Virus record (IMG/VR): IMGVR_UViG_3300044811_000010
Location: 1-64,000 of that record
Direction: 5' to 3' (one strand)
Length of the DNA stretch: 64,000 bases
Source: a virus
The notes under the pieces were generated by a model that was not told where the DNA came from, did not search any database, and was given only the letters and a program-made list of their open reading frames with translations. The position numbers and the translations under genes are program-made. This document shows positions 1 to 64,000 of this stretch, one piece after another. Position 1 is the stretch's first letter. Each line of letters starts with the position of its first letter.

Positions 1-23
1 GGTGTGTCTGCTACACTATGTGC

Positions 24-359
24 ATGACCACGGCAGAGAAGGCGTATATCGCAGGGATCATCGACGGCGAAGGCTGGATGGGCCTTGTGTCTGATGGGAA
101 GGGACGAAACCGGCGACCTCAGATCGAGGTTGAATCCACCGACAGGGAACTTACTCTCTGGCTACATGAGAAGGCAGGTGGTTACAACCCCCGGAGTAGG
201 GAGCCCAGGAACGACCGGCAGAAGGCCATCCACCGCTGGCGAGTCGGCGGGCCGAAGGCCAAGCGACTGCTCGTAGAGGTACTGCCGTACATCGTGATCG
301 AGCGGCGCAGGATACGGGCGATGGAGCTGCTTGGGCACCGGACGGGGCTGGAAAACTAA
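24..359 (+). CDS. single-motif LAGLIDADG homing endonuclease-like protein
   Basis: AYIAGIIDGEG motif near the N-terminus; TACACT -10 box 6 nt before the ATG at 24 (leaderless start). Confidence 0.8.
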   Translation: MTTAEKAYIAGIIDGEGWMGLVSDGKGRNRRPQIEVESTDRELTLWLHEKAGGYNPRSREPRNDRQKAIHRWRVGGPKAKRLLVEVLPYIVIERRRIRAMELLGHRTGLEN

Positions 360-437
360 AGTGGTACGAAGCCCAGAGGCTCATAGTGGTACATCGCCTG
401 CCGGTGGACAAGACGTAGCACGCGCTACGATGTGCCT

Positions 438-881
438 ATGCCTCAGCTCTCTCTCCGCGCCCGGCGCGAACTCGCACGCGGCTTCAACTACCGCGACATC
501 AAGGCCATCGGCAACCGGTACTTCTGGGGACTGGGCAACCGCGCTGTGCTGCAGACGGCGCTCGGCACGCCCAACGCGGACCTCTACTTCTACGCGAGGA
601 CTCCCGGCACGGCCGGGAACTCCATCCGGGTTCGGATCGTTGTTGCTGGCAACAGCACGCCGCTCAGCGTGGTCGTTGCAGGCTCGGACATCACGGTGAA
701 CTCGGCGACCGACTCCGGCGGAGCAGCGACCTCGACAGCCCGAGACGTTGTCCGGGCCATCAACTTCGACAACAAGGCCGGCGGCGCTGGGCTTCTCGTG
801 CATGCACAGCACGCGCCCGCGAACGACGGCACCGGGGTAGTCTCCGCGCTGGCTTACACGAACCTCGCCGGCGCTGTCTAA
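438..881 (+). CDS. hypothetical, possibly virion-associated protein (sheath-like A-x-x-PG-x-x-GN-x-I-x-V motif)
   Basis: ORF 432..881; TACGAT-N6-ATG places the start at 438; Gly/Ala/Thr-rich composition. Confidence 0.6.
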   Translation: MPQLSLRARRELARGFNYRDIKAIGNRYFWGLGNRAVLQTALGTPNADLYFYARTPGTAGNSIRVRIVVAGNSTPLSVVVAGSDITVNSATDSGGAATSTARDVVRAINFDNKAGGAGLLVHAQHAPANDGTGVVSALAYTNLAGAV

Positions 882-894
882 CAGGCGCCTCCGC

Positions 895-923
895 TTGACT
901 TAGACTCCCAGTAGTGGTACGAT
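895..923 (+). promoter_or_regulatory. sigma70/SigA-type promoter
   Basis: TTGACT-N17-TACGAT with TG extended -10. Confidence 0.75.
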
Positions 924-1006
924 CCTTGGGTCGCTGGCGCTACGCGCACTACGTCCGGCTCAGACACGGCAGCGGCTTCTCTTCCCCAACCGAAGGAGGC
1001 TCTACC

Positions 1007-1231
1007 ATGCAGCTCACCAACCGGCATCCTCGCCCGGCCGCTCTCGCGTCAGAACTCGCGGACGCTCAGGCGAAGCACAACGCGGAGGTCGCCGCCTCCA
1101 AGCAGCGACTAGCCGACAAGCGGGACTGGGTCGTTCAGCGGGCGACGGATCGAGTGCAGGCTGTTCGCGAGCTTCAGCGTGACCTGAAGACCGAAGAGCA
1201 GGCGCTCAGCGATCTGATCAAGGCCGCGTAG
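1007..1231 (+). CDS. small coiled-coil protein
   Basis: GAAGGAGG SD before ATG 1007; helical Ala/Glu/Gln/Arg-rich sequence. Confidence 0.7.
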   Translation: MQLTNRHPRPAALASELADAQAKHNAEVAASKQRLADKRDWVVQRATDRVQAVRELQRDLKTEEQALSDLIKAA

Positions 1232-1251
1232 CTGATAGGCTACGGTGTGTA

Positions 1252-1325
1252 GGGCCGACGTTGGAGGGCAGAACGGGTAAACGGAAACGCCCCGGCTGTC
1301 GAGGGTTCGACTCCCTCTCGGTCCA
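1252..1325 (+). ncRNA. tRNA-like RNA with alanine acceptor identity and no canonical anticodon loop
   Basis: Acceptor GGGCCGA/TCGGTCC with G3:U70 and A73; T-arm GAGGG-TTCGACT-CCCTC; central region cannot form a 7-nt anticodon loop. Confidence 0.7.
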
Positions 1326-1327
1326 TC

Positions 1328-1386
1328 GGGGATTACAGGCATCGACGCGCCTAGCGCGGACGTGGGTTCGACTCCCACAGTCTCCA
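1328..1386 (+). ncRNA. minimal tmRNA tRNA-like domain (no mRNA-like domain)
   Basis: 5' GGGGATTACAGGCATCGAC and 3' GGACGTGGGTTCGACTCCCACAGTCTCCA match the tmRNA termini (G3:U70, TCGAC, GGAC, T-arm); they are joined only by the hairpin GCGC-CTA-GCGC. Confidence 0.8.
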
Positions 1387-1387
1387 C

Positions 1388-1680
1388 TGCAAGGCAGTAC
1401 AGACGGCCGCGCGGTCCCCTGCTCAGGTAAGGCACCGTGAGGAAGGTCGAGGCATCGCGCCCCGCCACATTGGGGAGGACGAGGGGCAAGAGGGAGGGCT
1501 TAGGCCCGCTATGACCTCAACTGCGGTCAAGCGATGCGATCCCTGAAGCGCCGGCGAGTGGCAGCCGGACTGGTGGGAGCGGCGGTAGCGAGCAATCGCC
1601 CGCTAGAGCCTAGGCTCTAAGAAGGATGGTCGTCACCGGCACAGGCCGGCACAGAACCTCGCCTATCGGACTGACTTGCA
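1388..1680 (+). ncRNA. rnpB: RNase P RNA (compact, 293 nt)
   Basis: P1 TGCAAGGCAGT/ACTGACTTGCA; P2 GACGGCCG/TGGTCGTC; CR-I GAGGAAGGTCGAGG and CR-V ACAGAACCTCGCCTA form the 8-bp P4 with bulged U; P5/P7 GCATCGC/GCGATGC; P15 TCCC/GGGA with GGT in L15; P19 CCGGC/GCCGG. Confidence 0.9.
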
Positions 1681-1704
1681 TCTGTCAACGAAGTATGCTA
1701 GAGT
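1676..1704 (+). promoter_or_regulatory. promoter of tRNA cluster 1
   Basis: TTGCAT-N17-TAGAGT with TG extension; near-identical copy at 9604-9632. Confidence 0.75.
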
Positions 1705-1762
1705 TCTTCGAACGCCGCAGAGGTTGGCTCTGTAGGAGGTTTGAATCCTCCGTGCGGCTCCA

Positions 1763-1835
1763 GGGGGTGTAGCTCTAACGGTAGAGCGCCTGCCTTGCAA
1801 GCAGAGGGTTGTGGGTTCGAATCCCATCTCCTCCA
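1763..1835 (+). tRNA. tRNA-Ala(TGC)
   Basis: cloverleaf, loop CT-TGC-AA, G3:U70. Confidence 0.95.
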
Positions 1836-1863
1836 CTTGGGGAGTCTTCGGGCTCCCCGCCAA

Positions 1864-1935
1864 GCGCCGCTAACTCAGCGGGAGAGTGCCACGGTGACAA
1901 CGTGGAAGTCGCAAGTTCGATTCTTGCGCGGCGCA
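1864..1935 (+). tRNA. tRNA-Val(GAC)
   Basis: cloverleaf, loop GT-GAC-AA. Confidence 0.95.
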
Positions 1936-1941
1936 CTTCAT

Positions 1942-2014
1942 GGCCCTGTAGCTCAGCGTGTAGAGCGTCCGGTTTACACCCGGCAGGTCGTAGGTTCGAA
2001 TCCTACCAGGGCCA
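1942..2014 (+). tRNA. tRNA-Val(TAC)
   Basis: cloverleaf, loop TT-TAC-AC. Confidence 0.95.
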
Positions 2015-2019
2015 CTCAT

Positions 2020-2096
2020 GGGACAGTATCCCCTCCGTCTGATAAGCGGTAGAAAGGGTAGCTGGTAACACGAGGGTTCAACTCCTTCCTGTCCCA
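2020..2096 (+). tRNA. atypical tRNA-Ile(GAT), D-loop displaced to the 3' side of the anticodon arm
   Basis: Acceptor GGGACAG/CTGTCCC+A; T-arm GAGGG-TTCAACT-CCTTC; anticodon CCGT-CTGATAA-GCGG starts 8 nt after the acceptor; D-loop-like AGCTGGTA lies after it. Confidence 0.75.
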
Positions 2097-2100
2097 CTCC

Positions 2101-2173
2101 GCAGCGGTAGCTCAATTGGTAGAGCACCACCTTGCCATGGTGGATGTCGCGAGTTCGAATCTCGTCCGCTGCT
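2101..2173 (+). tRNA. tRNA-Gly(GCC)
   Basis: cloverleaf, loop TT-GCC-AT, U73. Confidence 0.95.
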
Positions 2174-2176
2174 TAC

Positions 2177-2249
2177 GCCTCCGTAACTCAAATGGCTAGA
2201 GGCCCGGCTCTTACCCGGTGCGATGCGGGTTCGATTCCTGCCGGGGGTA
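2177..2249 (+). tRNA. tRNA-Lys(CTT)
   Basis: cloverleaf, loop CT-CTT-AC. Confidence 0.92.
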
Positions 2250-2253
2250 CTTC

Positions 2254-2326
2254 GCTCGCATGGCGCAAATGGCAGCGCACTCCCTTGGTATGGGAGAGGT
2301 TCTGAGTTCGAGTCTCAGTGTGAGCT
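2254..2326 (+). tRNA. tRNA-Thr(GGT)
   Basis: cloverleaf, loop TT-GGT-AT. Confidence 0.95.
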
Positions 2327-2369
2327 TCGGTGGGAAATGTCGGCCGTAAGGCTGGGCGCCCATCGGTAC

Positions 2370-2437
2370 GCCTCGCCATCAGGAGATGGCCTGTCCCTTG
2401 TAAGGACGGAGGCTGGGTTCGAGTCCCAGGCGAGGCT
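2370..2437 (+). tRNA. tRNA-Thr(TGT), compact D-arm
   Basis: GCCTCGC/GCGAGGC; D hairpin CATC-AGGA-GATG; loop CT-TGT-AA; 68 nt. Confidence 0.85.
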
Positions 2438-2441
2438 CTTC

Positions 2442-2508
2442 GCCGGACGATCAGGGATCAGCCGTCTTTCGTAAGGACGGCAGACGAGTTCGATTCTCGT
2501 GTTCGGCT
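2442..2508 (+). tRNA. tRNA-Thr(CGT), compact D-arm
   Basis: GCCGGAC/GTTCGGC; D hairpin GATC-AGG-GATC; 7-bp anticodon stem, loop TT-CGT-AA; 67 nt. Confidence 0.85.
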
Positions 2509-2511
2509 TAC

Positions 2512-2587
2512 GCAGGTGTGTTCACAACGGCATGATGCTGGCCTTCCAAGCCATGCGATGAGGGTTCGACTCCCTTCACCTGTTCCA
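2512..2587 (+). tRNA. tRNA-Gly(TCC)
   Basis: cloverleaf, loop CT-TCC-AA; followed by an encoded CCA. Confidence 0.92.
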
Positions 2588-2669
2588 AGGTTGTAGGTCA
2601 CCACGACCGCTGACTCCCGCGCGCATAAAGACGTAAGGCGCGGGGCGAGGACGGTGACTGCGTCTATGC

Positions 2670-2742
2670 GGCTTCGTAGCTCAGTCGGTAGAGCAGGCCC
2701 CTGAAAAGGGTCGTGTCGCAGGTTCGAATCCTGCCGAAGCCA
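2670..2742 (+). tRNA. tRNA-Phe(GAA)
   Basis: cloverleaf, loop CT-GAA-AA. Confidence 0.95.
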
Positions 2743-2746
2743 CTTC

Positions 2747-2786
2747 AACGCCCGCTAGAGAGGTCCGATCCCTCCTAGCGGGCGTT
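2747..2786. terminator. bidirectional hairpin terminator between tRNA cluster 1 and convergent ORFs
   Basis: AACGCCCGCTAG...CTAGCGGGCGTT inverted repeat. Confidence 0.65.
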
Positions 2787-2793
2787 CTGCGTT

Positions 2794-2994
2794 CTAGGGC
2801 TTGAGGAACGTGACGACGAGTCCGATGGTGTAAGGATCTCGTTGGTTGCCACCTTCCAGCGCTGAAGCAGACGACAGTGCGTAGCCAGCGTCTGCTGCAG
2901 CCTTCAGCTCGGCGACGAACGTCTCGGTGTCTGACAGAGACGCCGGGATTGGGGTCTTCACCGTCACGGTGTCCACGCGCTTGACCTCGATCAT
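2794..2994 (-). CDS. hypothetical protein
   Basis: ATG at 2994 overlaps the stop of the upstream ORF (ATGA coupling). Confidence 0.6.
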   Translation of the reverse strand: MIEVKRVDTVTVKTPIPASLSDTETFVAELKAAADAGYALSSASALEGGNQRDPYTIGLVVTFLKP

Positions 2995-3203
2995 CCGAGC
3001 ACCAGTACGCTGTTGGCGTTCTTGACCACCGAGACGTGGCCTAGATCGTTCTCGATCCTGATGCGATAGACGACGTGCCACTGGCTGACGCGCTTAGGCT
3101 CCCCAGGGTCGAGGACGACGCCGGGAACGACTTGGCCGCTCTGGTTGTAAGCAACCCTAGCGCCCCTCGTGATCTCAGTACCTCGGCTGTCGCAGACGAT
3201 CAT
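2991..3203 (-). CDS. hypothetical protein (small, SH3-like beta fold possible)
   Basis: ORF translationally coupled to both neighbours. Confidence 0.6.
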   Translation of the reverse strand: MIVCDSRGTEITRGARVAYNQSGQVVPGVVLDPGEPKRVSQWHVVYRIRIENDLGHVSVVKNANSVLVLG

Positions 3204-3946
3204 CGGGATTCACCGGCTGCCTTGGCTGCCGCCTTGCGGCCGGCGGCGTCATCGAGCTGCTCCTGCGTCGTCTCGGGGTAGACACCTAGGATCGCAGCGT
3301 CGAGCAGCAGCTTGAGGTTGACGGGGCGGTACTTCGTCTGCTCGACCGAGAGGTTGATGTGGTTGCGGACGAACGGAACGAAGGCGTCCCGGCTGTAGCC
3401 GTTGTTGTGGATGTGGCCGTGGACGCGGATGTGGTCGGCGGACATGGGCCCGTCCTCGGCGTCGTTCCATGCGTAGTGCGAGAAGCTGACTTGGTGCTGG
3501 CAGTCGGCCGGGTCGCCGAGTGGGTCGTCAAACCCGCGCACGCGCAGGTACGGCTCCTCTGCGTGGACTTCGAGGCCCAGCGCGAACGGCCGCACGACTT
3601 GGAAGCCTGACTTCTTGTAGAAGCTGTAGGGCTGCTTGTCGTGGTTGCCGATGATCAGCAGCTTACGGGCGCCGGTCAGCTCCTTGGCGATCAGGTGCTT
3701 GAAGCGGCCGTTGCCTCGGTAGCTGAGGTCGCCAAGGTGGAGCACCGTAGCGTCGTCAGGCACTTGGGCTCGCCATTCGGCGATCATCACTTGCTCGTGG
3801 TCTTCCGGCCTATGGCAGAAGCCGACGATGTTGTCGTGGCCGAAGTGCGTGTCGGAGACGATCCAAGTGTTCTCTGGGTCGATGTCGTCACGGAACTTCA
3901 TGGCCGGGCGCGATTCGGACGCGCTGCCGGTTCTAGAGTTGCTCAT
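3200..3946 (-). CDS. calcineurin-like metallophosphoesterase
   Basis: SDTHFGH, HLGD, GNHD and HGHIH motifs; leaderless TACGAT-N6-ATG. Confidence 0.9.
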   Translation of the reverse strand: MSNSRTGSASESRPAMKFRDDIDPENTWIVSDTHFGHDNIVGFCHRPEDHEQVMIAEWRAQVPDDATVLHLGDLSYRGNGRFKHLIAKELTGARKLLIIGNHDKQPYSFYKKSGFQVVRPFALGLEVHAEEPYLRVRGFDDPLGDPADCQHQVSFSHYAWNDAEDGPMSADHIRVHGHIHNNGYSRDAFVPFVRNHINLSVEQTKYRPVNLKLLLDAAILGVYPETTQEQLDDAAGRKAAAKAAGESR

Positions 3947-4067
3947 ACGAGAATCGTACCACTAACGGGCCTGATTAGCACGCTTTCGCGAGCGATTAGC
4001 ACGATCACCGGCCCGGAATCGAAGATAAAGTGGCGGTTAGAGGGTCTAACCGCAACTTTACTGGCAC

Positions 4068-4409
4068 TCAGAACCCGAGTTCGTCAAGGCTGGCGCGTGG
4101 GTCGGAATCTAGGACCACTTCTTCGCCGCTGCAGCCCCAAGGCTCGGCGCAGGGGACGTGATGTGGGCACGGACGGGCAACGCGCTTGTAGCCCTTCGGA
4201 ATGCTGCGCGCCCTAGGAGGCGTCGGCTTGTCGATGAACACGCCGAACTCCTTGAAGCAGTCGGCGCAGAGGTCGTACTTGCGATCCGGGTACAGCCCAG
4301 GGTCCTGCTGACGGCCGTTTGCCTTCAGGCCGGGCACGTCGATGGTGCGGCGACCGCTGCGGATTTCCCTACCGCAGCGGTCGCACTCGATGATGTTCCT
4401 GACGCCCAT
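4068..4409 (-). CDS. zinc-finger hypothetical protein
   Basis: CDRC...DLCADC plus further Cys/His residues. Confidence 0.65.
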   Translation of the reverse strand: MGVRNIIECDRCGREIRSGRRTIDVPGLKANGRQQDPGLYPDRKYDLCADCFKEFGVFIDKPTPPRARSIPKGYKRVARPCPHHVPCAEPWGCSGEEVVLDSDPRASLDELGF

Positions 4410-5812
4410 CAGAGCGCCGCCCTCTCACGGATCTGGTCGAACGTCTGCTCGTTGACGAGCTGGCCGTCCTTGAACACCGTCTGCAGCGCGTCGCACTCGT
4501 CGTTGTCGAGCCACACGCCTTCCCTGTCCGTGTGGAAGGTGTTGTGCTGCAGGTTCTGGATCAGTGTCAAGCGGCCCTTCTTCGACGCCTTGGTGGAGTC
4601 CAAGGGCTTCTTGTACACGTCGTGCCACTCGCCGTCGCGTTGCTGAGCGCTGCTCTTGAACGCGAAGCGGCAGGTGTCGCGGTTGAGGCGCTGCAGGAGG
4701 CCTCCGCCCATCCCGAACACGAGGTTCTCGGGGCTGAACCCCTGCAACATAGCGCGGTTGACGATCTTCTCGATGCCATGCTCGTCAATCCCGTCGCCCC
4801 ACAGCAGCCGGACGTGCGGGTCGAGGACCCTGAATCCCTTAGGCGTCTGGGTTCCGCCGTAGTAGCTCCACAGCCGCTCCAAGAGCGCCGAGGTCAGGAG
4901 CTGCGGAGTCGGATGGTCGCGCGTGACCGAGTCCGGCCGCACGACGAACACGCCGTCGCGCGAGAGGATGCGGTCCTTGAACGTCGTCCCGACCCGATCC
5001 ACGAACTCGTAGATGTCGTAGGAGTCCGCGACGACGCTGAGGATGCCGCCGGGGTGGTTGTCGAGAAGCCGCGACGTGATCGCGGCCTCTCCATCACGGC
5101 CGAGCGAGGTCATGACCGAGTGCTCGGTCGCCGGAACGCTGAACGCCAGCGTGTTGGGGTCAGCGCCATAGTCACGGATTGCCAGAAGCAGCGCCGGCAG
5201 CGTGTCAGCGCCAACGAAGCTCGTCAAATGGCCCGCCACGGCAATCGCGGCGGCCTCATGGCCCGCTGCACCCCGGTATCCGAAGTCGTGGAGCATGAAT
5301 TGAAGCCCATCGAGGCCCGATCCGGCCGCAGTGAGGCGTTCGGCGAGCATTCGCTTGACCGAGCGGCTCCTAGTGGCAACCGTCGTCGGGTACCAGACGT
5401 GCATGAGCAGCGATTCGAGCGCGTTGGTGAGCCAGAACGCATCGGGGTCGGTGTTCTCGACCGCCATCAGCACGTTCCCGACCGGGACAACGGACCCCTC
5501 GGGCACGGCCTTGATGTGCAGCGGCAGACGCCCTCCATGCCGGTCGATGATCGTCTCCCAGCCCTTGTAGTTGAAGACCGAAGCGTCCCCGAAGTGGACC
5601 CGAGCCAGCTCGAAGGCTTCACTGAGGTTCTCGTAGGTCACGCGAGGGATGGTCTTCAGGATGGACTGCAGGCCGAAGAACACCGTCTCGTCGTACTCCG
5701 AACCCTGACGGGCTTCGAGGTAGCTGTAGACGCCGGTCGTGTTGGCCGGGTACTGATTCCAGTGGCCCAGCTTGTAACTGTCGGTTGCGAGGATCGGATT
5801 GTCGAGCATCAT
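4409..5812 (-). CDS. nadV: nicotinamide phosphoribosyltransferase (NAMPT)
   Basis: TDSYKLGH, LHDFGYRG, PATEHS, SVVADSYD, VVRPDS, WGDGI and FGMGGGLLQ motifs. Confidence 0.95.
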   Translation of the reverse strand: MMLDNPILATDSYKLGHWNQYPANTTGVYSYLEARQGSEYDETVFFGLQSILKTIPRVTYENLSEAFELARVHFGDASVFNYKGWETIIDRHGGRLPLHIKAVPEGSVVPVGNVLMAVENTDPDAFWLTNALESLLMHVWYPTTVATRSRSVKRMLAERLTAAGSGLDGLQFMLHDFGYRGAAGHEAAAIAVAGHLTSFVGADTLPALLLAIRDYGADPNTLAFSVPATEHSVMTSLGRDGEAAITSRLLDNHPGGILSVVADSYDIYEFVDRVGTTFKDRILSRDGVFVVRPDSVTRDHPTPQLLTSALLERLWSYYGGTQTPKGFRVLDPHVRLLWGDGIDEHGIEKIVNRAMLQGFSPENLVFGMGGGLLQRLNRDTCRFAFKSSAQQRDGEWHDVYKKPLDSTKASKKGRLTLIQNLQHNTFHTDREGVWLDNDECDALQTVFKDGQLVNEQTFDQIRERAAL

Positions 5813-5814
5813 GG

Positions 5815-6885
5815 CTACGACTCCTTTCGATTGAGGTAGTCCACCAGCATCCCCATCAGCGGACGGTGCTCGGGGACAAGGTTGTTGTAGAACTGCTCTC
5901 GGGAGACTGGGTTGCCGAGTTCCTTCCCGTACTTCACGTCAGGCAGGTCAATCCACTTGACCTCTTCGATGTCGTCGCCCGGCGTGGGGCGGCCGTGGGT
6001 GTACTGCGCCGTGAACAGCATCGTCTTGATGCAGTCCGGCTCGTTGCGGTAGCGCCAGTCATCGACTCGAAGCGACCCGACGTAGCGCACATCCTCGACG
6101 TTCAGGCTCGTCTCTTCCTGAACCTCACGCTTGGCGTCGGCCTCGAAGCTGTCGGAGCGCGGGTCGGAGAAACCGCCAATGAAGCGATAGAGCGTCTCGT
6201 TTGGCTTGCGGCCGAGCAGAAGCTGCAAGGGCTTCTCCGTCGCATAGAAGGCTGCGGCCTCGTCTCGATGCACCGGACACGCAGTCCGTGGCTGGCAGCT
6301 TCGACAGTCGATCCACGACTGCGAAGCCTTGCGCTCGCGCGAGGGAACGTCCTTGAGAATCGCCACGTCTACCGTCGTGTAGGCGGTCGGGAAGCGGGCC
6401 TGCGACGCCCAGATGACGCCGGCACGGAACTCGGGGCTGGACTTAGCCCGGCTGCGGGCGATGTCCTTGCGCTGCGCGCGGCCGGAGTAGAACGTGGTCT
6501 GCGTCAGCTCCTGCGTCGGGTGGTTGCCCGTGTAGTGGCTGATGAAGGAGTCGCGGCCGCCGTAGAGGACGACGCTCTGGCCGGGAGCGACGAGGTTGGC
6601 GATGTTGTCGTCAAGAACGTGCGACCACGCGCGGTCGTTGTTCAAGTCCTTGACGTACAGGACGTTGGCCTCGGGGAACTCCGCGAGGATCATCTGCTTG
6701 CGCGCCTCGAAGTCGAGCGGATTGTTCGTGGAGACGGAAAGCGGCGAAAGGCCGAGGAAGATGATGACCTTGTCGTGCCGGTCGCAGACGTACTTGATCA
6801 GCTCCCTATGAGCGTTGTGCAGCTCATGGACCTGGAATCGCCCTACCAGTACCCCTACGTCGTACTGCTTCTCTGTTGGCTGCAT
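5815..6885 (-). CDS. nadM: bifunctional NMN adenylyltransferase / Nudix ADP-ribose pyrophosphatase
   Basis: GRFQVHELHNAH (HxGH-like), NPL, Nudix box GG..REVQEET; SD GAAGGAGG before ATG 6885. Confidence 0.9.
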   Translation of the reverse strand: MQPTEKQYDVGVLVGRFQVHELHNAHRELIKYVCDRHDKVIIFLGLSPLSVSTNNPLDFEARKQMILAEFPEANVLYVKDLNNDRAWSHVLDDNIANLVAPGQSVVLYGGRDSFISHYTGNHPTQELTQTTFYSGRAQRKDIARSRAKSSPEFRAGVIWASQARFPTAYTTVDVAILKDVPSRERKASQSWIDCRSCQPRTACPVHRDEAAAFYATEKPLQLLLGRKPNETLYRFIGGFSDPRSDSFEADAKREVQEETSLNVEDVRYVGSLRVDDWRYRNEPDCIKTMLFTAQYTHGRPTPGDDIEEVKWIDLPDVKYGKELGNPVSREQFYNNLVPEHRPLMGMLVDYLNRKES

Positions 6886-6986
6886 CAGGCGCAAACCTCC
6901 TTCTATGTCCGGGCCGCGCATCGGTGCGACGGCTCTACGAGAACCGTACCACAGGGCGGCGACGAGCGCAAGGGTAGAGTGGGAGG

Positions 6987-7391
6987 GTGGCTTTTCTCCG
7001 AGTAGTCAGAAAGAACTGGGTAGTGATTCTACTTCTGTTCGCCATCGTCTCGTCCTTCTTGGCGTCGATGCAGCAGACGCGCGCCGACACGGCTCAAGTT
7101 CGATCCAAGGCAATCGCCCTCTGCACCATCGACAACCAACGCGCCGTGCTGGTCATCACCTTCAAGTTCTCGGTGGCGAGGGCGGCGGACAAGCGCGGCG
7201 AGCACGCGGCGGCTGCTCACTTCCGGGCTCTTGGAGATAGTGGGCTGGCGTTGATCCCACTTGCCCCGGAAGATCAAGCCGAGCGAGCCCACCTAGCCGA
7301 TGTCATTCCGCAGGGAGGGCACTTCGTGCTGCCGCAGAAGGCGAAGGACGCGATCCGCGCGGGATGCGTGGATTCCTACCGCGCCAACTAG
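6987..7391 (+). CDS. membrane-anchored hypothetical protein
   Basis: N-terminal hydrophobic helix; TAGAGT-N6-GTG. Confidence 0.6.
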   Translation: MAFLRVVRKNWVVILLLFAIVSSFLASMQQTRADTAQVRSKAIALCTIDNQRAVLVITFKFSVARAADKRGEHAAAAHFRALGDSGLALIPLAPEDQAERAHLADVIPQGGHFVLPQKAKDAIRAGCVDSYRAN

Positions 7392-7421
7392 GTCAGAGAA
7401 GCGTGCTATAGTCCCTGACGC

Positions 7422-7499
7422 GCTGCCGCGCATAGGCGAGCAAGGCCGGCTGTAACCCGGCGTCCTCTGGACTTGCAGGTTCGACTCCTGACGGCAGCA
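7422..7499 (+). tRNA. tRNA-Tyr(GTA)
   Basis: loop CT-GTA-AC, long variable arm, reduced D-stem. Confidence 0.88.
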
Positions 7500-7503
7500 C
7501 TTC

Positions 7504-7587
7504 GGAAGGCTCCGCTTGGTGGCAGGCAACTCGGTTCGAACCCGAGGGCGGCGTTTCTCGTTGGGGGTTCGACTCCTCAGCCTTCCG
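7504..7587 (+). tRNA. tRNA-Ser(CGA), 8/4 fold
   Basis: 8-bp acceptor GGAAGGCT/AGCCTTCC, 4-bp T-stem, loop TT-CGA-AC, G73. Confidence 0.85.
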
Positions 7588-7591
7588 CTTC

Positions 7592-7663
7592 GTCGTAGTG
7601 CTGGGAGTGGCGACCAGCCGGGCTGCAACCCCGAGAACGTCGGTTCGAATCCGACCTACGACT
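7592..7663 (+). tRNA. tRNA-Cys(GCA)
   Basis: loop CT-GCA-AC, U73. Confidence 0.92.
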
Positions 7664-7666
7664 TAC

Positions 7667-7753
7667 GGAGAGGACCCGGCTGGATCAGGAGCTTGCCCGC
7701 TAAGCAAGTAGCGCGTCCTAGATGTGTTCGGGGTTCGAGTCCCCGTCTCTCCG
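7667..7753 (+). tRNA. tRNA-Ser(GCT)
   Basis: loop CC-GCT-AA, long variable arm, G73. Confidence 0.9.
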
Positions 7754-7758
7754 CTCAC

Positions 7759-7844
7759 GGAGAGGACCCGGCTGGATCAGGAGCATCCCTGGAAAGGATG
7801 TGCGGCGGTCACGCGTCTTCAGGGTTCGAGTCCCTGTCTCTCCG
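7759..7844 (+). tRNA. tRNA-Ser(GGA)
   Basis: loop CT-GGA-AA, long variable arm, G73. Confidence 0.92.
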
Positions 7845-8031
7845 CTTGATCGCTCCAACGGCTGCCCCGAGTAGCGCGACGATCATCACCAGTGCCGCAA
7901 GTGCCGCCACTACGACAGCCGCGTAGATGACGATGAAGGGCAGCAGGATCCCCGCGACGAGCGCGATTCCGGTGCCCAAGCAGCCTCCGTCAGACATCAG
8001 CCGCAGCAGACTCCACTGCAGGCGCCGCAGC

Positions 8032-9564
8032 TCACGCGAGCGCCTCGGCCCGCGTGAGCTGCCACTCCCGCGACATCGTCTGCTCGGTGGGCTGGCAGAC
8101 GACATCGTCCAGCACGGCGTTGAGGATCTCGCCGATCTTGCGGCCGTCCGCGCCGATGGCGCGCACGTCATGGCCGTTGATCTTCAGGTCCCTCGGAGAC
8201 GTGGGGACGTTGTCCTTCTCCGCCTCACGGCGCAGCAGTTCCATCCGGCTGATCTGCTCGATGTGACCCTTGTTGGGCTTGCCCTTGCCAGTCAGGTCGC
8301 ACATGCGGTGCAGGAACAGGTCGGCCAGCAGCTCGTCCCCGAACTGCACACGCATCCGGCGGACCTTCGAGCCCTTGAGCTTGCCGTCGACGGTGACCAT
8401 GTGATTGCGAATGAGCAGGCGCACGTCCTCGCGCAGACCGTTGCCTGCGTTCAGGCGCCGAGCGGTCTTGTTCCAGATGCGGGCGCCCGCAACCTCGTGG
8501 TCCTCCGTGGCGACCATCATCGGCGCGCCGCTAGCGACAGAGCGGGACGCGGTCCCGTCCTGAGCGTAGTAGTGCTTGCGTCCGTCCTTCCCAATCCACG
8601 CCGTCTCAGGCTTGCCCGCGTCGTGGAACAGCAGGGCCATGCGGACGCGCAGCGGCGCGTCGACGTGCGTAGCCGTCGTCAGAGCAGCGAACGTGTGCTC
8701 GTCGGTGGTCAGGTCGTGGTAGCGCGAGCCCTGATCGAAGCCGATCATCGGAGCCAGCTCAGGCAGCAGTGTGGCGAGAACGCCAGTGTCGAGCGCCAGC
8801 CTCAGCGCCTTGACCGGCTCGTCGCCCATCAGCAGCTTGCACAGCTCTTCCAGCACGGTTCCGGACGCGTAGCCATTGGCGCTCAGGCCGTTTACAGCGT
8901 CAGCGTGCTCACGCATCTGGTCGAGCGTGTTGCTCGACAGGTCGTAGCCAAGCGTCGAAACGAAGCGCAGAGCACGCAGCGTGCGCAGCGGGTCGTCGCG
9001 GAACGAATCCGGGTGAGTGGTGCGGATGATCTTATGGCTCAGGTCGTACAGGCCGCAGTTCGTCGGGTCCACGACGTTCTCGACCAGTGCCCCGCCCGAC
9101 ATGGTGGTCAACGAAGACATGCCGGCAGTCGGATCCACGATCTTGTAGAGAGCGTTGAACGTGAAGTCACGGCGCACGGCGTCTTCGTCCAGCCGCAGGT
9201 TCGGGTCAACCACGATGTCAAACGCGCGATGCACGTTCTCGCCGGGGGCGGGCGCGCGAGGGCGCTCCGTGCGCGGCAGGACGACTTCGATCAGACCCAT
9301 GCCGCGCGCGGCGACCCGCCATCCGGCCTGCCGACCATCGCGCAGCACCAGCGGGGAAACGACGTTGGACTTGTTCGCGGGGTCGTACCGAATCGCGGCG
9401 TCCTTGAGCGCAATGCCCAGCTTCGCCAGTCCGACGCCTCGGATCATGTAGTCAGCGTCCTTGACCTTGCGGCCGATCAGTTCGTCTCGAACGGAGCCGC
9501 CGACGCGGTAGGCTTCGAAGCCCAGGCCGGCGATGAAAGTGTCTGTCCGCTCGATGTACGCCAT
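8032..9564 (-). CDS. cca: CCA-adding tRNA nucleotidyltransferase with HD domain
   Basis: VGGSVRD, DAD, RRDFTFNAL, FRDDPLRTLRALRF and LLFHDAGK motifs; leaderless TACGTT-N6-ATG at 9564. Confidence 0.93.
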   Translation of the reverse strand: MAYIERTDTFIAGLGFEAYRVGGSVRDELIGRKVKDADYMIRGVGLAKLGIALKDAAIRYDPANKSNVVSPLVLRDGRQAGWRVAARGMGLIEVVLPRTERPRAPAPGENVHRAFDIVVDPNLRLDEDAVRRDFTFNALYKIVDPTAGMSSLTTMSGGALVENVVDPTNCGLYDLSHKIIRTTHPDSFRDDPLRTLRALRFVSTLGYDLSSNTLDQMREHADAVNGLSANGYASGTVLEELCKLLMGDEPVKALRLALDTGVLATLLPELAPMIGFDQGSRYHDLTTDEHTFAALTTATHVDAPLRVRMALLFHDAGKPETAWIGKDGRKHYYAQDGTASRSVASGAPMMVATEDHEVAGARIWNKTARRLNAGNGLREDVRLLIRNHMVTVDGKLKGSKVRRMRVQFGDELLADLFLHRMCDLTGKGKPNKGHIEQISRMELLRREAEKDNVPTSPRDLKINGHDVRAIGADGRKIGEILNAVLDDVVCQPTEQTMSREWQLTRAEALA

Positions 9565-9603
9565 GGGAGAAACGTACCACATTGGGCTTCCGGGCGCAAG
9601 TTC

Positions 9604-9632
9604 TTGCACATGTCACGAAGATGTGCTAGAGT
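9604..9632 (+). promoter_or_regulatory. promoter of tRNA cluster 3 (divergent from cca)
   Basis: TTGCAC-N17-TAGAGT with TG extension. Confidence 0.75.
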
Positions 9633-9685
9633 CCCATCTCTGGTCAGCGCTCCGTCGGCGACGGCGGGTAGCGGGGCCAGGACAC

Positions 9686-9757
9686 TGAGGAGTAGTGTAA
9701 TGGCAGCACCGGAGTCCTTGAAACTTCGTAGTGCGGGTTCGAGTCCCGCCTCCTCAT
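9686..9757 (+). tRNA. tRNA-Gln(TTG)
   Basis: cloverleaf, loop CC-TTG-AA. Confidence 0.9.
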
Positions 9758-9761
9758 TCAC

Positions 9762-9833
9762 TGCGGAATGGTGTAACGGCAGCATGGCGGGTTCTGAGCC
9801 CGTTCGATCTAGGTTCGAATCCTAGTTCCGCAG
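9762..9833 (+). tRNA. tRNA-Gln(CTG)
   Basis: cloverleaf, loop TT-CTG-AG. Confidence 0.93.
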
Positions 9834-9838
9834 CTCAC

Positions 9839-9909
9839 TGGCGTGTAGCTCAAGGGCAGAGCCTCCGGTTGTTACCCGGCGGATGAGGGTTCGAATCCTT
9901 CCATGCCAG
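9839..9909 (+). tRNA. tRNA-Asn(GTT)
   Basis: cloverleaf, loop TT-GTT-AC, G73. Confidence 0.93.
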
Positions 9910-9914
9910 CTCAT

Positions 9915-9988
9915 CAGCGTGTGGCGCAGTCTGGTAGCGCTCTTTTCTGGGGAAAATGAGGTCGCAGGTTCAAATCCTGCCACGCTGA
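9915..9988 (+). tRNA. tRNA-Pro(GGG)
   Basis: cloverleaf, C1-G72, loop CT-GGG-GA. Confidence 0.88.
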
Positions 9989-9994
9989 CTTCTC

Positions 9995-10067
9995 GCAGCC
10001 ATGGTCTAGTGGTCATGATGCCGGCCTTTCAAGCCGGACGACGAGGGTTCGAATCCCTCTGGCTGTA
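9995..10067 (+). tRNA. tRNA-Glu(TTC)
   Basis: cloverleaf, loop CT-TTC-AA. Confidence 0.93.
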
Positions 10068-10071
10068 CTAC

Positions 10072-10144
10072 GGCGCGTTGGGGTAACGGTTAGCCTCTCA
10101 GCTTCTCAAGCTGCTGGATACGAGTTCGAATCTCGTACGCGCTA
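10072..10144 (+). tRNA. tRNA-Glu(CTC)
   Basis: cloverleaf, loop TT-CTC-AA. Confidence 0.92.
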
Positions 10145-10149
10145 CTCAT

Positions 10150-10221
10150 CGGGATCAAGTGTTTATGGCTGCACCGGCCCCTCGGACGGGTCAAGACGGA
10201 GTTCGAATCTCCGGTTCCCGA
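10150..10221 (+). tRNA. tRNA-Pro(CGG)
   Basis: cloverleaf, loop CT-CGG-AC. Confidence 0.88.
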
Positions 10222-10225
10222 CTTC

Positions 10226-10308
10226 GCTCCCGTGGTGGAATGGTAGACGCGCTAGGTCGAGAGCCTAGTGCCCTAACGGGCGTGCAGGTTCAAGTCCTGC
10301 CGGGAGCA
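10226..10308 (+). tRNA. tRNA-Leu(GAG)
   Basis: long variable arm, loop TC-GAG-AG. Confidence 0.92.
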
Positions 10309-10314
10309 CTGCAT

Positions 10315-10399
10315 ACCAGCGTGGTGAAATTTGGTAGACGCAGCAGGTTCAGAACCTGCCGGCCGCAAGGTCTTGAGGGTTCAAGTCCCTCCGCTGGTA
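10315..10399 (+). tRNA. tRNA-Leu(CAG)
   Basis: long variable arm, loop TT-CAG-AA. Confidence 0.93.
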
Positions 10400-10403
10400 C
10401 TAC

Positions 10404-10488
10404 GCAAGAGTGGCGAAATGGGTAAACGCTCCGGGCTCAAACCCCGGCGAGGTCATTCCTCTTGAGGGTTCGATTCCCTCCTCTTGTA
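10404..10488 (+). tRNA. tRNA-Leu(CAA)
   Basis: long variable arm, loop CT-CAA-AC. Confidence 0.93.
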
Positions 10489-10492
10489 CTAC

Positions 10493-10566
10493 GTCTCCTT
10501 AGCTCAGCAGGATAGAGCGCTGGTCCGCGAAGCCAGAGGCCGCAGGTTCGAATCCTGCAGGGGACG
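10493..10566 (+). tRNA. tRNA-Arg(GCG)
   Basis: cloverleaf, A20, loop CC-GCG-AA. Confidence 0.9.
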
Positions 10567-10570
10567 CTCC

Positions 10571-10644
10571 GGTGATGTAACTCAGTCGGATAGAGTGGCG
10601 GCTTGTCAAGCCGTTGGTCGCGGGTTCGAGTCCCGTCATCACCG
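10571..10644 (+). tRNA. tRNA-Asp(GTC)
   Basis: cloverleaf, loop TT-GTC-AA, G73. Confidence 0.95.
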
Positions 10645-10648
10645 CTTC

Positions 10649-10721
10649 GCCTCCGTAACTCAGCGGACAGAGTGCTTGGCCTCGAACCAAGTGGTCGCGG
10701 GTTCAAATCCTGCCGGGGGCG
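10649..10721 (+). tRNA. tRNA-Arg(TCG)
   Basis: cloverleaf, A20, loop CC-TCG-AA. Confidence 0.9.
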
Positions 10722-10727
10722 CTACAC

Positions 10728-10802
10728 GGTGAATGTAGACTAATCGGTCAAGTCCCTTGGTTGTGAACCAAGCCGATGCGGGTTCGAGTCCCGTCGTTCA
10801 CC
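10728..10802 (+). tRNA. tRNA-His(GTG)
   Basis: G-1:C73 pair, loop TT-GTG-AA. Confidence 0.93.
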
Positions 10803-10807
10803 CTCTC

Positions 10808-10876
10808 GGGTCATAGGTCATGGCGACCAAGCAGGTTCCAACCCTGCAGGACAGCGTTCGATTCGTTGATGACCCG
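10808..10876 (+). tRNA. tRNA-Trp(CCA), compact D-arm
   Basis: loop TT-CCA-AC, G73, 69 nt. Confidence 0.87.
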
Positions 10877-10880
10877 CTTC

Positions 10881-10947
10881 GGCTCTCTGAAGGTACGACA
10901 CGGTCCCTCATAAGGACGGTGGACAGGTTCGAGTCCTGTGGGAGCTA
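10881..10947 (+). tRNA. tRNA-Met/Ile2(CAT), essentially D-armless
   Basis: GGCTCTC/GGGAGCT+A, loop CT-CAT-AA, intact T-arm, no D-stem; 67 nt. Confidence 0.78.
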
Positions 10948-10951
10948 CTTC

Positions 10952-11020
10952 GCCCTTGAAGTTGGATACGCGACGGCCCTCCTAAGGCTTGCGCAGCGAG
11001 TTCGATTCTCGCCGGGGGCT
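10952..11020 (+). tRNA. tRNA-Arg(CCT), reduced D-arm
   Basis: loop CT-CCT-AA, intact T-arm; 69 nt. Confidence 0.8.
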
Positions 11021-11021
11021 T

Positions 11022-11092
11022 CGCAGATAGGTGGTCTGGTGACCATTCGGGCCTCATAAGCCTGAGAGCAGGGTTCGACTCCCGGTCTGCTA
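11022..11092 (+). tRNA. tRNA-fMet-like (CAT)
   Basis: C1:U72 mismatch, A73, loop CT-CAT-AA, G-rich anticodon stem. Confidence 0.78.
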
Positions 11093-11146
11093 CTTGTGGT
11101 ACGATTCACCCTCGGCTGGCGGCTCGGGGGAGACGGTCGAATCCTT

Positions 11147-11184
11147 GAGGCCCGGACGGCTGCGAAAGCGGCTCTCCGGGCCTC
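11147..11184. terminator. hairpin terminator
   Basis: GAGGCCCGGA..GCTGC-GAAA-GCGGC..TCCGGGCCTC between convergent units. Confidence 0.6.
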
Positions 11185-11193
11185 TTGTTCGTT

Positions 11194-11931
11194 CTACGCT
11201 ACGTTGATCTGCCGGAATGGGTCGTCGTACAGATCGTAAAGCTGGTCCACAGCAGCGACGTTGTAGACCTGGTGGCCCGAGAGCGGGAGCCCATGCAGGC
11301 CGCGCGCCTCGTGGATGTGACCGCAGACGACGGCTGCAGGGTTCGCTCGTACGATGGCGTCGTTCAACGTAGGGTCGCCGACGTTCATTCCGCCCCAGTT
11401 CCCGTACTTGTTGCGCTGCTTCTCGCTCGTAGGGATGTAGTCCCCCGCGCGATGAGGCGGCCCATGCGTCACGAGGATGTCGATTCCGGTCGGGATTCTG
11501 TCGGCGCGAGCCTGCAACGCCTCCTCCCGTCCGTAGAAGGCCCAGTAAGGCAAACCGGGCACCCACGGCGTCCCCCACACTCGCAGGCCCGCAGCGCGCG
11601 TCTCAGAGTCCTGCAGCAGTGTCCAGGGAAGATCGGGCACCAAGAACGCGTGCTCACCGACGAAGTCGTGATTGCCCCAGATAGCCACGACTTCCGTGCC
11701 ACGCTTACGGACTGCGAGAAGCCACTCGCGGAACTCAGTGTCGAGCCATCGGCCCTGCTGAAGACCGCCCTTGTCGATGCCTCCGCGTCCGAGGGCGCGT
11801 TGATCGGCGCCGCGCAGTGCGAAAGGCCGGAAGTCGGGGCAGATGTCGCCGCCGAGGATCAGCAGATCGCACTCCGGGGCTTCGGGGAGGTTACCGTGCA
11901 GGTCAGAGACGGCGTATACGACGGGCGCCAT
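11194..11931 (-). CDS. metallophosphoesterase
   Basis: SDLHG, GGD, GNHD, THGPP and CGHIHE motifs. Confidence 0.9.
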   Translation of the reverse strand: MAPVVYAVSDLHGNLPEAPECDLLILGGDICPDFRPFALRGADQRALGRGGIDKGGLQQGRWLDTEFREWLLAVRKRGTEVVAIWGNHDFVGEHAFLVPDLPWTLLQDSETRAAGLRVWGTPWVPGLPYWAFYGREEALQARADRIPTGIDILVTHGPPHRAGDYIPTSEKQRNKYGNWGGMNVGDPTLNDAIVRANPAAVVCGHIHEARGLHGLPLSGHQVYNVAAVDQLYDLYDDPFRQINVA

Positions 11932-11940
11932 GGAGACTCC

Positions 11941-12363
11941 TTATCCTTCGATGATGTCAGGCACGAACTTGGTCATGTCGGCCTCTGAGTAGCTCGGGCC
12001 GCGCAAGACCTTACCGTCGCTACGGTACAGCGGCTTGCCGTCGGTGTCAAGCTTGCTCATGTTGGCCCGGTGGACCTCGGCGAATGCGCCGTCGATGTCA
12101 AGCCCGAACGTCACAGCCGCGCCCTCGATGACGTATCGCAGGTCGGCAAGCTCCAACAGCAGGTTCTGTAGATGAGGCCACTGGACATGTAGCGGAGCAG
12201 CCCGGCGGCCCATAAACATCAGCGCATCAAGCTCGGCCATGACCTCCTCGAACTCCTCACGGATCAGCCGCGCGCGGAGGGCGACGAGGTCCACGTCGGG
12301 GATCGTCGGATGGTCGGCCGCCGGCAGGCGAAACGCGGCGTGGAACCTGCGGACGAGGGTCAT
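11941..12363 (-). CDS. MazG-like all-alpha NTP pyrophosphohydrolase
   Basis: LIREEFEE, ELADLRYV and EVHRANMSK motifs. Confidence 0.85.
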   Translation of the reverse strand: MTLVRRFHAAFRLPAADHPTIPDVDLVALRARLIREEFEEVMAELDALMFMGRRAAPLHVQWPHLQNLLLELADLRYVIEGAAVTFGLDIDGAFAEVHRANMSKLDTDGKPLYRSDGKVLRGPSYSEADMTKFVPDIIEG

Positions 12364-12686
12364 ACCTGCAGCGACCCTAGCGACGCGTCGGCGCTACGCA
12401 TCTTGAACAGCTTACGTCGCTCGCGTTGAAGGGATGTGCTCGCTTCACGGATCTTCTTCCGGTTGCGCTCGGCGGTGTCAGTCGCCGGGCCGTAGGGGAA
12501 TCGCCCGATCTCGGATCGCAGGGGAGCCATGGCGGCCTTGATCCGCGTCAACGCCAGCTCGATGTCCTCGTTGCGCTGCGTGGAGGACTTCTTCGACCGG
12601 CGTCGATGGATCCGGCGGACCTGCTGAGCGTAGGCGACCGCCGCTTCCGCGCGCTCGATGCAATCCTGGGGTAGCTTGTTCGGCAT
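12360..12686 (-). CDS. basic hypothetical protein
   Basis: ORF coupled to both neighbours. Confidence 0.6.
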   Translation of the reverse strand: MPNKLPQDCIERAEAAVAYAQQVRRIHRRRSKKSSTQRNEDIELALTRIKAAMAPLRSEIGRFPYGPATDTAERNRKKIREASTSLQRERRKLFKMRSADASLGSLQV

Positions 12687-13042
12687 CAGACGAGCGTACC
12701 AGTTAGCGCACGCCAGCGCTCGTCCGCCGCTTCAAGGGCTGCGCGGCTGTATGGCGCGTCGCGGTAGAGAGGCGCAACGAAGTCAACATCCTCTAGAGAG
12801 GCAATGAAGCTAACGAGGGCCGCCGACGGAGAAAACCACTCCCCTCGAAGATGGTCAGCTAGGAAGCGATGATGAATGGCCGCCTCTTCTTCCCTGCCGA
12901 CTCCTCGGATAACGCCCCTGACACTCGACGGGTAGGGAAGCACACCCCCGAGCGCCGCAATCCTCTTCTTCAGCGACTGCTCGTCCCTGCTGAAGCCAAT
13001 CTTGATCGGGCCGTCAATGCCCATCTGCAGAAAGTACACCAT
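12686..13042 (-). CDS. GIY-YIG superfamily (T5orf172/MUG113-like) protein
   Basis: VYF..G.IKIGFS, E..IH..F and GEWF motifs; leaderless TACTAT-N6-ATG. Confidence 0.8.
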   Translation of the reverse strand: MVYFLQMGIDGPIKIGFSRDEQSLKKRIAALGGVLPYPSSVRGVIRGVGREEEAAIHHRFLADHLRGEWFSPSAALVSFIASLEDVDFVAPLYRDAPYSRAALEAADERWRALTGTLV

Positions 13043-13269
13043 AGGGGAATAGTACCACAACAGCAGGCGGGCTTAGCCCCATCAAATGCCGCTTGAGATG
13101 CTTGTAAGTGGTACGAATGTCCCAACTTTATGGCCCGTGTTTACTGGGGATTTCGGACGTACGCCCGTCACACACTATAGATAGTGTGTAGGGCTCGCCG
13201 ACAACTCCCTACCGGCAGCTCACGAAATCGGGTCTGTACCACCTGTCGGCTGCCCCGGTAGTCTCCCGG

Positions 13270-15516
13270 TTGATGGACTTCGACCTGACACGCGCGTTGC
13301 GAGCCCAAGCGGCAGGGAAGGCGCTTGGTCCGTTCCCGGCGCTCATGAGCCGCGACCCTGTCTCGACATACACACCTGGATATGGTCAGCAGCCCCGCAC
13401 CGACGCGCTGTTCTCTCAGCAGAACGCCGAGCGCCACGCTGGCGCATACGGCGGCGATCAGGCGATGGACTGGGTCTATGACGCGATCAACCTCTACGCC
13501 GACCCGATCTCCACCGCCCCCTTCCACCTGAAGCAGCAGGACGGCACCAAGCTGGTCAAGACCCGCCTGAAGGGCACGCCGCCCGACCACAATGTCGGCC
13601 CGCCCGATCTCTACCGGCTGCTTGAGCAGCCCAACCCGTTCATGATGTACGACGAGCTGGTGGCGCTGCTCGTCATCGACCTGATGCTGGTCGGCAATGC
13701 CTACTGGTTCAAGTGGCGCACCGGAACGTCCGGCAAGCCGCTGGCGATCTACCGCCTAGCGCCGTCGCACGTCAAGCTCGTTCCGGGGCCGTTCGGACCC
13801 GAGCGCTACGAGTACCAGCCGCCCGGAGTCAAGGACCCGCTGAAGATCAGCGCTGAGGACATGCTGCACTTCCGGCGACCCAACCCTCACTCTCAGTACC
13901 TCGGCCTCGGCGTCATTCAAGGCGGCGGCCGGGCGATGGACCTTGACCTCGCTGTGACCGACACCGTTGCGAGCTACTACGAGAACCGCGCCGACCCGTC
14001 CATGATCATTCAGGCCGAGCGCCGGGTGTCGCGCGACGTGTTCAACAAGCTTCGCGCGCAGCTTCGAGCCCGCTCGTCTGGGTCGCACCGAGCCGGCGAA
14101 CTGCTCGTCCTTGAAGCGGGGTTGAAGGCATCCTCGCTGAGCGCCAGCGCCAGCAACGCCCTTTTCGACTCGCTTTCGAAGATGTCGCGCGACCGGATCC
14201 TCGCCAAGTTCCGCGCGAACCCGAAGCTGTTGGGCATCATGGACGAGACGGGCGGCGCCGACAAGGTCGCCGACGCGCGCTTGGAGTTTGACAACGCTGC
14301 CCTGCGCCCGTTCATGGACAAGCTGCAGAAGCTCATCTCGGCCAAGCTCACGGCGGCGTGGGACTGCGAGTACGTCATCGACTACCGCACGCAGATGCCG
14401 CCGGACCAAGCCGTCAAGGTCGCGGGCGAGATCGCCAAGATTCCGGGGATCAAGGTCCGCGAGCTGCGTCGGCAGTACACGCAGTTCGGCATCGAAGAGT
14501 CGACCGGGGACGCCGCGATTGACGAGACGGTCCTCAACATGCCGACCAACGAGCTGGACGCCAACGGCAACCCCATCGGAGGGGGCGCCGGGCTCGCCGA
14601 TCAGCCTCTACCCGGCGAGGCAGGCCGCCCGCCCGGCGGCAATCGCACCGCAGCGTTCCCGAAGAACGGAGCCGCACCCACGCCGGGCGCCCGCGTTCGT
14701 GGCCCCGCCAAGAAGTCTCTGGACGAGATCGCCGCTCGCCTTGAAGTCCTAGGGCTCCTCGAAAGGGTCGAAGGCAAGGCGGTCAGCACGCCAGCGCCCG
14801 ACAACCGGCTCTCGGGAGAGCACCGCCCGAGCGACAGCTTCGCGGGCGCCCGGCGCATCGACATTGACGATGCCGCCTCTGACATCGCTGCGGGGCTTCG
14901 CGACGCGTCGGTAACTCTTGAGCGAGCGCTGCTGGACCACGTCGAGGGCAAGGCCCTGAAGACCTCAGACCTCGCAGGCCGCATCCGCAAGTCGGTGGCG
15001 TGGACGACGTTCCGCAACCAGATCACCAAGATCATCGAAGACGGCGCCAAGCGTGCTGCCCAGAGCGCGGTCGCGCACTCCGGGCTGACTCTTGAGGACG
15101 AGGTCGACTACGACTCCATCGTGAAGTCCGTCGCGAACCGTCCCGAGGGCATCCGCAGCATCGTCAACACGCTGCGCACCCGCGTTGTCAACGCCATCAA
15201 GGACGCCCGCAACGCCAACGCTGAGCGCACCGAGTTCGAGACTGCGGTTCGAGCGTCGCTGAGCGATTGGGCCGCCTCGCAGGCAGTCACCATCGCTGAC
15301 ACCGAGGCAACCCACACCTACAACGAAGCGACGCTCACAGCCGCCGAGCAGGCGGGCATCAAGTCGGTGCTCGTGACCGACGGCGACGAGGACGACGAGC
15401 CCTGCATTGAGGCCAACGGCCAGGTCTGGGACATCAAGACCGCCCGCGAGCGCCGAGTGGAGCACCCGCGCTGCCGCCGCGCCTTCCTTCCTCTGACTGC
15501 TGAAGCGGTAACCTAG
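13270..15516 (+). CDS. portal protein fused to a MuF-like head morphogenesis domain
   Basis: HK97-type portal motifs (L..PNPFM, LMLVGNAYW, LHFR); C-terminal IADTEATHTYN...C..ANG...HPRCR. Confidence 0.88.
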   Translation: MMDFDLTRALRAQAAGKALGPFPALMSRDPVSTYTPGYGQQPRTDALFSQQNAERHAGAYGGDQAMDWVYDAINLYADPISTAPFHLKQQDGTKLVKTRLKGTPPDHNVGPPDLYRLLEQPNPFMMYDELVALLVIDLMLVGNAYWFKWRTGTSGKPLAIYRLAPSHVKLVPGPFGPERYEYQPPGVKDPLKISAEDMLHFRRPNPHSQYLGLGVIQGGGRAMDLDLAVTDTVASYYENRADPSMIIQAERRVSRDVFNKLRAQLRARSSGSHRAGELLVLEAGLKASSLSASASNALFDSLSKMSRDRILAKFRANPKLLGIMDETGGADKVADARLEFDNAALRPFMDKLQKLISAKLTAAWDCEYVIDYRTQMPPDQAVKVAGEIAKIPGIKVRELRRQYTQFGIEESTGDAAIDETVLNMPTNELDANGNPIGGGAGLADQPLPGEAGRPPGGNRTAAFPKNGAAPTPGARVRGPAKKSLDEIAARLEVLGLLERVEGKAVSTPAPDNRLSGEHRPSDSFAGARRIDIDDAASDIAAGLRDASVTLERALLDHVEGKALKTSDLAGRIRKSVAWTTFRNQITKIIEDGAKRAAQSAVAHSGLTLEDEVDYDSIVKSVANRPEGIRSIVNTLRTRVVNAIKDARNANAERTEFETAVRASLSDWAASQAVTIADTEATHTYNEATLTAAEQAGIKSVLVTDGDEDDEPCIEANGQVWDIKTARERRVEHPRCRRAFLPLTAEAVT

Positions 15517-15520
15517 GGCC

Positions 15521-15718
15521 ATGCACGCCTACTTCTTCGCAGCCGATGTTCACAACGCGACGCGCGGGCGCCCCAAGCGTAAGCGTTCGGCGGGCGCCGG
15601 GTCTGCGGTCAAGGTCGGAGGCCACACGAGGACCCCACGAGGCCCCAATCGAGGGAAGCCCTCGGTTCGAGTCGACGGCTACGCTCGCGGAAAGCCGAAG
15701 AAGCGCCGCAAGTCGTAA
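15521..15718 (+). CDS. small Lys/Arg-rich protein
   Basis: TAACCT-N6-ATG; highly basic. Confidence 0.6.
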   Translation: MHAYFFAADVHNATRGRPKRKRSAGAGSAVKVGGHTRTPRGPNRGKPSVRVDGYARGKPKKRRKS

Positions 15719-15760
15719 TGTGGTACGCTTCCTAGCCCCGAGCAAGGAGCGCGCTACGTC

Positions 15761-16081
15761 ATGAACTACTCGCAGGACGAATTTCTCGACATCATGTCTC
15801 AGGTTGACCGCGAGGGCGGCGACCACTTGGACAAGGTGTGTAAGCATCGGCGCTATACCTTCTCCGGCCCGAAGCAGAAGCCGGTGATTCTTCCCGGCTG
15901 CGGCAACTCCACGCTGTTTGAGATTCCCTACGATCTCGAACCCGCTACCAACGTCTTGGAGAAGGGGAAGATCGGGGTCTGCGCGGTCGATGACGCCATG
16001 GGCGCGTGGCCGCGCTATGGTGCTAACGAGCACTCCCCAGCCACCGGCGGCTGGCTACCCGACATGGAGGAACTTCGGTGA
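15761..16081 (+). CDS. hypothetical protein
   Basis: AAGGAG SD; start of a coupled gene run. Confidence 0.6.
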   Translation: MNYSQDEFLDIMSQVDREGGDHLDKVCKHRRYTFSGPKQKPVILPGCGNSTLFEIPYDLEPATNVLEKGKIGVCAVDDAMGAWPRYGANEHSPATGGWLPDMEELR

Positions 16082-16290
16082 CCGTAGAGATCACAGTACG
16101 CGACGTAGTGGACCCCGTTCAGATCGAAGGGGACTTCGCTGGGTTCATCGCCGACCTGAACATCGCGGCAGCGTCCGGCAAGCAGTTCGTGATCTGCAAG
16201 GAGCTGGGCGGCGGCCCGGTCGCGTTCGAGACGCGGAACATCACAATCATGCGCGACGCGGAGGATGACAGTTCCTTCATCGGTCGCTAG
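16078..16290 (+). CDS. hypothetical protein
   Basis: GTGA overlap with the previous gene. Confidence 0.6.
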   Translation: MTVEITVRDVVDPVQIEGDFAGFIADLNIAAASGKQFVICKELGGGPVAFETRNITIMRDAEDDSSFIGR

Positions 16291-16414
16291 CTCTCTGTTG
16301 GCTTTCGGAGCCATCCTGACGGTCGTCTCCCCGGCCGCCGGGGTCATCGTTGCCGGGCTCGGGCTGGCTTTCGAGCTGGTGCTGTTCGTCGTCAGTGCGA
16401 CTGGGCAGCCCTGA
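16265..16414 (+). CDS. small two-helix membrane protein (not in ORF track)
   Basis: 49-aa hydrophobic ORF; its TGA overlaps the next ATG. Confidence 0.5.
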   Translation: MTVPSSVASSLLAFGAILTVVSPAAGVIVAGLGLAFELVLFVVSATGQP

Positions 16415-16656
16415 TGGCGATTGGCCGCCGCTGCTCGCTAGGTTGCGAATCGTGGCCCGACGAGGCGCTATTCACGACCTGTCCGCAATGCGGCGAGCCT
16501 ACGCAGAGGATGCGTAACCTGCATCCTCTCGCGGCCGACGAGGCTCACAACGTGCTCGCCCATTACGAATTCGAGAAGTTCTACGTCCGCTATTGCAGGC
16601 AGCGCGGCCAGCGGGTCGAGGGGCCGCTTCTTGATGAGCCCAGTCCAGTTGGCTAG
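16414..16656 (+). CDS. zinc-ribbon protein
   Basis: CSLGC...CPQCG. Confidence 0.6.
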   Translation: MAIGRRCSLGCESWPDEALFTTCPQCGEPTQRMRNLHPLAADEAHNVLAHYEFEKFYVRYCRQRGQRVEGPLLDEPSPVG

Positions 16657-16876
16657 ACTTCTGATTGGCACTTTCGAGGCCGTCGAGCTGGCAGATCGAG
16701 TCCTGAGCAGGGCGTTCCCGTACCGCTGGACTCGGGACGCTCTACTTGATACGATCCTAGGCCCCGCCGATAGCTTCGAGTACGTCAGCAGAACTGCCCC
16801 CGCAGGACCGCCGCCGACCATCTCATAGCCGAGCGGAACACCCGCTCACAGCCTGAATCCACAGGAGGATTACCCC

Positions 16877-18595
16877 TTGTCTGACATCTCCCCGTTCCAG
16901 ACCGACTTCGCGCACTCGGTCATCAGCGCGAAGTACATGGCCCCGCACGGAGAGCGCCATTGGTTCCAGACCGCTGACCGCGCCGTACTCCACCCGCTTG
17001 CCGCGCTCGAAGCGCGCACGGGCAAGTCCTACGCGCGAGAGCGTATCGCGCTACAGGCGCTCGTGCGCGCACGTCACTTCATGCCCGGCGGTCGTTACCT
17101 CTACGCGTCGGGCAACGATTTCCACCAAGTCCAGAACTGCCTGCTGCTGTCGTGCGAGGATACTCGCGAGGGCTGGGCAGACCTGTCGTGGAAGTCTGAA
17201 ATGTCGCTACTGACAGGCGCCGGCATCGGCGTCTACTATGGGGATGTACGCCCCAACGGAACGCTCGTCGGCCGCACTGGCGGCACGGCCAGCGGCCCCA
17301 TCCCGAAGATGATTCAGGTCAACGAGACGGGCCGTGCCGCTGTTCAGGGCGGAGATAGGCGGTCTGCGGTCTGGGCTGGGCTACCTTGGTGGCACGCGGA
17401 CGTGTTCTGGTTCAACCGCGTCAAGGACTGGCCGCAGTACCTCAAGGACGCGAAGGCTGAGGACCCCAGCATCGCTGCGCCGATGGACATGACCAACATC
17501 TCCGTGTGCCTTGACGACGAGTTCTTCGAGCTGATGGACACGGGAACGCTCGATGACCAGTCTTGGTTCTTGGAGAACGGCTACTCGGCCCCTGACGGCG
17601 GCACTTGGTCCGAATGGGCTCGGCGCGTCTACTGGGACGTAGTCAACCGGATGACGCAGACCGGCGAGCCGGGCTTCTCTGTTGACCTTGGGGAGCACCG
17701 TGACGAGAAGCTGCGCAACGCTTGCACCGAAATCGTCTCGGCGGATGACTCTGACATCTGCAACCTCGGGGGCATCGTCCTCTCGCGATTCACTAGCCCC
17801 AGCGACTTCGAGGAAGCGGTGCGGCTCGGGGTCCTGTACCTGACTGCCGGCACGGTCTACTCCGATCTTCCGTACGCGAAGGTTGGAGAGGTCCGTGAGA
17901 AGAATAGGCGCCTCGGTCTTGACCTGCTAGGAGTCCATGAGTTCCTGCTGATGCGTGGCCTCAAGTACGGAACCGACGACGCCTTCGAGGCGTTGGAGCC
18001 CTACATGGAGGTCTACGACCGGGCGTTGGAATACGCCCACGAGGCCCAGGCCGCCGCTGGGCTGTCGTTGTCGGTCGCGGCGACCTCCGGAGCCCCTACA
18101 GGCACGCGCGGCATCGGAGCTGAGACGACGACAGGCTGGGAGCCGGTCACCTACACGGCGTATAGCCGCTCCGTCATTACGTCCAAGGCCCACGCTCCGG
18201 ACGAGCGCACGCTGCACTATGTCGTGGATCCGACGGTCGAACGGCTGATCAAGGAAGGCTACATCCTGCCCACCGACGATATTGAGGACTCGGCTACGCT
18301 GGCATACGACTACGAGAGCCGCTTCCGCATGCAGGCGTACGCTCAATCTCATACCGATCAGGCGATCAGCATGACGATCAACCTCCCTCACGTCATGACT
18401 AGCGCGCAGGAGCGCAAGCAGTTCGGCGAGACGCTGTACCGCTACCTGCCCAAGCTGCGCGGCATCACGGTCTACCCGAACGGCGCGATCTCGGGGCAGC
18501 CGATCACGCGCGTACCTCTGGCCCAGGCGATGGGCTACGACTACGAGGTCACTGAGGACGCTGAGAAGTGCGCGACGGGGGTCTGCGGCATCTAG
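16877..18595 (+). CDS. nrdJ: class II (B12-dependent) ribonucleotide reductase
   Basis: FMPGGR, QNC, GAGIG, NACTEI, CNLG, APTGT, DQAISMT and C-terminal CATGVC; no NrdB in the window. Confidence 0.88.
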   Translation: MSDISPFQTDFAHSVISAKYMAPHGERHWFQTADRAVLHPLAALEARTGKSYARERIALQALVRARHFMPGGRYLYASGNDFHQVQNCLLLSCEDTREGWADLSWKSEMSLLTGAGIGVYYGDVRPNGTLVGRTGGTASGPIPKMIQVNETGRAAVQGGDRRSAVWAGLPWWHADVFWFNRVKDWPQYLKDAKAEDPSIAAPMDMTNISVCLDDEFFELMDTGTLDDQSWFLENGYSAPDGGTWSEWARRVYWDVVNRMTQTGEPGFSVDLGEHRDEKLRNACTEIVSADDSDICNLGGIVLSRFTSPSDFEEAVRLGVLYLTAGTVYSDLPYAKVGEVREKNRRLGLDLLGVHEFLLMRGLKYGTDDAFEALEPYMEVYDRALEYAHEAQAAAGLSLSVAATSGAPTGTRGIGAETTTGWEPVTYTAYSRSVITSKAHAPDERTLHYVVDPTVERLIKEGYILPTDDIEDSATLAYDYESRFRMQAYAQSHTDQAISMTINLPHVMTSAQERKQFGETLYRYLPKLRGITVYPNGAISGQPITRVPLAQAMGYDYEVTEDAEKCATGVCGI

Positions 18596-18625
18596 CATGT
18601 CGTAGTGGGCCGTAGGATTTGTCCT

Positions 18626-18799
18626 ATGCCTCTCTCGAACTTGATGTCCAAGCCCGTCCGGACGAAGCCGGTAGTCGTCAAGACCCGAATCCTCCCGGCC
18701 GCCTATCCGGCGGGGCGCGGTGTCAACCAGCCGAGCGGCAAGATCAAGGTCACGCACCGTAACCCGCCGAAGAAGCACAGCGTCGGCCGCCCTAGCTGA
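18626..18799 (+). CDS. small basic protein
   Basis: TAGGAT-N7-ATG; Lys/Pro-rich. Confidence 0.55.
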   Translation: MPLSNLMSKPVRTKPVVVKTRILPAAYPAGRGVNQPSGKIKVTHRNPPKKHSVGRPS

Positions 18800-18801
18800 G
18801 C

Positions 18802-19533
18802 ATGCAGTTCCCGGCTGACATCTTCGTCTCCCCGGTCGAGGGCCATGACGACCTGATCGCGTTCCGCTACGACTTCACGCTCGAAGGCAAGGCAGTCGAT
18901 GGGGCGTCGCCGCAGATCATCACTGAAGACGAGAACGGCGACCTCATCATCGAGGGCTACGCCGCAGTCTTCGATGGGCTCGACCGGCAGCGCGAGAACT
19001 TCGCCGACGGCGCCTTCCAGCGAGGCATTAAGAGCTTCCTCGACGGCCAAGCCTCTCTGAACTTTCACCACAAGCACGATCATGGGATCGGCAAGGTTCT
19101 CGACCTCAAGGAAGAGGAGGGCAAGGGGCTGTGGATGAAGGCGCGCGTTGATCATCAGCCTGAGTCCTCGCCGCTGCGCTACATCTACAACGCCGTCAAG
19201 AAGGGCACGTACAGCGCTCTCTCCGTGGGTGGGTTCTTCAAGCGTGCCCTCGTCGCTGGCGGCCAGAGGATCGTGGACTGCGACTTCACTGAAATCAGCG
19301 TCACTCCTGTTCCGGTTCACCCCGGAACAAGCTTCGCTGTCGTTGCCGGTAAGGCTCTCGCGAGCGACCTGCAGTCCGAGAACCTCAAGGTTCCGAAGCT
19401 GCCGGAAGACGAGATTCGCGACGATGACTTCTTCTCGGCGCAGTGCGCGCTTGAGACGCTGGACCGTATCTTCACGCAGCTCTCGAAGCGTGGAGCAGTC
19501 ACTTCAACCTCGGATGCCGCAGCCGCTGCTTAG
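18802..19533 (+). CDS. HK97-family prohead protease
   Basis: IEGYAAVF, D..R..F..GAF, H.H...IG, LSVGG and EISV.PVP motifs. Confidence 0.9.
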   Translation: MQFPADIFVSPVEGHDDLIAFRYDFTLEGKAVDGASPQIITEDENGDLIIEGYAAVFDGLDRQRENFADGAFQRGIKSFLDGQASLNFHHKHDHGIGKVLDLKEEEGKGLWMKARVDHQPESSPLRYIYNAVKKGTYSALSVGGFFKRALVAGGQRIVDCDFTEISVTPVPVHPGTSFAVVAGKALASDLQSENLKVPKLPEDEIRDDDFFSAQCALETLDRIFTQLSKRGAVTSTSDAAAAA

Positions 19534-19565
19534 CGGTTGTCACTGGCGAAGGTAAGGTACCACTC

Positions 19566-20888
19566 ATGGATCTCAAGCAGCTCACCGACGCGATCTCCGC
19601 CCTGGAGACGAAGGCCAACGAGACGCTCGCCGCTGTCGAGGCTGGCGACAAGACGGCCGAGGAAGCCAAGGCGCTCATCGCCGAGTGGCAGCCTCAGATC
19701 GAAACCCTCACGCGCGACCGTGAGTCTGCTCTGCAGGCCAAGGCGCTCGAAGACCTGCGCGGCGAGTTCGGCACGCTGCAGTCCGTCATCGAAGACCTCC
19801 GCAAGCCCGCTGGTGAGTTCGTGCTTCCCACGGACGGCGAGGGCAAGTCGCTTCCCGAGGACGACCCCTACTCCGCAGGCAACTACTCCGTCTTCGCCGA
19901 CATCCGCATGGCGAACAAGGGCCAGCAGGACGCCCGCGACCGTCTGACCAAGGGCTTCGAGGGTCTGACCCCCGAGGGCAAGGCTATGACGGAAGGTACC
20001 GACGCGCAGGGCGGCTACCTCGTTCGCCCGCAGATCGAGCGCCAGATCGTTGAGGCCCGCGAGCTGGACAACGTCCTTCGCACCCTCTGCTCCAAGCTGA
20101 ACGTCACCACGACGAGCATTCAGCTCGACCAGATCGGCCTGACGACGACTGCCGGCTGGGTCGCCGAGCTGGCTCAGAAGCCTGAGTCGACCGGCATGAC
20201 GCTGGCGACCGTCACGGCCAACGTCTTCACGGCGGCTGGCCTCGCGACGATCTCCAACCAGCTCCTGCAGGACTCCAACCCGGCCATCGACGGCCTCGTC
20301 ACGGCTGACCTCGCCAAGCGCCTCGTCGCGCTGGAAGAGACGGCCTTCCTCAACGGCTCCGGAACGGGACAGCCTCTCGGCATCCTGAACACTCCGGGCA
20401 TCGGCGCAACGCCGCTGACGGCGACGGACATTCTCTCGCTGCTGGACTCGATCCTCGACTCCATCGCGACGGTCGAAACGGCGCACGGCGCCCCGACGGC
20501 CATCCTGATGCACCCGCGTACGTGGACTCGCATCCTGAAGTCCCGCGACTCGCAGGGCGCCTACTACATCGACCCGGTCGGCGGTCCTCAGGACCCCCGC
20601 ACGGGACAGCGCGGCCCGGTCAAGTCCCTCTGGGGCTACCAGGTTGTCACGTCCAACCGAGTCCCGACCAACCTCGGAACGGGCACCAACGAGTCTCGCG
20701 TCATCATCGGCGACTTCGCCGAGGCGCTGATCCTCGACCGTCAGGGAATCACGGTGGACGAGTCGAGCCACGTCTTTTTCACCACGAACCAGACGGTGTT
20801 CCGCGCTGAGCAGCGAGTCGGCTTCACCGCCGCCCGCACCCCGTCCGCCTTCAACGTGGTCGGTGGCGTCGGCCTGGCCAACGGCTGA
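19566..20888 (+). CDS. major capsid protein (HK97 fold)
   Basis: coiled-coil delta domain, GGYLV.P, A.WVAE, ISNQLLQDS, GSGTGQPLGI, GDF, FRAEQR. Confidence 0.95.
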   Translation: MDLKQLTDAISALETKANETLAAVEAGDKTAEEAKALIAEWQPQIETLTRDRESALQAKALEDLRGEFGTLQSVIEDLRKPAGEFVLPTDGEGKSLPEDDPYSAGNYSVFADIRMANKGQQDARDRLTKGFEGLTPEGKAMTEGTDAQGGYLVRPQIERQIVEARELDNVLRTLCSKLNVTTTSIQLDQIGLTTTAGWVAELAQKPESTGMTLATVTANVFTAAGLATISNQLLQDSNPAIDGLVTADLAKRLVALEETAFLNGSGTGQPLGILNTPGIGATPLTATDILSLLDSILDSIATVETAHGAPTAILMHPRTWTRILKSRDSQGAYYIDPVGGPQDPRTGQRGPVKSLWGYQVVTSNRVPTNLGTGTNESRVIIGDFAEALILDRQGITVDESSHVFFTTNQTVFRAEQRVGFTAARTPSAFNVVGGVGLANG

Positions 20889-20917
20889 TCAACCAGCCTC
20901 ACTAGGAGAACTGACTA

Positions 20918-21325
20918 ATGGCACCCATTTCTACACCTGACAAGCCGGAGATCGTCGCTCAGGCTGGCGCCCTCATCGGTGACGAGGCAGTCAACGCTGC
21001 CCGCCACGTTGTCGAGCCCGAAGTCAACACCGAGCCCGTCGACGCGCAGGTCGCGCCCGAGCGCGACGCGGCGGCAGCGTCGGTCACCGTCCATGAGACG
21101 GTTGTCCACACCGACCGCGTGATCACGGATCCGTCCTCTCCGGAGGCCGTCCAGATCCCCGACGCAGGTCGCGGCGACGCTCGTCTCCCGATCCATCAGC
21201 TCGGCGAGCCCACGCCGGAGCAGGTCTTCGCTGGTGAAGAGAAGGAGAGCGACGAAGCTCCCGCCTCCACGCCGGACGAGACTCCGACCTCCACGCCGGA
21301 CGAGACTCCGACCAACAACGCCTAG
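20918..21325 (+). CDS. acidic hypothetical protein
   Basis: AGGAG SD; C-terminal STPDETP tandem repeat. Confidence 0.7.
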   Translation: MAPISTPDKPEIVAQAGALIGDEAVNAARHVVEPEVNTEPVDAQVAPERDAAAASVTVHETVVHTDRVITDPSSPEAVQIPDAGRGDARLPIHQLGEPTPEQVFAGEEKESDEAPASTPDETPTSTPDETPTNNA

Positions 21326-21351
21326 ACCACGCCCTACGACAGCCGTTTGTA

Positions 21352-21381
21352 ACGAGAGCCGCCAAGTGCGGCTCTCGTCGT
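21352..21381 (+). terminator. intrinsic terminator
   Basis: ACGAGAGCCGC-CAAGT-GCGGCTCTCGT followed by CGTTT. Confidence 0.65.
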
Positions 21382-21412
21382 TTCCGGCGAGCCCCACTGT
21401 ACCATCTGACAC

Positions 21413-22189
21413 ATGCCCACTGCCCCGACCCCTAAGCCGCTTGTAGCCCTTTTCGGCAACAACAACCCGCAGATGCAGGTTGAGGGGCAGAGCGTCCCGG
21501 CAGAGCATCTGAACCAGAGCGTCACTCGCGTCGAGTTCTGGCCGGGCATCGACAACATCGAGAACGTCGAGCACTCCCTTTCGACCAACAACGACCGGGT
21601 TCTCTCCATGATCGCTCGCGGTCTGGGGGACGCTCACCGTAAGTTCGCCATCGCGGTTGCTGAGGCCGAGCAGCTTCTCGGTATCCACGCCGCAGGCGAC
21701 GCGCCCGCGTACATCAACTCCGAGGACCCTGACCTCGCGGCGGCTCTCTCCAAGCACTTCGACGTTCCGATCCTCGACCCGCAGGCGCTTCTGACCAGCG
21801 TAGGGCGCGACGCGCTTCACGCTCAGCATCTTGGATCCGCTGGATCCCCGACGCAGCCTGCACAGTTCGGCTACATGGCTGTCTCGGCCAACGCGACGGC
21901 CGCATCGACGGCGTCCACAACGCTTCCCGGCGAAATCACGACTGCCGGCGGCGGACTTCTCCGCGCCCTCGCCACTTACGCCCACACCGCAGGTACGAAC
22001 ACGACGACGTTGACCAAGACCTTCACGGCCAACGGCTCTGACGCTCTGCCCGTGACGCTGGCGAAGATCGGCATTCTCAACGCGTCTTCGGTCGGCACGC
22101 TCGGCTACGAAACGCTCCTGAGCGCCACGGCGACCCTCACGGTGTCCGGCGACAACGTGACGATCACCTGGACCGACACAGCGGGCTAG
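21413..22189 (+). CDS. virion structural protein
   Basis: Thr/Ala-rich C-terminal beta domain; position in the head-tail module. Confidence 0.65.
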   Translation: MPTAPTPKPLVALFGNNNPQMQVEGQSVPAEHLNQSVTRVEFWPGIDNIENVEHSLSTNNDRVLSMIARGLGDAHRKFAIAVAEAEQLLGIHAAGDAPAYINSEDPDLAAALSKHFDVPILDPQALLTSVGRDALHAQHLGSAGSPTQPAQFGYMAVSANATAASTASTTLPGEITTAGGGLLRALATYAHTAGTNTTTLTKTFTANGSDALPVTLAKIGILNASSVGTLGYETLLSATATLTVSGDNVTITWTDTAG

Positions 22190-22192
22190 TTC

Positions 22193-22546
22193 ATGATGTG
22201 GCGCGCGGTCGCCGCCGCATTCGTGCTCATCATGGTGGCTGGCGTGGGAACAGACGCGGCTGGCGAAGCTCCAGGCCGCACTACGATCCTCAGGAACGGC
22301 GGAGCCGCCGGAGGAGACGCGCTGGTCATCCCGCGCGGTGACATTCTGAACGTCCGCAACATTCAAGGCGGGACCGCTAGTGACCCAAACCTCGACCTCG
22401 GCGCGGGCTCGTCCACGCACCGTGGCGTGCTGGCGCTGAACTACGACGTGGGTCGCTGCGTCGTCATCTACGACGGGCATCGACGACGCCTCGCTAAGTT
22501 CTGCCCCCACAAGATCGTCTTCTACGTCAAGCCGCAGGTGCGCTGA
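22193..22546 (+). CDS. signal-peptide-bearing hypothetical protein
   Basis: N-terminal hydrophobic segment. Confidence 0.55.
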   Translation: MMWRAVAAAFVLIMVAGVGTDAAGEAPGRTTILRNGGAAGGDALVIPRGDILNVRNIQGGTASDPNLDLGAGSSTHRGVLALNYDVGRCVVIYDGHRRRLAKFCPHKIVFYVKPQVR

Positions 22547-24411
22547 TGGCCGCCGCGTTCGTCAAGAACCACGGACAGGCGACCGGCAAGGCGGTCGCCC
22601 TCGGGACGATTCACCCCGTCACGACGATCCCCGTGGGCAACATGGCCCATGTGGTCCTGACTGCCAACGGCGCGGTAACTCTTTCTACCGTTGCGTCTAT
22701 CTCCGACACTAAGGGAAACACGTGGGGCATCGACTACAGCCTTAGCAGCGCGACGGGGTCGATCATCGTCTTCTCCAGCATCGTCACGGCCGCCATTCTA
22801 GCGACTGACAGCGTGAACCTGGCGTATAGCCCATCGTTGTCGGCGGCGGCCGCGTCGCTGAGTGAGTTCTCCGGGCTCACGCGCACGCTCGATGGAACCG
22901 TCGTCGCTGTGCAGAACAGCACCTCTCCGCAGCCGAGCAAGACGCCGACGGTGACCGGTGACATGGCAATCACCGTCGGAGTAACCAACGCGAACGCGGG
23001 AAACTGGGCTGCGCCCTCGACGGGCTGGACGACAGTCGATGGCGTCACGGCGTCTACCGGCGGAAGCTCGTCCTCCAACACCGTCAACCAGGTCTACTGC
23101 CAGACAGCTACCTTGTCCTCCGTACTGGCGGCGTGGCCGGTTGGCTCGGCGGCGGGCAACGGCTTCCTCTTGCTCTACGAGGCTGCTGTCACCGGCACCA
23201 ACTTCCCACGCACCGGGGCGGACACTGTCACGATTTCAGACTCTGCCGTCGCTGGAACGCGGGCACTTCTGCGAGCGGCCACTGATTCGGCGACGATCAG
23301 CGACGCAGCAACCCGGCAGGCTGGCCCTCATCCGCGAGCGATTGCCGACTCGGTGTCCGTGAGCGACGCCGTGAGCGCCCTCGTCGCACATTCCTACTCC
23401 GGAGCAGCGGCTGACTCCGTCTCGGTACTCGATTCCGCAGCAAGGCAGGCTGGCCCGCAGCCGCGATCCGCCTCGGACACGACGACTATCTCTGACGCTG
23501 CGGCGAGGTCTGCTATGGCCCGAATCCGGGCGGCTGTAGACGCCTTGACTGTCTCCGACGGCGCTCAGCGACAGGCTGGACCCCAGCCTCGCTCGGCTTC
23601 TGACACGCTTTCGGTTGCTGACGCGGCTGTGGGACAGCGAGGATCCACTAGGGTAGCGACCGACTCTGTGGCGCTTGCCGACGCAGCAGTCAGGCTGCTT
23701 GTGCTGGTGGGGCGTCCGGCTACTGATGCTGTGGTTCTCAGCGACGCGGCGACTCGTTCTCAGGCAAACGCAAGGGCCGCCAGCGACCTTATGTCGGTGT
23801 CAGACGCGGCAGTGCGCGCCGTGCTGGGGCGTATTCGGGCAAGCACCGACTCGCTGACGATTTCTGACGCCGCGACACGAGCGGCCCTCGCGGATCTGCG
23901 GACGGCGCAGGACGCCTTCGCCGTCGCCGACGCCGCAGTTCGTTCGGCATTGTCACGCACGCGCACCGCCTCCGACTCCGTCGTCGTCTCTGACGCCGCC
24001 ACTAGGCAGCTCGGCTCGTTGCTTCGGGCCGCCGCTGACTCGCTTGCTGTAGCCGACTCCGCAACACGGGCCGCCCTCGGGAAGCTGAGGGCGCCCGTCG
24101 ATTCGTTCACTGTCGCCGACTCGACCGTCAGGCTGCTCAGTATGGTGAGGATCGCGGCTGATTCCGTCGCCATTTCTGATTCAGCAAGCGCAGTGTTGAC
24201 GATGTATGCGTTGGTCCAGGCCAAGCTGCCTACGTCAGTAGCCCTCGAACTGCACCACACAGTCGCGGCGCTCGTGACGATCCGCAGCTCGGCGGCAATC
24301 ACCGCAGCCGCAGCCAAGGCGGCAATCGCCGCCCACGCCGCCAAGTCGGCGATTTCGCCCTACAAGAGCAAGGCCGAGGTCGCCGCGCCTGCAACAATGG
24401 TGGTGATCTAA
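22546..24411 (+). CDS. repeat-containing fibre/decoration protein
   Basis: about 15-16 repeats of R-x-A-x-D-x-x-x-x-S/A-D-x-A-x-R. Confidence 0.7.
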   Translation: MAAAFVKNHGQATGKAVALGTIHPVTTIPVGNMAHVVLTANGAVTLSTVASISDTKGNTWGIDYSLSSATGSIIVFSSIVTAAILATDSVNLAYSPSLSAAAASLSEFSGLTRTLDGTVVAVQNSTSPQPSKTPTVTGDMAITVGVTNANAGNWAAPSTGWTTVDGVTASTGGSSSSNTVNQVYCQTATLSSVLAAWPVGSAAGNGFLLLYEAAVTGTNFPRTGADTVTISDSAVAGTRALLRAATDSATISDAATRQAGPHPRAIADSVSVSDAVSALVAHSYSGAAADSVSVLDSAARQAGPQPRSASDTTTISDAAARSAMARIRAAVDALTVSDGAQRQAGPQPRSASDTLSVADAAVGQRGSTRVATDSVALADAAVRLLVLVGRPATDAVVLSDAATRSQANARAASDLMSVSDAAVRAVLGRIRASTDSLTISDAATRAALADLRTAQDAFAVADAAVRSALSRTRTASDSVVVSDAATRQLGSLLRAAADSLAVADSATRAALGKLRAPVDSFTVADSTVRLLSMVRIAADSVAISDSASAVLTMYALVQAKLPTSVALELHHTVAALVTIRSSAAITAAAAKAAIAAHAAKSAISPYKSKAEVAAPATMVVI

Positions 24412-24725
24412 TGGCCTCCCTTACTCTCAAGCAGCATGACAACTGGCCGCCCCTCAACGCGACCCTCTCCGACGCTGTCGGCCCTATGGATCTCACCGGA
24501 GCCACGGTCAAGCTGATCTTGGTTGGGGTCACAGTGACGATCACCGGAGCTTGCACGCTGGTCGACGCGGTCAACGGCGTCGTACGCTACACATGGGCCA
24601 ACGGGGATCTTGCTGTCGCTGGCGACTACAGCGGAGAGTTCGAGGTAACCTTCTCGACCGGCAAGATCGAGACGTTCCCCAGTGACTCCTACTTCACTCT
24701 GACCGTCAAGGCAGACCTCGGCTAA
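24411..24725 (+). CDS. BppU-like Ig-fold virion protein
   Basis: DLTGATV...G.V.Y.W..GD...AG.Y.GEFEVTF..G.IETFP. Confidence 0.7.
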   Translation: MASLTLKQHDNWPPLNATLSDAVGPMDLTGATVKLILVGVTVTITGACTLVDAVNGVVRYTWANGDLAVAGDYSGEFEVTFSTGKIETFPSDSYFTLTVKADLG

Positions 24726-25441
24726 TGCCTGTTACTCCGAACCCGCCCACTTACGAAGATGTTGTCTCCACCGACCTCATCTCCCTTGAGGACTACAAGC
24801 TGCTGTCCGGAATCGACGCAACGGACACGCGCAAGGACGAGCAGCTCGCCCAGATGATCTCGTGGGCGTCGGTTGCCGTTTCCAACTACGCCCAGCGCGG
24901 CTTCGGGCTCCCCGTGGTCACCGAAACTCGGCAGTTCGTCTACAACGACGACGACGCTGGGTTCTTGGACATCGACGACACGGCCAGCGTCGCCACGGTC
25001 GCTCTCGTAGTACCGCACGGCACAGACCTCGCGCTGACGACCGACCAGTGGGTAGCACTGCCTCCGCGCCGCGCCGACTCCCACGTCTACACGTACATCG
25101 CCCTCGCAGGATTCCAAGCGACGGCTGCGTTCAGCTCGGCGATGGGATTCACGCGCAACCTCGATGTCTACGCCCGCGAGGGGCGCCTGCGCGGCATCCC
25201 CACGGTCATCAAGGTCACCGCCGACTGGGGCTGGCCGCTGGTTCCCTCCGATGTGTCGCTTGCTACGGCGTGGACCGTACAGGACTGGCTCAGCAAGCAG
25301 GACGGAGAAGGCTTGACTGCCGAATCCATCGAGAACTACTCGCGGGCTTGGGGCCGATCTGGCGCAACCGTGGCAGCCGCTCTGGCGATCCCGAACCGAG
25401 CGCGCGATCTGCTCACCGATTTCCAGCGGATCCCCGTCTGA
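24725..25441 (+). CDS. head-tail adaptor
   Basis: LISLEDYK...D..L; V.ADWGW..VP.DV..A; synteny. Confidence 0.75.
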   Translation: MPVTPNPPTYEDVVSTDLISLEDYKLLSGIDATDTRKDEQLAQMISWASVAVSNYAQRGFGLPVVTETRQFVYNDDDAGFLDIDDTASVATVALVVPHGTDLALTTDQWVALPPRRADSHVYTYIALAGFQATAAFSSAMGFTRNLDVYAREGRLRGIPTVIKVTADWGWPLVPSDVSLATAWTVQDWLSKQDGEGLTAESIENYSRAWGRSGATVAAALAIPNRARDLLTDFQRIPV

Positions 25442-25917
25442 TGGATGTCGCCGTCTCCAATCGGGTCGTTGCTCGAAACGGCATCGGCCGGTTCATCAGC
25501 GAGTGCGAGGCCGCCGGCCAGCGTACGGTGGAGAAGGCCGTACGCAAGGGCACTGAGCTGTCTCGTCGCCGAGCGCCTGTAGGGCACAAGCCCGACTCTC
25601 GCACGGTCACGCTCAAGGAGGGCATGTTCTACAAGATGACCAGCCGCACGTCGGGGTACTGGGGCAACACAGCCCGCCACGCAATGCCGGTCGAGTTCGG
25701 GGCCGCACCACACGACATCCCCGCGACCGTCAGCTTCTACTGGGAGAAGATGGGGCGCATGTGGATGGTCCCTGAGGAGTATCTGCGACGCACGGGATTC
25801 CCCGGCGCGGACCCGATTCACCACCCTGGAAACGCCTCGCAGCCCTACCTGCGCCCCGCCTACAAGCAGATCATGGGCGAGATCATGCAGATCGCGCGGC
25901 AGGAGTACCCGAACTGA
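25441..25917 (+). CDS. HK97 gp10-like neck protein
   Basis: APV, VEFG, HPG...QPYLRPA motifs. Confidence 0.7.
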   Translation: MDVAVSNRVVARNGIGRFISECEAAGQRTVEKAVRKGTELSRRRAPVGHKPDSRTVTLKEGMFYKMTSRTSGYWGNTARHAMPVEFGAAPHDIPATVSFYWEKMGRMWMVPEEYLRRTGFPGADPIHHPGNASQPYLRPAYKQIMGEIMQIARQEYPN

Positions 25918-26372
25918 TGGCTGACTCTCCCTACGAAGCGGTCGCTACGGCGATCAAGGCTGTCATCGACGCGGAGTTCGCGGCCGAGTCGATCACTGCG
26001 ATTCAGGACAACATCCACGAGGCGCTAGGCCGCACGGGCGTCGCGGTCGGAATCGCACCTATCGAGGACTTGGTTCAGTCGTCCAACAACGTCGTGCAGG
26101 AGACGTGGGCCGAAGTCCGCTTCTTCGACCTGTGGGACGCCAAGATCGACCCGGAACAGGCCGTAAATCCCTTCAAGATCACGGCCTACGCCGACCGCTT
26201 TAGGCAGGCAATTCGCCGCGCCAGCGTGACAACTCCAGGCACCGGGCAGGTCTGGTACTTCGATCTTCAGCGGGTTCAGTACCCTAATGACCCCACCGGC
26301 AACAAGACGCGCTTCGTGGCAACGATTCGGGCCTACGGCAACAACAGCGGTCTGGTGGAGACTTCCGGCTAG
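25917..26372 (+). CDS. tail terminator-like protein
   Basis: size and synteny. Confidence 0.55.
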   Translation: MADSPYEAVATAIKAVIDAEFAAESITAIQDNIHEALGRTGVAVGIAPIEDLVQSSNNVVQETWAEVRFFDLWDAKIDPEQAVNPFKITAYADRFRQAIRRASVTTPGTGQVWYFDLQRVQYPNDPTGNKTRFVATIRAYGNNSGLVETSG

Positions 26373-26404
26373 AAGCTGGCAAGGAGCCCCGTAGTATACC
26401 TCCT

Positions 26405-26839
26405 ATGGCTCGCATCGTTCCTTCCGATCTTGCACCGGCTGACACCGTTCATTACACCTTCGCCGGTGTGGAGTTCGACCTCGGCGGCTCTGGCAAGGGC
26501 AGCTCCAAGTTCTACGAGACGCTCGACCGCGCCGCCCTGTCCAACGCCTCCGCTCACCCTTGGCTCGACGTTCAGTACGACGAGGCCGAGGCTGTTCCGG
26601 TTGTGTTTGCCAACAACCAGGTGAAGCCGGAAGACGACCCGCTGAGCGCGGTTGGCCCCAACGCCAACGCGCCGTTCGACCCCGCTGAGATCGCCAAGGT
26701 CGAAGAGGCCAAGGCGCAGGGCGCAACTACCCCGGTCGCCATCGACGCGGGACTCGACCAGACGACGGAAGTCTCGGAAGGCGAAGTCGCAGAGACAGTC
26801 GCTGCCGACGACGCCGCTGACACCAAGGACAAGAGCTAG
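26405..26839 (+). CDS. acidic hypothetical protein
   Basis: ORF with TAGTAT-N7-ATG. Confidence 0.6.
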   Translation: MARIVPSDLAPADTVHYTFAGVEFDLGGSGKGSSKFYETLDRAALSNASAHPWLDVQYDEAEAVPVVFANNQVKPEDDPLSAVGPNANAPFDPAEIAKVEEAKAQGATTPVAIDAGLDQTTEVSEGEVAETVAADDAADTKDKS

Positions 26840-26841
26840 AC

Positions 26842-27816
26842 ATGGCCGGACTTCGAGGCAACACCGCGTGGCTGATGGCCCAGAAGCAGACGGCGAAGGG
26901 CGCCGTTGCTGTCCCTGCCGTCGCCAGCGCGTACAAGAACCCGTTTACGGGCGGCTCCATCGGCCCGGTTCGCGCTACCGACAACCTCGCCGAGACTGAC
27001 GCGACGCGCGACCGTGGCGTTACCTTCATCGCCTCTTCTGGCGTCGAGGGCTCTCCCGAGTTCTACGTTCGAGACTCGTCCATCGGCTTCTGGCTCTTCG
27101 CGGCTCTTGGAGCCGACGCGGTCACGGGCACCATGCCCAACTTCTCGCACGTTCTCACGCCCGCCAACACGCTTCCCTACATCACCTGCTGGCGCGACAT
27201 CGCCGACACGCTGTTCGAGCAGTACCTCGACTGCAAGGTCGACACGCTCACAATCGCGGCCGAGGCTGGCGCACCCCTCACGGCCACCGCAGCGATCAAC
27301 GGACTGCAGGCGACTCGTCTGACGGCGGACCCGTCGATCTCGCCCATCATCCCGCTGCAGTCGAGCACGGTCTACAACTACAACAACGCGACGGTGACCC
27401 TCGGCGGCAGCGCCACGGCGCTGATCCGCTCCTTCGAGCTGACCATCGCAAACAACATCACTCGTCAGCAGACCGACGATGTCGTCCCCTACGACGTTGC
27501 GGAAGGCGTCCGCGAGGTATCGCTCGGGTTCGACCTGATCTTCGAGAACCTGACCGAATACAACAAGTTCCACTACGGCGGCGCGGCGGGCACCTCGATC
27601 TCGTCTTCGGTCTTCACGACCTCGGCGCTGTTCAACTTCTCGCTCGGAGCCAACAACTCCATCGCGTTCAACCTCCCGGCCATCGCGTACGAGGAGTTCC
27701 CTGTCGAGCCCAACGCCGGCGGCGACCCCATCGTCGCTTCCGTTCGTGCCTCGGCTCAGCGCGGAGCCTCGCCGGTCCTCACGGCCACGGTCGCCAACCA
27801 GGTCGCGTCCTACTAG
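26842..27816 (+). CDS. major tail (tube) protein
   Basis: 324 aa, HV.TP....P..T, Y.DCKV..L.I; lies before the chaperones and tape measure. Confidence 0.8.
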   Translation: MAGLRGNTAWLMAQKQTAKGAVAVPAVASAYKNPFTGGSIGPVRATDNLAETDATRDRGVTFIASSGVEGSPEFYVRDSSIGFWLFAALGADAVTGTMPNFSHVLTPANTLPYITCWRDIADTLFEQYLDCKVDTLTIAAEAGAPLTATAAINGLQATRLTADPSISPIIPLQSSTVYNYNNATVTLGGSATALIRSFELTIANNITRQQTDDVVPYDVAEGVREVSLGFDLIFENLTEYNKFHYGGAAGTSISSSVFTTSALFNFSLGANNSIAFNLPAIAYEEFPVEPNAGGDPIVASVRASAQRGASPVLTATVANQVASY

Positions 27817-27828
27817 GAGAACTGACTC

Positions 27829-27996
27829 ATGCCTCGAATCAAGCCCGCCTACAAGACCCAAGCGGCCCCGAAGGTCGTCTCGCTCGGCTCGGTTTCCAAG
27901 CCGAAGAAGCTGGCGAAGTGGCGCCCCACGACACAGCCCGCGCAGGCAACCCCTCGCGTCGTCAACCCGTGGCCCAAGGACAACACCGGGCTCTAG
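27829..27996 (+). CDS. small basic protein (not in ORF track)
   Basis: AGGAG SD; MPRIKPAYK... 55 aa. Confidence 0.55.
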   Translation: MPRIKPAYKTQAAPKVVSLGSVSKPKKLAKWRPTTQPAQATPRVVNPWPKDNTGL

Positions 27997-28162
27997 GCCC
28001 GCCCGAACCCCTGCCGACACCGGCCGCCCTCGTGGCGGTCGTTGTCGTTCTGAGAGGCGGTCTGCGCGCGAAAGGCGGCTAGGCAGGGTGCGCGCCTATC
28101 TTCACGCTCTCAGAGCCGCACACGAGCGCTCAGAGCGTCACAGCGGCATCTAGGCTTGGTGG

Positions 28163-28351
28163 GTGAACGAGCTACATGCTGCGGCCGACAAGCTGTTCAC
28201 CGAGGTTGACCATCTGGACCGAATCCTCGCCGGGCAGGATGACCCGTCTGAAGAACAAGTCTCGTTGGCGCTCGGTGTGGCGAAGCGTGTCCGGCGCGAC
28301 TGTACCATCCTTGTGCGGCTGCTAGCAGCCGCCCGTGACCAACAGCTATAG
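28163..28351 (+). CDS. hypothetical protein
   Basis: TAGGCT-N6-GTG. Confidence 0.5.
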   Translation: MNELHAAADKLFTEVDHLDRILAGQDDPSEEQVSLALGVAKRVRRDCTILVRLLAAARDQQL

Positions 28352-28369
28352 CCTTAGGAGGCACAAGCT

Positions 28370-28828
28370 ATGTCGTACGACGCAGAGAATGACGAGCAGA
28401 AGCCCACCAGCGTTGCCGCTTGGAAGAAGGCTGCGGTCCACTACCCGCTGCTGCCCAGCGGCGTGCGGGTCGGAATCAAGATCCCCGACCTTCCGAGGCT
28501 GATCGAGGTCGGCACGATTCCCCAGCATCTTCTCGAAGCCGCCATCGGCGTCGCCAGCGGCCAGCAGGCGCTGCCCACGAAGGAGCTGATCGTCCAGCAG
28601 CGCGAGTTCACCGACCTGACGGTGCAGCTTACGGTGACGGAGCCCAAGCTCTCCGAAGCCGACGTGGAGGGACTCCCCTACGAGGACAAGGAGCTGATCG
28701 TCGCTCTTGCCACGCGTCAGCGTGACATCGACGCGGAGGGCGAGCACATCGCCGGGCTGTCTACGTCCGAGAAGTTCCGTAGGTTTCGTAAGCTCGGCGA
28801 GTTCGACTCGCCTCTGGGCGACCTGTAA
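28370..28828 (+). CDS. tail assembly chaperone (G)
   Basis: AGGAGG SD; between tail tube and tape measure. Confidence 0.75.
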   Translation: MSYDAENDEQKPTSVAAWKKAAVHYPLLPSGVRVGIKIPDLPRLIEVGTIPQHLLEAAIGVASGQQALPTKELIVQQREFTDLTVQLTVTEPKLSEADVEGLPYEDKELIVALATRQRDIDAEGEHIAGLSTSEKFRRFRKLGEFDSPLGDL

Positions 28829-28991
28829 GGCAGGAGGGCGTCCTTGGCCGGTCCTCTGCGATGATGACGTAATCGACTTCATGGTCATGGAGGCGGTCGC
28901 GCTCAAGGCTCAGAAGGAGGAAGCGGCAGCGATCCAAGCGGCTAAGAAGAAGGATTGGAAGAAGGACCGAGAACACCTGAAGAACCTGTAG
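28785..28991 (+). CDS. tail assembly chaperone frameshift extension (T)
   Basis: overlapping +1 frame runs to 8 nt before the tape measure start. Confidence 0.55.
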   Translation, partial: FVSSASSTRLWATCKAGGRPWPVLCDDDVIDFMVMEAVALKAQKEEAAAIQAAKKKDWKKDREHLKNL

Positions 28992-28998
28992 AACCGCA

Positions 28999-31900
28999 AT
29001 GGACATCGCCCACGGCTCAGTCAAGATCGACCTCAACGACGCAGATGTCGTTGCTGGTCTGCGCAAGGTTGACGCCGAGTTCAGCCGGACGATGGACAAG
29101 ATCGGCCGCGAGCAGGCGGTCGCGTCGATCAATGCGGACCTCGCGCCGCTTACCGATAAGGTCGAGAAGGCCAAGCGTAAGCTGCGCGAGCTGCAGGGCG
29201 AGAAGGCATCGGCGCGTGTAGACGCCAACACGGCCGAGCTGACACGCAAGATCAAGAACGCCGAGCGCGAGCTGAAGCGCCTCGACGGGCGCAAGGCGAC
29301 TCTTGAGATCAAGCTGAAGGGCGCTGAGAAGGTACTCGCGGCCGAGGCTGCCCTTGAGGCGGCTGAGCACAAGCGCGCCAAGGCTGCGGAGGATGCGGGG
29401 CGCCGCATCGAATCTTCTCTGCGCCAGGAGGCCGCTGCTCGCCAGCGCGCCAGCCGCGAGAACCTGAACCGAGTCAACAGCGACGCGCGAGTCATGCGTT
29501 CGCTGGAAGACCAGCGGGTCAAGGAGCAGGCGGCTAGGATGCGTCAGGTCGAGAACGACGCGCGCGTTTCGGTCTCCTTGGAACGCCAGCGCGTCAGTTC
29601 GATGCGTACTGCGGAGACAGAGGCGCACCGCATGGACGCCGCCTTCCAGAAGGCTGCCTACAACCGCGACGTGGGCTCGCGCCGCGAAGTCACGCGCATC
29701 CTCTCGCTGCAGAAGCAGTATGCCCGGCTGACCGATCAGCTCGAAGCCCTCTCCCGCAAGCACCCCGTCGGCCGCGAAGCCCGTGCCAAGGTCAACCTCG
29801 ACGCTACCGGCGTGGTCGCGAAGATGGAGGCGCTGAAGGCGGAGCTGAACTTCCTCGGCGCGCACCCGCCCATCGACATCAAGGCGGACGTGAACAAGCG
29901 CGGCCTCGCGCGCGTCCAGCAGACCGTCACCGGGTTCGTCGCCGGGCTCGCCAACAAGGCCAGCGGGCTCCAAGACCTTACCCTCCGACTCGGCCCCTTC
30001 ACCACCTCGCTCCGGGGTCTGGGAGTAGCCCTAGGGTTCCTCGGGCCGTCGATCACCGACCTTCTCGGGGCCGCTGGGTCGCTCGTCGGAGTCCTCGGCG
30101 CGGGCGTCGCCGGGGCCGCCGCGCTGGGCGCTGGCGCCGTCACTGGCCTCGCCGGGGACTTCCTCGGGCTGAAGTTCGCCACCCGCAACACATCGCAGGA
30201 GCTGGCACAGGCCCGCACGTCGATCAACGCGTACCAGAGCGCTGTTCTGAAGTACGGAGCCGGTTCGGACAAGGCCATCGCCAAGCAGAAGGAGATGAAC
30301 TCTGTCCTGCAGCAGATCAGCCCGCTCGCCCGCGAGGCGGCGCTCGGCACGGAACGCTTCTTCAAGGGCTGGGACGCCTCGACCAAGCCGACGCAGAACA
30401 ACCTCGGCACCATCGCCAAGCAGGGCTTCGAGGCGCTGAACAAGCTGCGCCCGATGTGGGCGGCCTCGACCAACGAGATGTCCGGCGAGCTGCAGAAGGC
30501 GCTGGGCGGGGCGTTCAAGTTCCTCGGCGGCGCTCAGGGCCGCAACCTCCTCAGCGGGATCTTCGGCAACATCAACGCTCAGATCCCGACGCTGCTTCAC
30601 GGGCTTGGGTCGCTTGGGCACGCGTTCCTGAACCTCGCTTCGGCCGGGGCCAGCAATTTCGGGTCGCTGGCTAACGGGTTCGACCACTTCGCAACCTCGA
30701 TCCTGAACTTCACGCAGCAGGACTCCTTCGGGGCGACGGTCCACCGCTGGGTCAAGGACGCGGGCGACGTGATGCGCTTCTTCGGAGCCCTGACTCGCGT
30801 CCTCGTTCACTTCTTCGGCGACGGATCTCAGGCGGGCGACCGCTTCGTCAACACGATGACCAAGGCGCTCAACCGCTGGGACACGTTCCTGACTTCGGTC
30901 AGTGGGCGTAACAAGGTGGGCGAGTTCTTCTCCAACTCGGTCGCCGGAGCCCAGCAGCTCTACTCGGCCCTGAAGCCGATCATCCAGCTCTTCGCTCTGT
31001 GGTCCATCGGACTTGAGCCCGCTGTCGCGGCGATCACCAGCATCGCCGCGTGGCTCACCAACGCCGCAGCTTCGCTGGGCAAGATCGTCGGCCTCGGTAA
31101 CCCGCTGGCGACGCTTGGCACGACTCTCGGCGCCATGTTCGCTGTCAGCAAGATCGGCTCTTTCGTTTCGCTGCTCGCACGCGCGGCGGGGCTCATCAAG
31201 GACATGGCAGCCGCCGGAGGGGCAGCAGGAGTCCTGAAGGGCGTCATGGGCGGAGGCTTGCTCGGAGGGCTCAAGGGCGGCGGCGGAATCGTCACAGCGG
31301 CCGAGGCAGGCGCGAACGCGATGCGGGCGGCGATTATCTCCGGCGCAACGGTCGGAGCGGCCGAGCTTCGTGCCGCGATGGTTGAGGGCGGCGCCGTCGG
31401 AGCGGCTGAGGGCGGCGCTGGCGGGGGAATCGTAGGCGCCGCGAAGAAGCTGATTCTTCCGTCGGGCTTCGCAGCCGAAGCGGCGGGCGCCGAGGCTGCC
31501 ATTGGCGGCATCAGCATCGCGGCCGGAGCAGCCACAATCGGCGTCTTGGCGCTGGGCGGCGGCCTGATCTACCTTGGCCTCAGCCTCGACCACCACAAGA
31601 CTGCTGTCGACCGCGTCAACGACGCCTTGAAGGAGAACGCCAAGTCTCTGCAGAGCGACGCGACGTACACTCGGCTCTCTGCCGGGGCACAGGACAACGC
31701 AGCGAAGTCCCGCCATCAGGCCGCTGCAAGCATCAAGGCGCTGCGCACCGAAATGCAGAACGCGACCAAGGGCACCGTCGCCTACCGCGATCTGCAGCTC
31801 AAGCTCTACGACGCGAACCAGAAGCTCAAGAACAGCACGGACGCGGGAGTCGAGTCGGCCCACCACAACCACGACGCGGCTCAGCAGACGATTGACGACG

Positions 31901-34305
31901 AGCGCAAGCGCATCAAGCTGATCAACGACAGGCTCGACGCGGCGAAGAAGGAAGCCGGCACTCACATGGGCTTCAACCCGAACGGGACGGTGAGCGATCA
32001 GCGGGCCAAGGCTCAGGCAGATGCCACGGCCGCTCTGACGGTTGAACAGCGGCGCCTCAACACGGCGTACAACGCACGCGCTGCGGCGGCCCTGAACGTA
32101 GGTCGCGCCGAGCGCGGAATGGGTGCTCTCGCGGGTAAGGCAGCTCAGCAGATGGGAGCCCTCGCGCGCCAGAGCGGCGGCGGTCAGAAGCTGGCCCAGA
32201 CGATCTCGCTGAAGTACGAGAACCCCACCAATGCCGGCAACGTCGCGTCCGCAGCCAAGGCCGCTCTCGGCTCTGGCATCAAGGTCAAGACGGTCATGCA
32301 GATCGTCGCCGACTCGTCGGATGCCGACGCGGCGATCAAGCGCATCCGCTCGATCACGCTGGCGAGGAAGATGCAGCAGGTCGGCATCACCGGCCACAAC
32401 GGCGTGCTGAGCATGCTGAGCGCCATCGACCGTAAGGCGATCAGGCGCAAGATCGCGCGCATCATCGAGAACGGCGGCAACCCCACCATCGACAAGATCA
32501 ACAAGATCATCTCGATGCAGATTCGCGACAAGCCCTTCTCGGTGACGGCCAACGTAAGCCAGGCGCTCGCTCAGATCAGCCTGATGCAGAGCGGCCTGAG
32601 CGCCATCCAGTCCAAGAGCATCGTCATCAGTGCGACCGTCCGCATGAAGGGCTACCCGCACGCTAGCGGCGTAGGCCCCGGCGAGATGGGAACCCACGCG
32701 GCGCTCATCGGCGAGGGCGGCGCCCCGGAGTGGTACTACAACACCAAGCACGGTATCGGCTACAAGACCGCCGGGCCTCAGTTCGCCCGCATCGGACCTG
32801 ACGACGCAGTCATCCCGACCGAGCCGAAGTACAAGACTCGCGGCCGCGCCATCGTCTCTGAGATCGCAAGTGATCTTGGCATGCGCGCATACAAGACGGG
32901 CAAGAAGCCCGCGAAGAAGGCAAGCCCTAAGAAGGCGGCAGGGGCGCCGGGCGCAGTCAAGGTTCCGACAGGTGTCGCACAGGCTCAGCGGCTGGGAGTT
33001 CCCAACGTCTTCAAGAGCGGCGGCGTCGATGAGGGAACGCTGTCGACCGAGCTTGGCAACGCAGTCACCGCGTTCCGCAACCAGAACAGCCGCCTTGACA
33101 CGGCCCGTCAGGCCGAGGCTCGGGCCAAGAAGGCGTACGACCGGGCCAAGGGCGAGAAGTGGGGCGCTGACGGAACCGCCAACGGCGTCAAGCACAAGAA
33201 GGGTCAGCGCAAGCCGGTACCGCAAGGCACCATCGACTCCTACGACCGCGCCAAGCGGATCGCCTACGTCTACGAGAACGGCGGCAGGCTCCCCGGCTCG
33301 CAGATCAGTCTGCCCACCCTCGCGGCCCTGAAGACCGAGGTCAGCGACATCCGCACGGCCGACACGCAGGCGAAGCGCGCCAACCAGAACATCGACCACC
33401 TGACCACGCTCATCGGGCAAGAGCGTACGAACATGAGCAACGCGTCGTCCAGCTACGCGGCGACCGGCGACTCCAAGTACCTCGACGCCTACAACACGGC
33501 CAAGCAGAACCGTGCGGACGACATCACGCAGGTGTCGTCGCTGCTCTCGACGGCCAAGGGGGTCGCCGATGCGCTGACGTCCAAGTACCCCGCCTCGGTT
33601 GTTCTGCAGCAGGTCGCCGACGGCATCAACAGCGCCATCGGCGACGTGCAGAGCTACACCGTTGACAACAACACCGACGCCATCGAGCAGCCCGCTGCCG
33701 CTGACATCCCCGCCTACGACCTGAATTGGCTGCTTGGCGCTGCTGGGCTCACGGATCGCTACAACACCGCCCTCAAGGACGTAGCGGTCGGCAAGATCAA
33801 CAACGTCAGCGACGACCCCAGCACCACGATCCGCGAAGATTTGGCGTCGCTGGCTGACGACCGCGCGGCGTCCGGAGAGATGGTAGGGGTCCTGAAGGAC
33901 GCCTACACAGCGGCGCAGGGAACCGGCAACATCACGGCGATCACCAGCGCGGCCGACGCCTACAGCTCGGCCCTGTCCGACCAGCAGGGAATCGAGCAGC
34001 AGTTCAGCGACGCAGCCGCTGCTGCTGCTGCGGCAGCCGCTCCCGCCGTTTCACAGGATTCGATGCTCAGCTCGGCGCGCGCCGATCTCTACTCCGCCTT
34101 CGGCAGCAACTACAGCCCGGTCTTCGCTGGCGCCCAGAGGGCCGCTGACATGGGCCTCGGAGGCGGGGCATTCGGCCCGAATGCCTCCTCGGACAGCGCC
34201 GGAGGATCCACGAGCGTCATCATCAACAACACCTTCCCGACACCGCCGGCCGACCCGCACACCTGGTCGCAGGGAGTCGGCTGGGAACTGCAGACCGTGA
34301 TCTAG
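28999..34305 (+). CDS. tape measure protein
   Basis: 1768 aa, Ala/Gly-rich helical with hydrophobic segments; synteny. Confidence 0.92.
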   Translation: MDIAHGSVKIDLNDADVVAGLRKVDAEFSRTMDKIGREQAVASINADLAPLTDKVEKAKRKLRELQGEKASARVDANTAELTRKIKNAERELKRLDGRKATLEIKLKGAEKVLAAEAALEAAEHKRAKAAEDAGRRIESSLRQEAAARQRASRENLNRVNSDARVMRSLEDQRVKEQAARMRQVENDARVSVSLERQRVSSMRTAETEAHRMDAAFQKAAYNRDVGSRREVTRILSLQKQYARLTDQLEALSRKHPVGREARAKVNLDATGVVAKMEALKAELNFLGAHPPIDIKADVNKRGLARVQQTVTGFVAGLANKASGLQDLTLRLGPFTTSLRGLGVALGFLGPSITDLLGAAGSLVGVLGAGVAGAAALGAGAVTGLAGDFLGLKFATRNTSQELAQARTSINAYQSAVLKYGAGSDKAIAKQKEMNSVLQQISPLAREAALGTERFFKGWDASTKPTQNNLGTIAKQGFEALNKLRPMWAASTNEMSGELQKALGGAFKFLGGAQGRNLLSGIFGNINAQIPTLLHGLGSLGHAFLNLASAGASNFGSLANGFDHFATSILNFTQQDSFGATVHRWVKDAGDVMRFFGALTRVLVHFFGDGSQAGDRFVNTMTKALNRWDTFLTSVSGRNKVGEFFSNSVAGAQQLYSALKPIIQLFALWSIGLEPAVAAITSIAAWLTNAAASLGKIVGLGNPLATLGTTLGAMFAVSKIGSFVSLLARAAGLIKDMAAAGGAAGVLKGVMGGGLLGGLKGGGGIVTAAEAGANAMRAAIISGATVGAAELRAAMVEGGAVGAAEGGAGGGIVGAAKKLILPSGFAAEAAGAEAAIGGISIAAGAATIGVLALGGGLIYLGLSLDHHKTAVDRVNDALKENAKSLQSDATYTRLSAGAQDNAAKSRHQAAASIKALRTEMQNATKGTVAYRDLQLKLYDANQKLKNSTDAGVESAHHNHDAAQQTIDDERKRIKLINDRLDAAKKEAGTHMGFNPNGTVSDQRAKAQADATAALTVEQRRLNTAYNARAAAALNVGRAERGMGALAGKAAQQMGALARQSGGGQKLAQTISLKYENPTNAGNVASAAKAALGSGIKVKTVMQIVADSSDADAAIKRIRSITLARKMQQVGITGHNGVLSMLSAIDRKAIRRKIARIIENGGNPTIDKINKIISMQIRDKPFSVTANVSQALAQISLMQSGLSAIQSKSIVISATVRMKGYPHASGVGPGEMGTHAALIGEGGAPEWYYNTKHGIGYKTAGPQFARIGPDDAVIPTEPKYKTRGRAIVSEIASDLGMRAYKTGKKPAKKASPKKAAGAPGAVKVPTGVAQAQRLGVPNVFKSGGVDEGTLSTELGNAVTAFRNQNSRLDTARQAEARAKKAYDRAKGEKWGADGTANGVKHKKGQRKPVPQGTIDSYDRAKRIAYVYENGGRLPGSQISLPTLAALKTEVSDIRTADTQAKRANQNIDHLTTLIGQERTNMSNASSSYAATGDSKYLDAYNTAKQNRADDITQVSSLLSTAKGVADALTSKYPASVVLQQVADGINSAIGDVQSYTVDNNTDAIEQPAAADIPAYDLNWLLGAAGLTDRYNTALKDVAVGKINNVSDDPSTTIREDLASLADDRAASGEMVGVLKDAYTAAQGTGNITAITSAADAYSSALSDQQGIEQQFSDAAAAAAAAAAPAVSQDSMLSSARADLYSAFGSNYSPVFAGAQRAADMGLGGGAFGPNASSDSAGGSTSVIINNTFPTPPADPHTWSQGVGWELQTVI

Positions 34306-34315
34306 GCTGTAGCTG

Positions 34316-35209
34316 ATGAGTTTCGTCTACCCCAACGGCCCTGAGTACGGAGTCCCGTATGTCCTCACCGGACCCGACGGGTCGCGAGCGGTCTTCAACG
34401 ACCAGACCGACGCCGACTACGTGGGGGCGCTGACCGACGCCACCGGCTTCGACTCGCCCGAGGTCCGCGAGTCGGCCGACAACCTCGTCGGCATGGACGG
34501 AGGCATCCATGGCAGCTTCTACTACGGCCGCCGCCCCGTAACGCTGAGCGGCACGGTCTACAACGTAGCGACGGACGCCGTTCGCAACACTCGTCTGACC
34601 AAGCTGCAGCAGGCCAGCAACGCCGTGCGAGGCGACGCAACCCTGTCGTGGACGCCCGGTGGCGGCGTCGCGCAGCAGATCAAGGTTCGGCGACAGCAGC
34701 CGCTCCGCATCTCCGGCGGCTGGGTCAAGGACTTCCAGCTCAGCCTCGTGGCCGCCGACCCGCGCATCTACTCGGCCGTGCTCCACACGCAGAGCGTAGC
34801 GGCCTCCGGAACCCCGACCCCCAGCGGCCGTGGGTACGCCAAGGCGTACCCGGTCGTCTACGGCGGCGGCAGCATCCTCGGCCAGATGTTCGTAGTCAAC
34901 AGCGGATCGGCGCTGTCCTACCCGATCCTTACCTTCACTGGGCCGGGTTCAAACCCTAGCGCTCTAAACTTGACGACCGGCGAGCGCATTTCGCTGATCT
35001 ACACGCTCGGCGCGGGCGACACCCTCACCGTAGACACCCTGAACCGGACTGTGGTCCTGAACGGCACGGCGTCTCGATACTCGGCTATTGACTTCACGAA
35101 CACCGCTTGGTGGGGCTTGGTTCCGGGCTCCAACGACGTGCGACTGTCGTGGGGAGCGTACACAGCCGGGGCGAGCCTCACGGTACAGTACAGGGACGCT
35201 TGGCTCTAA
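34316..35209 (+). CDS. distal tail (Dit-like) protein
   Basis: DG....F.G.R.VTL.G, L.A.DP..YS, W..L.PG.N motifs. Confidence 0.8.
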   Translation: MSFVYPNGPEYGVPYVLTGPDGSRAVFNDQTDADYVGALTDATGFDSPEVRESADNLVGMDGGIHGSFYYGRRPVTLSGTVYNVATDAVRNTRLTKLQQASNAVRGDATLSWTPGGGVAQQIKVRRQQPLRISGGWVKDFQLSLVAADPRIYSAVLHTQSVAASGTPTPSGRGYAKAYPVVYGGGSILGQMFVVNSGSALSYPILTFTGPGSNPSALNLTTGERISLIYTLGAGDTLTVDTLNRTVVLNGTASRYSAIDFTNTAWWGLVPGSNDVRLSWGAYTAGASLTVQYRDAWL

Positions 35210-35237
35210 CGAGCGCCGCGACCGGAGTCACTAGAAC

Positions 35238-36185
35238 ATGGCACTTCTCACACCCGAGTATCTGCAGACCAAGACCTACGCGGCCTCCAAGGACCGCTAC
35301 GCTTGGGCCACTTCGGCACTGCAGGCTGGCGTCTACGCGGCGACTGACTTTCTCGTAGTACAGCACACCGGAACGGCCAACATGACGGTCGACATCGGTG
35401 CGGGGGCGGCTTGGGTTGCTGGCACGTCGGTAGCTCGCCAGGGCCTCTACCACATCGTCAACGACGCGGCCGTGCTGTCGGCCGTTACGCTCAACGCCTC
35501 GAACGTCACCAACCCGCGCCTCGACAAGATCTACGTCGTGATTCACGACTCGACCGACGCGGGTTCGTCTGACGACATCCCCGTGTTCGGCGTCGCGACC
35601 GGGACTCCGGTAGGCGGCACCACGCTCGACAACGGCAACACCAACGGCTCGGCTGCCGCCCTGCCGGCCAACGCCCTGCTGCTGGCTGACGTGCTCGTAC
35701 CCGCGTCTTCTACGACCGTCACGACGGCCAATATTCGCGACCGTCGGGCATGGGCTCGCGGTGCCAATTGGAGCACTATCCGCAACAACGCCGGAGGCGA
35801 CTACATCGTAACGGTGACGACCATGACGGCGTTGGACACTACGAATCTTCGTGCGCGCATCGAATGCACAGGTAACCCAATCAAGCTTACCCTGACCGGG
35901 GCTGCTGCTGCGCCTTCGACCGGCCAAGGCGCGCTTGGTTTTATGGTAGACGGCACGGTCTATGCGTCGGGCGAAGGCGCACCGCACGCTCTGAACCTCG
36001 GGAACTCGGCTCTTTCCGTTCCGTTCGGATTTTCGGACGTAGTCATCCCGGCGGCTGGCTCACATGTCTTCGATGCTGCCGCAGCATCGGGGGCTGGCAC
36101 GGGATTCCGCGTCTACGCCCAGGCTGGTATTCTTCTGCGGTTCGCCGTGGAGGAGATCGTACGACAGAACGCGAACAACAACTGA
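35238..36185 (+). CDS. minor tail protein
   Basis: NPRLD...V..D, ALLLA.V.V....I.D.R motifs typical of actinophage minor tail proteins. Confidence 0.7.
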   Translation: MALLTPEYLQTKTYAASKDRYAWATSALQAGVYAATDFLVVQHTGTANMTVDIGAGAAWVAGTSVARQGLYHIVNDAAVLSAVTLNASNVTNPRLDKIYVVIHDSTDAGSSDDIPVFGVATGTPVGGTTLDNGNTNGSAAALPANALLLADVLVPASSTTVTTANIRDRRAWARGANWSTIRNNAGGDYIVTVTTMTALDTTNLRARIECTGNPIKLTLTGAAAAPSTGQGALGFMVDGTVYASGEGAPHALNLGNSALSVPFGFSDVVIPAAGSHVFDAAAASGAGTGFRVYAQAGILLRFAVEEIVRQNANNN

Positions 36186-36523
36186 TGCCCTACCTACGAG
36201 ATGCACACACCAGCGAGGCGATCTTCGAGGGCACCCCCGAGGAGCTTGCCCTGCTCGCCAACGAGCTTGGTCGCGACGAAGTTCTGTTCGACGGAGTCGG
36301 CCTCGCATTCGACCCTGACGCGGTACTCTCCGCCCGGCAGGAGAACATCGACGCCAACAAGAAGCTGGCGGCTTCGACGGCCAAGGCCATCACTGCTGAC
36401 ATCAAGGACGCGGCGAAGGCTGCCGTTGCAGCCGCAACGGAGCAGGAAGACAACGTCAAGGCCGCCGCTCCCGACGCCCAGACGCTGCTGGACGAAGCAC
36501 GAGCGCGCCGTGAGGCGGGCTAG
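36185..36523 (+). CDS. hypothetical protein
   Basis: coupled ORF. Confidence 0.6.
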   Translation: MPYLRDAHTSEAIFEGTPEELALLANELGRDEVLFDGVGLAFDPDAVLSARQENIDANKKLAASTAKAITADIKDAAKAAVAAATEQEDNVKAAAPDAQTLLDEARARREAG

Positions 36524-36526
36524 CGT

Positions 36527-37651
36527 GTGGCTGTCTGGTCCTTCCAACTGACGGACCTGAACTTCCTGCCACTCGGGGAAGTTCTCAACGCACCGACGCG
36601 TAGCGTGGTGCTGCCGCTGAACAAGGTACCGACGGCGAGCCTCGTCGTTCGACTCGATAACCCCCTCGCCCCGATCATGGCGAGTGGCCTCGGCTACATC
36701 AAGGCGTACCGCAACGCGGCCTTGCAGTTCTTCGGACCCATCGTCACCGCTGAGATCGACGCAACCCGCGAGGACGCCACTCTCGCCGTCAACGCCGCCG
36801 GGGTCGCTTGGAACCTCGCGCACCGGCTGGCCGGCAAGACCGTCGCCGGAATCTCGTTCGCCTCGGCCGACCGGGCCGTGATCAGCAAGAGCCTGATCGA
36901 CACAGCGAACGGTGAAGACGAGACGCACATCGACACGTCGCTGGTGTCTCCCGCGTACCAGTCGTCCAACGGAACCTCGATCTCCGCCAACTCCGCGACC
37001 GCGTACGCGGCGAGCCCCTTCAAGCCCATCTCCGAGTGCCTGCTCGACCTCGCAGGGACGCTTGACGGCTTCGACTGGCGCGTGACCCCGCTAGAGAACT
37101 ACGTCAACAACGCCGTCATCTCTCAGAAGATCGGGCGCTTCGAGGCGTACCCGGTCATGGGCATCGCTCAGCCTGAAGCGGTCTTCGAGTGGGGCACCGG
37201 CCGCAACAACGTCGTTTCGTTCAAGCGCACGCTGTCGCGCGACACGCAGGCCAACAAGGTCTACAACTACACCAGCGCTGGGCCGGACGCTCCCGGCGCG
37301 CCCACCGTCGTCCAGACCGACGCGACCAGCATCACGACGTGGGACTTGATGGAGGCTCTAGCTCAGGCCGACATCCTCGATAACACGCTGCGCCAGCGCC
37401 TCGTAGACGAGCACGTCCGAGTGCGCAAGGGGCCTCGCCAGGTAGTCGAGTTCCAGCCTCACTTGGACGACGGGCGAGGCAGGGTGCCTCAGTATGGCAC
37501 CGACTTCCTCGTCGGCGACAGCCTGCGGGGCCGCATCTGCTACAACGGCTCGATGATCCTCGACGCCGCTGTGCGCTGCTGGGGCGCCCAGTTCGACATC
37601 AGCTCCGAGAATCAGGAGTCGATCACACTCACACTGTCGGATGACACCTGA
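36527..37651 (+). CDS. minor tail / baseplate hub-like protein
   Basis: 374 aa; YG.DF.VGD C-terminal motif; synteny. Confidence 0.72.
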   Translation: MAVWSFQLTDLNFLPLGEVLNAPTRSVVLPLNKVPTASLVVRLDNPLAPIMASGLGYIKAYRNAALQFFGPIVTAEIDATREDATLAVNAAGVAWNLAHRLAGKTVAGISFASADRAVISKSLIDTANGEDETHIDTSLVSPAYQSSNGTSISANSATAYAASPFKPISECLLDLAGTLDGFDWRVTPLENYVNNAVISQKIGRFEAYPVMGIAQPEAVFEWGTGRNNVVSFKRTLSRDTQANKVYNYTSAGPDAPGAPTVVQTDATSITTWDLMEALAQADILDNTLRQRLVDEHVRVRKGPRQVVEFQPHLDDGRGRVPQYGTDFLVGDSLRGRICYNGSMILDAAVRCWGAQFDISSENQESITLTLSDDT

Positions 37652-37881
37652 TGCCGACGCTGCTGGAACCCCGCGCCATCGACTCGGACGCCCGGCTGGC
37701 CCAGAAGATCGCTGCCTTGGAGCAGCGAATCAACGACTTGGAGCGAACACAGGCCAGCATCCCCGTCGTCGGCGGTGCCCCGACTTCAGTGTCGGGCGAC
37801 GGTCAGATGGCCGGCGATTCCGTCAACACCCGTCTGTGGCTCCGCGTCAGTGGCACATGGCGCTACGTGACGCTAACCTAG
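37651..37881 (+). CDS. small tail-associated protein
   Basis: coiled coil ALEQRINDLER, then LW.RV.G.W. Confidence 0.6.
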   Translation: MPTLLEPRAIDSDARLAQKIAALEQRINDLERTQASIPVVGGAPTSVSGDGQMAGDSVNTRLWLRVSGTWRYVTLT

Positions 37882-37897
37882 CTGGTACACTAGAGCC

Positions 37898-38416
37898 ATG
37901 GCTCGCAGCCGCCTGAGCATCCTCTACCCGGCCTACCACACCGTCACCTTCGACGGCGTGCCGATGTTCCGCGCGCAGGCGTGGGCGCTGCTGGACGCTC
38001 GTCGCTCAGGGGTTCGCTTCTCAGTGGCCTCGGCCGACAGGCGACAGGGCGTGGCCGAGAAGTACGGCCACCAGTCGCAGTTCGCGCTGTATCAGGGATG
38101 GCTTCGCCGCCTTCCCGGCTACTACCCGGCAAACCCGCCCGGCTACAGCTCCCACGAGCTGCGCTCGGATGGAAGCGCCGTCTACCGAGTCCGGCGCGGA
38201 GCTGCGATTCCGAAGTTCATGCTGGGAATCGACGCCAACGACGCTGGGGCCTCGAACTCCTGCGAACATCTGGTCCGGTGGCTCAACGCTCACGGCTACC
38301 ACGCAGTCCGACCCTACAGCGCAGGCTCGGAAGCTCACCACTTCAGCTTCACCAAGTCTCCCGCGTATAACGCGCGACGCCGCATCGCGGCGCAGAACCG
38401 AAAGGCACGACGATGA
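37898..38416 (+). CDS. endolysin, M15-like Zn peptidase
   Basis: R...Q..LY, ANPPGYSSHE, D, E.HH; leaderless TACACT-N6-ATG. Confidence 0.75.
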   Translation: MARSRLSILYPAYHTVTFDGVPMFRAQAWALLDARRSGVRFSVASADRRQGVAEKYGHQSQFALYQGWLRRLPGYYPANPPGYSSHELRSDGSAVYRVRRGAAIPKFMLGIDANDAGASNSCEHLVRWLNAHGYHAVRPYSAGSEAHHFSFTKSPAYNARRRIAAQNRKARR

Positions 38417-38943
38417 GCCTCGCATCAGACCTCAGGCTGGCTGCACGCGCTAAGCTGCACGGCGCAAACTACGCGCTCCGCATCATTCGCGAATCACGCG
38501 GCCACGGCATTCCGATCAGCGCGGGCTTCGCGTTGGTTCAGAAGGAGACGTATTTCCGCAACATCTTCGGCCACGACGGCACCACGTCGATCCCGAACTC
38601 GTGGAAGGGCGGCGCAGTCACCAAGAGCCGCTACGCCTACTACAAGGCGCGCCGTCCCACGCACGGCATGCAGGGCGTCGGGCCGACGCAGTTGACGTGG
38701 TACAGCTTCCAGGATGAGGCCGACAAGCTTGGCGGCTGCTGGCGCCCCGGCATCAACATCCACGTCGGACTGCGCAACTTCTCCGCGTCCTTCAAGACCT
38801 ACGTCGCACGAGGACAGACCCGCCGCACGGCGCTGCAGTCGGCAGCTCACGACTACAACGGCACGGGCGCGGCGGCTGACGCTTACGGCCGCGACTTCCT
38901 TGTCCAGATGGACAAGTGGCACAACATCCTGAACACCAAGTAG
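38413..38943 (+). CDS. endolysin, lysozyme/lytic transglycosylase-like
   Basis: ALVQKET, G.GPTQL, NI..G and YNG motifs. Confidence 0.75.
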   Translation: MSLASDLRLAARAKLHGANYALRIIRESRGHGIPISAGFALVQKETYFRNIFGHDGTTSIPNSWKGGAVTKSRYAYYKARRPTHGMQGVGPTQLTWYSFQDEADKLGGCWRPGINIHVGLRNFSASFKTYVARGQTRRTALQSAAHDYNGTGAAADAYGRDFLVQMDKWHNILNTK

Positions 38944-38954
38944 AGGAGATCCTC

Positions 38955-39266
38955 ATGGCAACGACCCCCACACCTACGCAGGACGCAACCGAGGTAGCCG
39001 GCATCCTCACGCAAGACGCCAAGCTCGGCACGCCTGTCGTCAACACGTTTCTCCATGACGCTCCTGTCGTCATCGCAGACGTGAAGGCGGGCTACAAGAC
39101 GACCGAGTTCTGGATCGCCGGCATCGGCATCCTGCTCACGCAGCTCGGGGCTCTCCATCTGCCCGGCAAGTACGGGGACACGATCACCACGGCCGCGCTC
39201 GCGCTGTCGTACATCCTGTCTCGCGGCTTCGCCAAGGCAGGTGCTTCCAAGGGAGTCGTGGCCTAG
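38955..39266 (+). CDS. holin
   Basis: GYKTTEFW motif, two TM helices, follows the lysins. Confidence 0.8.
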   Translation: MATTPTPTQDATEVAGILTQDAKLGTPVVNTFLHDAPVVIADVKAGYKTTEFWIAGIGILLTQLGALHLPGKYGDTITTAALALSYILSRGFAKAGASKGVVA

Positions 39267-39315
39267 GGCAGCCGCCACGCTCCCTCGTCCGAGGGGGTGG
39301 TCCTAAATCTCGCTC

Positions 39316-39337
39316 AGAGCCCGCTTCGGCGGGCTCT
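39316..39337 (+). terminator. hairpin terminator after the lysis cassette
   Basis: AGAGCCCGC-TTCG-GCGGGCTCT. Confidence 0.7.
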
Positions 39338-39353
39338 CTGCGTGCTGGTGGGC

Positions 39354-39382
39354 TTGCGTCCCTAGGGTTGCTGTGGTAGCCT
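39354..39382 (+). promoter_or_regulatory. SigA-type leaderless promoter
   Basis: TTGCGT-N17-TAGCCT-N6-GTG. Confidence 0.6.
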
Positions 39383-39388
39383 CGCGGG

Positions 39389-39583
39389 GTGAGCCATTCT
39401 GGAACCAAGAACAGGCACCAGCGCATCACCGCGCGAATGGGCCGTAAGAAGTTCCGGGCCGCCGAGAAGCGAGTGCTGCATGGCGATAACATCCGCACGA
39501 GCAGATACTCGCACCGATGGGGCGGAATGGGCGCGATGAAGCAGGACGACATCCCGATTGACCCTAAGGAGGAAACACCATGA
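39389..39583 (+). CDS. small basic protein
   Basis: leaderless start, Arg/Lys-rich. Confidence 0.55.
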   Translation: MSHSGTKNRHQRITARMGRKKFRAAEKRVLHGDNIRTSRYSHRWGGMGAMKQDDIPIDPKEETP

Positions 39584-39720
39584 AGATCCGTCGCCAGCGC
39601 AACGCCAACAAGCGCCTCGCCGTCCGTCAAGCGGGCCACGACACCCGCAAGAGCGCGGGCTCGGTCAACCCCAAGGCGTTCACGCGGCCGGGCTCTCAGA
39701 ACCCGCACAAGCAGGGATGA
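39580..39720 (+). CDS. small basic protein (not in ORF track)
   Basis: AAGGAGG SD; MKIRRQRN... 46 aa; ATGA overlaps at both ends. Confidence 0.55.
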   Translation: MKIRRQRNANKRLAVRQAGHDTRKSAGSVNPKAFTRPGSQNPHKQG

Positions 39721-40100
39721 TGCACCACGTTCTCGTCACGGGCGACCGAAACTGGACCGACGCTTGGGCCGTCAGCACCCAGATTCTGCGCCTCGTGGAC
39801 ACCCACGGCGCTCGAAACGTCCTCTTGATCGCCGGCGGCTGCCGAGGACTGGACCTCATGGCCGAGAAGATCGCCAAGGACCACGGAATCCATGTGGCGC
39901 GCATCGACGCGCTCTGGGACTCCTACCACCGGGGCGCGGGGCCAATCCGCAACGGCGTCATGCTGACGCTTCACCCGAACGAGGTTCTCGCCTTCCATAA
40001 CGACATCGAGAACAGCTCAGGCACCGCCAACTGCATCAAGCAGGCTCGGGAACTTGGGGCTGATATCACGATGATCACTTCAGAGACGCGGCCCGGATGA
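39717..40100 (+). CDS. SLOG-family (DUF2493/YspA-like) protein
   Basis: VLVTG.RNW.D, GG.RG.D, AGPIRN..M and S.GT motifs. Confidence 0.8.
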   Translation: MMHHVLVTGDRNWTDAWAVSTQILRLVDTHGARNVLLIAGGCRGLDLMAEKIAKDHGIHVARIDALWDSYHRGAGPIRNGVMLTLHPNEVLAFHNDIENSSGTANCIKQARELGADITMITSETRPG

Positions 40101-40588
40101 CCGGCTACCGGACGTGCGAGCGTTGCCCTCTGCCGCTGACGTGGTGGGAGCGGCTCCGCAACCTCACGCTCTGCGCCGACTGTCGACGCTGGGGTCGCTG
40201 ATGCAGGGTCCGCATTTCATCCACCTGACGAACGCCTATGTCGAAGCTCTAGGCTTGGAGAAGTTCGTCTACCAGCACTCTGGGCGCTACAGTTGTGTCT
40301 TCATCACCGAGGACTCGGTGTTACCTTTCGAAGCTCGTGGGTTCGATCTGGCCGTCGCCTACAACCACTGTCTGTACCTGCGGGCTTCTGACGGGCTCTC
40401 ATGGGACCTCAAGCGATGATCACTGACACGACCCGCGTCGTGGCCGAGATGATGGACGGCGTCAACAAGATGACCGGCGCCCCTCCCGACGCAATCATCG
40501 ACATCGCCCGGCACGCGACTAAGCGCGCTGGTCTGGATGACGATACTGTGGACGAGGCGCTCCGCTACCTGCGCGAGCAGGATCGGCT

Positions 40589-40843
40589 GTGAGCCACCCC
40601 TCGAAGACCATTCGAGGAAAGCGCCGCAAGCTGGTCCGGCTGCTCGTGCGCGACGGCTTCAACTGCCACATCTGCAAGGAACCCCTGAACCTCCGGGCCG
40701 AGAACAACGCTCCTGACCAGCCCTCCATTGACCACGTTCTGCCCCGAAGCGAGGGCGGAGGCCACGAGCTGTCGAACCTGAGGCTGGCTCATCGCGAGTG
40801 CAACTCGCGGCGAGGTAGTGCGCCAATCGAACCTGTACTATAG
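40589..40843 (+). CDS. HNH endonuclease
   Basis: RDG..CHIC, IDHV.P...GG....NL..AH..CN. Confidence 0.9.
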   Translation: MSHPSKTIRGKRRKLVRLLVRDGFNCHICKEPLNLRAENNAPDQPSIDHVLPRSEGGGHELSNLRLAHRECNSRRGSAPIEPVL

Positions 40844-40847
40844 GTCC

Positions 40848-40985
40848 GTGATCATTGCAGCCCTCCTTGCCGTCGTAATCGCCGCCCTCGTCTACTGGGT
40901 GGCTGTCCGCCTTGGGCTCCCGCAGCTCATCGCCATCATCGCTGCGATCCTAGTGATCCTAGGGATTCTTGGGCCGTACACCTAA
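40848..40985 (+). CDS. small membrane protein (not in ORF track)
   Basis: TACTAT-N6-GTG; 45-aa hydrophobic ORF. Confidence 0.5.
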   Translation: MIIAALLAVVIAALVYWVAVRLGLPQLIAIIAAILVILGILGPYT

Positions 40986-42532
40986 CGCAGCCACACGTCG
41001 GGAGACGTGAGCAGCTCGGAGATAGTCGGCGGCGTCCGGAAGTCGGTCAGCCCGATGGCGTCAGCCGCCTCCTCGTCGGTCAGCCCAGCATCCTCTTCAA
41101 CCCCGTAGTAGTCCTCGTCGGGGTCGTCCGGGTCGTGGATGTCCCAAGGGTCGCTGTCGTCGGACTGGCCGCCCTCTCCAGGATCCGTGCTCAGAACCTG
41201 AACGTCAGGGACGCCCTCGTTGACGAGGCCCCAATGCTGCAGCATCTTCGCGGAGACAACGTCGTCGTGCTCCCCTTCGGGAGCCGAGTACGTCATCTTC
41301 CCGGCAGGGCTCATCGTCATCGTGTAGTTCTCGAACTCGTCCCGGCCGCTCGGAACGAGGAACGCGCGGTTCTCTTCCAAGTCCTTCGCAAGCAGCCGGA
41401 CCATGTTGGTCTTGTGCGTCGTGAAGTTGATCGGGACCACGTCGTAGCCCTCGACCTCCATGTCCTCCACGATGGGGTCGCCGACGCCGGTCGAGTCCAT
41501 TACGAGCATGACGTTCTCGGCGCCCGCCTTCATCAGCGTCCTGACGGCCCTTCGGATGCGGCGCTTCTGCTCGGGCCAAGTGATCGCCTGCATGCGTTCG
41601 AAGTAGACGTTGCGCCGGTCGCGAGCGCGGGCTCCGTAGAGGACTGTCCAGTCGTTCGTGCGCGCGAGGTCGATCCCGAGTACGACGTAGCCTGCCGGCA
41701 GGATGACCTTGCCGCTGTCGGGGTCGGCGAGCAGGCCATCAGAGCGGACGATAACGTCCTGCTCGGCCCGGTTGCCAATGAGGAAGGTGCTCGATCCGGC
41801 CGCGAGGAACTTCGCCAATACCTCCTGCTCGAACTCCAAGCGCGGCATGGCGCCGCGCATGCGCTCGACTTCGCCCTCGGGAAGCGTGGGGTTGTCAGCC
41901 GACGTGAACGTCCAGCTCTCCCAGTCCTCGCGGTCGGGGTCTTGGCCCATCCTCCACACCTGATAGAACCAGTTGCGCCCTCGGGGCGTGCTGATCATCA
42001 GCGCGCCACCGCGACGGTCCATAAGGGTCGGGGAGACGATCTGGTTCCAGATGCGGCCCGGCATGGTAGCGGCCTCGTCCAAGACGGCGAAGTCGACGCC
42101 TTCTCCCAGCATGCCCTCAGGGCGCTCAGCGGAGTAGAACTCCATCCGCGTGCCGTTCTTGAAGCGCAGGATGACGGAGCGTCCCGCGTCGAAGTTGGTT
42201 TCGGGCGGAGGATCGTGGACCAGCACGCCGTCGGGTAGCTGGCGCAGGACTTCAGCGTAGCCACGCTTGACGATCTTGTACGTCGGCGCGACCCACCACA
42301 GCATCTGCTTGGGCTTTCGAGCCTTCCCGACGATGATCTTGGCGGCGATCTTCGTCTTACCGAAGCGGCGGCCCGCGTTCATCACCTTGAATCGCGCGTT
42401 GGAGCGGACCACCGGGAGCTGGGCCGGGTGCGGGTAGACGACCTTGTCCTTGAGGCTGGCGATGAGCCTCCGGAACTGCTCAGGGTCGTTCTCCGCAAGC
42501 TCCTGCAGCCGGTCGAATGCCTTGTCGGCCAT
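40982..42532 (-). CDS. terL: terminase large subunit
   Basis: AGRRFGKT Walker A, VLDEAA Walker B, ISTP.G.NWFY, GIDLA and HDD. Confidence 0.95.
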   Translation of the reverse strand: MADKAFDRLQELAENDPEQFRRLIASLKDKVVYPHPAQLPVVRSNARFKVMNAGRRFGKTKIAAKIIVGKARKPKQMLWWVAPTYKIVKRGYAEVLRQLPDGVLVHDPPPETNFDAGRSVILRFKNGTRMEFYSAERPEGMLGEGVDFAVLDEAATMPGRIWNQIVSPTLMDRRGGALMISTPRGRNWFYQVWRMGQDPDREDWESWTFTSADNPTLPEGEVERMRGAMPRLEFEQEVLAKFLAAGSSTFLIGNRAEQDVIVRSDGLLADPDSGKVILPAGYVVLGIDLARTNDWTVLYGARARDRRNVYFERMQAITWPEQKRRIRRAVRTLMKAGAENVMLVMDSTGVGDPIVEDMEVEGYDVVPINFTTHKTNMVRLLAKDLEENRAFLVPSGRDEFENYTMTMSPAGKMTYSAPEGEHDDVVSAKMLQHWGLVNEGVPDVQVLSTDPGEGGQSDDSDPWDIHDPDDPDEDYYGVEEDAGLTDEEAADAIGLTDFRTPPTISELLTSPDVWLR

Positions 42533-42534
42533 GA

Positions 42535-42981
42535 CTACTCCGAGGCGGCTGCTGCGATGCCTTCAGGCACTTCGCCGCCCTCGAAGAGCTGCGCGAGCTT
42601 CTCAGCGAGGTCCGGATCGCGCTCCATCGCCTCGACCGCCTGCGTGATCGTCTCTTCGTCGGCCTTCTCGGTCTGGGCACGCAGCGCTCCACCGAGGAAC
42701 TCCTTGCGGACGGCGAGAAGCTCGGTGATCGTCATTTCGCTGGCATGCTCAAGGCGCTCGGCGATGACGCCGTCGACCTTGCGGGTGACCTGAAGAACGC
42801 GGTCTTCGATGAGGCGCAGAGCGCGGCCCTTGACGCGGGGGTCCTTGCGCCACCGTGTGATGGTTGCGCTGTCCTTGACTCCGAACAGCTCGCACATGTC
42901 GGCGCGCGAGGCGCCGCTGGCGAACGCCTCGGCGACCTGCTGAGCGAAGTCGGGGTCTGCGAGAGGGTTTGGGCGAGCCAT
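42535..42981 (-). CDS. putative terminase small subunit
   Basis: N-terminal HTH, directly upstream of terL; leaderless TAGAAT-N6-ATG. Confidence 0.65.
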   Translation of the reverse strand: MARPNPLADPDFAQQVAEAFASGASRADMCELFGVKDSATITRWRKDPRVKGRALRLIEDRVLQVTRKVDGVIAERLEHASEMTITELLAVRKEFLGGALRAQTEKADEETITQAVEAMERDPDLAEKLAQLFEGGEVPEGIAAAASE

Positions 42982-43125
42982 GAGGCTATTCTACCCCGTT
43001 ATTCGACACGGGCTTGTTGCCGGGATCGGCGCAATCATGGGGCGGAGAGTAGTCCCAGTGCCCCGGCTCGGGGTGCCCGAGATAGACACGCCCTCCGCAC
43101 TTCGGGCACACCATGGCGATAGCCA

Positions 43126-43440
43126 CTACTCGACCACCTGAATCGCCACTGTGCCGTCCGGCCACACCAGCCGGCAGCTAGAGATGTGGGAGTCCGATGC
43201 GACGCACAGCCGATCCGCGAGGTCGAGGCTGATCGTAGGCTTGGACTCGTCCGGGTTTAGCACGCGGTAGACCGTGCGCGTCGACACTCGCGCCTTGTGG
43301 GCAATCAGGGACACGCTCTCGCCAGCCTCGTCGCTACCGGGCCGGATGATCCGCTGCAGTATCGCCTGCACGTCCGCTGTCACCACTCGGGGCTCCGGCC
43401 CCTCGTGGCGTTCGATCTCGTTGTCCAGTAGTGTCGCCAT
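43126..43440 (-). CDS. helix-turn-helix DNA-binding protein
   Basis: IAHKARVSTRTVYRVLN. Confidence 0.75.
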   Translation of the reverse strand: MATLLDNEIERHEGPEPRVVTADVQAILQRIIRPGSDEAGESVSLIAHKARVSTRTVYRVLNPDESKPTISLDLADRLCVASDSHISSCRLVWPDGTVAIQVVE

Positions 43441-43611
43441 CTGTCTCCCTAGGTTCGGTCTGGACGTGTGACGGTCCAGGGAGACTTGTGTGCTGAACGC
43501 CGAAGAGGAACTTCTCGTACAACGCCTTGTCGGTGACCCTGAGAGTGAAGGTGACTCCGACGCCGTCGACCTCCGATGAGACTACTTCGAATCCGGGCGG
43601 CAGGCTAACCA

Positions 43612-44172
43612 TCAGGATCGCCTAAGTCGGCCAAGGAGCGTCCGAGTGGAGCGCTTCTCGGCCCGTCGCGTCCGAAGCCACTCGTTGATGAGGTCCGCAG
43701 ACCAGCCGCGCTGTAGCCAATGCTTGATCTGGCTTAGCTCCTCGGGAGTCAGGTGGTCCGTCTCGATGATCGTCGGCCTGTCGCGGTAGAGATCCAGCGA
43801 GCTGAAGGTCGCGGCGACGTGGGGGCTGTCCTTGTCCACGATCTCGATGCCGAGCGCGGTGGGGACGATGGAGGCAACTTCGGTGTGCCCCTCATCCAAG
43901 ATCAGAGCGGTCTTGAACCCGCGTCCGTTGAGGTATCGCTCGATGTCGAGCAGGTGCTCCCGGTCGCGCGCCTCCATGACCAGTTTCATGTAGTGGCCGC
44001 CCTTGTACCACTGGTTGACGAGGCCCGTCTCGATCAGGTGCCCGAAGCCTTCCTCGCCGTGTCGGCAGGAGATTCGGTACGCCTCGACCGCCGCGTGGCT
44101 GGCCTGAGCGGCCGCCTTGCCGGTCGACATGCCGAGCCCCTTGTTGAGCACGATGTACATTGCTGGCCTCAT
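43612..44172 (-). CDS. pth2: peptidyl-tRNA hydrolase, Pth2 family
   Basis: MYIV...L.MS.GK.AAQ.SHA, KLV and I.D.G.TEV....TALGI motifs. Confidence 0.88.
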   Translation of the reverse strand: MRPAMYIVLNKGLGMSTGKAAAQASHAAVEAYRISCRHGEEGFGHLIETGLVNQWYKGGHYMKLVMEARDREHLLDIERYLNGRGFKTALILDEGHTEVASIVPTALGIEIVDKDSPHVAATFSSLDLYRDRPTIIETDHLTPEELSQIKHWLQRGWSADLINEWLRTRRAEKRSTRTLLGRLRRS

Positions 44173-44555
44173 GGCCGCCTCGCCTCGCAGAACTGGGTCC
44201 AGTATTGGCCGACGCAGACGCCGAAGAAGAACACCCAGCCGCTGCCCCAATCGTACGCCATCGCCAAGGTGGCTAGCGCTACAGAGATTGACAGCAAGGC
44301 CGCTGTTGCCCAGCGCTGAGTGCGTCGAGACATCAGTCGGGCCATCCTGGACCGCAGGTGACCCGCACGCGATGCGGGCACATTACATTCATGCAGGTCG
44401 TCCCCAGAGGGCACCCGCATTGAGGCATCAGCAGCCCGCCGGGGAGGGGCTCGTAGGGTCCTCGCTCAGCCTCACGAACGAACCTCTCCATAATCTCTGA
44501 CAAGCTCTCTCCTTCGCAGGCGAGCCGCACGTCGTCAGCGAACTCCAAGAGTTCC

Positions 44556-45107
44556 TCAGGCGACAGCACTGGGCGCTCCCGGCAACGTCTTGAGGTCGAT
44601 CCCGGCCTTGAGGCCGAGCAGCTCAGTCTGGGTGTAGAAGACGAAGTGCTGGATCGCGTCGTTCTGGTGACGGTTCTCCTTGAGCGGCTTGTAGTACAGC
44701 TCTTCCGCGCCCGCCGCCTGCGCCGCCTTCTTGATGGCGGCCGGTTGAAGCACCAGCGGGATCTCGAAGTGGCGGCACAGGAACGTGATCGCCCCAATGA
44801 CCCTAGCGGTCCTGCATTGATCCCACTTCAAGAACTTCAGCTTCTCGGGGTACAGCCGCCAGTCCTCGCAGACCACGCGTCCGATGGGGCCAGTGTTGTC
44901 CTCGGCCGTGACTCCGTCACGAGCGTAGGCGTCCCCGTTGAAGATCGAGGCGTGAGGGTCGCTAGGGTTGCTCAGCGCCTCCCACATCTCGTCAGCGGTG
45001 ACCCACATCTTCTCTGTCCCGCCCGCAAGCAACCGCGTGTGGCGGCCGACAGCCCACCCGAAGTCCTCGCCGGGGTCGCAGTAGAGGGTGCGGAAGTCCT
45101 CAGACAC
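44556..45107 (-). CDS. RuvC-like Holliday junction resolvase
   Basis: DPG..FGWA, VV.E.W and H.NDA..H acidic motifs. Confidence 0.7.
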   Translation of the reverse strand: MSEDFRTLYCDPGEDFGWAVGRHTRLLAGGTEKMWVTADEMWEALSNPSDPHASIFNGDAYARDGVTAEDNTGPIGRVVCEDWRLYPEKLKFLKWDQCRTARVIGAITFLCRHFEIPLVLQPAAIKKAAQAAGAEELYYKPLKENRHQNDAIQHFVFYTQTELLGLKAGIDLKTLPGAPSAVA

Positions 45108-45369
45108 TGGGAGCCTCTACGAAGCGGCGCCGAGTCGACAGCTTGATCGGCAGCGAGGCGCGGACTGAGGTCGTTGCGGCGTTGAAGGCAATCTGCCCGA
45201 CGTAGTTAGCGAGGTCGCCCCGCTTGCCGAAGTCCTCGGCGGCCTCTACCATCATGGCTTCGGGAACAGGCACGGCGATGAAGAGGTCGTTGTACCCATC
45301 GGCCCTGTTGTAGCCGGGCAACAGCCGCTTCAACGCCCTACGGCGCCACCAACGGCGCCACCAGCTCAT
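45100..45369 (-). CDS. hypothetical protein
   Basis: coupled ORF. Confidence 0.5.
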   Translation of the reverse strand: MSWWRRWWRRRALKRLLPGYNRADGYNDLFIAVPVPEAMMVEAAEDFGKRGDLANYVGQIAFNAATTSVRASLPIKLSTRRRFVEAPSV

Positions 45370-45653
45370 GTCTGCACCGTGAGCGTGTCGCGCAGGTGAG
45401 CCGGAACGGCGATGACGACCGGAACGGCCTCAGGCTTTCCGTCCTTGCCTCGGATGGTGTATTCGCCGTAGCCGACCTTGTGGCTCTCAGAGCGCAGCTT
45501 GCCGCCTAGGATCAGGAGCCGTGCCTCGCGCTTGGTGCGGGCATGGCCGCGCGAGACGATGAACTCGACCGGGTCGATGAATGCGGGAAGCTCGCGGCGA
45601 AGCAGCTTGCGCAGCTTCGCGATCTTCTTGGCCTGAACAGGTCGATGGCTCAT
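45366..45653 (-). CDS. basic protein with an S4-like RNA-binding motif
   Basis: FIVSRGHARTKREARLLILGGKL resembles the S4 consensus L...G...S..EARRLI..G.V. Confidence 0.5.
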   Translation of the reverse strand: MSHRPVQAKKIAKLRKLLRRELPAFIDPVEFIVSRGHARTKREARLLILGGKLRSESHKVGYGEYTIRGKDGKPEAVPVVIAVPAHLRDTLTVQT

Positions 45654-45657
45654 TTCT

Positions 45658-46170
45658 CTAGATCACCGAGGTCTGGACGGGCTGGCCCGTGTCCTCGACA
45701 CCGGCCTCAGGCGAGACGGGTCCGAGCGGGCCATCGCTGGGCTTCGGACGAGGATCGACCAGCGGGCTCTCGGCGGCTGCCTTGATGGCGCCCGGCCGAC
45801 GCGGCGCGTCAGGGTCGCCAGGAGCCTCCTTGGCGAAGATTTCCTCAGGCGTCGGGCCAGCGTCGCCGGTCGTGGGCGAAATGACGCGAACCTGCGGCCG
45901 AGCGTCTACGAGAACCTCAGGCACGGAGACGACCGTGTAGAGAGCCTGCAGCTTCCCCAGCGGCTCATCCAACGTCGAGCCGAAGTTGGACTCGGGCGTG
46001 ATGATCACGCCAGCGCCGGCAGCCCCGGACCACTCGGATTGAGCACCAGCCCCATGGTTGATCGGGGACGGGCCGACGACCTTGACCCGGTTGTACGGGA
46101 AGACCTCGTCAGTCTCGGAGTCATTGGGTCGCTGGTCGTTGAGTTCGAGGATGGTTCCGGGCGTGTACAT
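45658..46170 (-). CDS. hypothetical protein
   Basis: AGGAGG SD; Pro-rich tail. Confidence 0.6.
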   Translation of the reverse strand: MYTPGTILELNDQRPNDSETDEVFPYNRVKVVGPSPINHGAGAQSEWSGAAGAGVIITPESNFGSTLDEPLGKLQALYTVVSVPEVLVDARPQVRVISPTTGDAGPTPEEIFAKEAPGDPDAPRRPGAIKAAAESPLVDPRPKPSDGPLGPVSPEAGVEDTGQPVQTSVI

Positions 46171-46401
46171 GTGGGTCAGACCTCCTGGGTCAGCTTGTCG
46201 CGAATGACGGACGACCGCCTGAGCAGCCTGTCCAGTTCAGCAGAGAGCGCGATGTGGTCTACCGGCCAGAGCCGGGCGTCAATCGAGTTCAGAGAAATCT
46301 CGACCTTTCGGACGCTGCGATTGACTTCGGCGTACCGACGCCAGAGGCGACGACGGAACCATGCGCGAATGAAGTAGGGCATCTGCAAGGAACTGTACCA
46401 G

Positions 46402-46818
46402 CTATTCCTTGTAGGCGTCGTAAAGCTGACGAGCGACGCGGTCTACGAAGCCCTCGCGTCGCTGATCCACGGTTTCCTTGAAGTCCTCGTACGTCTGCTC
46501 GGGCATCCACGACTCGACCGCGTGTAGTGACACATCGAAGTCTCGCATCGCCACATGTACCCATTCGTGGATGATCGTCTGGTCGAGTTCGTGCTGGTCG
46601 GCCTCGTCCACGAAGTCGTTGTCGAAGTAGAAGTGACAGGAGTCGTAGAGAACCGAAGTCTGCACAGCAGCCACGGCAGACAAGCCTCCCCTACACGGAA
46701 CGTCGTCCGTCGTCGTCACGCACTTGATGTCGAAGTGCCCGATGGCTAGCATCGGCAGCCTCTTCTGCCAGAACTCGATACGCTTGGCTAGCTTGACAGC
46801 TCCCCGGCTGGTCATCAA
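46402..46818 (-). CDS. putative zincin metallopeptidase
   Basis: TIIHEWVH (HExxH). Confidence 0.6.
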   Translation of the reverse strand: MMTSRGAVKLAKRIEFWQKRLPMLAIGHFDIKCVTTTDDVPCRGGLSAVAAVQTSVLYDSCHFYFDNDFVDEADQHELDQTIIHEWVHVAMRDFDVSLHAVESWMPEQTYEDFKETVDQRREGFVDRVARQLYDAYKE

Positions 46819-47474
46819 GCGAGTTCACTCTCAACTTCAGTCACGATCTGCTCGACGTGGTCTGTCGTGGTGCTCATGTTGAGTTCCAGACAAGGTAGCT
46901 CGTAGGCGTCCAGCATGTCCTTGATGCGCAGGTCGAGGTTCTGTGCCTCGATCTCGGACTGAGATCGGCCCTTAGGGTTGTAGGGCCGTTCGATGTTGCG
47001 GCGCAGGAACACGTTGAGCGTCCGGCGGGCACGCCAGTCAGCGACGATCCACTGGTGGAACGCAAGATCGCGGAGCGGCGAATCGCTGGACTTACTGTAA
47101 ATCAGCGAGAGCATCGTTGATGTGTCAGTAATGATGGCGTCGACTTGACCGTGGAGCCGGTCGTAGCGGAACATCTGCTTGGCAGCGACGTAGGGCTGAT
47201 GGGCCAGCGCGCGATGCCGCTGCTCCCACGTCAAGTCCTTCGCAACTTCGTGGACCAGCTCGACGTTGTGGCCGTGCTGCTTCAGCGCGCCGAATACCAG
47301 CGAAGCCGTCGTTGACTTACCCGTGCCGGGGCCTCCGTAGAGCGCCACCAGCAGCGGCTGAAGGCGCCCCTCGGCCCGGTCGATGTCCTGCTGCAAGCTT
47401 CCGATGATGGGCGGGCGGCTAGGAGGAAGGACGAACGGAACCTCGCGTACGCACGGCTGAGGACCAGCGACCAT
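46815..47474 (-). CDS. P-loop kinase (NadR/AAA_28-like)
   Basis: LYGGPGTGKST, E.V.E.AK, IITD, Y...GR.Q. Confidence 0.75.
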   Translation of the reverse strand: MVAGPQPCVREVPFVLPPSRPPIIGSLQQDIDRAEGRLQPLLVALYGGPGTGKSTTASLVFGALKQHGHNVELVHEVAKDLTWEQRHRALAHQPYVAAKQMFRYDRLHGQVDAIITDTSTMLSLIYSKSSDSPLRDLAFHQWIVADWRARRTLNVFLRRNIERPYNPKGRSQSEIEAQNLDLRIKDMLDAYELPCLELNMSTTTDHVEQIVTEVESELA

Positions 47475-47752
47475 CAGGCGGCCTTCCGGTCGAGGGCTTC
47501 AATCCACGCCAGCGCGACAGCGGCTACATGGACGACTTCCTCACGAAGCTCGCCATGGCCCTTGCCGGCCGATCCGAACTGGGCGGTGAGAATCTCCTGC
47601 GCCGCCTCGCCAACCTCTTCGCTGAGGATCGCCAACCACGTCAAGTCGAGATGATTCTGCTCGCCCCACTTGTCGCTCTGCCTGCCGCGCTCCTTGCGCA
47701 CAGACTCGAAGGCTTCGTAGGCATATTCGGGTACATAAACGGGCTCGTTCAT
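47474..47752 (-). CDS. MazG-like pyrophosphohydrolase
   Basis: IL.EEVGE, LREE.V.VAAVA. Confidence 0.75.
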   Translation of the reverse strand: MNEPVYVPEYAYEAFESVRKERGRQSDKWGEQNHLDLTWLAILSEEVGEAAQEILTAQFGSAGKGHGELREEVVHVAAVALAWIEALDRKAA

Positions 47753-48057
47753 CAGTTCTCCTTAGGAGGTCGTGGGGCGTCGTATTGGGGACGCCGTAGG
47801 CGATGGACCACGAAGTTCTTACCGCTGCCGCGACATCCTCCGCAAGACTGTCGAGTGCCATACTCGTCGCTGTAGCTGTCGTAGTGCGGCCTGCCGTAAG
47901 AGCCCGAGCAGGGAACGAACTCCCCGAAGCGCTCGAAGGCCCGCCCGTCATTCGACCACTGGATGCCGTGGCTCATGCAGCGGGACTCGACTTCCTTCTC
48001 GAACTCTTCACGGTCGATCTTGTCGGCCTCTGCTCGCAGCTCTGCTGCCGTACTCAT
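47752..48057 (-). CDS. hypothetical protein with a DnaJ-like CxxCxGxG motif
   Basis: CGGCRGSG. Confidence 0.55.
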   Translation of the reverse strand: MSTAAELRAEADKIDREEFEKEVESRCMSHGIQWSNDGRAFERFGEFVPCSGSYGRPHYDSYSDEYGTRQSCGGCRGSGKNFVVHRLRRPQYDAPRPPKEN

Positions 48058-50219
48058 GCGGCCACCGGGCGCTTCTCGCCGCCTGCCCACTCGGGAGTGA
48101 ACAGGTACTCGGAGCCGTCGGAGTCCTTGAGATGCTTAGCGTCTGACCAGCGCTGCACGATGTCAGCGTCGGCCCTTAGCGGCACGATGTCCTTGAGCCC
48201 CTCGAACTCGGTCATCCTCGTCTCAATCAGCTTCCCAACCTCGGGAGCGTCCGCAGTCGGGACGTGGGCCACGATCTCGTCGTGGACCAGAGCGACCATA
48301 GGGACGCCGTCCTCGTGCAGTTTGACGACCGCGTACTTCAGCAGCGCGGCTGCTGTGCCTTGGACGAGGTAGTTCGTCGCCTTGTAGGCGTCGCGGGGGT
48401 CGACGCGGAAGCGCCGTCCGCTGATCAGCTTGTCCTGAATGTAGCCGTCGTCCTGCAGCCTGTACTCGATCCGCGTCTGCAGCCTCTGAACCTCGGGGTA
48501 CGCATCATCGAACCGGCGCTTGAGCAACCGGGCCTCGTCCATCGTGCAGCGGAACTGGCGCCGGATGGTCCGGAGGCCGCCGCCGTAGACGCGCGAGAAG
48601 TTGTACGTCTTGCCGAGCTGGCGGGCCGTCTCGACGCCGCCCCCCATCCGCTTACGGTCGCGGAGGCCCAGCATCTGAGCCGTCAGCGTGTGGAGGTCAT
48701 CCCCGCGCTTGACGGCGTTCAGCAGGCGGCCCTCGCCGCAGTAGGCCGCGAACAGCACCATTTCGATGTTCGAGAGGTCGCAGGTGACCAGCGAGAAGCC
48801 TGGGTCTGCCACGATGTTGTAGCGCAGCCTCAGGTCGTCTCGCGGCTGATTCTGCATGTTGGGGTCCGAGCAGCTCATTCGGCCCGTCCGGGCCCCGACC
48901 TGCCTGTAGTTGGCGTGGATGCGGCTGTCGCCCGCGATGAACGGCTCCTTGTAGGTGTTCATCGACGTGACGTAGGACCGCCCGATCATGGGACGAACGT
49001 AGGTGCTCAGCACCTTGTACTCGGATCGGAACTTCAGGATCGCGACCGCCAGCTCGTCATCGACAGCCAGCAGGTTGTCCTTGTCGGCCGACAGCGCTCC
49101 GTTCTTCTCGGACATGAATGACATGTCGGCGCCCCGAGACTTCAGGGCCGCGAGAATCTGCGGGGTCGAGTTCGGGTTGAACTCCGGAACGCCGCCCTTG
49201 TAGGAGACGATCTCTGCGCCGTTCCCGTTGTCTTCGACCTCCACTTCGATCCCGAGCGCCTTGGCGTAGACCTTCGGGTCGCCCTCGGACGCAAGCGCAT
49301 GCACGCGGTCTTCGAGGGTTTCGAGGTTGCCGATGACCTCCTGTTCGAGCTTCAGGTATTCCTCGCGACGTGCGGGGAGCCCGCGCTTCTCGATGGCGAA
49401 CAGCGCGTCCATCGCCTTGCGCTCGAATTCGTAAACGCCGGCGAGGTCGGGCTGGTTCTCCAACGTCGCCTCGTACACGTCACAGACCTTGCGTGTCAGG
49501 ATCACGTCGTCCAGCGCGTAGGGCTCCATGATCTCCATGGGCACGTCGGCGAAATTGGCGTAAGAGAAGGTCCCATCCTCGCGACGATACTGGGACGCCT
49601 CCGCGAGCACGTCGCGGACTTCCTCGTCCGTGGCCTTGCGCTTGCGGTTCTTCTCGACTCCCGGCAGGCCGCAGGTGACGCACAGATCGCCGCCGCCCTC
49701 CCACTTCTGGGGACAAGCTTCGCAGACGTACTCGACGTAGTCGATCTTGAGCGTCCCTGCCTCGGCCTTCTCGGCCTGCTTCTCGACGTGGCGGCGGCGC
49801 TTGTTCTCGTCGTTGAGCCAGCCCTTGACCTTCTTCTGCTCGTCGGCCGCGTCCTCGCCGAAGAGCTGAGCGGCGACCGCCTTCAGGGCGACCGAGCGGC
49901 GCTCGTCAATCGCGTGAGCAACGAGCATCCCATCGTGCCAGCGCCCGTCGCCGGGTACCGTGAACTGGCAGGCCGTCTCAGCGAAGGCGCGGTCGAACTT
50001 GGCGTTCCACGCACGAATCCCGTCAGGGTCGGCGATGGCCTCGTTGAACCACTCCTGAATCCTGTCGTGCGCAGCGCCGTCAGGGTCGCTGGGGAGGTAC
50101 TCGATGGCCTCGGCGCGGTCGCCGTCGGCGCTCAGGAAGATCCAGAGGAACGCCTCGTTCCCGTCGCTGTAGGGCTGAAGCCCGGTCGTCTCACAATCGA
50201 ACTCAATAATGGCTATCAC
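48054..50219 (-). CDS. polA: family A DNA polymerase
   Basis: ExoI DCETTG, WNAKFD, YA.DD; TGR.SC..PN.QN, D.SNIE, R..GK..NF..VYG, QGTAA, VHDE; GTG start with AAGGAGG. Confidence 0.95.
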   Translation of the reverse strand: MIAIIEFDCETTGLQPYSDGNEAFLWIFLSADGDRAEAIEYLPSDPDGAAHDRIQEWFNEAIADPDGIRAWNAKFDRAFAETACQFTVPGDGRWHDGMLVAHAIDERRSVALKAVAAQLFGEDAADEQKKVKGWLNDENKRRRHVEKQAEKAEAGTLKIDYVEYVCEACPQKWEGGGDLCVTCGLPGVEKNRKRKATDEEVRDVLAEASQYRREDGTFSYANFADVPMEIMEPYALDDVILTRKVCDVYEATLENQPDLAGVYEFERKAMDALFAIEKRGLPARREEYLKLEQEVIGNLETLEDRVHALASEGDPKVYAKALGIEVEVEDNGNGAEIVSYKGGVPEFNPNSTPQILAALKSRGADMSFMSEKNGALSADKDNLLAVDDELAVAILKFRSEYKVLSTYVRPMIGRSYVTSMNTYKEPFIAGDSRIHANYRQVGARTGRMSCSDPNMQNQPRDDLRLRYNIVADPGFSLVTCDLSNIEMVLFAAYCGEGRLLNAVKRGDDLHTLTAQMLGLRDRKRMGGGVETARQLGKTYNFSRVYGGGLRTIRRQFRCTMDEARLLKRRFDDAYPEVQRLQTRIEYRLQDDGYIQDKLISGRRFRVDPRDAYKATNYLVQGTAAALLKYAVVKLHEDGVPMVALVHDEIVAHVPTADAPEVGKLIETRMTEFEGLKDIVPLRADADIVQRWSDAKHLKDSDGSEYLFTPEWAGGEKRPVAA

Positions 50220-50827
50220 GCCTCCTTGATGGCAGTGTTGGCGGGGAACTCCAAGATCAGCTCGCGAGTTACGGAGAACCACTCCTGCAGCACGTTGTTG
50301 TGGCTGTACTTGGCGTGCAGCTTACGCTCGTCGTCCTCAGTACCCGGCATAGCGTACAACACTTGCAGCGGGCGCGGGTTTCCCGTCTGCAGCTCGGCCA
50401 CGCGCTTCTCCGGGTTGGTAGAGAACCCAATCTTCCCGTAGTTGATCCCGCCGCCGGGCAGCTTCTCGATGATCAGGTAGACGAAGCCCTGAACGCCCGC
50501 CTTCTGAGCCTTGTAGTCGCGCAGGACCCCCAGCGCATCCTTGACCTCTTGAGGCAAGGGCTGAGAGGAACGCGAGGGTCGCTTGTGGCCTGCGGACTTC
50601 AGCTTGGTGGCAGACCACACGTCCGGGTTGCCGTTGGCATAGTCGCAGTAGTCCTGCGCCGCCTCAAGCGCAGTAGCACGCTGCGGACCCCACCACGCGT
50701 GCCCCGCACGCGTCAGCTTGCCGCCATAGGCTTGCGCATGGTAGAACGCGCCGCCGTTGTGGATGTTGACGTGCTTGTAGCCGCTCTTGAGCGCGGTGTT
50801 CCGGATGTCGGCGGGCTTCAGAGTCAC
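50216..50827 (-). CDS. GIY-YIG (T5orf172-like) endonuclease
   Basis: GFVYLI, KIGFS.NP.KR...LQTGNP, E..LH and EWF motifs. Confidence 0.85.
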   Translation of the reverse strand: MTLKPADIRNTALKSGYKHVNIHNGGAFYHAQAYGGKLTRAGHAWWGPQRATALEAAQDYCDYANGNPDVWSATKLKSAGHKRPSRSSQPLPQEVKDALGVLRDYKAQKAGVQGFVYLIIEKLPGGGINYGKIGFSTNPEKRVAELQTGNPRPLQVLYAMPGTEDDERKLHAKYSHNNVLQEWFSVTRELILEFPANTAIKEA

Positions 50828-51471
50828 AGCGTTTCCAGCGCGGTGACGACGCGGCCTTCGAGAACGTCGAGGTCGCCATCGTTGATGATCTTGTAGTCGA
50901 CCAGATACGGCGGCAGCGGCGTCTCTGTCGCGTGGCCGTCGCTTTCGGTGCCGGGGCGTAGGACTTCCCAGACGACGCCGCCGAGCGCCTTGACGCGCTG
51001 AGCCTCGTTGGGGTAACGCACGTCGGTCACGCAGACGAGGTCTGCGTCCGGGTACATGAGCGGCAGCGGATCCAGGCCGCCGGCAAACGCCGGGTAGGGC
51101 AGGATCTGGTCGATCCAGAAGTTGTCGCCGAACACGTCGCGGGCCTTCGCTCCGAAGAGCTGCAGGTACTCACGGCCGCTCAGCGTCTTGATGCTGGCCG
51201 GGTCGCCGAGCATCGTGTCGTCGGGGCCGTTGCCCTCGTACTGATTGAGCTGCGTGACGATGCGCCCGCGTGCCTTGAAGTCGTCCATGTGGTCGATCAG
51301 CTCCTGCGGAGGCCCTTCGTAGCCGAGCACCAAGGCCGCCATGATCTTCAGCTTGTCGGCGAACGCTACGCGCTGAACGAACGCGTCACCATCGCCGTAG
51401 ACGTGGCTGAGGATCGTGTAGGTGGTGTCCTTGCCTGAGGTCTTGAACCCGTTGATGCCGATGAGTGTCAT
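50824..51471 (-). CDS. deoxynucleoside monophosphate kinase
   Basis: IGI.G...SGKDT, FAD.LK, R..LQ.FG, W, TDVRY.NE, H.TE. Confidence 0.9.
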   Translation of the reverse strand: MTLIGINGFKTSGKDTTYTILSHVYGDGDAFVQRVAFADKLKIMAALVLGYEGPPQELIDHMDDFKARGRIVTQLNQYEGNGPDDTMLGDPASIKTLSGREYLQLFGAKARDVFGDNFWIDQILPYPAFAGGLDPLPLMYPDADLVCVTDVRYPNEAQRVKALGGVVWEVLRPGTESDGHATETPLPPYLVDYKIINDGDLDVLEGRVVTALETL

Positions 51472-51472
51472 G

Positions 51473-51838
51473 TTAGAACACGTCTCCGTTCTGTTGGATC
51501 TTGTCGTCCTCATAGGGAGCGACGATGTCGTTGTAGTAGCCGTCCAGCACGGTGTTGAGCACGTAGTGGGCGACGAGGCTATCTGTGGGGCGCCGCCTGA
51601 TGAACTCGCGCCTAGCACACTCCAAGCACCCTACCACGGACGACAGGAGCGCGTAGGAGAGCTTCTTAGCGCCGAGGTAGTCGGCGATCTCCTGCTTGAT
51701 CGCCACGACGAGGTAGGTGTCGTAGTGGTCCAGCATCAACAGGTGAGCAGTGACGACGTAGGTCAGCTCGCCGGGAGTCTCGGCTGTGCGATACCCATGG
51801 TCGAGAGAGTCCTTGGTGGCCTGATCGACGTAGGGCAT
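51473..51838 (-). CDS. conserved phage hypothetical protein
   Basis: MPY...GEL.Y...G.LEC...E..RR...PYED.KI..NGDV pattern. Confidence 0.7.
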   Translation of the reverse strand: MPYVDQATKDSLDHGYRTAETPGELTYVVTAHLLMLDHYDTYLVVAIKQEIADYLGAKKLSYALLSSVVGCLECARREFIRRRPTDSLVAHYVLNTVLDGYYNDIVAPYEDDKIQQNGDVF

Positions 51839-51995
51839 CAGCGCATGACCATCGCGGAGGCGTCCCCGACTGAAAGGAGCGGCCAGAGAACTCGACGCGC
51901 CTCGTTGGTTGCCGTGACGGCGCTGCTCATACGCCGCTCGTCCATGATGAAGGCGGCGAGTGCTGCTACAGCGTCATCGAAGTCGATCTTCGCCA

Positions 51996-52619
51996 TCAGA
52001 CGGCCCTCCGGCCGCGCGGAATGTCGAGGCCGGGGCGATGCTCGCCCAACGTCCGCTGAGAGCGTGAGAGGCCCAGCGGGTCGAGTTCCAGCCTTCCGAC
52101 GCGGTAGGGGCTCTCAGGGAGCGGCGGGGCCTCACGCATGGCCTCCAACAGCTTGCTGTTCTCGTGGTGCTTGATCGCCTCGTCACGGTCAATCTCCATG
52201 AGCACGAACGCCGTGTCCTCAGGACGAATCCACGCATCCTCGATGAAGAGGTAGATAGGCCGCTTGAACCGCTTGGCGATGAACGTCTCGATCTGAGCGC
52301 CGAAGCTATCCTCCCAGCCCTTCAGGCAGATCACGCCAACGCAGCGAGGGTGCATCACGATGTTCACGTCGCGCCGCAGAAGAGCTAGCCCAACAGGCGC
52401 GTCGGAGCGCAGATGCTCCTGCGTGCCGTCGCCGTCCATGACCTCGTCGTAGATCGGGGCGTCGAGGTCAGCCGGGGAGCAGATCGTGTAGTGCGCCTTG
52501 GTGAGCTTCTCTGAAACGCGCTGGAACTCGGGGAAGTTGTGCTGTGGGTAACCCGTCATCGGCCCGGCGAGGTAATAGAACTCCCCGTACGGCACTGGCA
52601 CGTCGATTGTGATGCTCAT
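51996..52619 (-). CDS. DUF4406 / nucleoside deoxyribosyltransferase-like protein
   Basis: YLAGPMTG....NFP.F, PA and L.GWE.S.GA..E motifs. Confidence 0.8.
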   Translation of the reverse strand: MSITIDVPVPYGEFYYLAGPMTGYPQHNFPEFQRVSEKLTKAHYTICSPADLDAPIYDEVMDGDGTQEHLRSDAPVGLALLRRDVNIVMHPRCVGVICLKGWEDSFGAQIETFIAKRFKRPIYLFIEDAWIRPEDTAFVLMEIDRDEAIKHHENSKLLEAMREAPPLPESPYRVGRLELDPLGLSRSQRTLGEHRPGLDIPRGRRAV

Positions 52620-53791
52620 AGCTTGATACCTCCGAAATCCTCGTTGTCGCTAGACGGCAACCTATACCGTACACCAGTCGAGCCATTCTGTCCACTCACA
52701 GATGGCATCTTCTTCACGCGCTTCTCGTCTACGAGCTGCGCCATGATCGGCCGCAGCTTGGAGCGTGTCTCGCCTGTCTCGTCGGCGATGCCGGCCAGGT
52801 TCATGGGCTCGTCGTCGGACTCGCGCAACACAGCCAACACGCCGTCGGCGATGGAAGAGGTAGGAACCCACTTGTACCAGCCCGTCTCACGCTCCCACTC
52901 CATGCGCACAGGGGTCGGGCCGGGGAGATAGCGGGCCTTGCTCCACGTCATTTCCCTGTACTCGTTGTTCTTGACGCTCTCGAAGTTCTCCATGACCGCA
53001 ACGACGCCTTCGAGCACGGTCGATCCTCGCCCGGCGCTCATCTTCTCGCCGTCGTCTCCGACGCCGCCCTTGCGCTCATGGTGGCTAAGAATGACCGCAC
53101 ACTGAAACTCGGTGGCGAGCGCCACGAGGTTGTCCACGACGACGGCCATATCGGTGGCCGAGTTCTCGTCGCCGCTCCACAGCGACCGGAAGGGCTCGAT
53201 GAAGACGATGTCCGGCGAGCACTTGTCGACAGCCGCCCTCAGCTTGTTCAGCCCCTCCGGCTTGTCGAGCTTCATACCTGAGTAGCCGCCGTCGCCGTGG
53301 ATCCAGAGATTGTCCTTGATCAGCTCGCGGTGGTCCTTTTCCAGCGGCCCGTTGTTGAGTAGGATTCCGACCTTCTGGTGGAACATCCCAGCGTTGCCTT
53401 CGTTCTCGGCGATCAGCGTCTTGAGCGGCTTCTCGGGCTGCAGGTAGGTGTTGCCGTCGTGGTCTGTCCAGCCGGGGAACAGCGCCAGCCCGGCCGCCCA
53501 CGCGAAGATGCGGTTCAGGTTCATCGTCGTCTTGCCCTTGCCGGCGCGTCCCAGCGTTGTGGTGATCTCACCGCGAACGGCGATGGTCGGCCACACCAGC
53601 GAGGGCGGAATCGGAATTTCACGGAGTAGGTAGTCCCGCAGCAGCGTCACGTCGGGCTCGAAGGCTTCCTCGGGCGCGATGTTCACGGCCCGCATCTTGA
53701 CCTGAGCGAGCAGGCGCTCGCGCTCGGCCTCGTCGGTGATGGATGCGAAGTGTCGAATGAACCCGTCGATGGCGGGGTTGGCTGTGCTCAT
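52616..53791 (-). CDS. RecA-fold (AAA_25/RepA-like) replicative helicase
   Basis: GRAGKGKTT, E.E, GDENS, ILSHH.RK, GRGS; C-terminal wHTH. Confidence 0.85.
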   Translation of the reverse strand: MSTANPAIDGFIRHFASITDEAERERLLAQVKMRAVNIAPEEAFEPDVTLLRDYLLREIPIPPSLVWPTIAVRGEITTTLGRAGKGKTTMNLNRIFAWAAGLALFPGWTDHDGNTYLQPEKPLKTLIAENEGNAGMFHQKVGILLNNGPLEKDHRELIKDNLWIHGDGGYSGMKLDKPEGLNKLRAAVDKCSPDIVFIEPFRSLWSGDENSATDMAVVVDNLVALATEFQCAVILSHHERKGGVGDDGEKMSAGRGSTVLEGVVAVMENFESVKNNEYREMTWSKARYLPGPTPVRMEWERETGWYKWVPTSSIADGVLAVLRESDDEPMNLAGIADETGETRSKLRPIMAQLVDEKRVKKMPSVSGQNGSTGVRYRLPSSDNEDFGGIKL

Positions 53792-54213
53792 CAGGAGCTG
53801 GGCACTAGCGACGTGATCACGACGACCCGGTCGACGTTCTTGAGCGACACGACGCGGTTGGGGTCGAAGATCGCGCTCTGAGTAGAGCCCTCGCGCGTCC
53901 GTCGGACACGAAGCATGTACGCCTTGGAGTCATCGCGCACGAAGTCTCCGTACACGCGTCCAATCTTGTTCATCGGGTGAGCGGCGCCGGGATCCCAGCG
54001 GCCGGGAATGAGGCGCCTCACGTAAGGCTTCGCCGCGTCACCGGGGATCGACCCGCGCCGGTTCTTCGGGTCGGCAGGGTCCTCAGGTGTGATCGGGATG
54101 ATCTCGGTCACGACGCCTTGGTTGAGGTCGGCGGCAGAGCTACCGCTGCAGGTCGGGTAGACGATGCTATCTCCGACTGCGATGCAGTTCCCCAGATAGT
54201 CTGTGTAGTTCAT
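53791..54213 (-). CDS. hypothetical protein
   Basis: D.LG..I.VGD.IVY motif; coupled ORF. Confidence 0.6.
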   Translation of the reverse strand: MNYTDYLGNCIAVGDSIVYPTCSGSSAADLNQGVVTEIIPITPEDPADPKNRRGSIPGDAAKPYVRRLIPGRWDPGAAHPMNKIGRVYGDFVRDDSKAYMLRVRRTREGSTQSAIFDPNRVVSLKNVDRVVVITSLVPSS

Positions 54214-54216
54214 GGA

Positions 54217-55185
54217 TTAGCTCCTTGGATGGGCGATGGGGCAGTTGGGATGCGCGTACGGCAGGAACAAGGGATCGTCGCACCCAGTGGAAGTGTACTG
54301 GCCTCGCTCAGCGTTCGCGAGGATACGTCGTAGCTCGGAGTCCGGGGCCTTGTCGGGGGACGCCTCGCTGACCGAGCGCAGGATGTCGAGCGCCTCGTCG
54401 TGGTTGACGAGTCGCCAGTTCGTGAGCTGCTTGGCGAGCGCGAAGTAGACCGCGTTGCGATGGCCGTCGAGTACCGGGTTGTCCTCGGCGTGCTCGATGA
54501 CGTGTTCGGCGCAGATGTGCAGGTTCTCCTGCTGGCCGAAATCTGTGCGCTCAGCACGCGCTTCACGCGGGTCGGTAAGCATCATCCACGAGGCACGCTT
54601 GCGCCAGTCGCGCGGGTCGTTCATGGACGCCTCAGCGTCGTCCAAGAACATGGGCAGCTCGGTGGCGAGGTCGTACCAGTCGCCCTCGTGCTCGGCGCCC
54701 TGCATCTGGATCGGGCGCCTGTCGCCATGCCACGGAAGGTTGATGTAGTTGCCCAGCTTGACGCGGGTGAAGTCGGGGTTCTTAGGGAAGACCTCGACTC
54801 CCTTCTTGCCGGCCGCTACGACCGCCTCCTTCAGAATCCCCATCGGAATCCACGCCTCGATGGCGTCTGAGAAGAAGACCCAGACGTGTGCGTTCCCCGA
54901 CCGGGAACTCTCGATCCATGACGTGCCGGGGATGTACTGCTGCATATCGCGGGCAGCCGCGAAATCAGGCTCGTCCAGGTCGATAGCTGCGAAGCGCACG
55001 GTGCTGTCGGCGCGCAGGGGCGCGATGCCCATGCCCGGACCATCGCCGCGCAGGTGCTTCAGCCAGTCCTCGGGCTGCGGGGGTCGCTTGATCCACTCAC
55101 CGTTCCCGGTCCCGAACGCAACCCGGAGGCCATCGAACAGCGCCGTGAATCGGGGCTGCAGTTCATAGAGGTCGCCTGAAGTCAC
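54217..55185 (-). CDS. archaeo-eukaryotic primase (AEP) with PriCT-like C-terminus
   Basis: FAAIDLD, SRSG.AHVW.F, EVFPK, GNYINLP and G.RN motifs; GTG start overlaps the upstream stop. Confidence 0.85.
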   Translation of the reverse strand: MTSGDLYELQPRFTALFDGLRVAFGTGNGEWIKRPPQPEDWLKHLRGDGPGMGIAPLRADSTVRFAAIDLDEPDFAAARDMQQYIPGTSWIESSRSGNAHVWVFFSDAIEAWIPMGILKEAVVAAGKKGVEVFPKNPDFTRVKLGNYINLPWHGDRRPIQMQGAEHEGDWYDLATELPMFLDDAEASMNDPRDWRKRASWMMLTDPREARAERTDFGQQENLHICAEHVIEHAEDNPVLDGHRNAVYFALAKQLTNWRLVNHDEALDILRSVSEASPDKAPDSELRRILANAERGQYTSTGCDDPLFLPYAHPNCPIAHPRS

Positions 55186-55352
55186 GCGAGTGCAACCCCG
55201 AGGCAGGCCGCGAGAAAATAGACCGTAGCGACGATGGCGTAAAACACGCCGAACCAGAAGACGGTCGGGCTGTCGGCGCGCACCATGTTGTAGAGAGCGC
55301 AGCCGGACGCCAGCAGCCCGAATACGCCGGCAAGGTAGAACAGCCCGATCAT
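55182..55352 (-). CDS. small membrane protein
   Basis: two hydrophobic helices. Confidence 0.5.
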   Translation of the reverse strand: MIGLFYLAGVFGLLASGCALYNMVRADSPTVFWFGVFYAIVATVYFLAACLGVALA

Positions 55353-55558
55353 GACTGGCGCTCCGCTGCACGCATCAGCATCGCACGGCCGACAGGGCGA
55401 GGGAGGATACCCTTGAAGGCACGTCGCATCGCCTTGTCCCACGCAATCGCGACCTTCTCGGCCTCCGACATCGCGGCCGCCTCGGTCGACTTGCGCTGCA
55501 GAGCTGCTGCGCGGGCTACCTTCGAAAGATCGACTGCGTTCCTAGGGTCGATGGTCAT
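55349..55558 (-). CDS. hypothetical protein
   Basis: AAGGAGG SD, ATGA coupling. Confidence 0.55.
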   Translation of the reverse strand: MTIDPRNAVDLSKVARAAALQRKSTEAAAMSEAEKVAIAWDKAMRRAFKGILPRPVGRAMLMRAAERQS

Positions 55559-55788
55559 GCGGTGACCTCCTTGATGTAGCGCCGCATGACGATGTCGCGC
55601 GTCGCGCGAAGGCCGGTGCGGTCCTTATCCTCTCGCTCGTCGCCACGGTCAAGCTGCTCGTGGATGTAGTCGATCTTCCGTACATCCTCGGCAGGCATGG
55701 ACTTACGAACAGAGGCGATCTCCTTGCGGAGTTCCTTCTCTCGCTGGGCGGCGCGCTCTACTGCACGCTCTGCTGCGGTCTTAGGGAT
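55555..55788 (-). CDS. hypothetical protein, possible ATC start
   Basis: AAGGAGG-N6-ATC; 77 codons; stop overlaps the next ATG. Confidence 0.45.
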   Translation of the reverse strand: MPKTAAERAVERAAQREKELRKEIASVRKSMPAEDVRKIDYIHEQLDRGDEREDKDRTGLRATRDIVMRRYIKEVTA

Positions 55789-55879
55789 GGTAGACCTCCT
55801 TCTCTTGGATGATGTAGTGCCGGGTCGCCTCCGCCGCGCTCCCGGCCAACGGCTGCTAGGCCGCTCCCTCCGCGCCTCG

Positions 55880-56056
55880 CTAGAAGCGCTTGGACTTGAT
55901 GGCCGCTGCCGCCAGCGCGAAGATCACGAGCGCGAAGACGAGCCCGACACCCCCCACGATCAGCAGGATCGCTCCGACCGTTGCCGCCCCGGTGAACCAA
56001 GACGACCCGGCGAGCAGCAGCACCAGCCCGGCGATGATGAACAGGAAGGCGGGCAT
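55880..56056 (-). CDS. small membrane protein (not in ORF track)
   Basis: 58-aa hydrophobic ORF coupled to the upstream gene. Confidence 0.5.
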   Translation of the reverse strand: MPAFLFIIAGLVLLLAGSSWFTGAATVGAILLIVGGVGLVFALVIFALAAAAIKSKRF

Positions 56057-56892
56057 CAGACTCCCAGCCCACCCTTCGCGTCCGGCTCGACGGGCTTGTC
56101 GCCTGTCGCAGCGGCGACCGCGTTGTCCGACACGCGACCTGCGGCTACGGCCTGCGCCAGCTCGACGGCCTGCGACCGCTCTTCCGGAGTCGTCTCGCGA
56201 CCCAGCGTCGCGTTCAGCAGGTGCGCGGAGCCCCTGTCAAACGTGCGCTTCTCCGTGGACAGGTCGTAGACCTTGTCCCAGAACGGACGGTTGCGCAGCG
56301 ACGCCTTCTTCAGCGTCAGGATCTTGCGGACAGCGGGCATGTTGGTCCGCTGCAGCGATAGACGAACCGGCTGCAGCTCGTCCTCGTCATCGCTTCCCTC
56401 GACCGCGCTGATGACAGCGAGCCCAGTGAAGTTGTGGGTGGTCGAAATCAGCGGGCCCTTGCCCCACTCGATCTCCTTGGCGTTGACGCGCTTCTTGAAC
56501 GTCTCTTCGGCGTCCGGGTGCTCCGAGAACGGAGTCCCGACGAACTGCTCGCCGACGAGGTCAGCCCACGCCTCGGGGATGGAGTCGCCGAAGGCGACGT
56601 AGGCGCGACCGGAGTCGCGGTCGGCCGCGAAGCGGCCCTTCTGGTAGAAGGAGACGATGAACTCCAACTTGTCTCCGATGCCCTGACCAGTCAGGGTGTT
56701 GATGAACTCGCCGGCCTCGGCCTGCTCGTTCTGAACCTCACGGGTGAGGGGCTGACCGATCTTGAGGATCGGTGTCTGGAACAGGTCGGAGTCGATCTCC
56801 GAGTCCTGCTGGGCCTGAAGAGCCTGCAGCTCTTCCGGCGAGATAAGAGCGCCTGCGCTCTCGGGGGCTTCCACGTCGGTTGACGGGGTCAT
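56056..56892 (-). CDS. replication-module protein, possibly ssDNA-binding
   Basis: P.LKI.Q..T.EV.....GEF.N..T pattern; AGGAGG SD; context. Confidence 0.55.
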   Translation of the reverse strand: MTPSTDVEAPESAGALISPEELQALQAQQDSEIDSDLFQTPILKIGQPLTREVQNEQAEAGEFINTLTGQGIGDKLEFIVSFYQKGRFAADRDSGRAYVAFGDSIPEAWADLVGEQFVGTPFSEHPDAEETFKKRVNAKEIEWGKGPLISTTHNFTGLAVISAVEGSDDEDELQPVRLSLQRTNMPAVRKILTLKKASLRNRPFWDKVYDLSTEKRTFDRGSAHLLNATLGRETTPEERSQAVELAQAVAAGRVSDNAVAAATGDKPVEPDAKGGLGV

Positions 56893-56985
56893 GCTGATGA
56901 TGCCTCCTATCGTTGGTTTCTGCGTCTGAGCGGAAGAACCGCGCGACCCACTGAGAGTAGCAGCTCAGTGGGTCGCGCGCAAGTG

Positions 56986-57387
56986 CTAGCCGGTGTGCAG
57001 GTTGAAGTCCGGAATGATGTTCTGCGGCTTGAGGACGATCTCCGTGTGGTACTCGCTGACGTTGAGCCCTTCGAGCTGCGTAGCGACGAAGAACATGTTG
57101 TCGGCGAGGCCGAAGTAGTGCTTCTTGAAGTCGTGCAGACCCTGCTGGCAGGTGACCACCAGCGCCCGGATGCCCGGAAGACTGTCGGAGCCCTCGATGG
57201 AGCAGCGGCCGACAACCTCGAACTCCACCTTGTCGGTGATTCCGTTGACGCCGATGATTCGGCGCTGGCAGTTGAACTTCTCGCATTCGGTGCTGATGTT
57301 CTTCGACACCTTGTCGGCGTTCGACGCACAACCAGCGAGCGGGACGATGAAGACGACAGCGAGAAGAAGTGCGATGGTGCGCTTCAT
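56986..57387 (-). CDS. conserved phage lipoprotein
   Basis: lipobox LAGC; AD.VS.N.S, RRI...NGITD. Confidence 0.75.
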   Translation of the reverse strand: MKRTIALLLAVVFIVPLAGCASNADKVSKNISTECEKFNCQRRIIGVNGITDKVEFEVVGRCSIEGSDSLPGIRALVVTCQQGLHDFKKHYFGLADNMFFVATQLEGLNVSEYHTEIVLKPQNIIPDFNLHTG

Positions 57388-57429
57388 GAGTATGGATCCT
57401 CCTTCGTTGGGATACAGATGACGCGAGGG

Positions 57430-57458
57430 ACGCTACAGCACGCCCCTCGCGATGTCAA
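57430..57458 (-). promoter_or_regulatory. consensus SigA promoter overlapping an inverted repeat
   Basis: TTGACA-N17-TAGCGT on the minus strand; CGCGAGGG...CCCTCGCG. Confidence 0.7.
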
Positions 57459-57461
57459 GCG

Positions 57462-57881
57462 TCAGCTCTTCTGCTTCGTGATGCTCACGAAGCGGCGCTG
57501 GTAGAAGTCAAGGCCGGGCGGCAGCTTCTCGCCCTGCTCAACAGCGTCGCGCACCAGCTCATTGACGCGAGCCATAACGAACTTCGGCTCGCTGACTTCC
57601 TCGACCATCTGGCGCTGCTCGAAGTATTCCTGCGCTTCGTCGGCGTCGATGACGCGGCCGTAGATCGTCTCGCGAGCTTGGAAGCTGACCTTGCCCCACG
57701 GCTCGCCAAGGTCGATGTTGTTGAGCCTGTCCATCGGGCCTTCATCGAGAGCTTCGTACACGTCAGCCTCTGCCTCGCGGTACGCCTTCTCGTCAATCTC
57801 GGCCTGCTTCTTGGACTCGTCCCGGCGCTGCCTCAGCTCCATGAGCCTGCGGAGCTTCTGCAGGCTGTCTTCACCGATCAT
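57462..57881 (-). CDS. coiled-coil hypothetical protein
   Basis: coupled ORF, C-terminal GE.LP.G motif. Confidence 0.6.
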   Translation of the reverse strand: MIGEDSLQKLRRLMELRQRRDESKKQAEIDEKAYREAEADVYEALDEGPMDRLNNIDLGEPWGKVSFQARETIYGRVIDADEAQEYFEQRQMVEEVSEPKFVMARVNELVRDAVEQGEKLPPGLDFYQRRFVSITKQKS

Positions 57882-59743
57882 GCTGCGCCCTCCTTGATCT
57901 CGTCCTTAGGAATCACGGTCTTGACGATGCCTTCCTTGAGCGTGTTGGTCGGCTCGACGTTGTTGGTCGACACGGTGTTGCGCGGGAGCGGGATGTAGAT
58001 GCGGACCAGCTCCTGCTGGCCGAGCCGGTCGCAACGCGACTCCCACTGCTCGTTGGTCGCTGGCACCCAGGCCCGCGTGAGCTGGTACATCGAATGGCCG
58101 CTCGTGAGGGTGATGCCTTCCTTCGTGGCGTCGAGCGTGCCGACGATCACGTCCAGCTCGCCGCGCTGAAAGGCGTCCTCCATCTTCGTGCGGTCCTCCG
58201 GCGGCGTGTCCCCAGTGTACACGCCCACGTCGGCGTTGTACTTGGACCGCAGCCGAGCGGCGAGGATGTTGCAGGACTCCTTGAACTTGCACGCCACAAC
58301 CCACTGAGTAGGCCGCGAGTCGATGAACTTCTGCTCGAAGTCATCCATCAGCGCCGAGTCGTCCTCACCGCCGAGGATCGCCGGGTTCTCAAGGATCTGC
58401 TGGCAGCGAATCATGCGGGCGGCGCCGTTGGGGATGTTGTAGAGCATCCCGACCGGGTCTACCGCCTGCTCGATCTGCAGCGCTGTGGTGTCTCCGGCCG
58501 CCGCGTCCTTCTTGACTTCGAGCCACATGACCTTCTCGGCCTCGTCGTAGAGCTTGCGCTGCTTGGGGTTCAAGTCGACTTCGTACCGAATCCGCTTGCG
58601 CCCCTTGAGGCCGAGGATCGCAGCGGTGCGCCGGATCAGCTTCCCACGCAGCACGAACCGCAGCGCGTCCGGGTTCTTGACGCCAGTGACGACCTTGCGC
58701 TTGTACTGATCCTCCCAGTAGTCAACGTAGTCCTCGTAGAACGCCCAGTAGGCGACGCGGGGGTGGCCTGCGGGGTTCTTGGCCGAGCGCGGGGTGGAGT
58801 TCCCGTACTCGTCCGGCCACAGCCAGCGGAGGATGGACCACAGCTCGTCGGGGGAGTTCATCAGCGGCGTGCCGGTGAGCCCGAGCATCATCTGCCCCTT
58901 GACGCGCCAGAGTCCCTGCGTCTGCTGAGACTTACGGTTCTTGGCGCGGTGGACCTCGTCGGCGATGGTTGCGAGCCATTCAGTGTCCTCGAACAGCGGC
59001 TCCTTCAGCATCGTGACCGTCTTCCGGCCGCCGTTCTTGAGCAGTACCTTCTCCTTCTTGACGCGTAGCTGCTCCCAGTTGACGATGGTCCACGCCGATT
59101 CCTCGATGGCTGCTTCGAGCTGCTTGGACCGTGCCGCCGGCGACTTGGCGTCAACGATCTGGTGTGGAGCGTCTTCAAGCCACCGGCTGATCTCGCGAGC
59201 CCAGCCGCCCAGCACCGAGTTCGGCGCAACGACCAGCTTCGGCCCGTCGATCTGTCCGTTGCGTAGCGCGAACTCTTCGACCGCGCTGATCGCCTCGAAC
59301 GTCTTTCCGAGCCCCATGTCGTCGGCGAGGATAGCTCGCGTCGAGGCCGCCATTGCTGAGACTGCGGCTCGCTGGTAGTCCAGCAGCCCGTCGTACTTCT
59401 CGTCGTTGACGTACTCGGGCTGCCACGGCATGCGCTTAGTCGCCCACGGAACCAGCAGGTCTGCGGCGTCGTCGGGCAGCTCGGTCGTCAGCGACTCCTC
59501 CGCTCCGCCCTTGGCCTCCTTGATCCACTGGATGATCTCAGGGTCGCACTCCGGGCGCAGCGTCTTGAGTACGCGCTCTGCGTTCTGGACCGTCGCCGGG
59601 ACGATCCACAGCTTCGTGTCCCAGTCGAACCGGCGTCCGGGGATGTCGCTGACCTTGTCCTTGGCATCCTGGAATTCCATGCCACGGCAGCCCGATAGGG
59701 CCAGTTCCAGCGAGTCTCCGTTTCGCGTCAGGACAGGCGGCAT
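57878..59743 (-). CDS. SNF2-family helicase
   Basis: LADDMGLGKT, DEVHR.KN, LTGTP..N.P.EL, EGITL and R.DRLGQ motifs. Confidence 0.92.
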   Translation of the reverse strand: MPPVLTRNGDSLELALSGCRGMEFQDAKDKVSDIPGRRFDWDTKLWIVPATVQNAERVLKTLRPECDPEIIQWIKEAKGGAEESLTTELPDDAADLLVPWATKRMPWQPEYVNDEKYDGLLDYQRAAVSAMAASTRAILADDMGLGKTFEAISAVEEFALRNGQIDGPKLVVAPNSVLGGWAREISRWLEDAPHQIVDAKSPAARSKQLEAAIEESAWTIVNWEQLRVKKEKVLLKNGGRKTVTMLKEPLFEDTEWLATIADEVHRAKNRKSQQTQGLWRVKGQMMLGLTGTPLMNSPDELWSILRWLWPDEYGNSTPRSAKNPAGHPRVAYWAFYEDYVDYWEDQYKRKVVTGVKNPDALRFVLRGKLIRRTAAILGLKGRKRIRYEVDLNPKQRKLYDEAEKVMWLEVKKDAAAGDTTALQIEQAVDPVGMLYNIPNGAARMIRCQQILENPAILGGEDDSALMDDFEQKFIDSRPTQWVVACKFKESCNILAARLRSKYNADVGVYTGDTPPEDRTKMEDAFQRGELDVIVGTLDATKEGITLTSGHSMYQLTRAWVPATNEQWESRCDRLGQQELVRIYIPLPRNTVSTNNVEPTNTLKEGIVKTVIPKDEIKEGAA

Positions 59744-59861
59744 CAGGAGCGCGTCGAGCCGCCGCCGTAGCGGCGTTCGTAGGCCGCCTTCTTAGCCAGC
59801 TCGTCAGCGAGGATCGTGACCTGCTTGATCAAGCTGATGATGGCGTGCTCTAGAGCCATGC

Positions 59862-60080
59862 TCATTCGACGCGCTCGGCTTCCATGGCAGAGATGTTCTG
59901 GGGGTTGACGTAGAGGATCTTCACGGGTAGTCCTTCGAGCTTGACGCGCTCTTCAGCGATAAGCGCGGGGATTCCGTACGTCTCCTCGTTGACGAGGCTG
60001 ATGTAGTTGATCCCCGAAAACTCGATGGGCTCCCCTGTTTCGTCAGCGGCGGGAAAGACCCGTACGTTGATCGTGTTCAT
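59862..60080 (-). CDS. hypothetical protein
   Basis: AAAGGAG SD. Confidence 0.55.
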   Translation of the reverse strand: MNTINVRVFPAADETGEPIEFSGINYISLVNEETYGIPALIAEERVKLEGLPVKILYVNPQNISAMEAERVE

Positions 60081-60221
60081 GGGTAATGGTGCTCCTTTCG
60101 GGGCGAGTGATGTTGTAGATGGGCCTCCGGCTTACACGACGCCGCCACATAGGACGCACGCCCCTCCATCCTCATCCAACCGGAGGCCCACCAAGAACGG
60201 TAGCAGACGATGCCGTCTGCG

Positions 60222-60551
60222 TCAAACCTTGGGAGGCTTGCGCGGGTTGAATCCTGCGGCCCTCGCGAGGACGCCAAGCCGCGTCCGGAGGTTCTTCACG
60301 TCCTGCTCGGCGGCCTTGAACTGCCGGCCCTGAGGGGTGCCCTCCCAGCCCGGCGCGTCCGCATCCTCAGCACGTAGTAGCTGCCGCTCCATCTCGGCGT
60401 TGCGGGCCATCACGTCGGCGCTTGCGAGCGAGTCCGTGAGCAGGTCCACCAGCGCCAGCGACTGCCTTGCGGCGCGCTCGGCGACTTCGAACGGGTCGCC
60501 GTCGAAGTCGCGAGGGTCGCTGATGGAGAAGTTCTTGATCCTTGGTCCCAT
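60222..60551 (-). CDS. hypothetical protein
   Basis: AGGAGG SD before ATG 60551. Confidence 0.55.
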   Translation of the reverse strand: MGPRIKNFSISDPRDFDGDPFEVAERAARQSLALVDLLTDSLASADVMARNAEMERQLLRAEDADAPGWEGTPQGRQFKAAEQDVKNLRTRLGVLARAAGFNPRKPPKV

Positions 60552-60579
60552 TTCACTGCCTCCTAAGTCCGTAGACTGA

Positions 60580-60771
60580 GTGTTGATGTCTGCGCCTGAA
60601 GCCAAGAAGAGGTCGTTGTTCCCATGGTTCTATGCGACGCGTGGGCTGGGTGTAGTGTTCTTGCTCTACGGGTTGCTTCATGACCACTCCGGAGATCGGG
60701 GCACCATCATCCTCACGGGCGCTGGCCTGATCGGAGTCGACAAGGTGGCTCGTTCAGAACCCGGAAAGTAA
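60580..60771 (+). CDS. small membrane protein
   Basis: hydrophobic segments. Confidence 0.5.
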   Translation: MLMSAPEAKKRSLFPWFYATRGLGVVFLLYGLLHDHSGDRGTIILTGAGLIGVDKVARSEPGK

Positions 60772-60943
60772 AGACATGGTCCCACAGGATTGCGAAGAAG
60801 TCAAGCGACGTGATGGTCACGCAGCATTGATCTCCTGGATTGAGTGCCATCCGCGCACGGGCTGGTACATCGCGGTCCTGACCACGCTGAACGTGGTCCT
60901 GAACCTTCTCGGCCTGTTCCACTGACACGATAGACTGGTACTG

Positions 60944-61438
60944 ATGCCCCAATTGACCGAAGATCAGCTCGACTTCTTCTCCCAGCAGACGGAACGCGCG
61001 GCTCGTAAGGCGGTGCGGCGCTACCGTCGGAGCGCGGTTGTTGGCTTCGCTGTCTTGGCGCTCGGAATCGGGGCACAGCAGTACACGACGAACCACGATG
61101 CGAATAGCTCTAGGCAGGCAATCGTGGTCACGACGCGCGACGTTGCCACAGCTAGCTGCAACGGGCGCTTCCTCGACCGGCAGGTTCTTCGTGAAATCGT
61201 AGAGGCCCAGAGGCCGGTTATCGCCGGTTATGTCAAGGACGGCACTCTGACCTTGGGCCAAGGCACGCAGGCCATCAAGCAGCTCAACGAGACACTGACT
61301 CTCCTACGCCTCCCCGACTGCCGGCGCGCTGCAGAGATCATCACCGATGATCCGACGCATGCTGCCCCTAACACGCCTCCGGCGCTGTACCCCGGCGCCC
61401 CCGCTGCGGGCGGCTTCACCTACAAGGCCATCGGATAG
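60944..61438 (+). CDS. membrane-anchored protein
   Basis: single TM helix, Cys pair; TAGACT-N7-ATG. Confidence 0.6.
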   Translation: MPQLTEDQLDFFSQQTERAARKAVRRYRRSAVVGFAVLALGIGAQQYTTNHDANSSRQAIVVTTRDVATASCNGRFLDRQVLREIVEAQRPVIAGYVKDGTLTLGQGTQAIKQLNETLTLLRLPDCRRAAEIITDDPTHAAPNTPPALYPGAPAAGGFTYKAIG

Positions 61439-61611
61439 CTCATGCTGCTCGTTGCATACATCGCCATCATGGGCTCAGCGCTCACCCTCAGCGCGTCCGG
61501 CCTCTTCGTTCCGGCGCTCGTGCTTGGGATCGTGGGGTCGATGTTGGCGTACCGCTGGACCATCGTGGCGGCTGCACACCGGGTCAAGACGCAAGCATCC
61601 CGGTCGCGCTC

Positions 61612-62034
61612 TTGATCGACCATCTGCGCAGCATCCGATGGTGGGACGCCACGGTCTTCGTGATTCTAATTGCGGCGATCATCTTCGCCATCCACACCCA
61701 ACAGTCAGTGACGCGGGTCGAGCGCCACATCACAACCATCACGAGGGCTGGCGCGCGTGGTCGTCCGGGTAAGTCTTGCGTGGTCATCGTGCGGCGGCCT
61801 GTGGCCGTGGGGCCGCTTCAGCGCCGCGTGCTTCCCAGCCACGCTAGAAGGTCAAGCGCGCTAGGCACAGCTCGCCGCCCTAGCGGCGCAAGTCCGGGGC
61901 GAACGAAGGGCCACGCTCGAACCAAGAGCACAGCGGGCAAGGCACGCAAGCGCGACGTGACTCGCAAGCACGCTGCCAAGCACCACGGTCGGCATCTAGG
62001 CCACAAGAAGCATCACGGCCACAAGAAGCACTAG
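61612..62034 (+). CDS. membrane protein with a basic His/Lys-rich tail
   Basis: TM helix; KHHGRHLGHKKHHGHKKH. Confidence 0.5.
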   Translation: MIDHLRSIRWWDATVFVILIAAIIFAIHTQQSVTRVERHITTITRAGARGRPGKSCVVIVRRPVAVGPLQRRVLPSHARRSSALGTARRPSGASPGRTKGHARTKSTAGKARKRDVTRKHAAKHHGRHLGHKKHHGHKKH

Positions 62035-62214
62035 GCGAGACTCAGCCCGCCACGACGGCGATGGACAGGCCCAGTGTCGTAAACGACAGAAGCACGACGC
62101 AGATGATGTAGAACGTAGAGTTCCACGTCCGCGTGATCGGCTGGTCGGCGAACTCCCAGACGAACCCGATTACGTTCCAGACGATGATGACCCACGCCAG
62201 CCAATGAGCGGTGT

Positions 62215-62784
62215 TCATCCTGTCACCGCGCAGATGGCCGTGACCACGACGTTCGCCGGAGTGGTCGTGTCGGTGTTAGAGATACGCGCCGTCCATGAGT
62301 CAGTGCCGCCGGGACCTGACGCCTGAATAGCCGTCGCCGAGGCGGAAGACGCTCCACCGCCTAGGACGTGTTGCCCGGCATCGCACACGGCCGAGAGGGT
62401 AGCCACCTGCAGCGGCCCAATCGAGGCTGACGCCTGCGGATAGGTCACCTGCGTTACGCCCGGCGAGCCCTGTGGGCCAGCAGGTCCCTGCGCTCCGGGG
62501 TCGCCCTTCTCGCCATGAACGGTGATGTTGATGCCGCTCGCCGGGTCGCTCAAGACCTCAGTGATAGCGTCGCGCAGATTCGTCTTCGTGATCGCATGTG
62601 CCGGCGGCCTGGCCGACGGCGCAAGGTCACGAACGCGCACCGAGCGGTCGTGAATGGCGCGCGTGCCTACGGCGCCGGTCCTGATCTGGTTCGGGCCGAC
62701 CTGAGTGGCCGCGTAGCCCACGCCGCCGCTCGCCAATACGAGCGCGAGGACGGAGAGGGCCGTGGACGGCGAGGGGAGCCTCAT
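62215..62784 (-). CDS. secreted protein with a short collagen-like repeat
   Basis: signal peptide, GEKGDPGAQGPAGPQGSPG, C-terminal C...VLGGG...IC domain. Confidence 0.75.
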   Translation of the reverse strand: MRLPSPSTALSVLALVLASGGVGYAATQVGPNQIRTGAVGTRAIHDRSVRVRDLAPSARPPAHAITKTNLRDAITEVLSDPASGINITVHGEKGDPGAQGPAGPQGSPGVTQVTYPQASASIGPLQVATLSAVCDAGQHVLGGGASSASATAIQASGPGGTDSWTARISNTDTTTPANVVVTAICAVTG

Positions 62785-63227
62785 GCGACCGAAACCTCGC
62801 CCTTCATGCGGTCCACGCGATAGGCGCGCGGCTCGTCGCGGTCGGGGTCGTAGCCCGTGAACGTGACGTGGCCTGCGACCTCCTTGACCTCCGTGGGCTG
62901 CAGGGTGCGCGTCTCGATGACGGCGCCGTCGCCCTTGGCGTAGCGGAATGTCACGGTCTTGCTGTGGACAGCCGCGAGGCGCAACAGCCCCTCGTTGAAG
63001 CTGATCTGCGAAGCCAGAGGAACTCCGTCGAGCTTGACGCTCTGGGGGTGCTCAGCAGCATCGCCCAAGAATTCGTTGCAGGCGCTGCGCAGCGCACGCA
63101 CGCCGTCCGTCTGCGCTTCCTGGAACTGGAAGCTGGAAACGTCCCGGTCGCCATTGAGGTCGAGGGAGCCTGTCGCCGCGTGAATCTGCAGAACGTCGCC
63201 GCAACAGTCTGTGATGTTTACGTGCAT
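62781..63227 (-). CDS. WYL-domain protein
   Basis: F.Y....G....R.L.P...GYD..R.E.R.YRVDRM. Confidence 0.8.
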   Translation of the reverse strand: MHVNITDCCGDVLQIHAATGSLDLNGDRDVSSFQFQEAQTDGVRALRSACNEFLGDAAEHPQSVKLDGVPLASQISFNEGLLRLAAVHSKTVTFRYAKGDGAVIETRTLQPTEVKEVAGHVTFTGYDPDRDEPRAYRVDRMKGEVSVA

Positions 63228-63263
63228 GGTTGACCTCCTAGGGTCGTTGGGATAGCTGAAAGT

Positions 63264-63515
63264 CTAGCAGTAGTTGGCTCGCCGTCGCGTCAACGCGGCC
63301 AGCTTCGGGCGGTGCTCGTGCTCGTGGATCGCCGCGCGGACGATCAGATCGCGCTCGTCCTTGGGGAGCAGCAGGTTGCAGACGATCAGAGCGTCGCTGG
63401 GAGCCTCGGGGTGGAACTGGTAATCGCTCCACCTAGGGTTGGTGGGGTAGCCGCCGTGGGATGGCGTCGAGAAGTAGCCCACGTCGTCCTCGTCCTCGTA
63501 GATCACAACTCCCAC
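63264..63515 (-). CDS. hypothetical protein
   Basis: overlaps the upstream WYL gene. Confidence 0.5.
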   Translation of the reverse strand: MGVVIYEDEDDVGYFSTPSHGGYPTNPRWSDYQFHPEAPSDALIVCNLLLPKDERDLIVRAAIHEHEHRPKLAALTRRRANYC

Positions 63516-64000
63516 AGCCTTTCGATGCGATCCATCCTGAACGTGCGGGGCTCGTCCTTCGCCACGTCGAGCGCGACGAGATAGTCGGTCTGGAATCCGA
63601 GGCCGGCGCGGCGCTGCTCGACCCTGATCGGGACGATGGCGCGCGAGGACTCGATTCCGTTTTCGGTGCTATAGCCGAGCTGCATCTGGGGAACGTCATC
63701 GAGGCTCAGAACCTCGATAAGCAGCTCCTTGATGCGCTCCGTGCTGGCCGCTCCACGCTTGATGCGGGCCGTGGACGGCGTGGAGTGGGGCTCGACTGAG
63801 TCGCGCTGGTGAGGGACCACAACGTCGGGGCCGATGATGAACGGCTGTGTCTTGTTGTAGTAGGCATTCATCGCCTCCATGACAGCGTTTCGCTCAGAGA
63901 CTCCGCCTCCGCAGGCGCCGCTGGACAGCAGCTCGCTGGACTCGCAGACGAAGGCGACGGTTCCGCCACCCTCGCGCACGAACGTCTCGACAAGGAGCCG
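63503..64000 (-). CDS. WYL-domain protein (frame open to the window edge)
   Basis: Y....G..S.R...P....LVA.D....E.RTFR.DRI. Confidence 0.75.
   Translation of the reverse strand, partial: RLLVETFVREGGGTVAFVCESSELLSSGACGGGVSERNAVMEAMNAYYNKTQPFIIGPDVVVPHQRDSVEPHSTPSTARIKRGAASTERIKELLIEVLSLDDVPQMQLGYSTENGIESSRAIVPIRVEQRRAGLGFQTDYLVALDVAKDEPRTFRMDRIERLWEL

What the first reader, a model, noticed from the sequence alone, without database searches (positions are those of the whole stretch)
2020..2096. Topologically rewired tRNA-Ile(GAU): D-loop placed after the anticodon arm
Seen: normal acceptor stem and T-arm, but the anticodon hairpin (CCGU-CUGAUAA-GCGG) begins only 8 nt after the acceptor. The 5' linker UAUCC can pair with GGGUA downstream of the anticodon arm, and the D-loop-like AGCUGGUA with its GG sits where the variable loop should be. 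It is the only Ile(GAU) candidate in an otherwise complete 20-amino-acid set. Inference: a connectivity isomer that keeps the L-shape (D-like stem stacked on the anticodon stem, GG still reaching the T-loop). Standard tRNA finders would probably miss it, and it might resist host tRNases.
Basis: partly seen in the sequence, partly recalled or inferred. Interest (0 to 1): 0.8.

Follow-up and report, generated by a model that had tools for sequence, protein, structure and literature searches.

The report
Rewired phage tRNA-Ile, D-loop relocated
Window 2020-2096 is a real isoleucine tRNA gene with an unusual fold: the anticodon hairpin sits inside the D-stem and the D-loop follows it, and the same fold occurs in hundreds of phages for isoleucine and arginine tRNAs, mostly unannotated.

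Summary
Window 2020-2096 (+) has a normal acceptor stem, T-arm and anticodon hairpin (GAU), but no D hairpin. ARAGORN misses it, and the Rfam tRNA model gives 28.9 bits against a threshold of 29.

It is not a degenerate copy. Pattern scans of IMG/VR found about 190 distinct relatives with the same 77-nt layout. Covariation supports every helix, including a new 3-bp stem (2030-2032 with 2056-2058) that encloses the anticodon arm.

The 3' connector carries A-R-Y-Y-G-G-U, which resembles a D-loop, and a covarying R:Y pair that resembles the Levitt 15:48 pair.

Scans that left the anticodon free returned only Ile anticodons (GAU, UAU, CAU) and Arg anticodons (UCU, ACG, UCG, CCU). The base after GG is U in Ile types and A in all 104 Arg types, matching the known position-20 identity elements.

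Where a rewired tRNA is present, the canonical tRNA with the same anticodon is usually absent. In this window Ile is the only amino acid without a canonical tRNA.

Members occur, mostly unannotated, in cultured Streptomyces, crAss-like and Felix O1-like phages. I found no paper describing this fold.

Most likely it is a working tRNA-Ile. Expression and charging are untested. Another reader of this scan noted a similar D-armless tRNA-like gene on other DNA (e1-3430906).

The parts
2020..2026 (+). Acceptor stem, 5' strand (GGGACAG); pairs with 2089-2095
   Evidence: All 7 pairs covary across 128 representatives; 96% paired
2027..2029 (+). U8 A9 U10 (UAU), nearly invariant. U2029 lies opposite U2059 (a U.U layer). 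U2027 may pair with A2060 as U8:A14 does in canonical tRNA.
   Evidence: UAU in 75 of 78 real hits of a scan that did not fix it. The proposed pairings are inferred.
2030..2032 (+). D-like stem, 5' strand (CCC); pairs with 2056-2058
   Evidence: Columns 11:39 are CG 96, AU 28, UA 3, GC 1. Columns 12:38 are CG 69, UA 49, AU 6. Columns 13:37 change from C:G to A:U in L268 and L284.
2033..2034 (+). Junction C-U. C2033 could pair with G2052; U2034 lies opposite U2050.
   Evidence: CCUC is kept in 76 of 78 real hits of the independent scan. The pairing is inferred from counting stacked layers.
2035..2049 (+). Anticodon arm: stem 2035-2038 with 2046-2049, 7-nt loop CUGAUAA at 2039-2045, anticodon GAU at 2041-2043 (reads AUC and AUU)
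   Evidence: The stem is 99.4% paired with 3 covarying pairs. C32, U33, A35, U36 and A37 are invariant in 194 unique relatives, although positions 34-38 were free in the scan.
2050..2055 (+). Junction U-A-G-A-A-A: a G followed by a probable AAA bulge
   Evidence: GAAAG is kept in 75 of 78 real hits of a scan that did not fix it. Its structural role is inferred.
2056..2058 (+). D-like stem, 3' strand (GGG)
   Evidence: See 2030-2032
2059..2071 (+). Connector U-A-G-C-U-G-G-U-A-A-C-A-C, a D-loop fused to a variable loop. A2060 resembles A14. G2061:C2071 resembles the Levitt pair R15:Y48. G2064-G2065 resemble G18-G19. U2066 resembles position 20.
   Evidence: Columns 42:52 are AU 77, GC 34, and this is the only non-helix pair in the top mutual-information class. 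The base after GG is U in more than 125 Ile types against 4 exceptions, and A in 104 of 104 Arg types. C50 and A51 were not fixed by the anticodon-agnostic scan and are almost invariant.
2072..2088 (+). T-arm: stem 2072-2076 with 2084-2088, loop UUCAACU at 2077-2083
   Evidence: 98.3% paired, 4 covarying pairs, G53:C61 invariant
2089..2096 (+). Acceptor stem, 3' strand (CUGUCCC), plus discriminator A2096. CCA is not encoded here.
   Evidence: A73 in 194 of 194 unique Ile-type relatives. The phage carries a PolyA_pol (CCA-adding-like) ORF at 8032-9609 on the minus strand.

Best explanation
Window 2020-2096 encodes a working elongator tRNA-Ile(GAU) with a non-canonical core. It is the phage's only Ile tRNA.

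The layout is: acceptor stem, U8-A9-U, then a 3-bp D-like stem whose 'loop' is the whole anticodon arm. That stem is joined to the anticodon arm through C-U on one side and U-N-G-AAA on the other. Next comes a 12-nt connector that combines a D-loop (A14, R15, Y, Y, G18, G19, U20) with a variable loop ending in Y48. A normal T-arm follows.

Inferred mechanism:
- The D-like stem stacks on the anticodon stem. I count about 10 layers (U.U, 3 bp, C:G, U.U, 4 bp), the same as canonical 4+1+5.
- The GG reaches the T-loop at the elbow.
- R15:Y48 closes the core, so the RNA keeps an L-shape.
- The host IleRS then reads the anticodon, A37, A73 and the position-20 U. The tRNA decodes AUC and AUU on the host ribosome.

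It belongs to a phage-wide structural class used only for Ile (GAU, UAU, CAU) and Arg (UCU, ACG, UCG, CCU). Those are the two bacterial identity sets listed with position 20 in the reviewed table.

Shown: sequence conservation, covariation, anticodon restriction, substitution for canonical genes, and position-20 tracking identity. Inferred: the 3D fold, charging and decoding.
For: - **Family:** About 190 unique Ile-type and 104 unique Arg-type sequences come from IMG/VR contigs with very different G+C content and sources.
- **Structure:** 97.5% of cells are paired, and the covariation score is 0.864 against 0.213 when shuffled and 0.16 or less when slid. RNAalifold gives the same structure independently. 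The mutual-information ranking puts all helix pairs on top, plus 42:52.
- **Anticodons:** With positions 34-38 free, only NAU appeared. With position 35 set to 'not A', all 104 unique hits were Arg. With position 35 = A and position 36 'not U', all 12 hits were chance matches.
- **Identity elements:** A73 is invariant in Ile types. The base after GG is A in 104 of 104 Arg types, and U in more than 125 Ile types against 4 exceptions. The identity review PMC9976931 lists A20 as the main Arg determinant, and U20 and A73 for Ile.
- **Acceptor end:** CCA is encoded after the discriminator in 22 of 165 Ile types and 72 of 107 Arg types. Chance is 1 in 64.
- **Substitution:** In loci with at least 10 canonical tRNAs, the canonical tRNA with the same anticodon is present in 45%, 39%, 51% and 32% of loci without the rewired gene (GAU, UAU, UCU, ACG). 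With the rewired gene, the figures are 11%, 4%, 8% and 0%. Fisher p values are 7e-5 to 5e-3.
- **Gap filling:** In this window Ile is the only amino acid without a canonical tRNA. In E. coli phage humlepung no tRNA-Arg is annotated in the array shown, and the rewired Arg(UCU) lies in an unannotated gap of it.
- **Array position:** The element sits in a tRNA array with the same 4-5-nt spacers as its neighbours.
Against: - There is no evidence here of transcription, processing, charging or ribosome use.
- The 3D model rests on layer counting and analogy.
- In 13 of 126 loci with the rewired GAU gene, a canonical tRNA-Ile(GAU) is also present, often directly adjacent. The two may therefore not be fully redundant.
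- My scans fixed several motifs (UAU, C32, U-A-R-N-N-G-G, GGTTCRA). Members with other motifs or other identities could have been missed.
- The loci are related to one another and are partial, so the Fisher p values are optimistic.
- The single-sequence fold is not exceptional (z = -1.56).
Confidence: 0.8

Rival explanations
1. It is a conserved tRNA-like RNA that does not decode. It might act as a decoy or inhibitor for a host enzyme that targets tRNA-Ile or tRNA-Arg (a nuclease, a toxin, or a modification or defence system), or as a sensor or regulator. In that case the anticodon loop, position 20 and A73 are kept only to mimic the real substrates.
For: - The class is restricted to two amino-acid identities.
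- It sometimes coexists with an adjacent canonical tRNA carrying the same anticodon.
- Phage tRNAs are known to counter tRNA-targeting defences (titles and abstracts of PMC10264068 and PMC11464382, listed).
Against: - It replaces the canonical isoacceptor rather than accompanying it.
- It is the only Ile tRNA in this window. In phage humlepung no tRNA-Arg is annotated in the array shown, and the rewired Arg(UCU) lies in an unannotated gap of it.
- Three Ile and four Arg anticodons are used, as expected of a set of decoders.
- The acceptor end and discriminator are kept, and CCA is often encoded.
Confidence: 0.13
2. It is the gene for a canonical tRNA whose internal segments are re-ordered or spliced after transcription, comparable to permuted or intron-bearing tRNA genes. 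The mature RNA would then be an ordinary cloverleaf.
For: All the sequence modules of a canonical tRNA are present, only in a different order. Permuted and multi-intron tRNA genes exist in some eukaryotes (PMC9602550, listed).
Against: - Restoring the canonical order would require swapping two internal segments around the 3' strand of the D-like stem. That takes at least two cut-and-join events, and no known pathway in bacteria or phages does this.
- The acceptor ends are already at the termini.
- Covariation supports the stem as it is encoded, enclosing the anticodon arm.
- Junction motifs such as GAAA are conserved, as expected of a mature structure.
Confidence: 0.03
3. It is a decayed tRNA pseudogene or a chance tRNA-like sequence in the array.
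For: It falls just below the Rfam threshold (28.9 against 29 bits), ARAGORN misses it, and the single-sequence fold z-score is only -1.56.
Against: - Hundreds of divergent homologues show compensatory changes in every helix.
- Functional positions are invariant.
- The family model scores it 92.3 bits.
Confidence: 0.01

Closest known systems
Canonical bacterial and phage elongator tRNA-Ile(GAU) (Rfam RF00005 cloverleaf)
   Same: 7-bp acceptor stem, A73, 5-bp T-stem with a GTTCRA loop, 7-nt anticodon loop C-U-GAU-A-A, array context, and D-loop-like G18-G19-U20 and R15:Y48 elements.
   Different: There is no D hairpin. The strands corresponding to 10-13 and 22-25 enclose the anticodon arm instead of the D-loop. 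The D-loop sequence follows the 3' strand and is fused to the variable loop. The junctions C-U and U-N-G-AAA are new.
D-armless mitochondrial tRNAs of animals, such as mt-tRNA-Ser(AGY) and nematode mt-tRNAs (reviewed in PMC7609411)
   Same: No D hairpin, and connector regions in place of the D-arm.
   Different: According to PMC7609411, those are flexible or boomerang-shaped. They are confined to mitochondria. From general knowledge, not checked here: they are reduced and lack the GG/T-loop elbow contacts, and they rely on adapted partner proteins. The phage class is full length (77 nt), keeps GG, the Levitt-like pair and a canonical T-loop, and presumably works with ordinary bacterial machinery.
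tRNA-Sec and allo-tRNAs (8/5, 9/4, 8/4 and 9/3 acceptor/T-stem lengths; PMC5389517)
   Same: Natural non-canonical tRNAs found in bacteria and their phages by metagenome mining.
   Different: Those change helix lengths but keep the cloverleaf connectivity. Here the helix lengths of the acceptor and T arms are canonical and the connectivity of the core is changed.
Viral tRNA-like structures and the tmRNA tRNA-like domain
   Same: L-shape mimicry achieved with a non-cloverleaf connectivity, with an aminoacylatable acceptor/T-arm module.
   Different: Those are parts of larger RNAs and do not decode. This element is a stand-alone gene of tRNA size, with a standard anticodon arm, inside a tRNA array.

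Membership tests
tRNA (Rfam RF00005, canonical cloverleaf) | 7-bp acceptor stem plus a discriminator base | tested here: met
   2020-2026 pairs with 2089-2095, A2096 follows; all 7 pairs covary
tRNA (Rfam RF00005, canonical cloverleaf) | T-arm with a 5-bp stem and a T-loop of the T-psi-C-R-A type | tested here: met
   GAGGG-UUCAACU-CCUUC; G53:C61 invariant
tRNA (Rfam RF00005, canonical cloverleaf) | Anticodon arm with a 7-nt loop, U33 and a purine at 37 | tested here: met
   CUGAUAA; only 4 Watson-Crick or G-U pairs, plus a U.U layer
tRNA (Rfam RF00005, canonical cloverleaf) | D-arm hairpin (10-13 with 22-25, closing the D-loop) between the acceptor stem and the anticodon arm | tested here: not met
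   The Rfam alignment deletes 15 D-arm model positions. The stem encloses the anticodon arm instead.
tRNA (Rfam RF00005, canonical cloverleaf) | Score at or above the Rfam gathering threshold (29 bits) | tested here: not met
   28.9 bits
Bacterial tRNA-Ile identity set (PMC9976931) | A73, A35, U36, A37, G/C34, A38 | tested here: met
   All are present in the window element. A73, A35, U36 and A37 are invariant in the family. The identity set is quoted.
Bacterial tRNA-Ile identity set (PMC9976931) | Core determinants U20/U21, G16, U12-A23, C29-G41, C4-G69 | tested here: inconclusive
   A U follows GG (position-20 equivalent) in more than 97% of Ile types. G16, U12-A23, C29-G41 and C4-G69 are not conserved (window: C at the position-16 equivalent, A4-U69).
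Bacterial tRNA-Ile identity set (PMC9976931) | Aminoacylation by IleRS | not testable with these tools
   Needs biochemistry
Rewired phage tRNA class defined here (model R1) | UAU, a 3-bp stem enclosing the anticodon arm, a G-AAA junction, U-A-R-Y-Y-G-G, then a T-arm | tested here: met
   92.3 bits, E = 9e-22, full length against model R1
D-armless mitochondrial-type tRNA | Reduced length and loss of the elbow (GG/T-loop) elements | tested here: not met
   77 nt, with GG and a canonical T-loop conserved

The most novel reading that the evidence does not exclude
Phages of many lineages carry a previously unrecognised structural class of tRNA that decodes on bacterial ribosomes. In it the anticodon arm is nested in the D-stem and the D-loop is moved to the 3' side. 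These lineages include phages of actinobacteria, crAss-like phages, Felix O1-like and phi92-like phages, jumbo coliphages and marine phages. The class is used only for Ile and Arg. The altered core may be selected because it escapes host enzymes that recognise the canonical D-arm and core of these tRNAs, while staying chargeable through the anticodon, position 20 and position 73.
Probability: 0.55. Interest if true: 0.92.

Novelty: new variant of a known kind. Interest (0 to 1): 0.86.

Why it matters
[quoted passage not shown] If these RNAs are charged and decode, they are a natural, widespread exception that works with ordinary bacterial synthetases, EF-Tu and ribosomes.

- **tRNA architecture:** They would show that the L-shape can be built with a different strand connectivity. 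This gives a natural test of which core contacts matter.
- **Genome annotation:** They would explain apparently missing Ile or Arg tRNAs in phage tRNA sets. Phage tRNA repertoires are being under-counted: the gene is unannotated or labelled 'tRNA-OTHER' in GenBank phages.
- **Applications:** They offer new scaffolds for orthogonal or nuclease-resistant tRNAs.
- **Phage-host conflict:** They may bear on why phages carry tRNAs at all.
- **Testability:** Members occur in phages of E. coli K-12, so experiments are straightforward.

Tried and rejected
- **Close relatives:** Megablast of window 1-12000 against GenBank phages found none. The genome search cannot draw relatives for a virus record.
UAUCC with GGGUA is rejected by the family.
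- **Other amino acids:** A scan with position 35 = A and position 36 'not U' gave only chance matches. Five non-NAU hits of the Ile pattern in genome contigs were chance matches, including the only isolate genome, Marivirga. The remaining hits are contigs of metagenome-assembled or uncultured genomes; two have the same length as IMG/VR virus contigs, but I did not check the rest for phage origin.
- **Phage T5:** Its tRNA-Arg, tRNA-Ile and 'tRNA-like RNA3' were inspected. They are canonical or unrelated.
- **Expression:** No RNA holder is listed for the window stretch. The only full holder is a soil metagenome DNA run that may be the source of this sequence.
- **Literature:** Seven searches and three papers read found no description of this fold. 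The library is open-access only, so an earlier description cannot be excluded.
- **Co-occurrence within one set:** Tables built inside a single selection set were uninformative, because no locus carried both rewired types. The pooled comparison replaced them.

Full report
**Observation**

The window is the first 64 kb of an 80-kb IMG/VR virus record that CheckV estimates to be 66% complete. The only run that holds the whole stretch is a soil metagenome. The window carries a portal gene and an array of tRNA genes between 1229 and 11093.

ARAGORN finds 29 tRNAs for 19 amino acids. It finds none for Ile, and none in the 85-nt gap between tRNA-Val (ends 2014/2015) and tRNA-Gly (starts 2101).

The gap holds the 77-nt element 2020-2096. 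It consists of:
- acceptor GGGACAG/CUGUCCC and A73;
- T-arm GAGGG-UUCAACU-CCUUC;
- anticodon hairpin CCGU-CUGAUAA-GCGG, starting 8 nt after the acceptor stem;
- 22 nt between the anticodon arm and the T-arm that contain AGCUGGUA.

Rfam's tRNA model aligns the acceptor stem, anticodon arm and T-arm at 28.9 bits (threshold 29). It deletes the D-arm and inserts 18 nt in the variable region.

**It is a family, not a wreck**

A pattern built on the anticodon arm and T-loop found identical layouts in unrelated IMG/VR contigs. Looser patterns raised this to 93 contigs and then to more than 119. Together they give about 190 unique Ile-type sequences.

I aligned 128 representatives that differ from each other at more than 3 positions (alignment A1). 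On this alignment:
- 97.5% of the pair cells are standard pairs.
- The covariation score is 0.864, against 0.213 after shuffling and 0.16 or less when the partners are slid.
- RNAalifold, given no structure, returns the same four helices.
- A mutual-information ranking with average-product correction puts 17 helix pairs on top. Only one other pair joins them, columns 42:52.

The new helix is columns 11-13 with 37-39, which is window 2030-2032 with 2056-2058. It is 99.7% paired:
- 11:39 is CG 96, AU 28, UA 3, GC 1.
- 12:38 is CG 69, UA 49, AU 6.
- These four columns were left free in the search patterns.
- The third pair, 13:37, was fixed by the early patterns. In a scan anchored elsewhere it changes from C:G to A:U in two sequences.

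That same scan shows that UAU, CCUC, GAAAG and UA are truly conserved (75-78 of 78 real hits) and not products of my patterns.

Pair 11:38 is unpaired in 82 of 128 sequences.

A covariance model of the family scores the window element 92.3 bits and canonical tRNAs 27.7 bits or less.

**What the connector is**

After the 3' strand of the new stem comes U-A, then R-Y-Y-G-G-U-N-R-C-A-Y, then the T-stem.
- The first R and the last Y covary (A:U 124, G:C 45, G:G 14 among 194 unique sequences). The Levitt pair R15:Y48 of canonical tRNA behaves the same way.
- The sequence A-R-Y-Y-G-G-U reads like A14 to U20 of a D-loop.
- The five bases that follow have the length of a class-I variable loop.

The order of modules is therefore [8, 9] [10-13] [anticodon arm] [22-25] [D-loop 14-20] [variable loop] [T-arm]. 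The canonical order is [8, 9] [10-13] [D-loop] [22-25] [26] [anticodon arm] [variable loop].

I count the stacked layers between the anticodon loop and the top of the new stem as 4 bp, U.U, C2033:G2052, 3 bp and U.U. That makes 10 layers, the same as 5+1+4 in a canonical tRNA. An Arg subtype with a 5-bp anticodon stem and a 2-bp outer stem also gives 10 layers. This count and the L-shape it suggests are inference.

**Identity**

The scan left positions 34-38 free. All real hits carry NAU. Among the 194 unique Ile-type sequences pooled, GAU occurs 89 times, UAU 99 times and CAU 6 times. The five other hits lack a T-arm and are chance matches.

The family model then found weaker matches in the same loci that carry Arg anticodons. 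Of its 124 matches, 121 have good acceptor and T stems. All 104 unique sequences are Arg: UCU 55, ACG 36, UCG 9, CCU 4.

The complementary scan (position 35 = A, position 36 'not U') gave 12 contigs. None of the matches folds, which also calibrates the chance rate.

Some Arg members share the exact CCUC and U-N-GAAAG junctions of the Ile family. One scaffold therefore serves two identities.

The base after GG is A in 104 of 104 Arg types, although the pattern did not fix it. In Ile types it is U, with only 4 exceptions found by a dedicated scan against more than 125 unique GGU sequences.

The identity review PMC9976931 lists A20 as the main determinant for bacterial ArgRS, and U20 and A73 among the IleRS determinants. 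A73 is invariant in the Ile types. This is the strongest argument that the relocated segment really acts as a D-loop and that these RNAs are meant to be charged.

**Function in the tRNA set**

CCA follows the discriminator in 13% of Ile types and 67% of Arg types. Chance is 1.6%.

The table below covers loci with at least 10 canonical tRNAs. It shows how often the canonical tRNA with the same anticodon is present.

| Anticodon | Without the rewired gene | With the rewired gene | Fisher p |
|---|---|---|---|
| GAU | 45% | 11% | 7e-5 |
| UAU | 39% | 4% | 3e-4 |
| UCU | 51% | 8% | 5e-3 |
| ACG | 32% | 0% | 3e-4 |

The loci are related to one another and are partial, so these p values are optimistic.

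In this window the element supplies the only missing amino acid. In E. coli K-12 phage humlepung (Felixounavirus) the annotated array shows no tRNA-Arg, and the rewired Arg(UCU), with CCA encoded, lies in an unannotated gap of that array.

The window phage also encodes a PolyA_pol-family (CCA-adding-like) protein inside the array. This fits genes that lack an encoded CCA.

**Distribution and annotation**

- **Ile type:** Streptomyces phages such as Mildred21, where it lies next to the tRNA nucleotidyltransferase gene and is unannotated. Also crAss-like Kehishuvirus 'tikkala', where it sits in the array between tRNA-Trp and tRNA-Met, unannotated.
- **Arg(UCU) type:** 266 GenBank phage records. 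They include Felix O1-like, phi92-like, Mydovirus and PBECO4-like jumbo phages of Escherichia, Salmonella and Klebsiella. Most sites are unannotated, lie under a 'hypothetical protein', or are labelled 'tRNA-OTHER'.
- **Cellular genomes:** In one genome each of 185,579 species, the pattern matched 49 stretches. Five were chance matches, including the only isolate genome (Marivirga). The rest are contigs of metagenome-assembled or uncultured genomes; two have the same length as IMG/VR virus contigs, but I did not otherwise check them for phage origin.
- **Finders:** ARAGORN of 274 copies.
- **Phage T5:** It has only canonical versions.

**What remains open**

Nothing here shows transcription, processing, charging or decoding. 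No RNA runs were available.

A minority of phages carry a canonical and a rewired tRNA-Ile(GAU) side by side. The two may therefore differ in function. A role as a decoy, or in evading tRNA-targeting host systems, is possible but untested. Why only Ile and Arg use this fold is unexplained. Their shared reliance on position 20 and the anticodon is a plausible permissive factor.

**Novelty**

Seven full-text searches and three papers read gave no description of this fold. A 2020 review of non-canonical tRNAs does not mention phages. A 2024 paper states that all known bacterial tRNAs are canonical.

Another first-stage note of this scan, on different DNA, describes a 79-nt tRNA-like gene without a D-arm (e1-3430906). 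It probably belongs to the same class, but I did not check it.

I classify the element as a new variant of a known kind (tRNA). It is of high interest, because the class is widespread, coherent and testable in laboratory phages.

Noticed in passing
L001:8849-8924 (+); L073:1711-1786 (+); L054:9511-9585 (+); L117, L127, L289-L404; GenBank MN850564 about 12122-12200: The same rewired architecture carries Arg anticodons (UCU, ACG, UCG, CCU) in more than 100 distinct phage sequences, always with GGA (the A20 equivalent). It occurs in 266 cultured-phage records, including Felix O1-like coliphages, and is mostly unannotated.
   Followed up: partly
L074:5614-5692 (+); L011:872-950 (-); L045:1730-1807 (-); many Arg types: Sub-variants of the class replace the U-N-GAAA junction with an 8-9-nt motif such as UCAUUAACA or CGUUAAnC and shorten the connector (GGAGUAU). 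The class therefore has several structural subtypes.
   Followed up: no
window 1328-1389 (+): A 62-nt element matches only the tRNA-like domain of tmRNA, with the mRNA-like part and pseudoknots absent. Rfam RF00023 gives 51.3 bits and 42.7 bits. An earlier scan note calls it a mini-tmRNA.
   Followed up: partly
window 1391-1681 (+): A reduced RNA resembling RNase P class A, with P4-type motifs (GAGGAAGGUC ... ACAGAACC). Rfam gives 32.4 bits, E = 1.6e-8 (3.5e-7), against a gathering score of 100. Another agent has already followed this up (e1-6105822).
   Followed up: partly
window 1229-1325 (+) and 11021-11093 (+): ARAGORN calls a 97-nt 'tRNA-Pro(ggg)' at 1229-1325. A first-reader note reads it as an alanine-acceptor mimic without an anticodon. 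The tRNA-Met at 11021-11093 scores only 26.7 bits on the Rfam tRNA model.
   Followed up: no
window 3200-3946 (-), 4409-5812 (-), 8032-9609 (-): Three genes are interleaved with the tRNA clusters: a metallophosphoesterase, a nicotinamide/nicotinate phosphoribosyltransferase (NAMPT-like), and a PolyA_pol-family (CCA-adding-like) protein.
   Followed up: partly
L011:964-1040 with 1051-1125; L020:1839-1915 with 1932-2005; L054:4514-4590 with 4604-4677: In some phages a rewired and a canonical tRNA-Ile(GAU) lie 10-16 nt apart. This hints that the two are not fully redundant. Other contigs carry two rewired copies in tandem (L019, L035, L064).
   Followed up: partly
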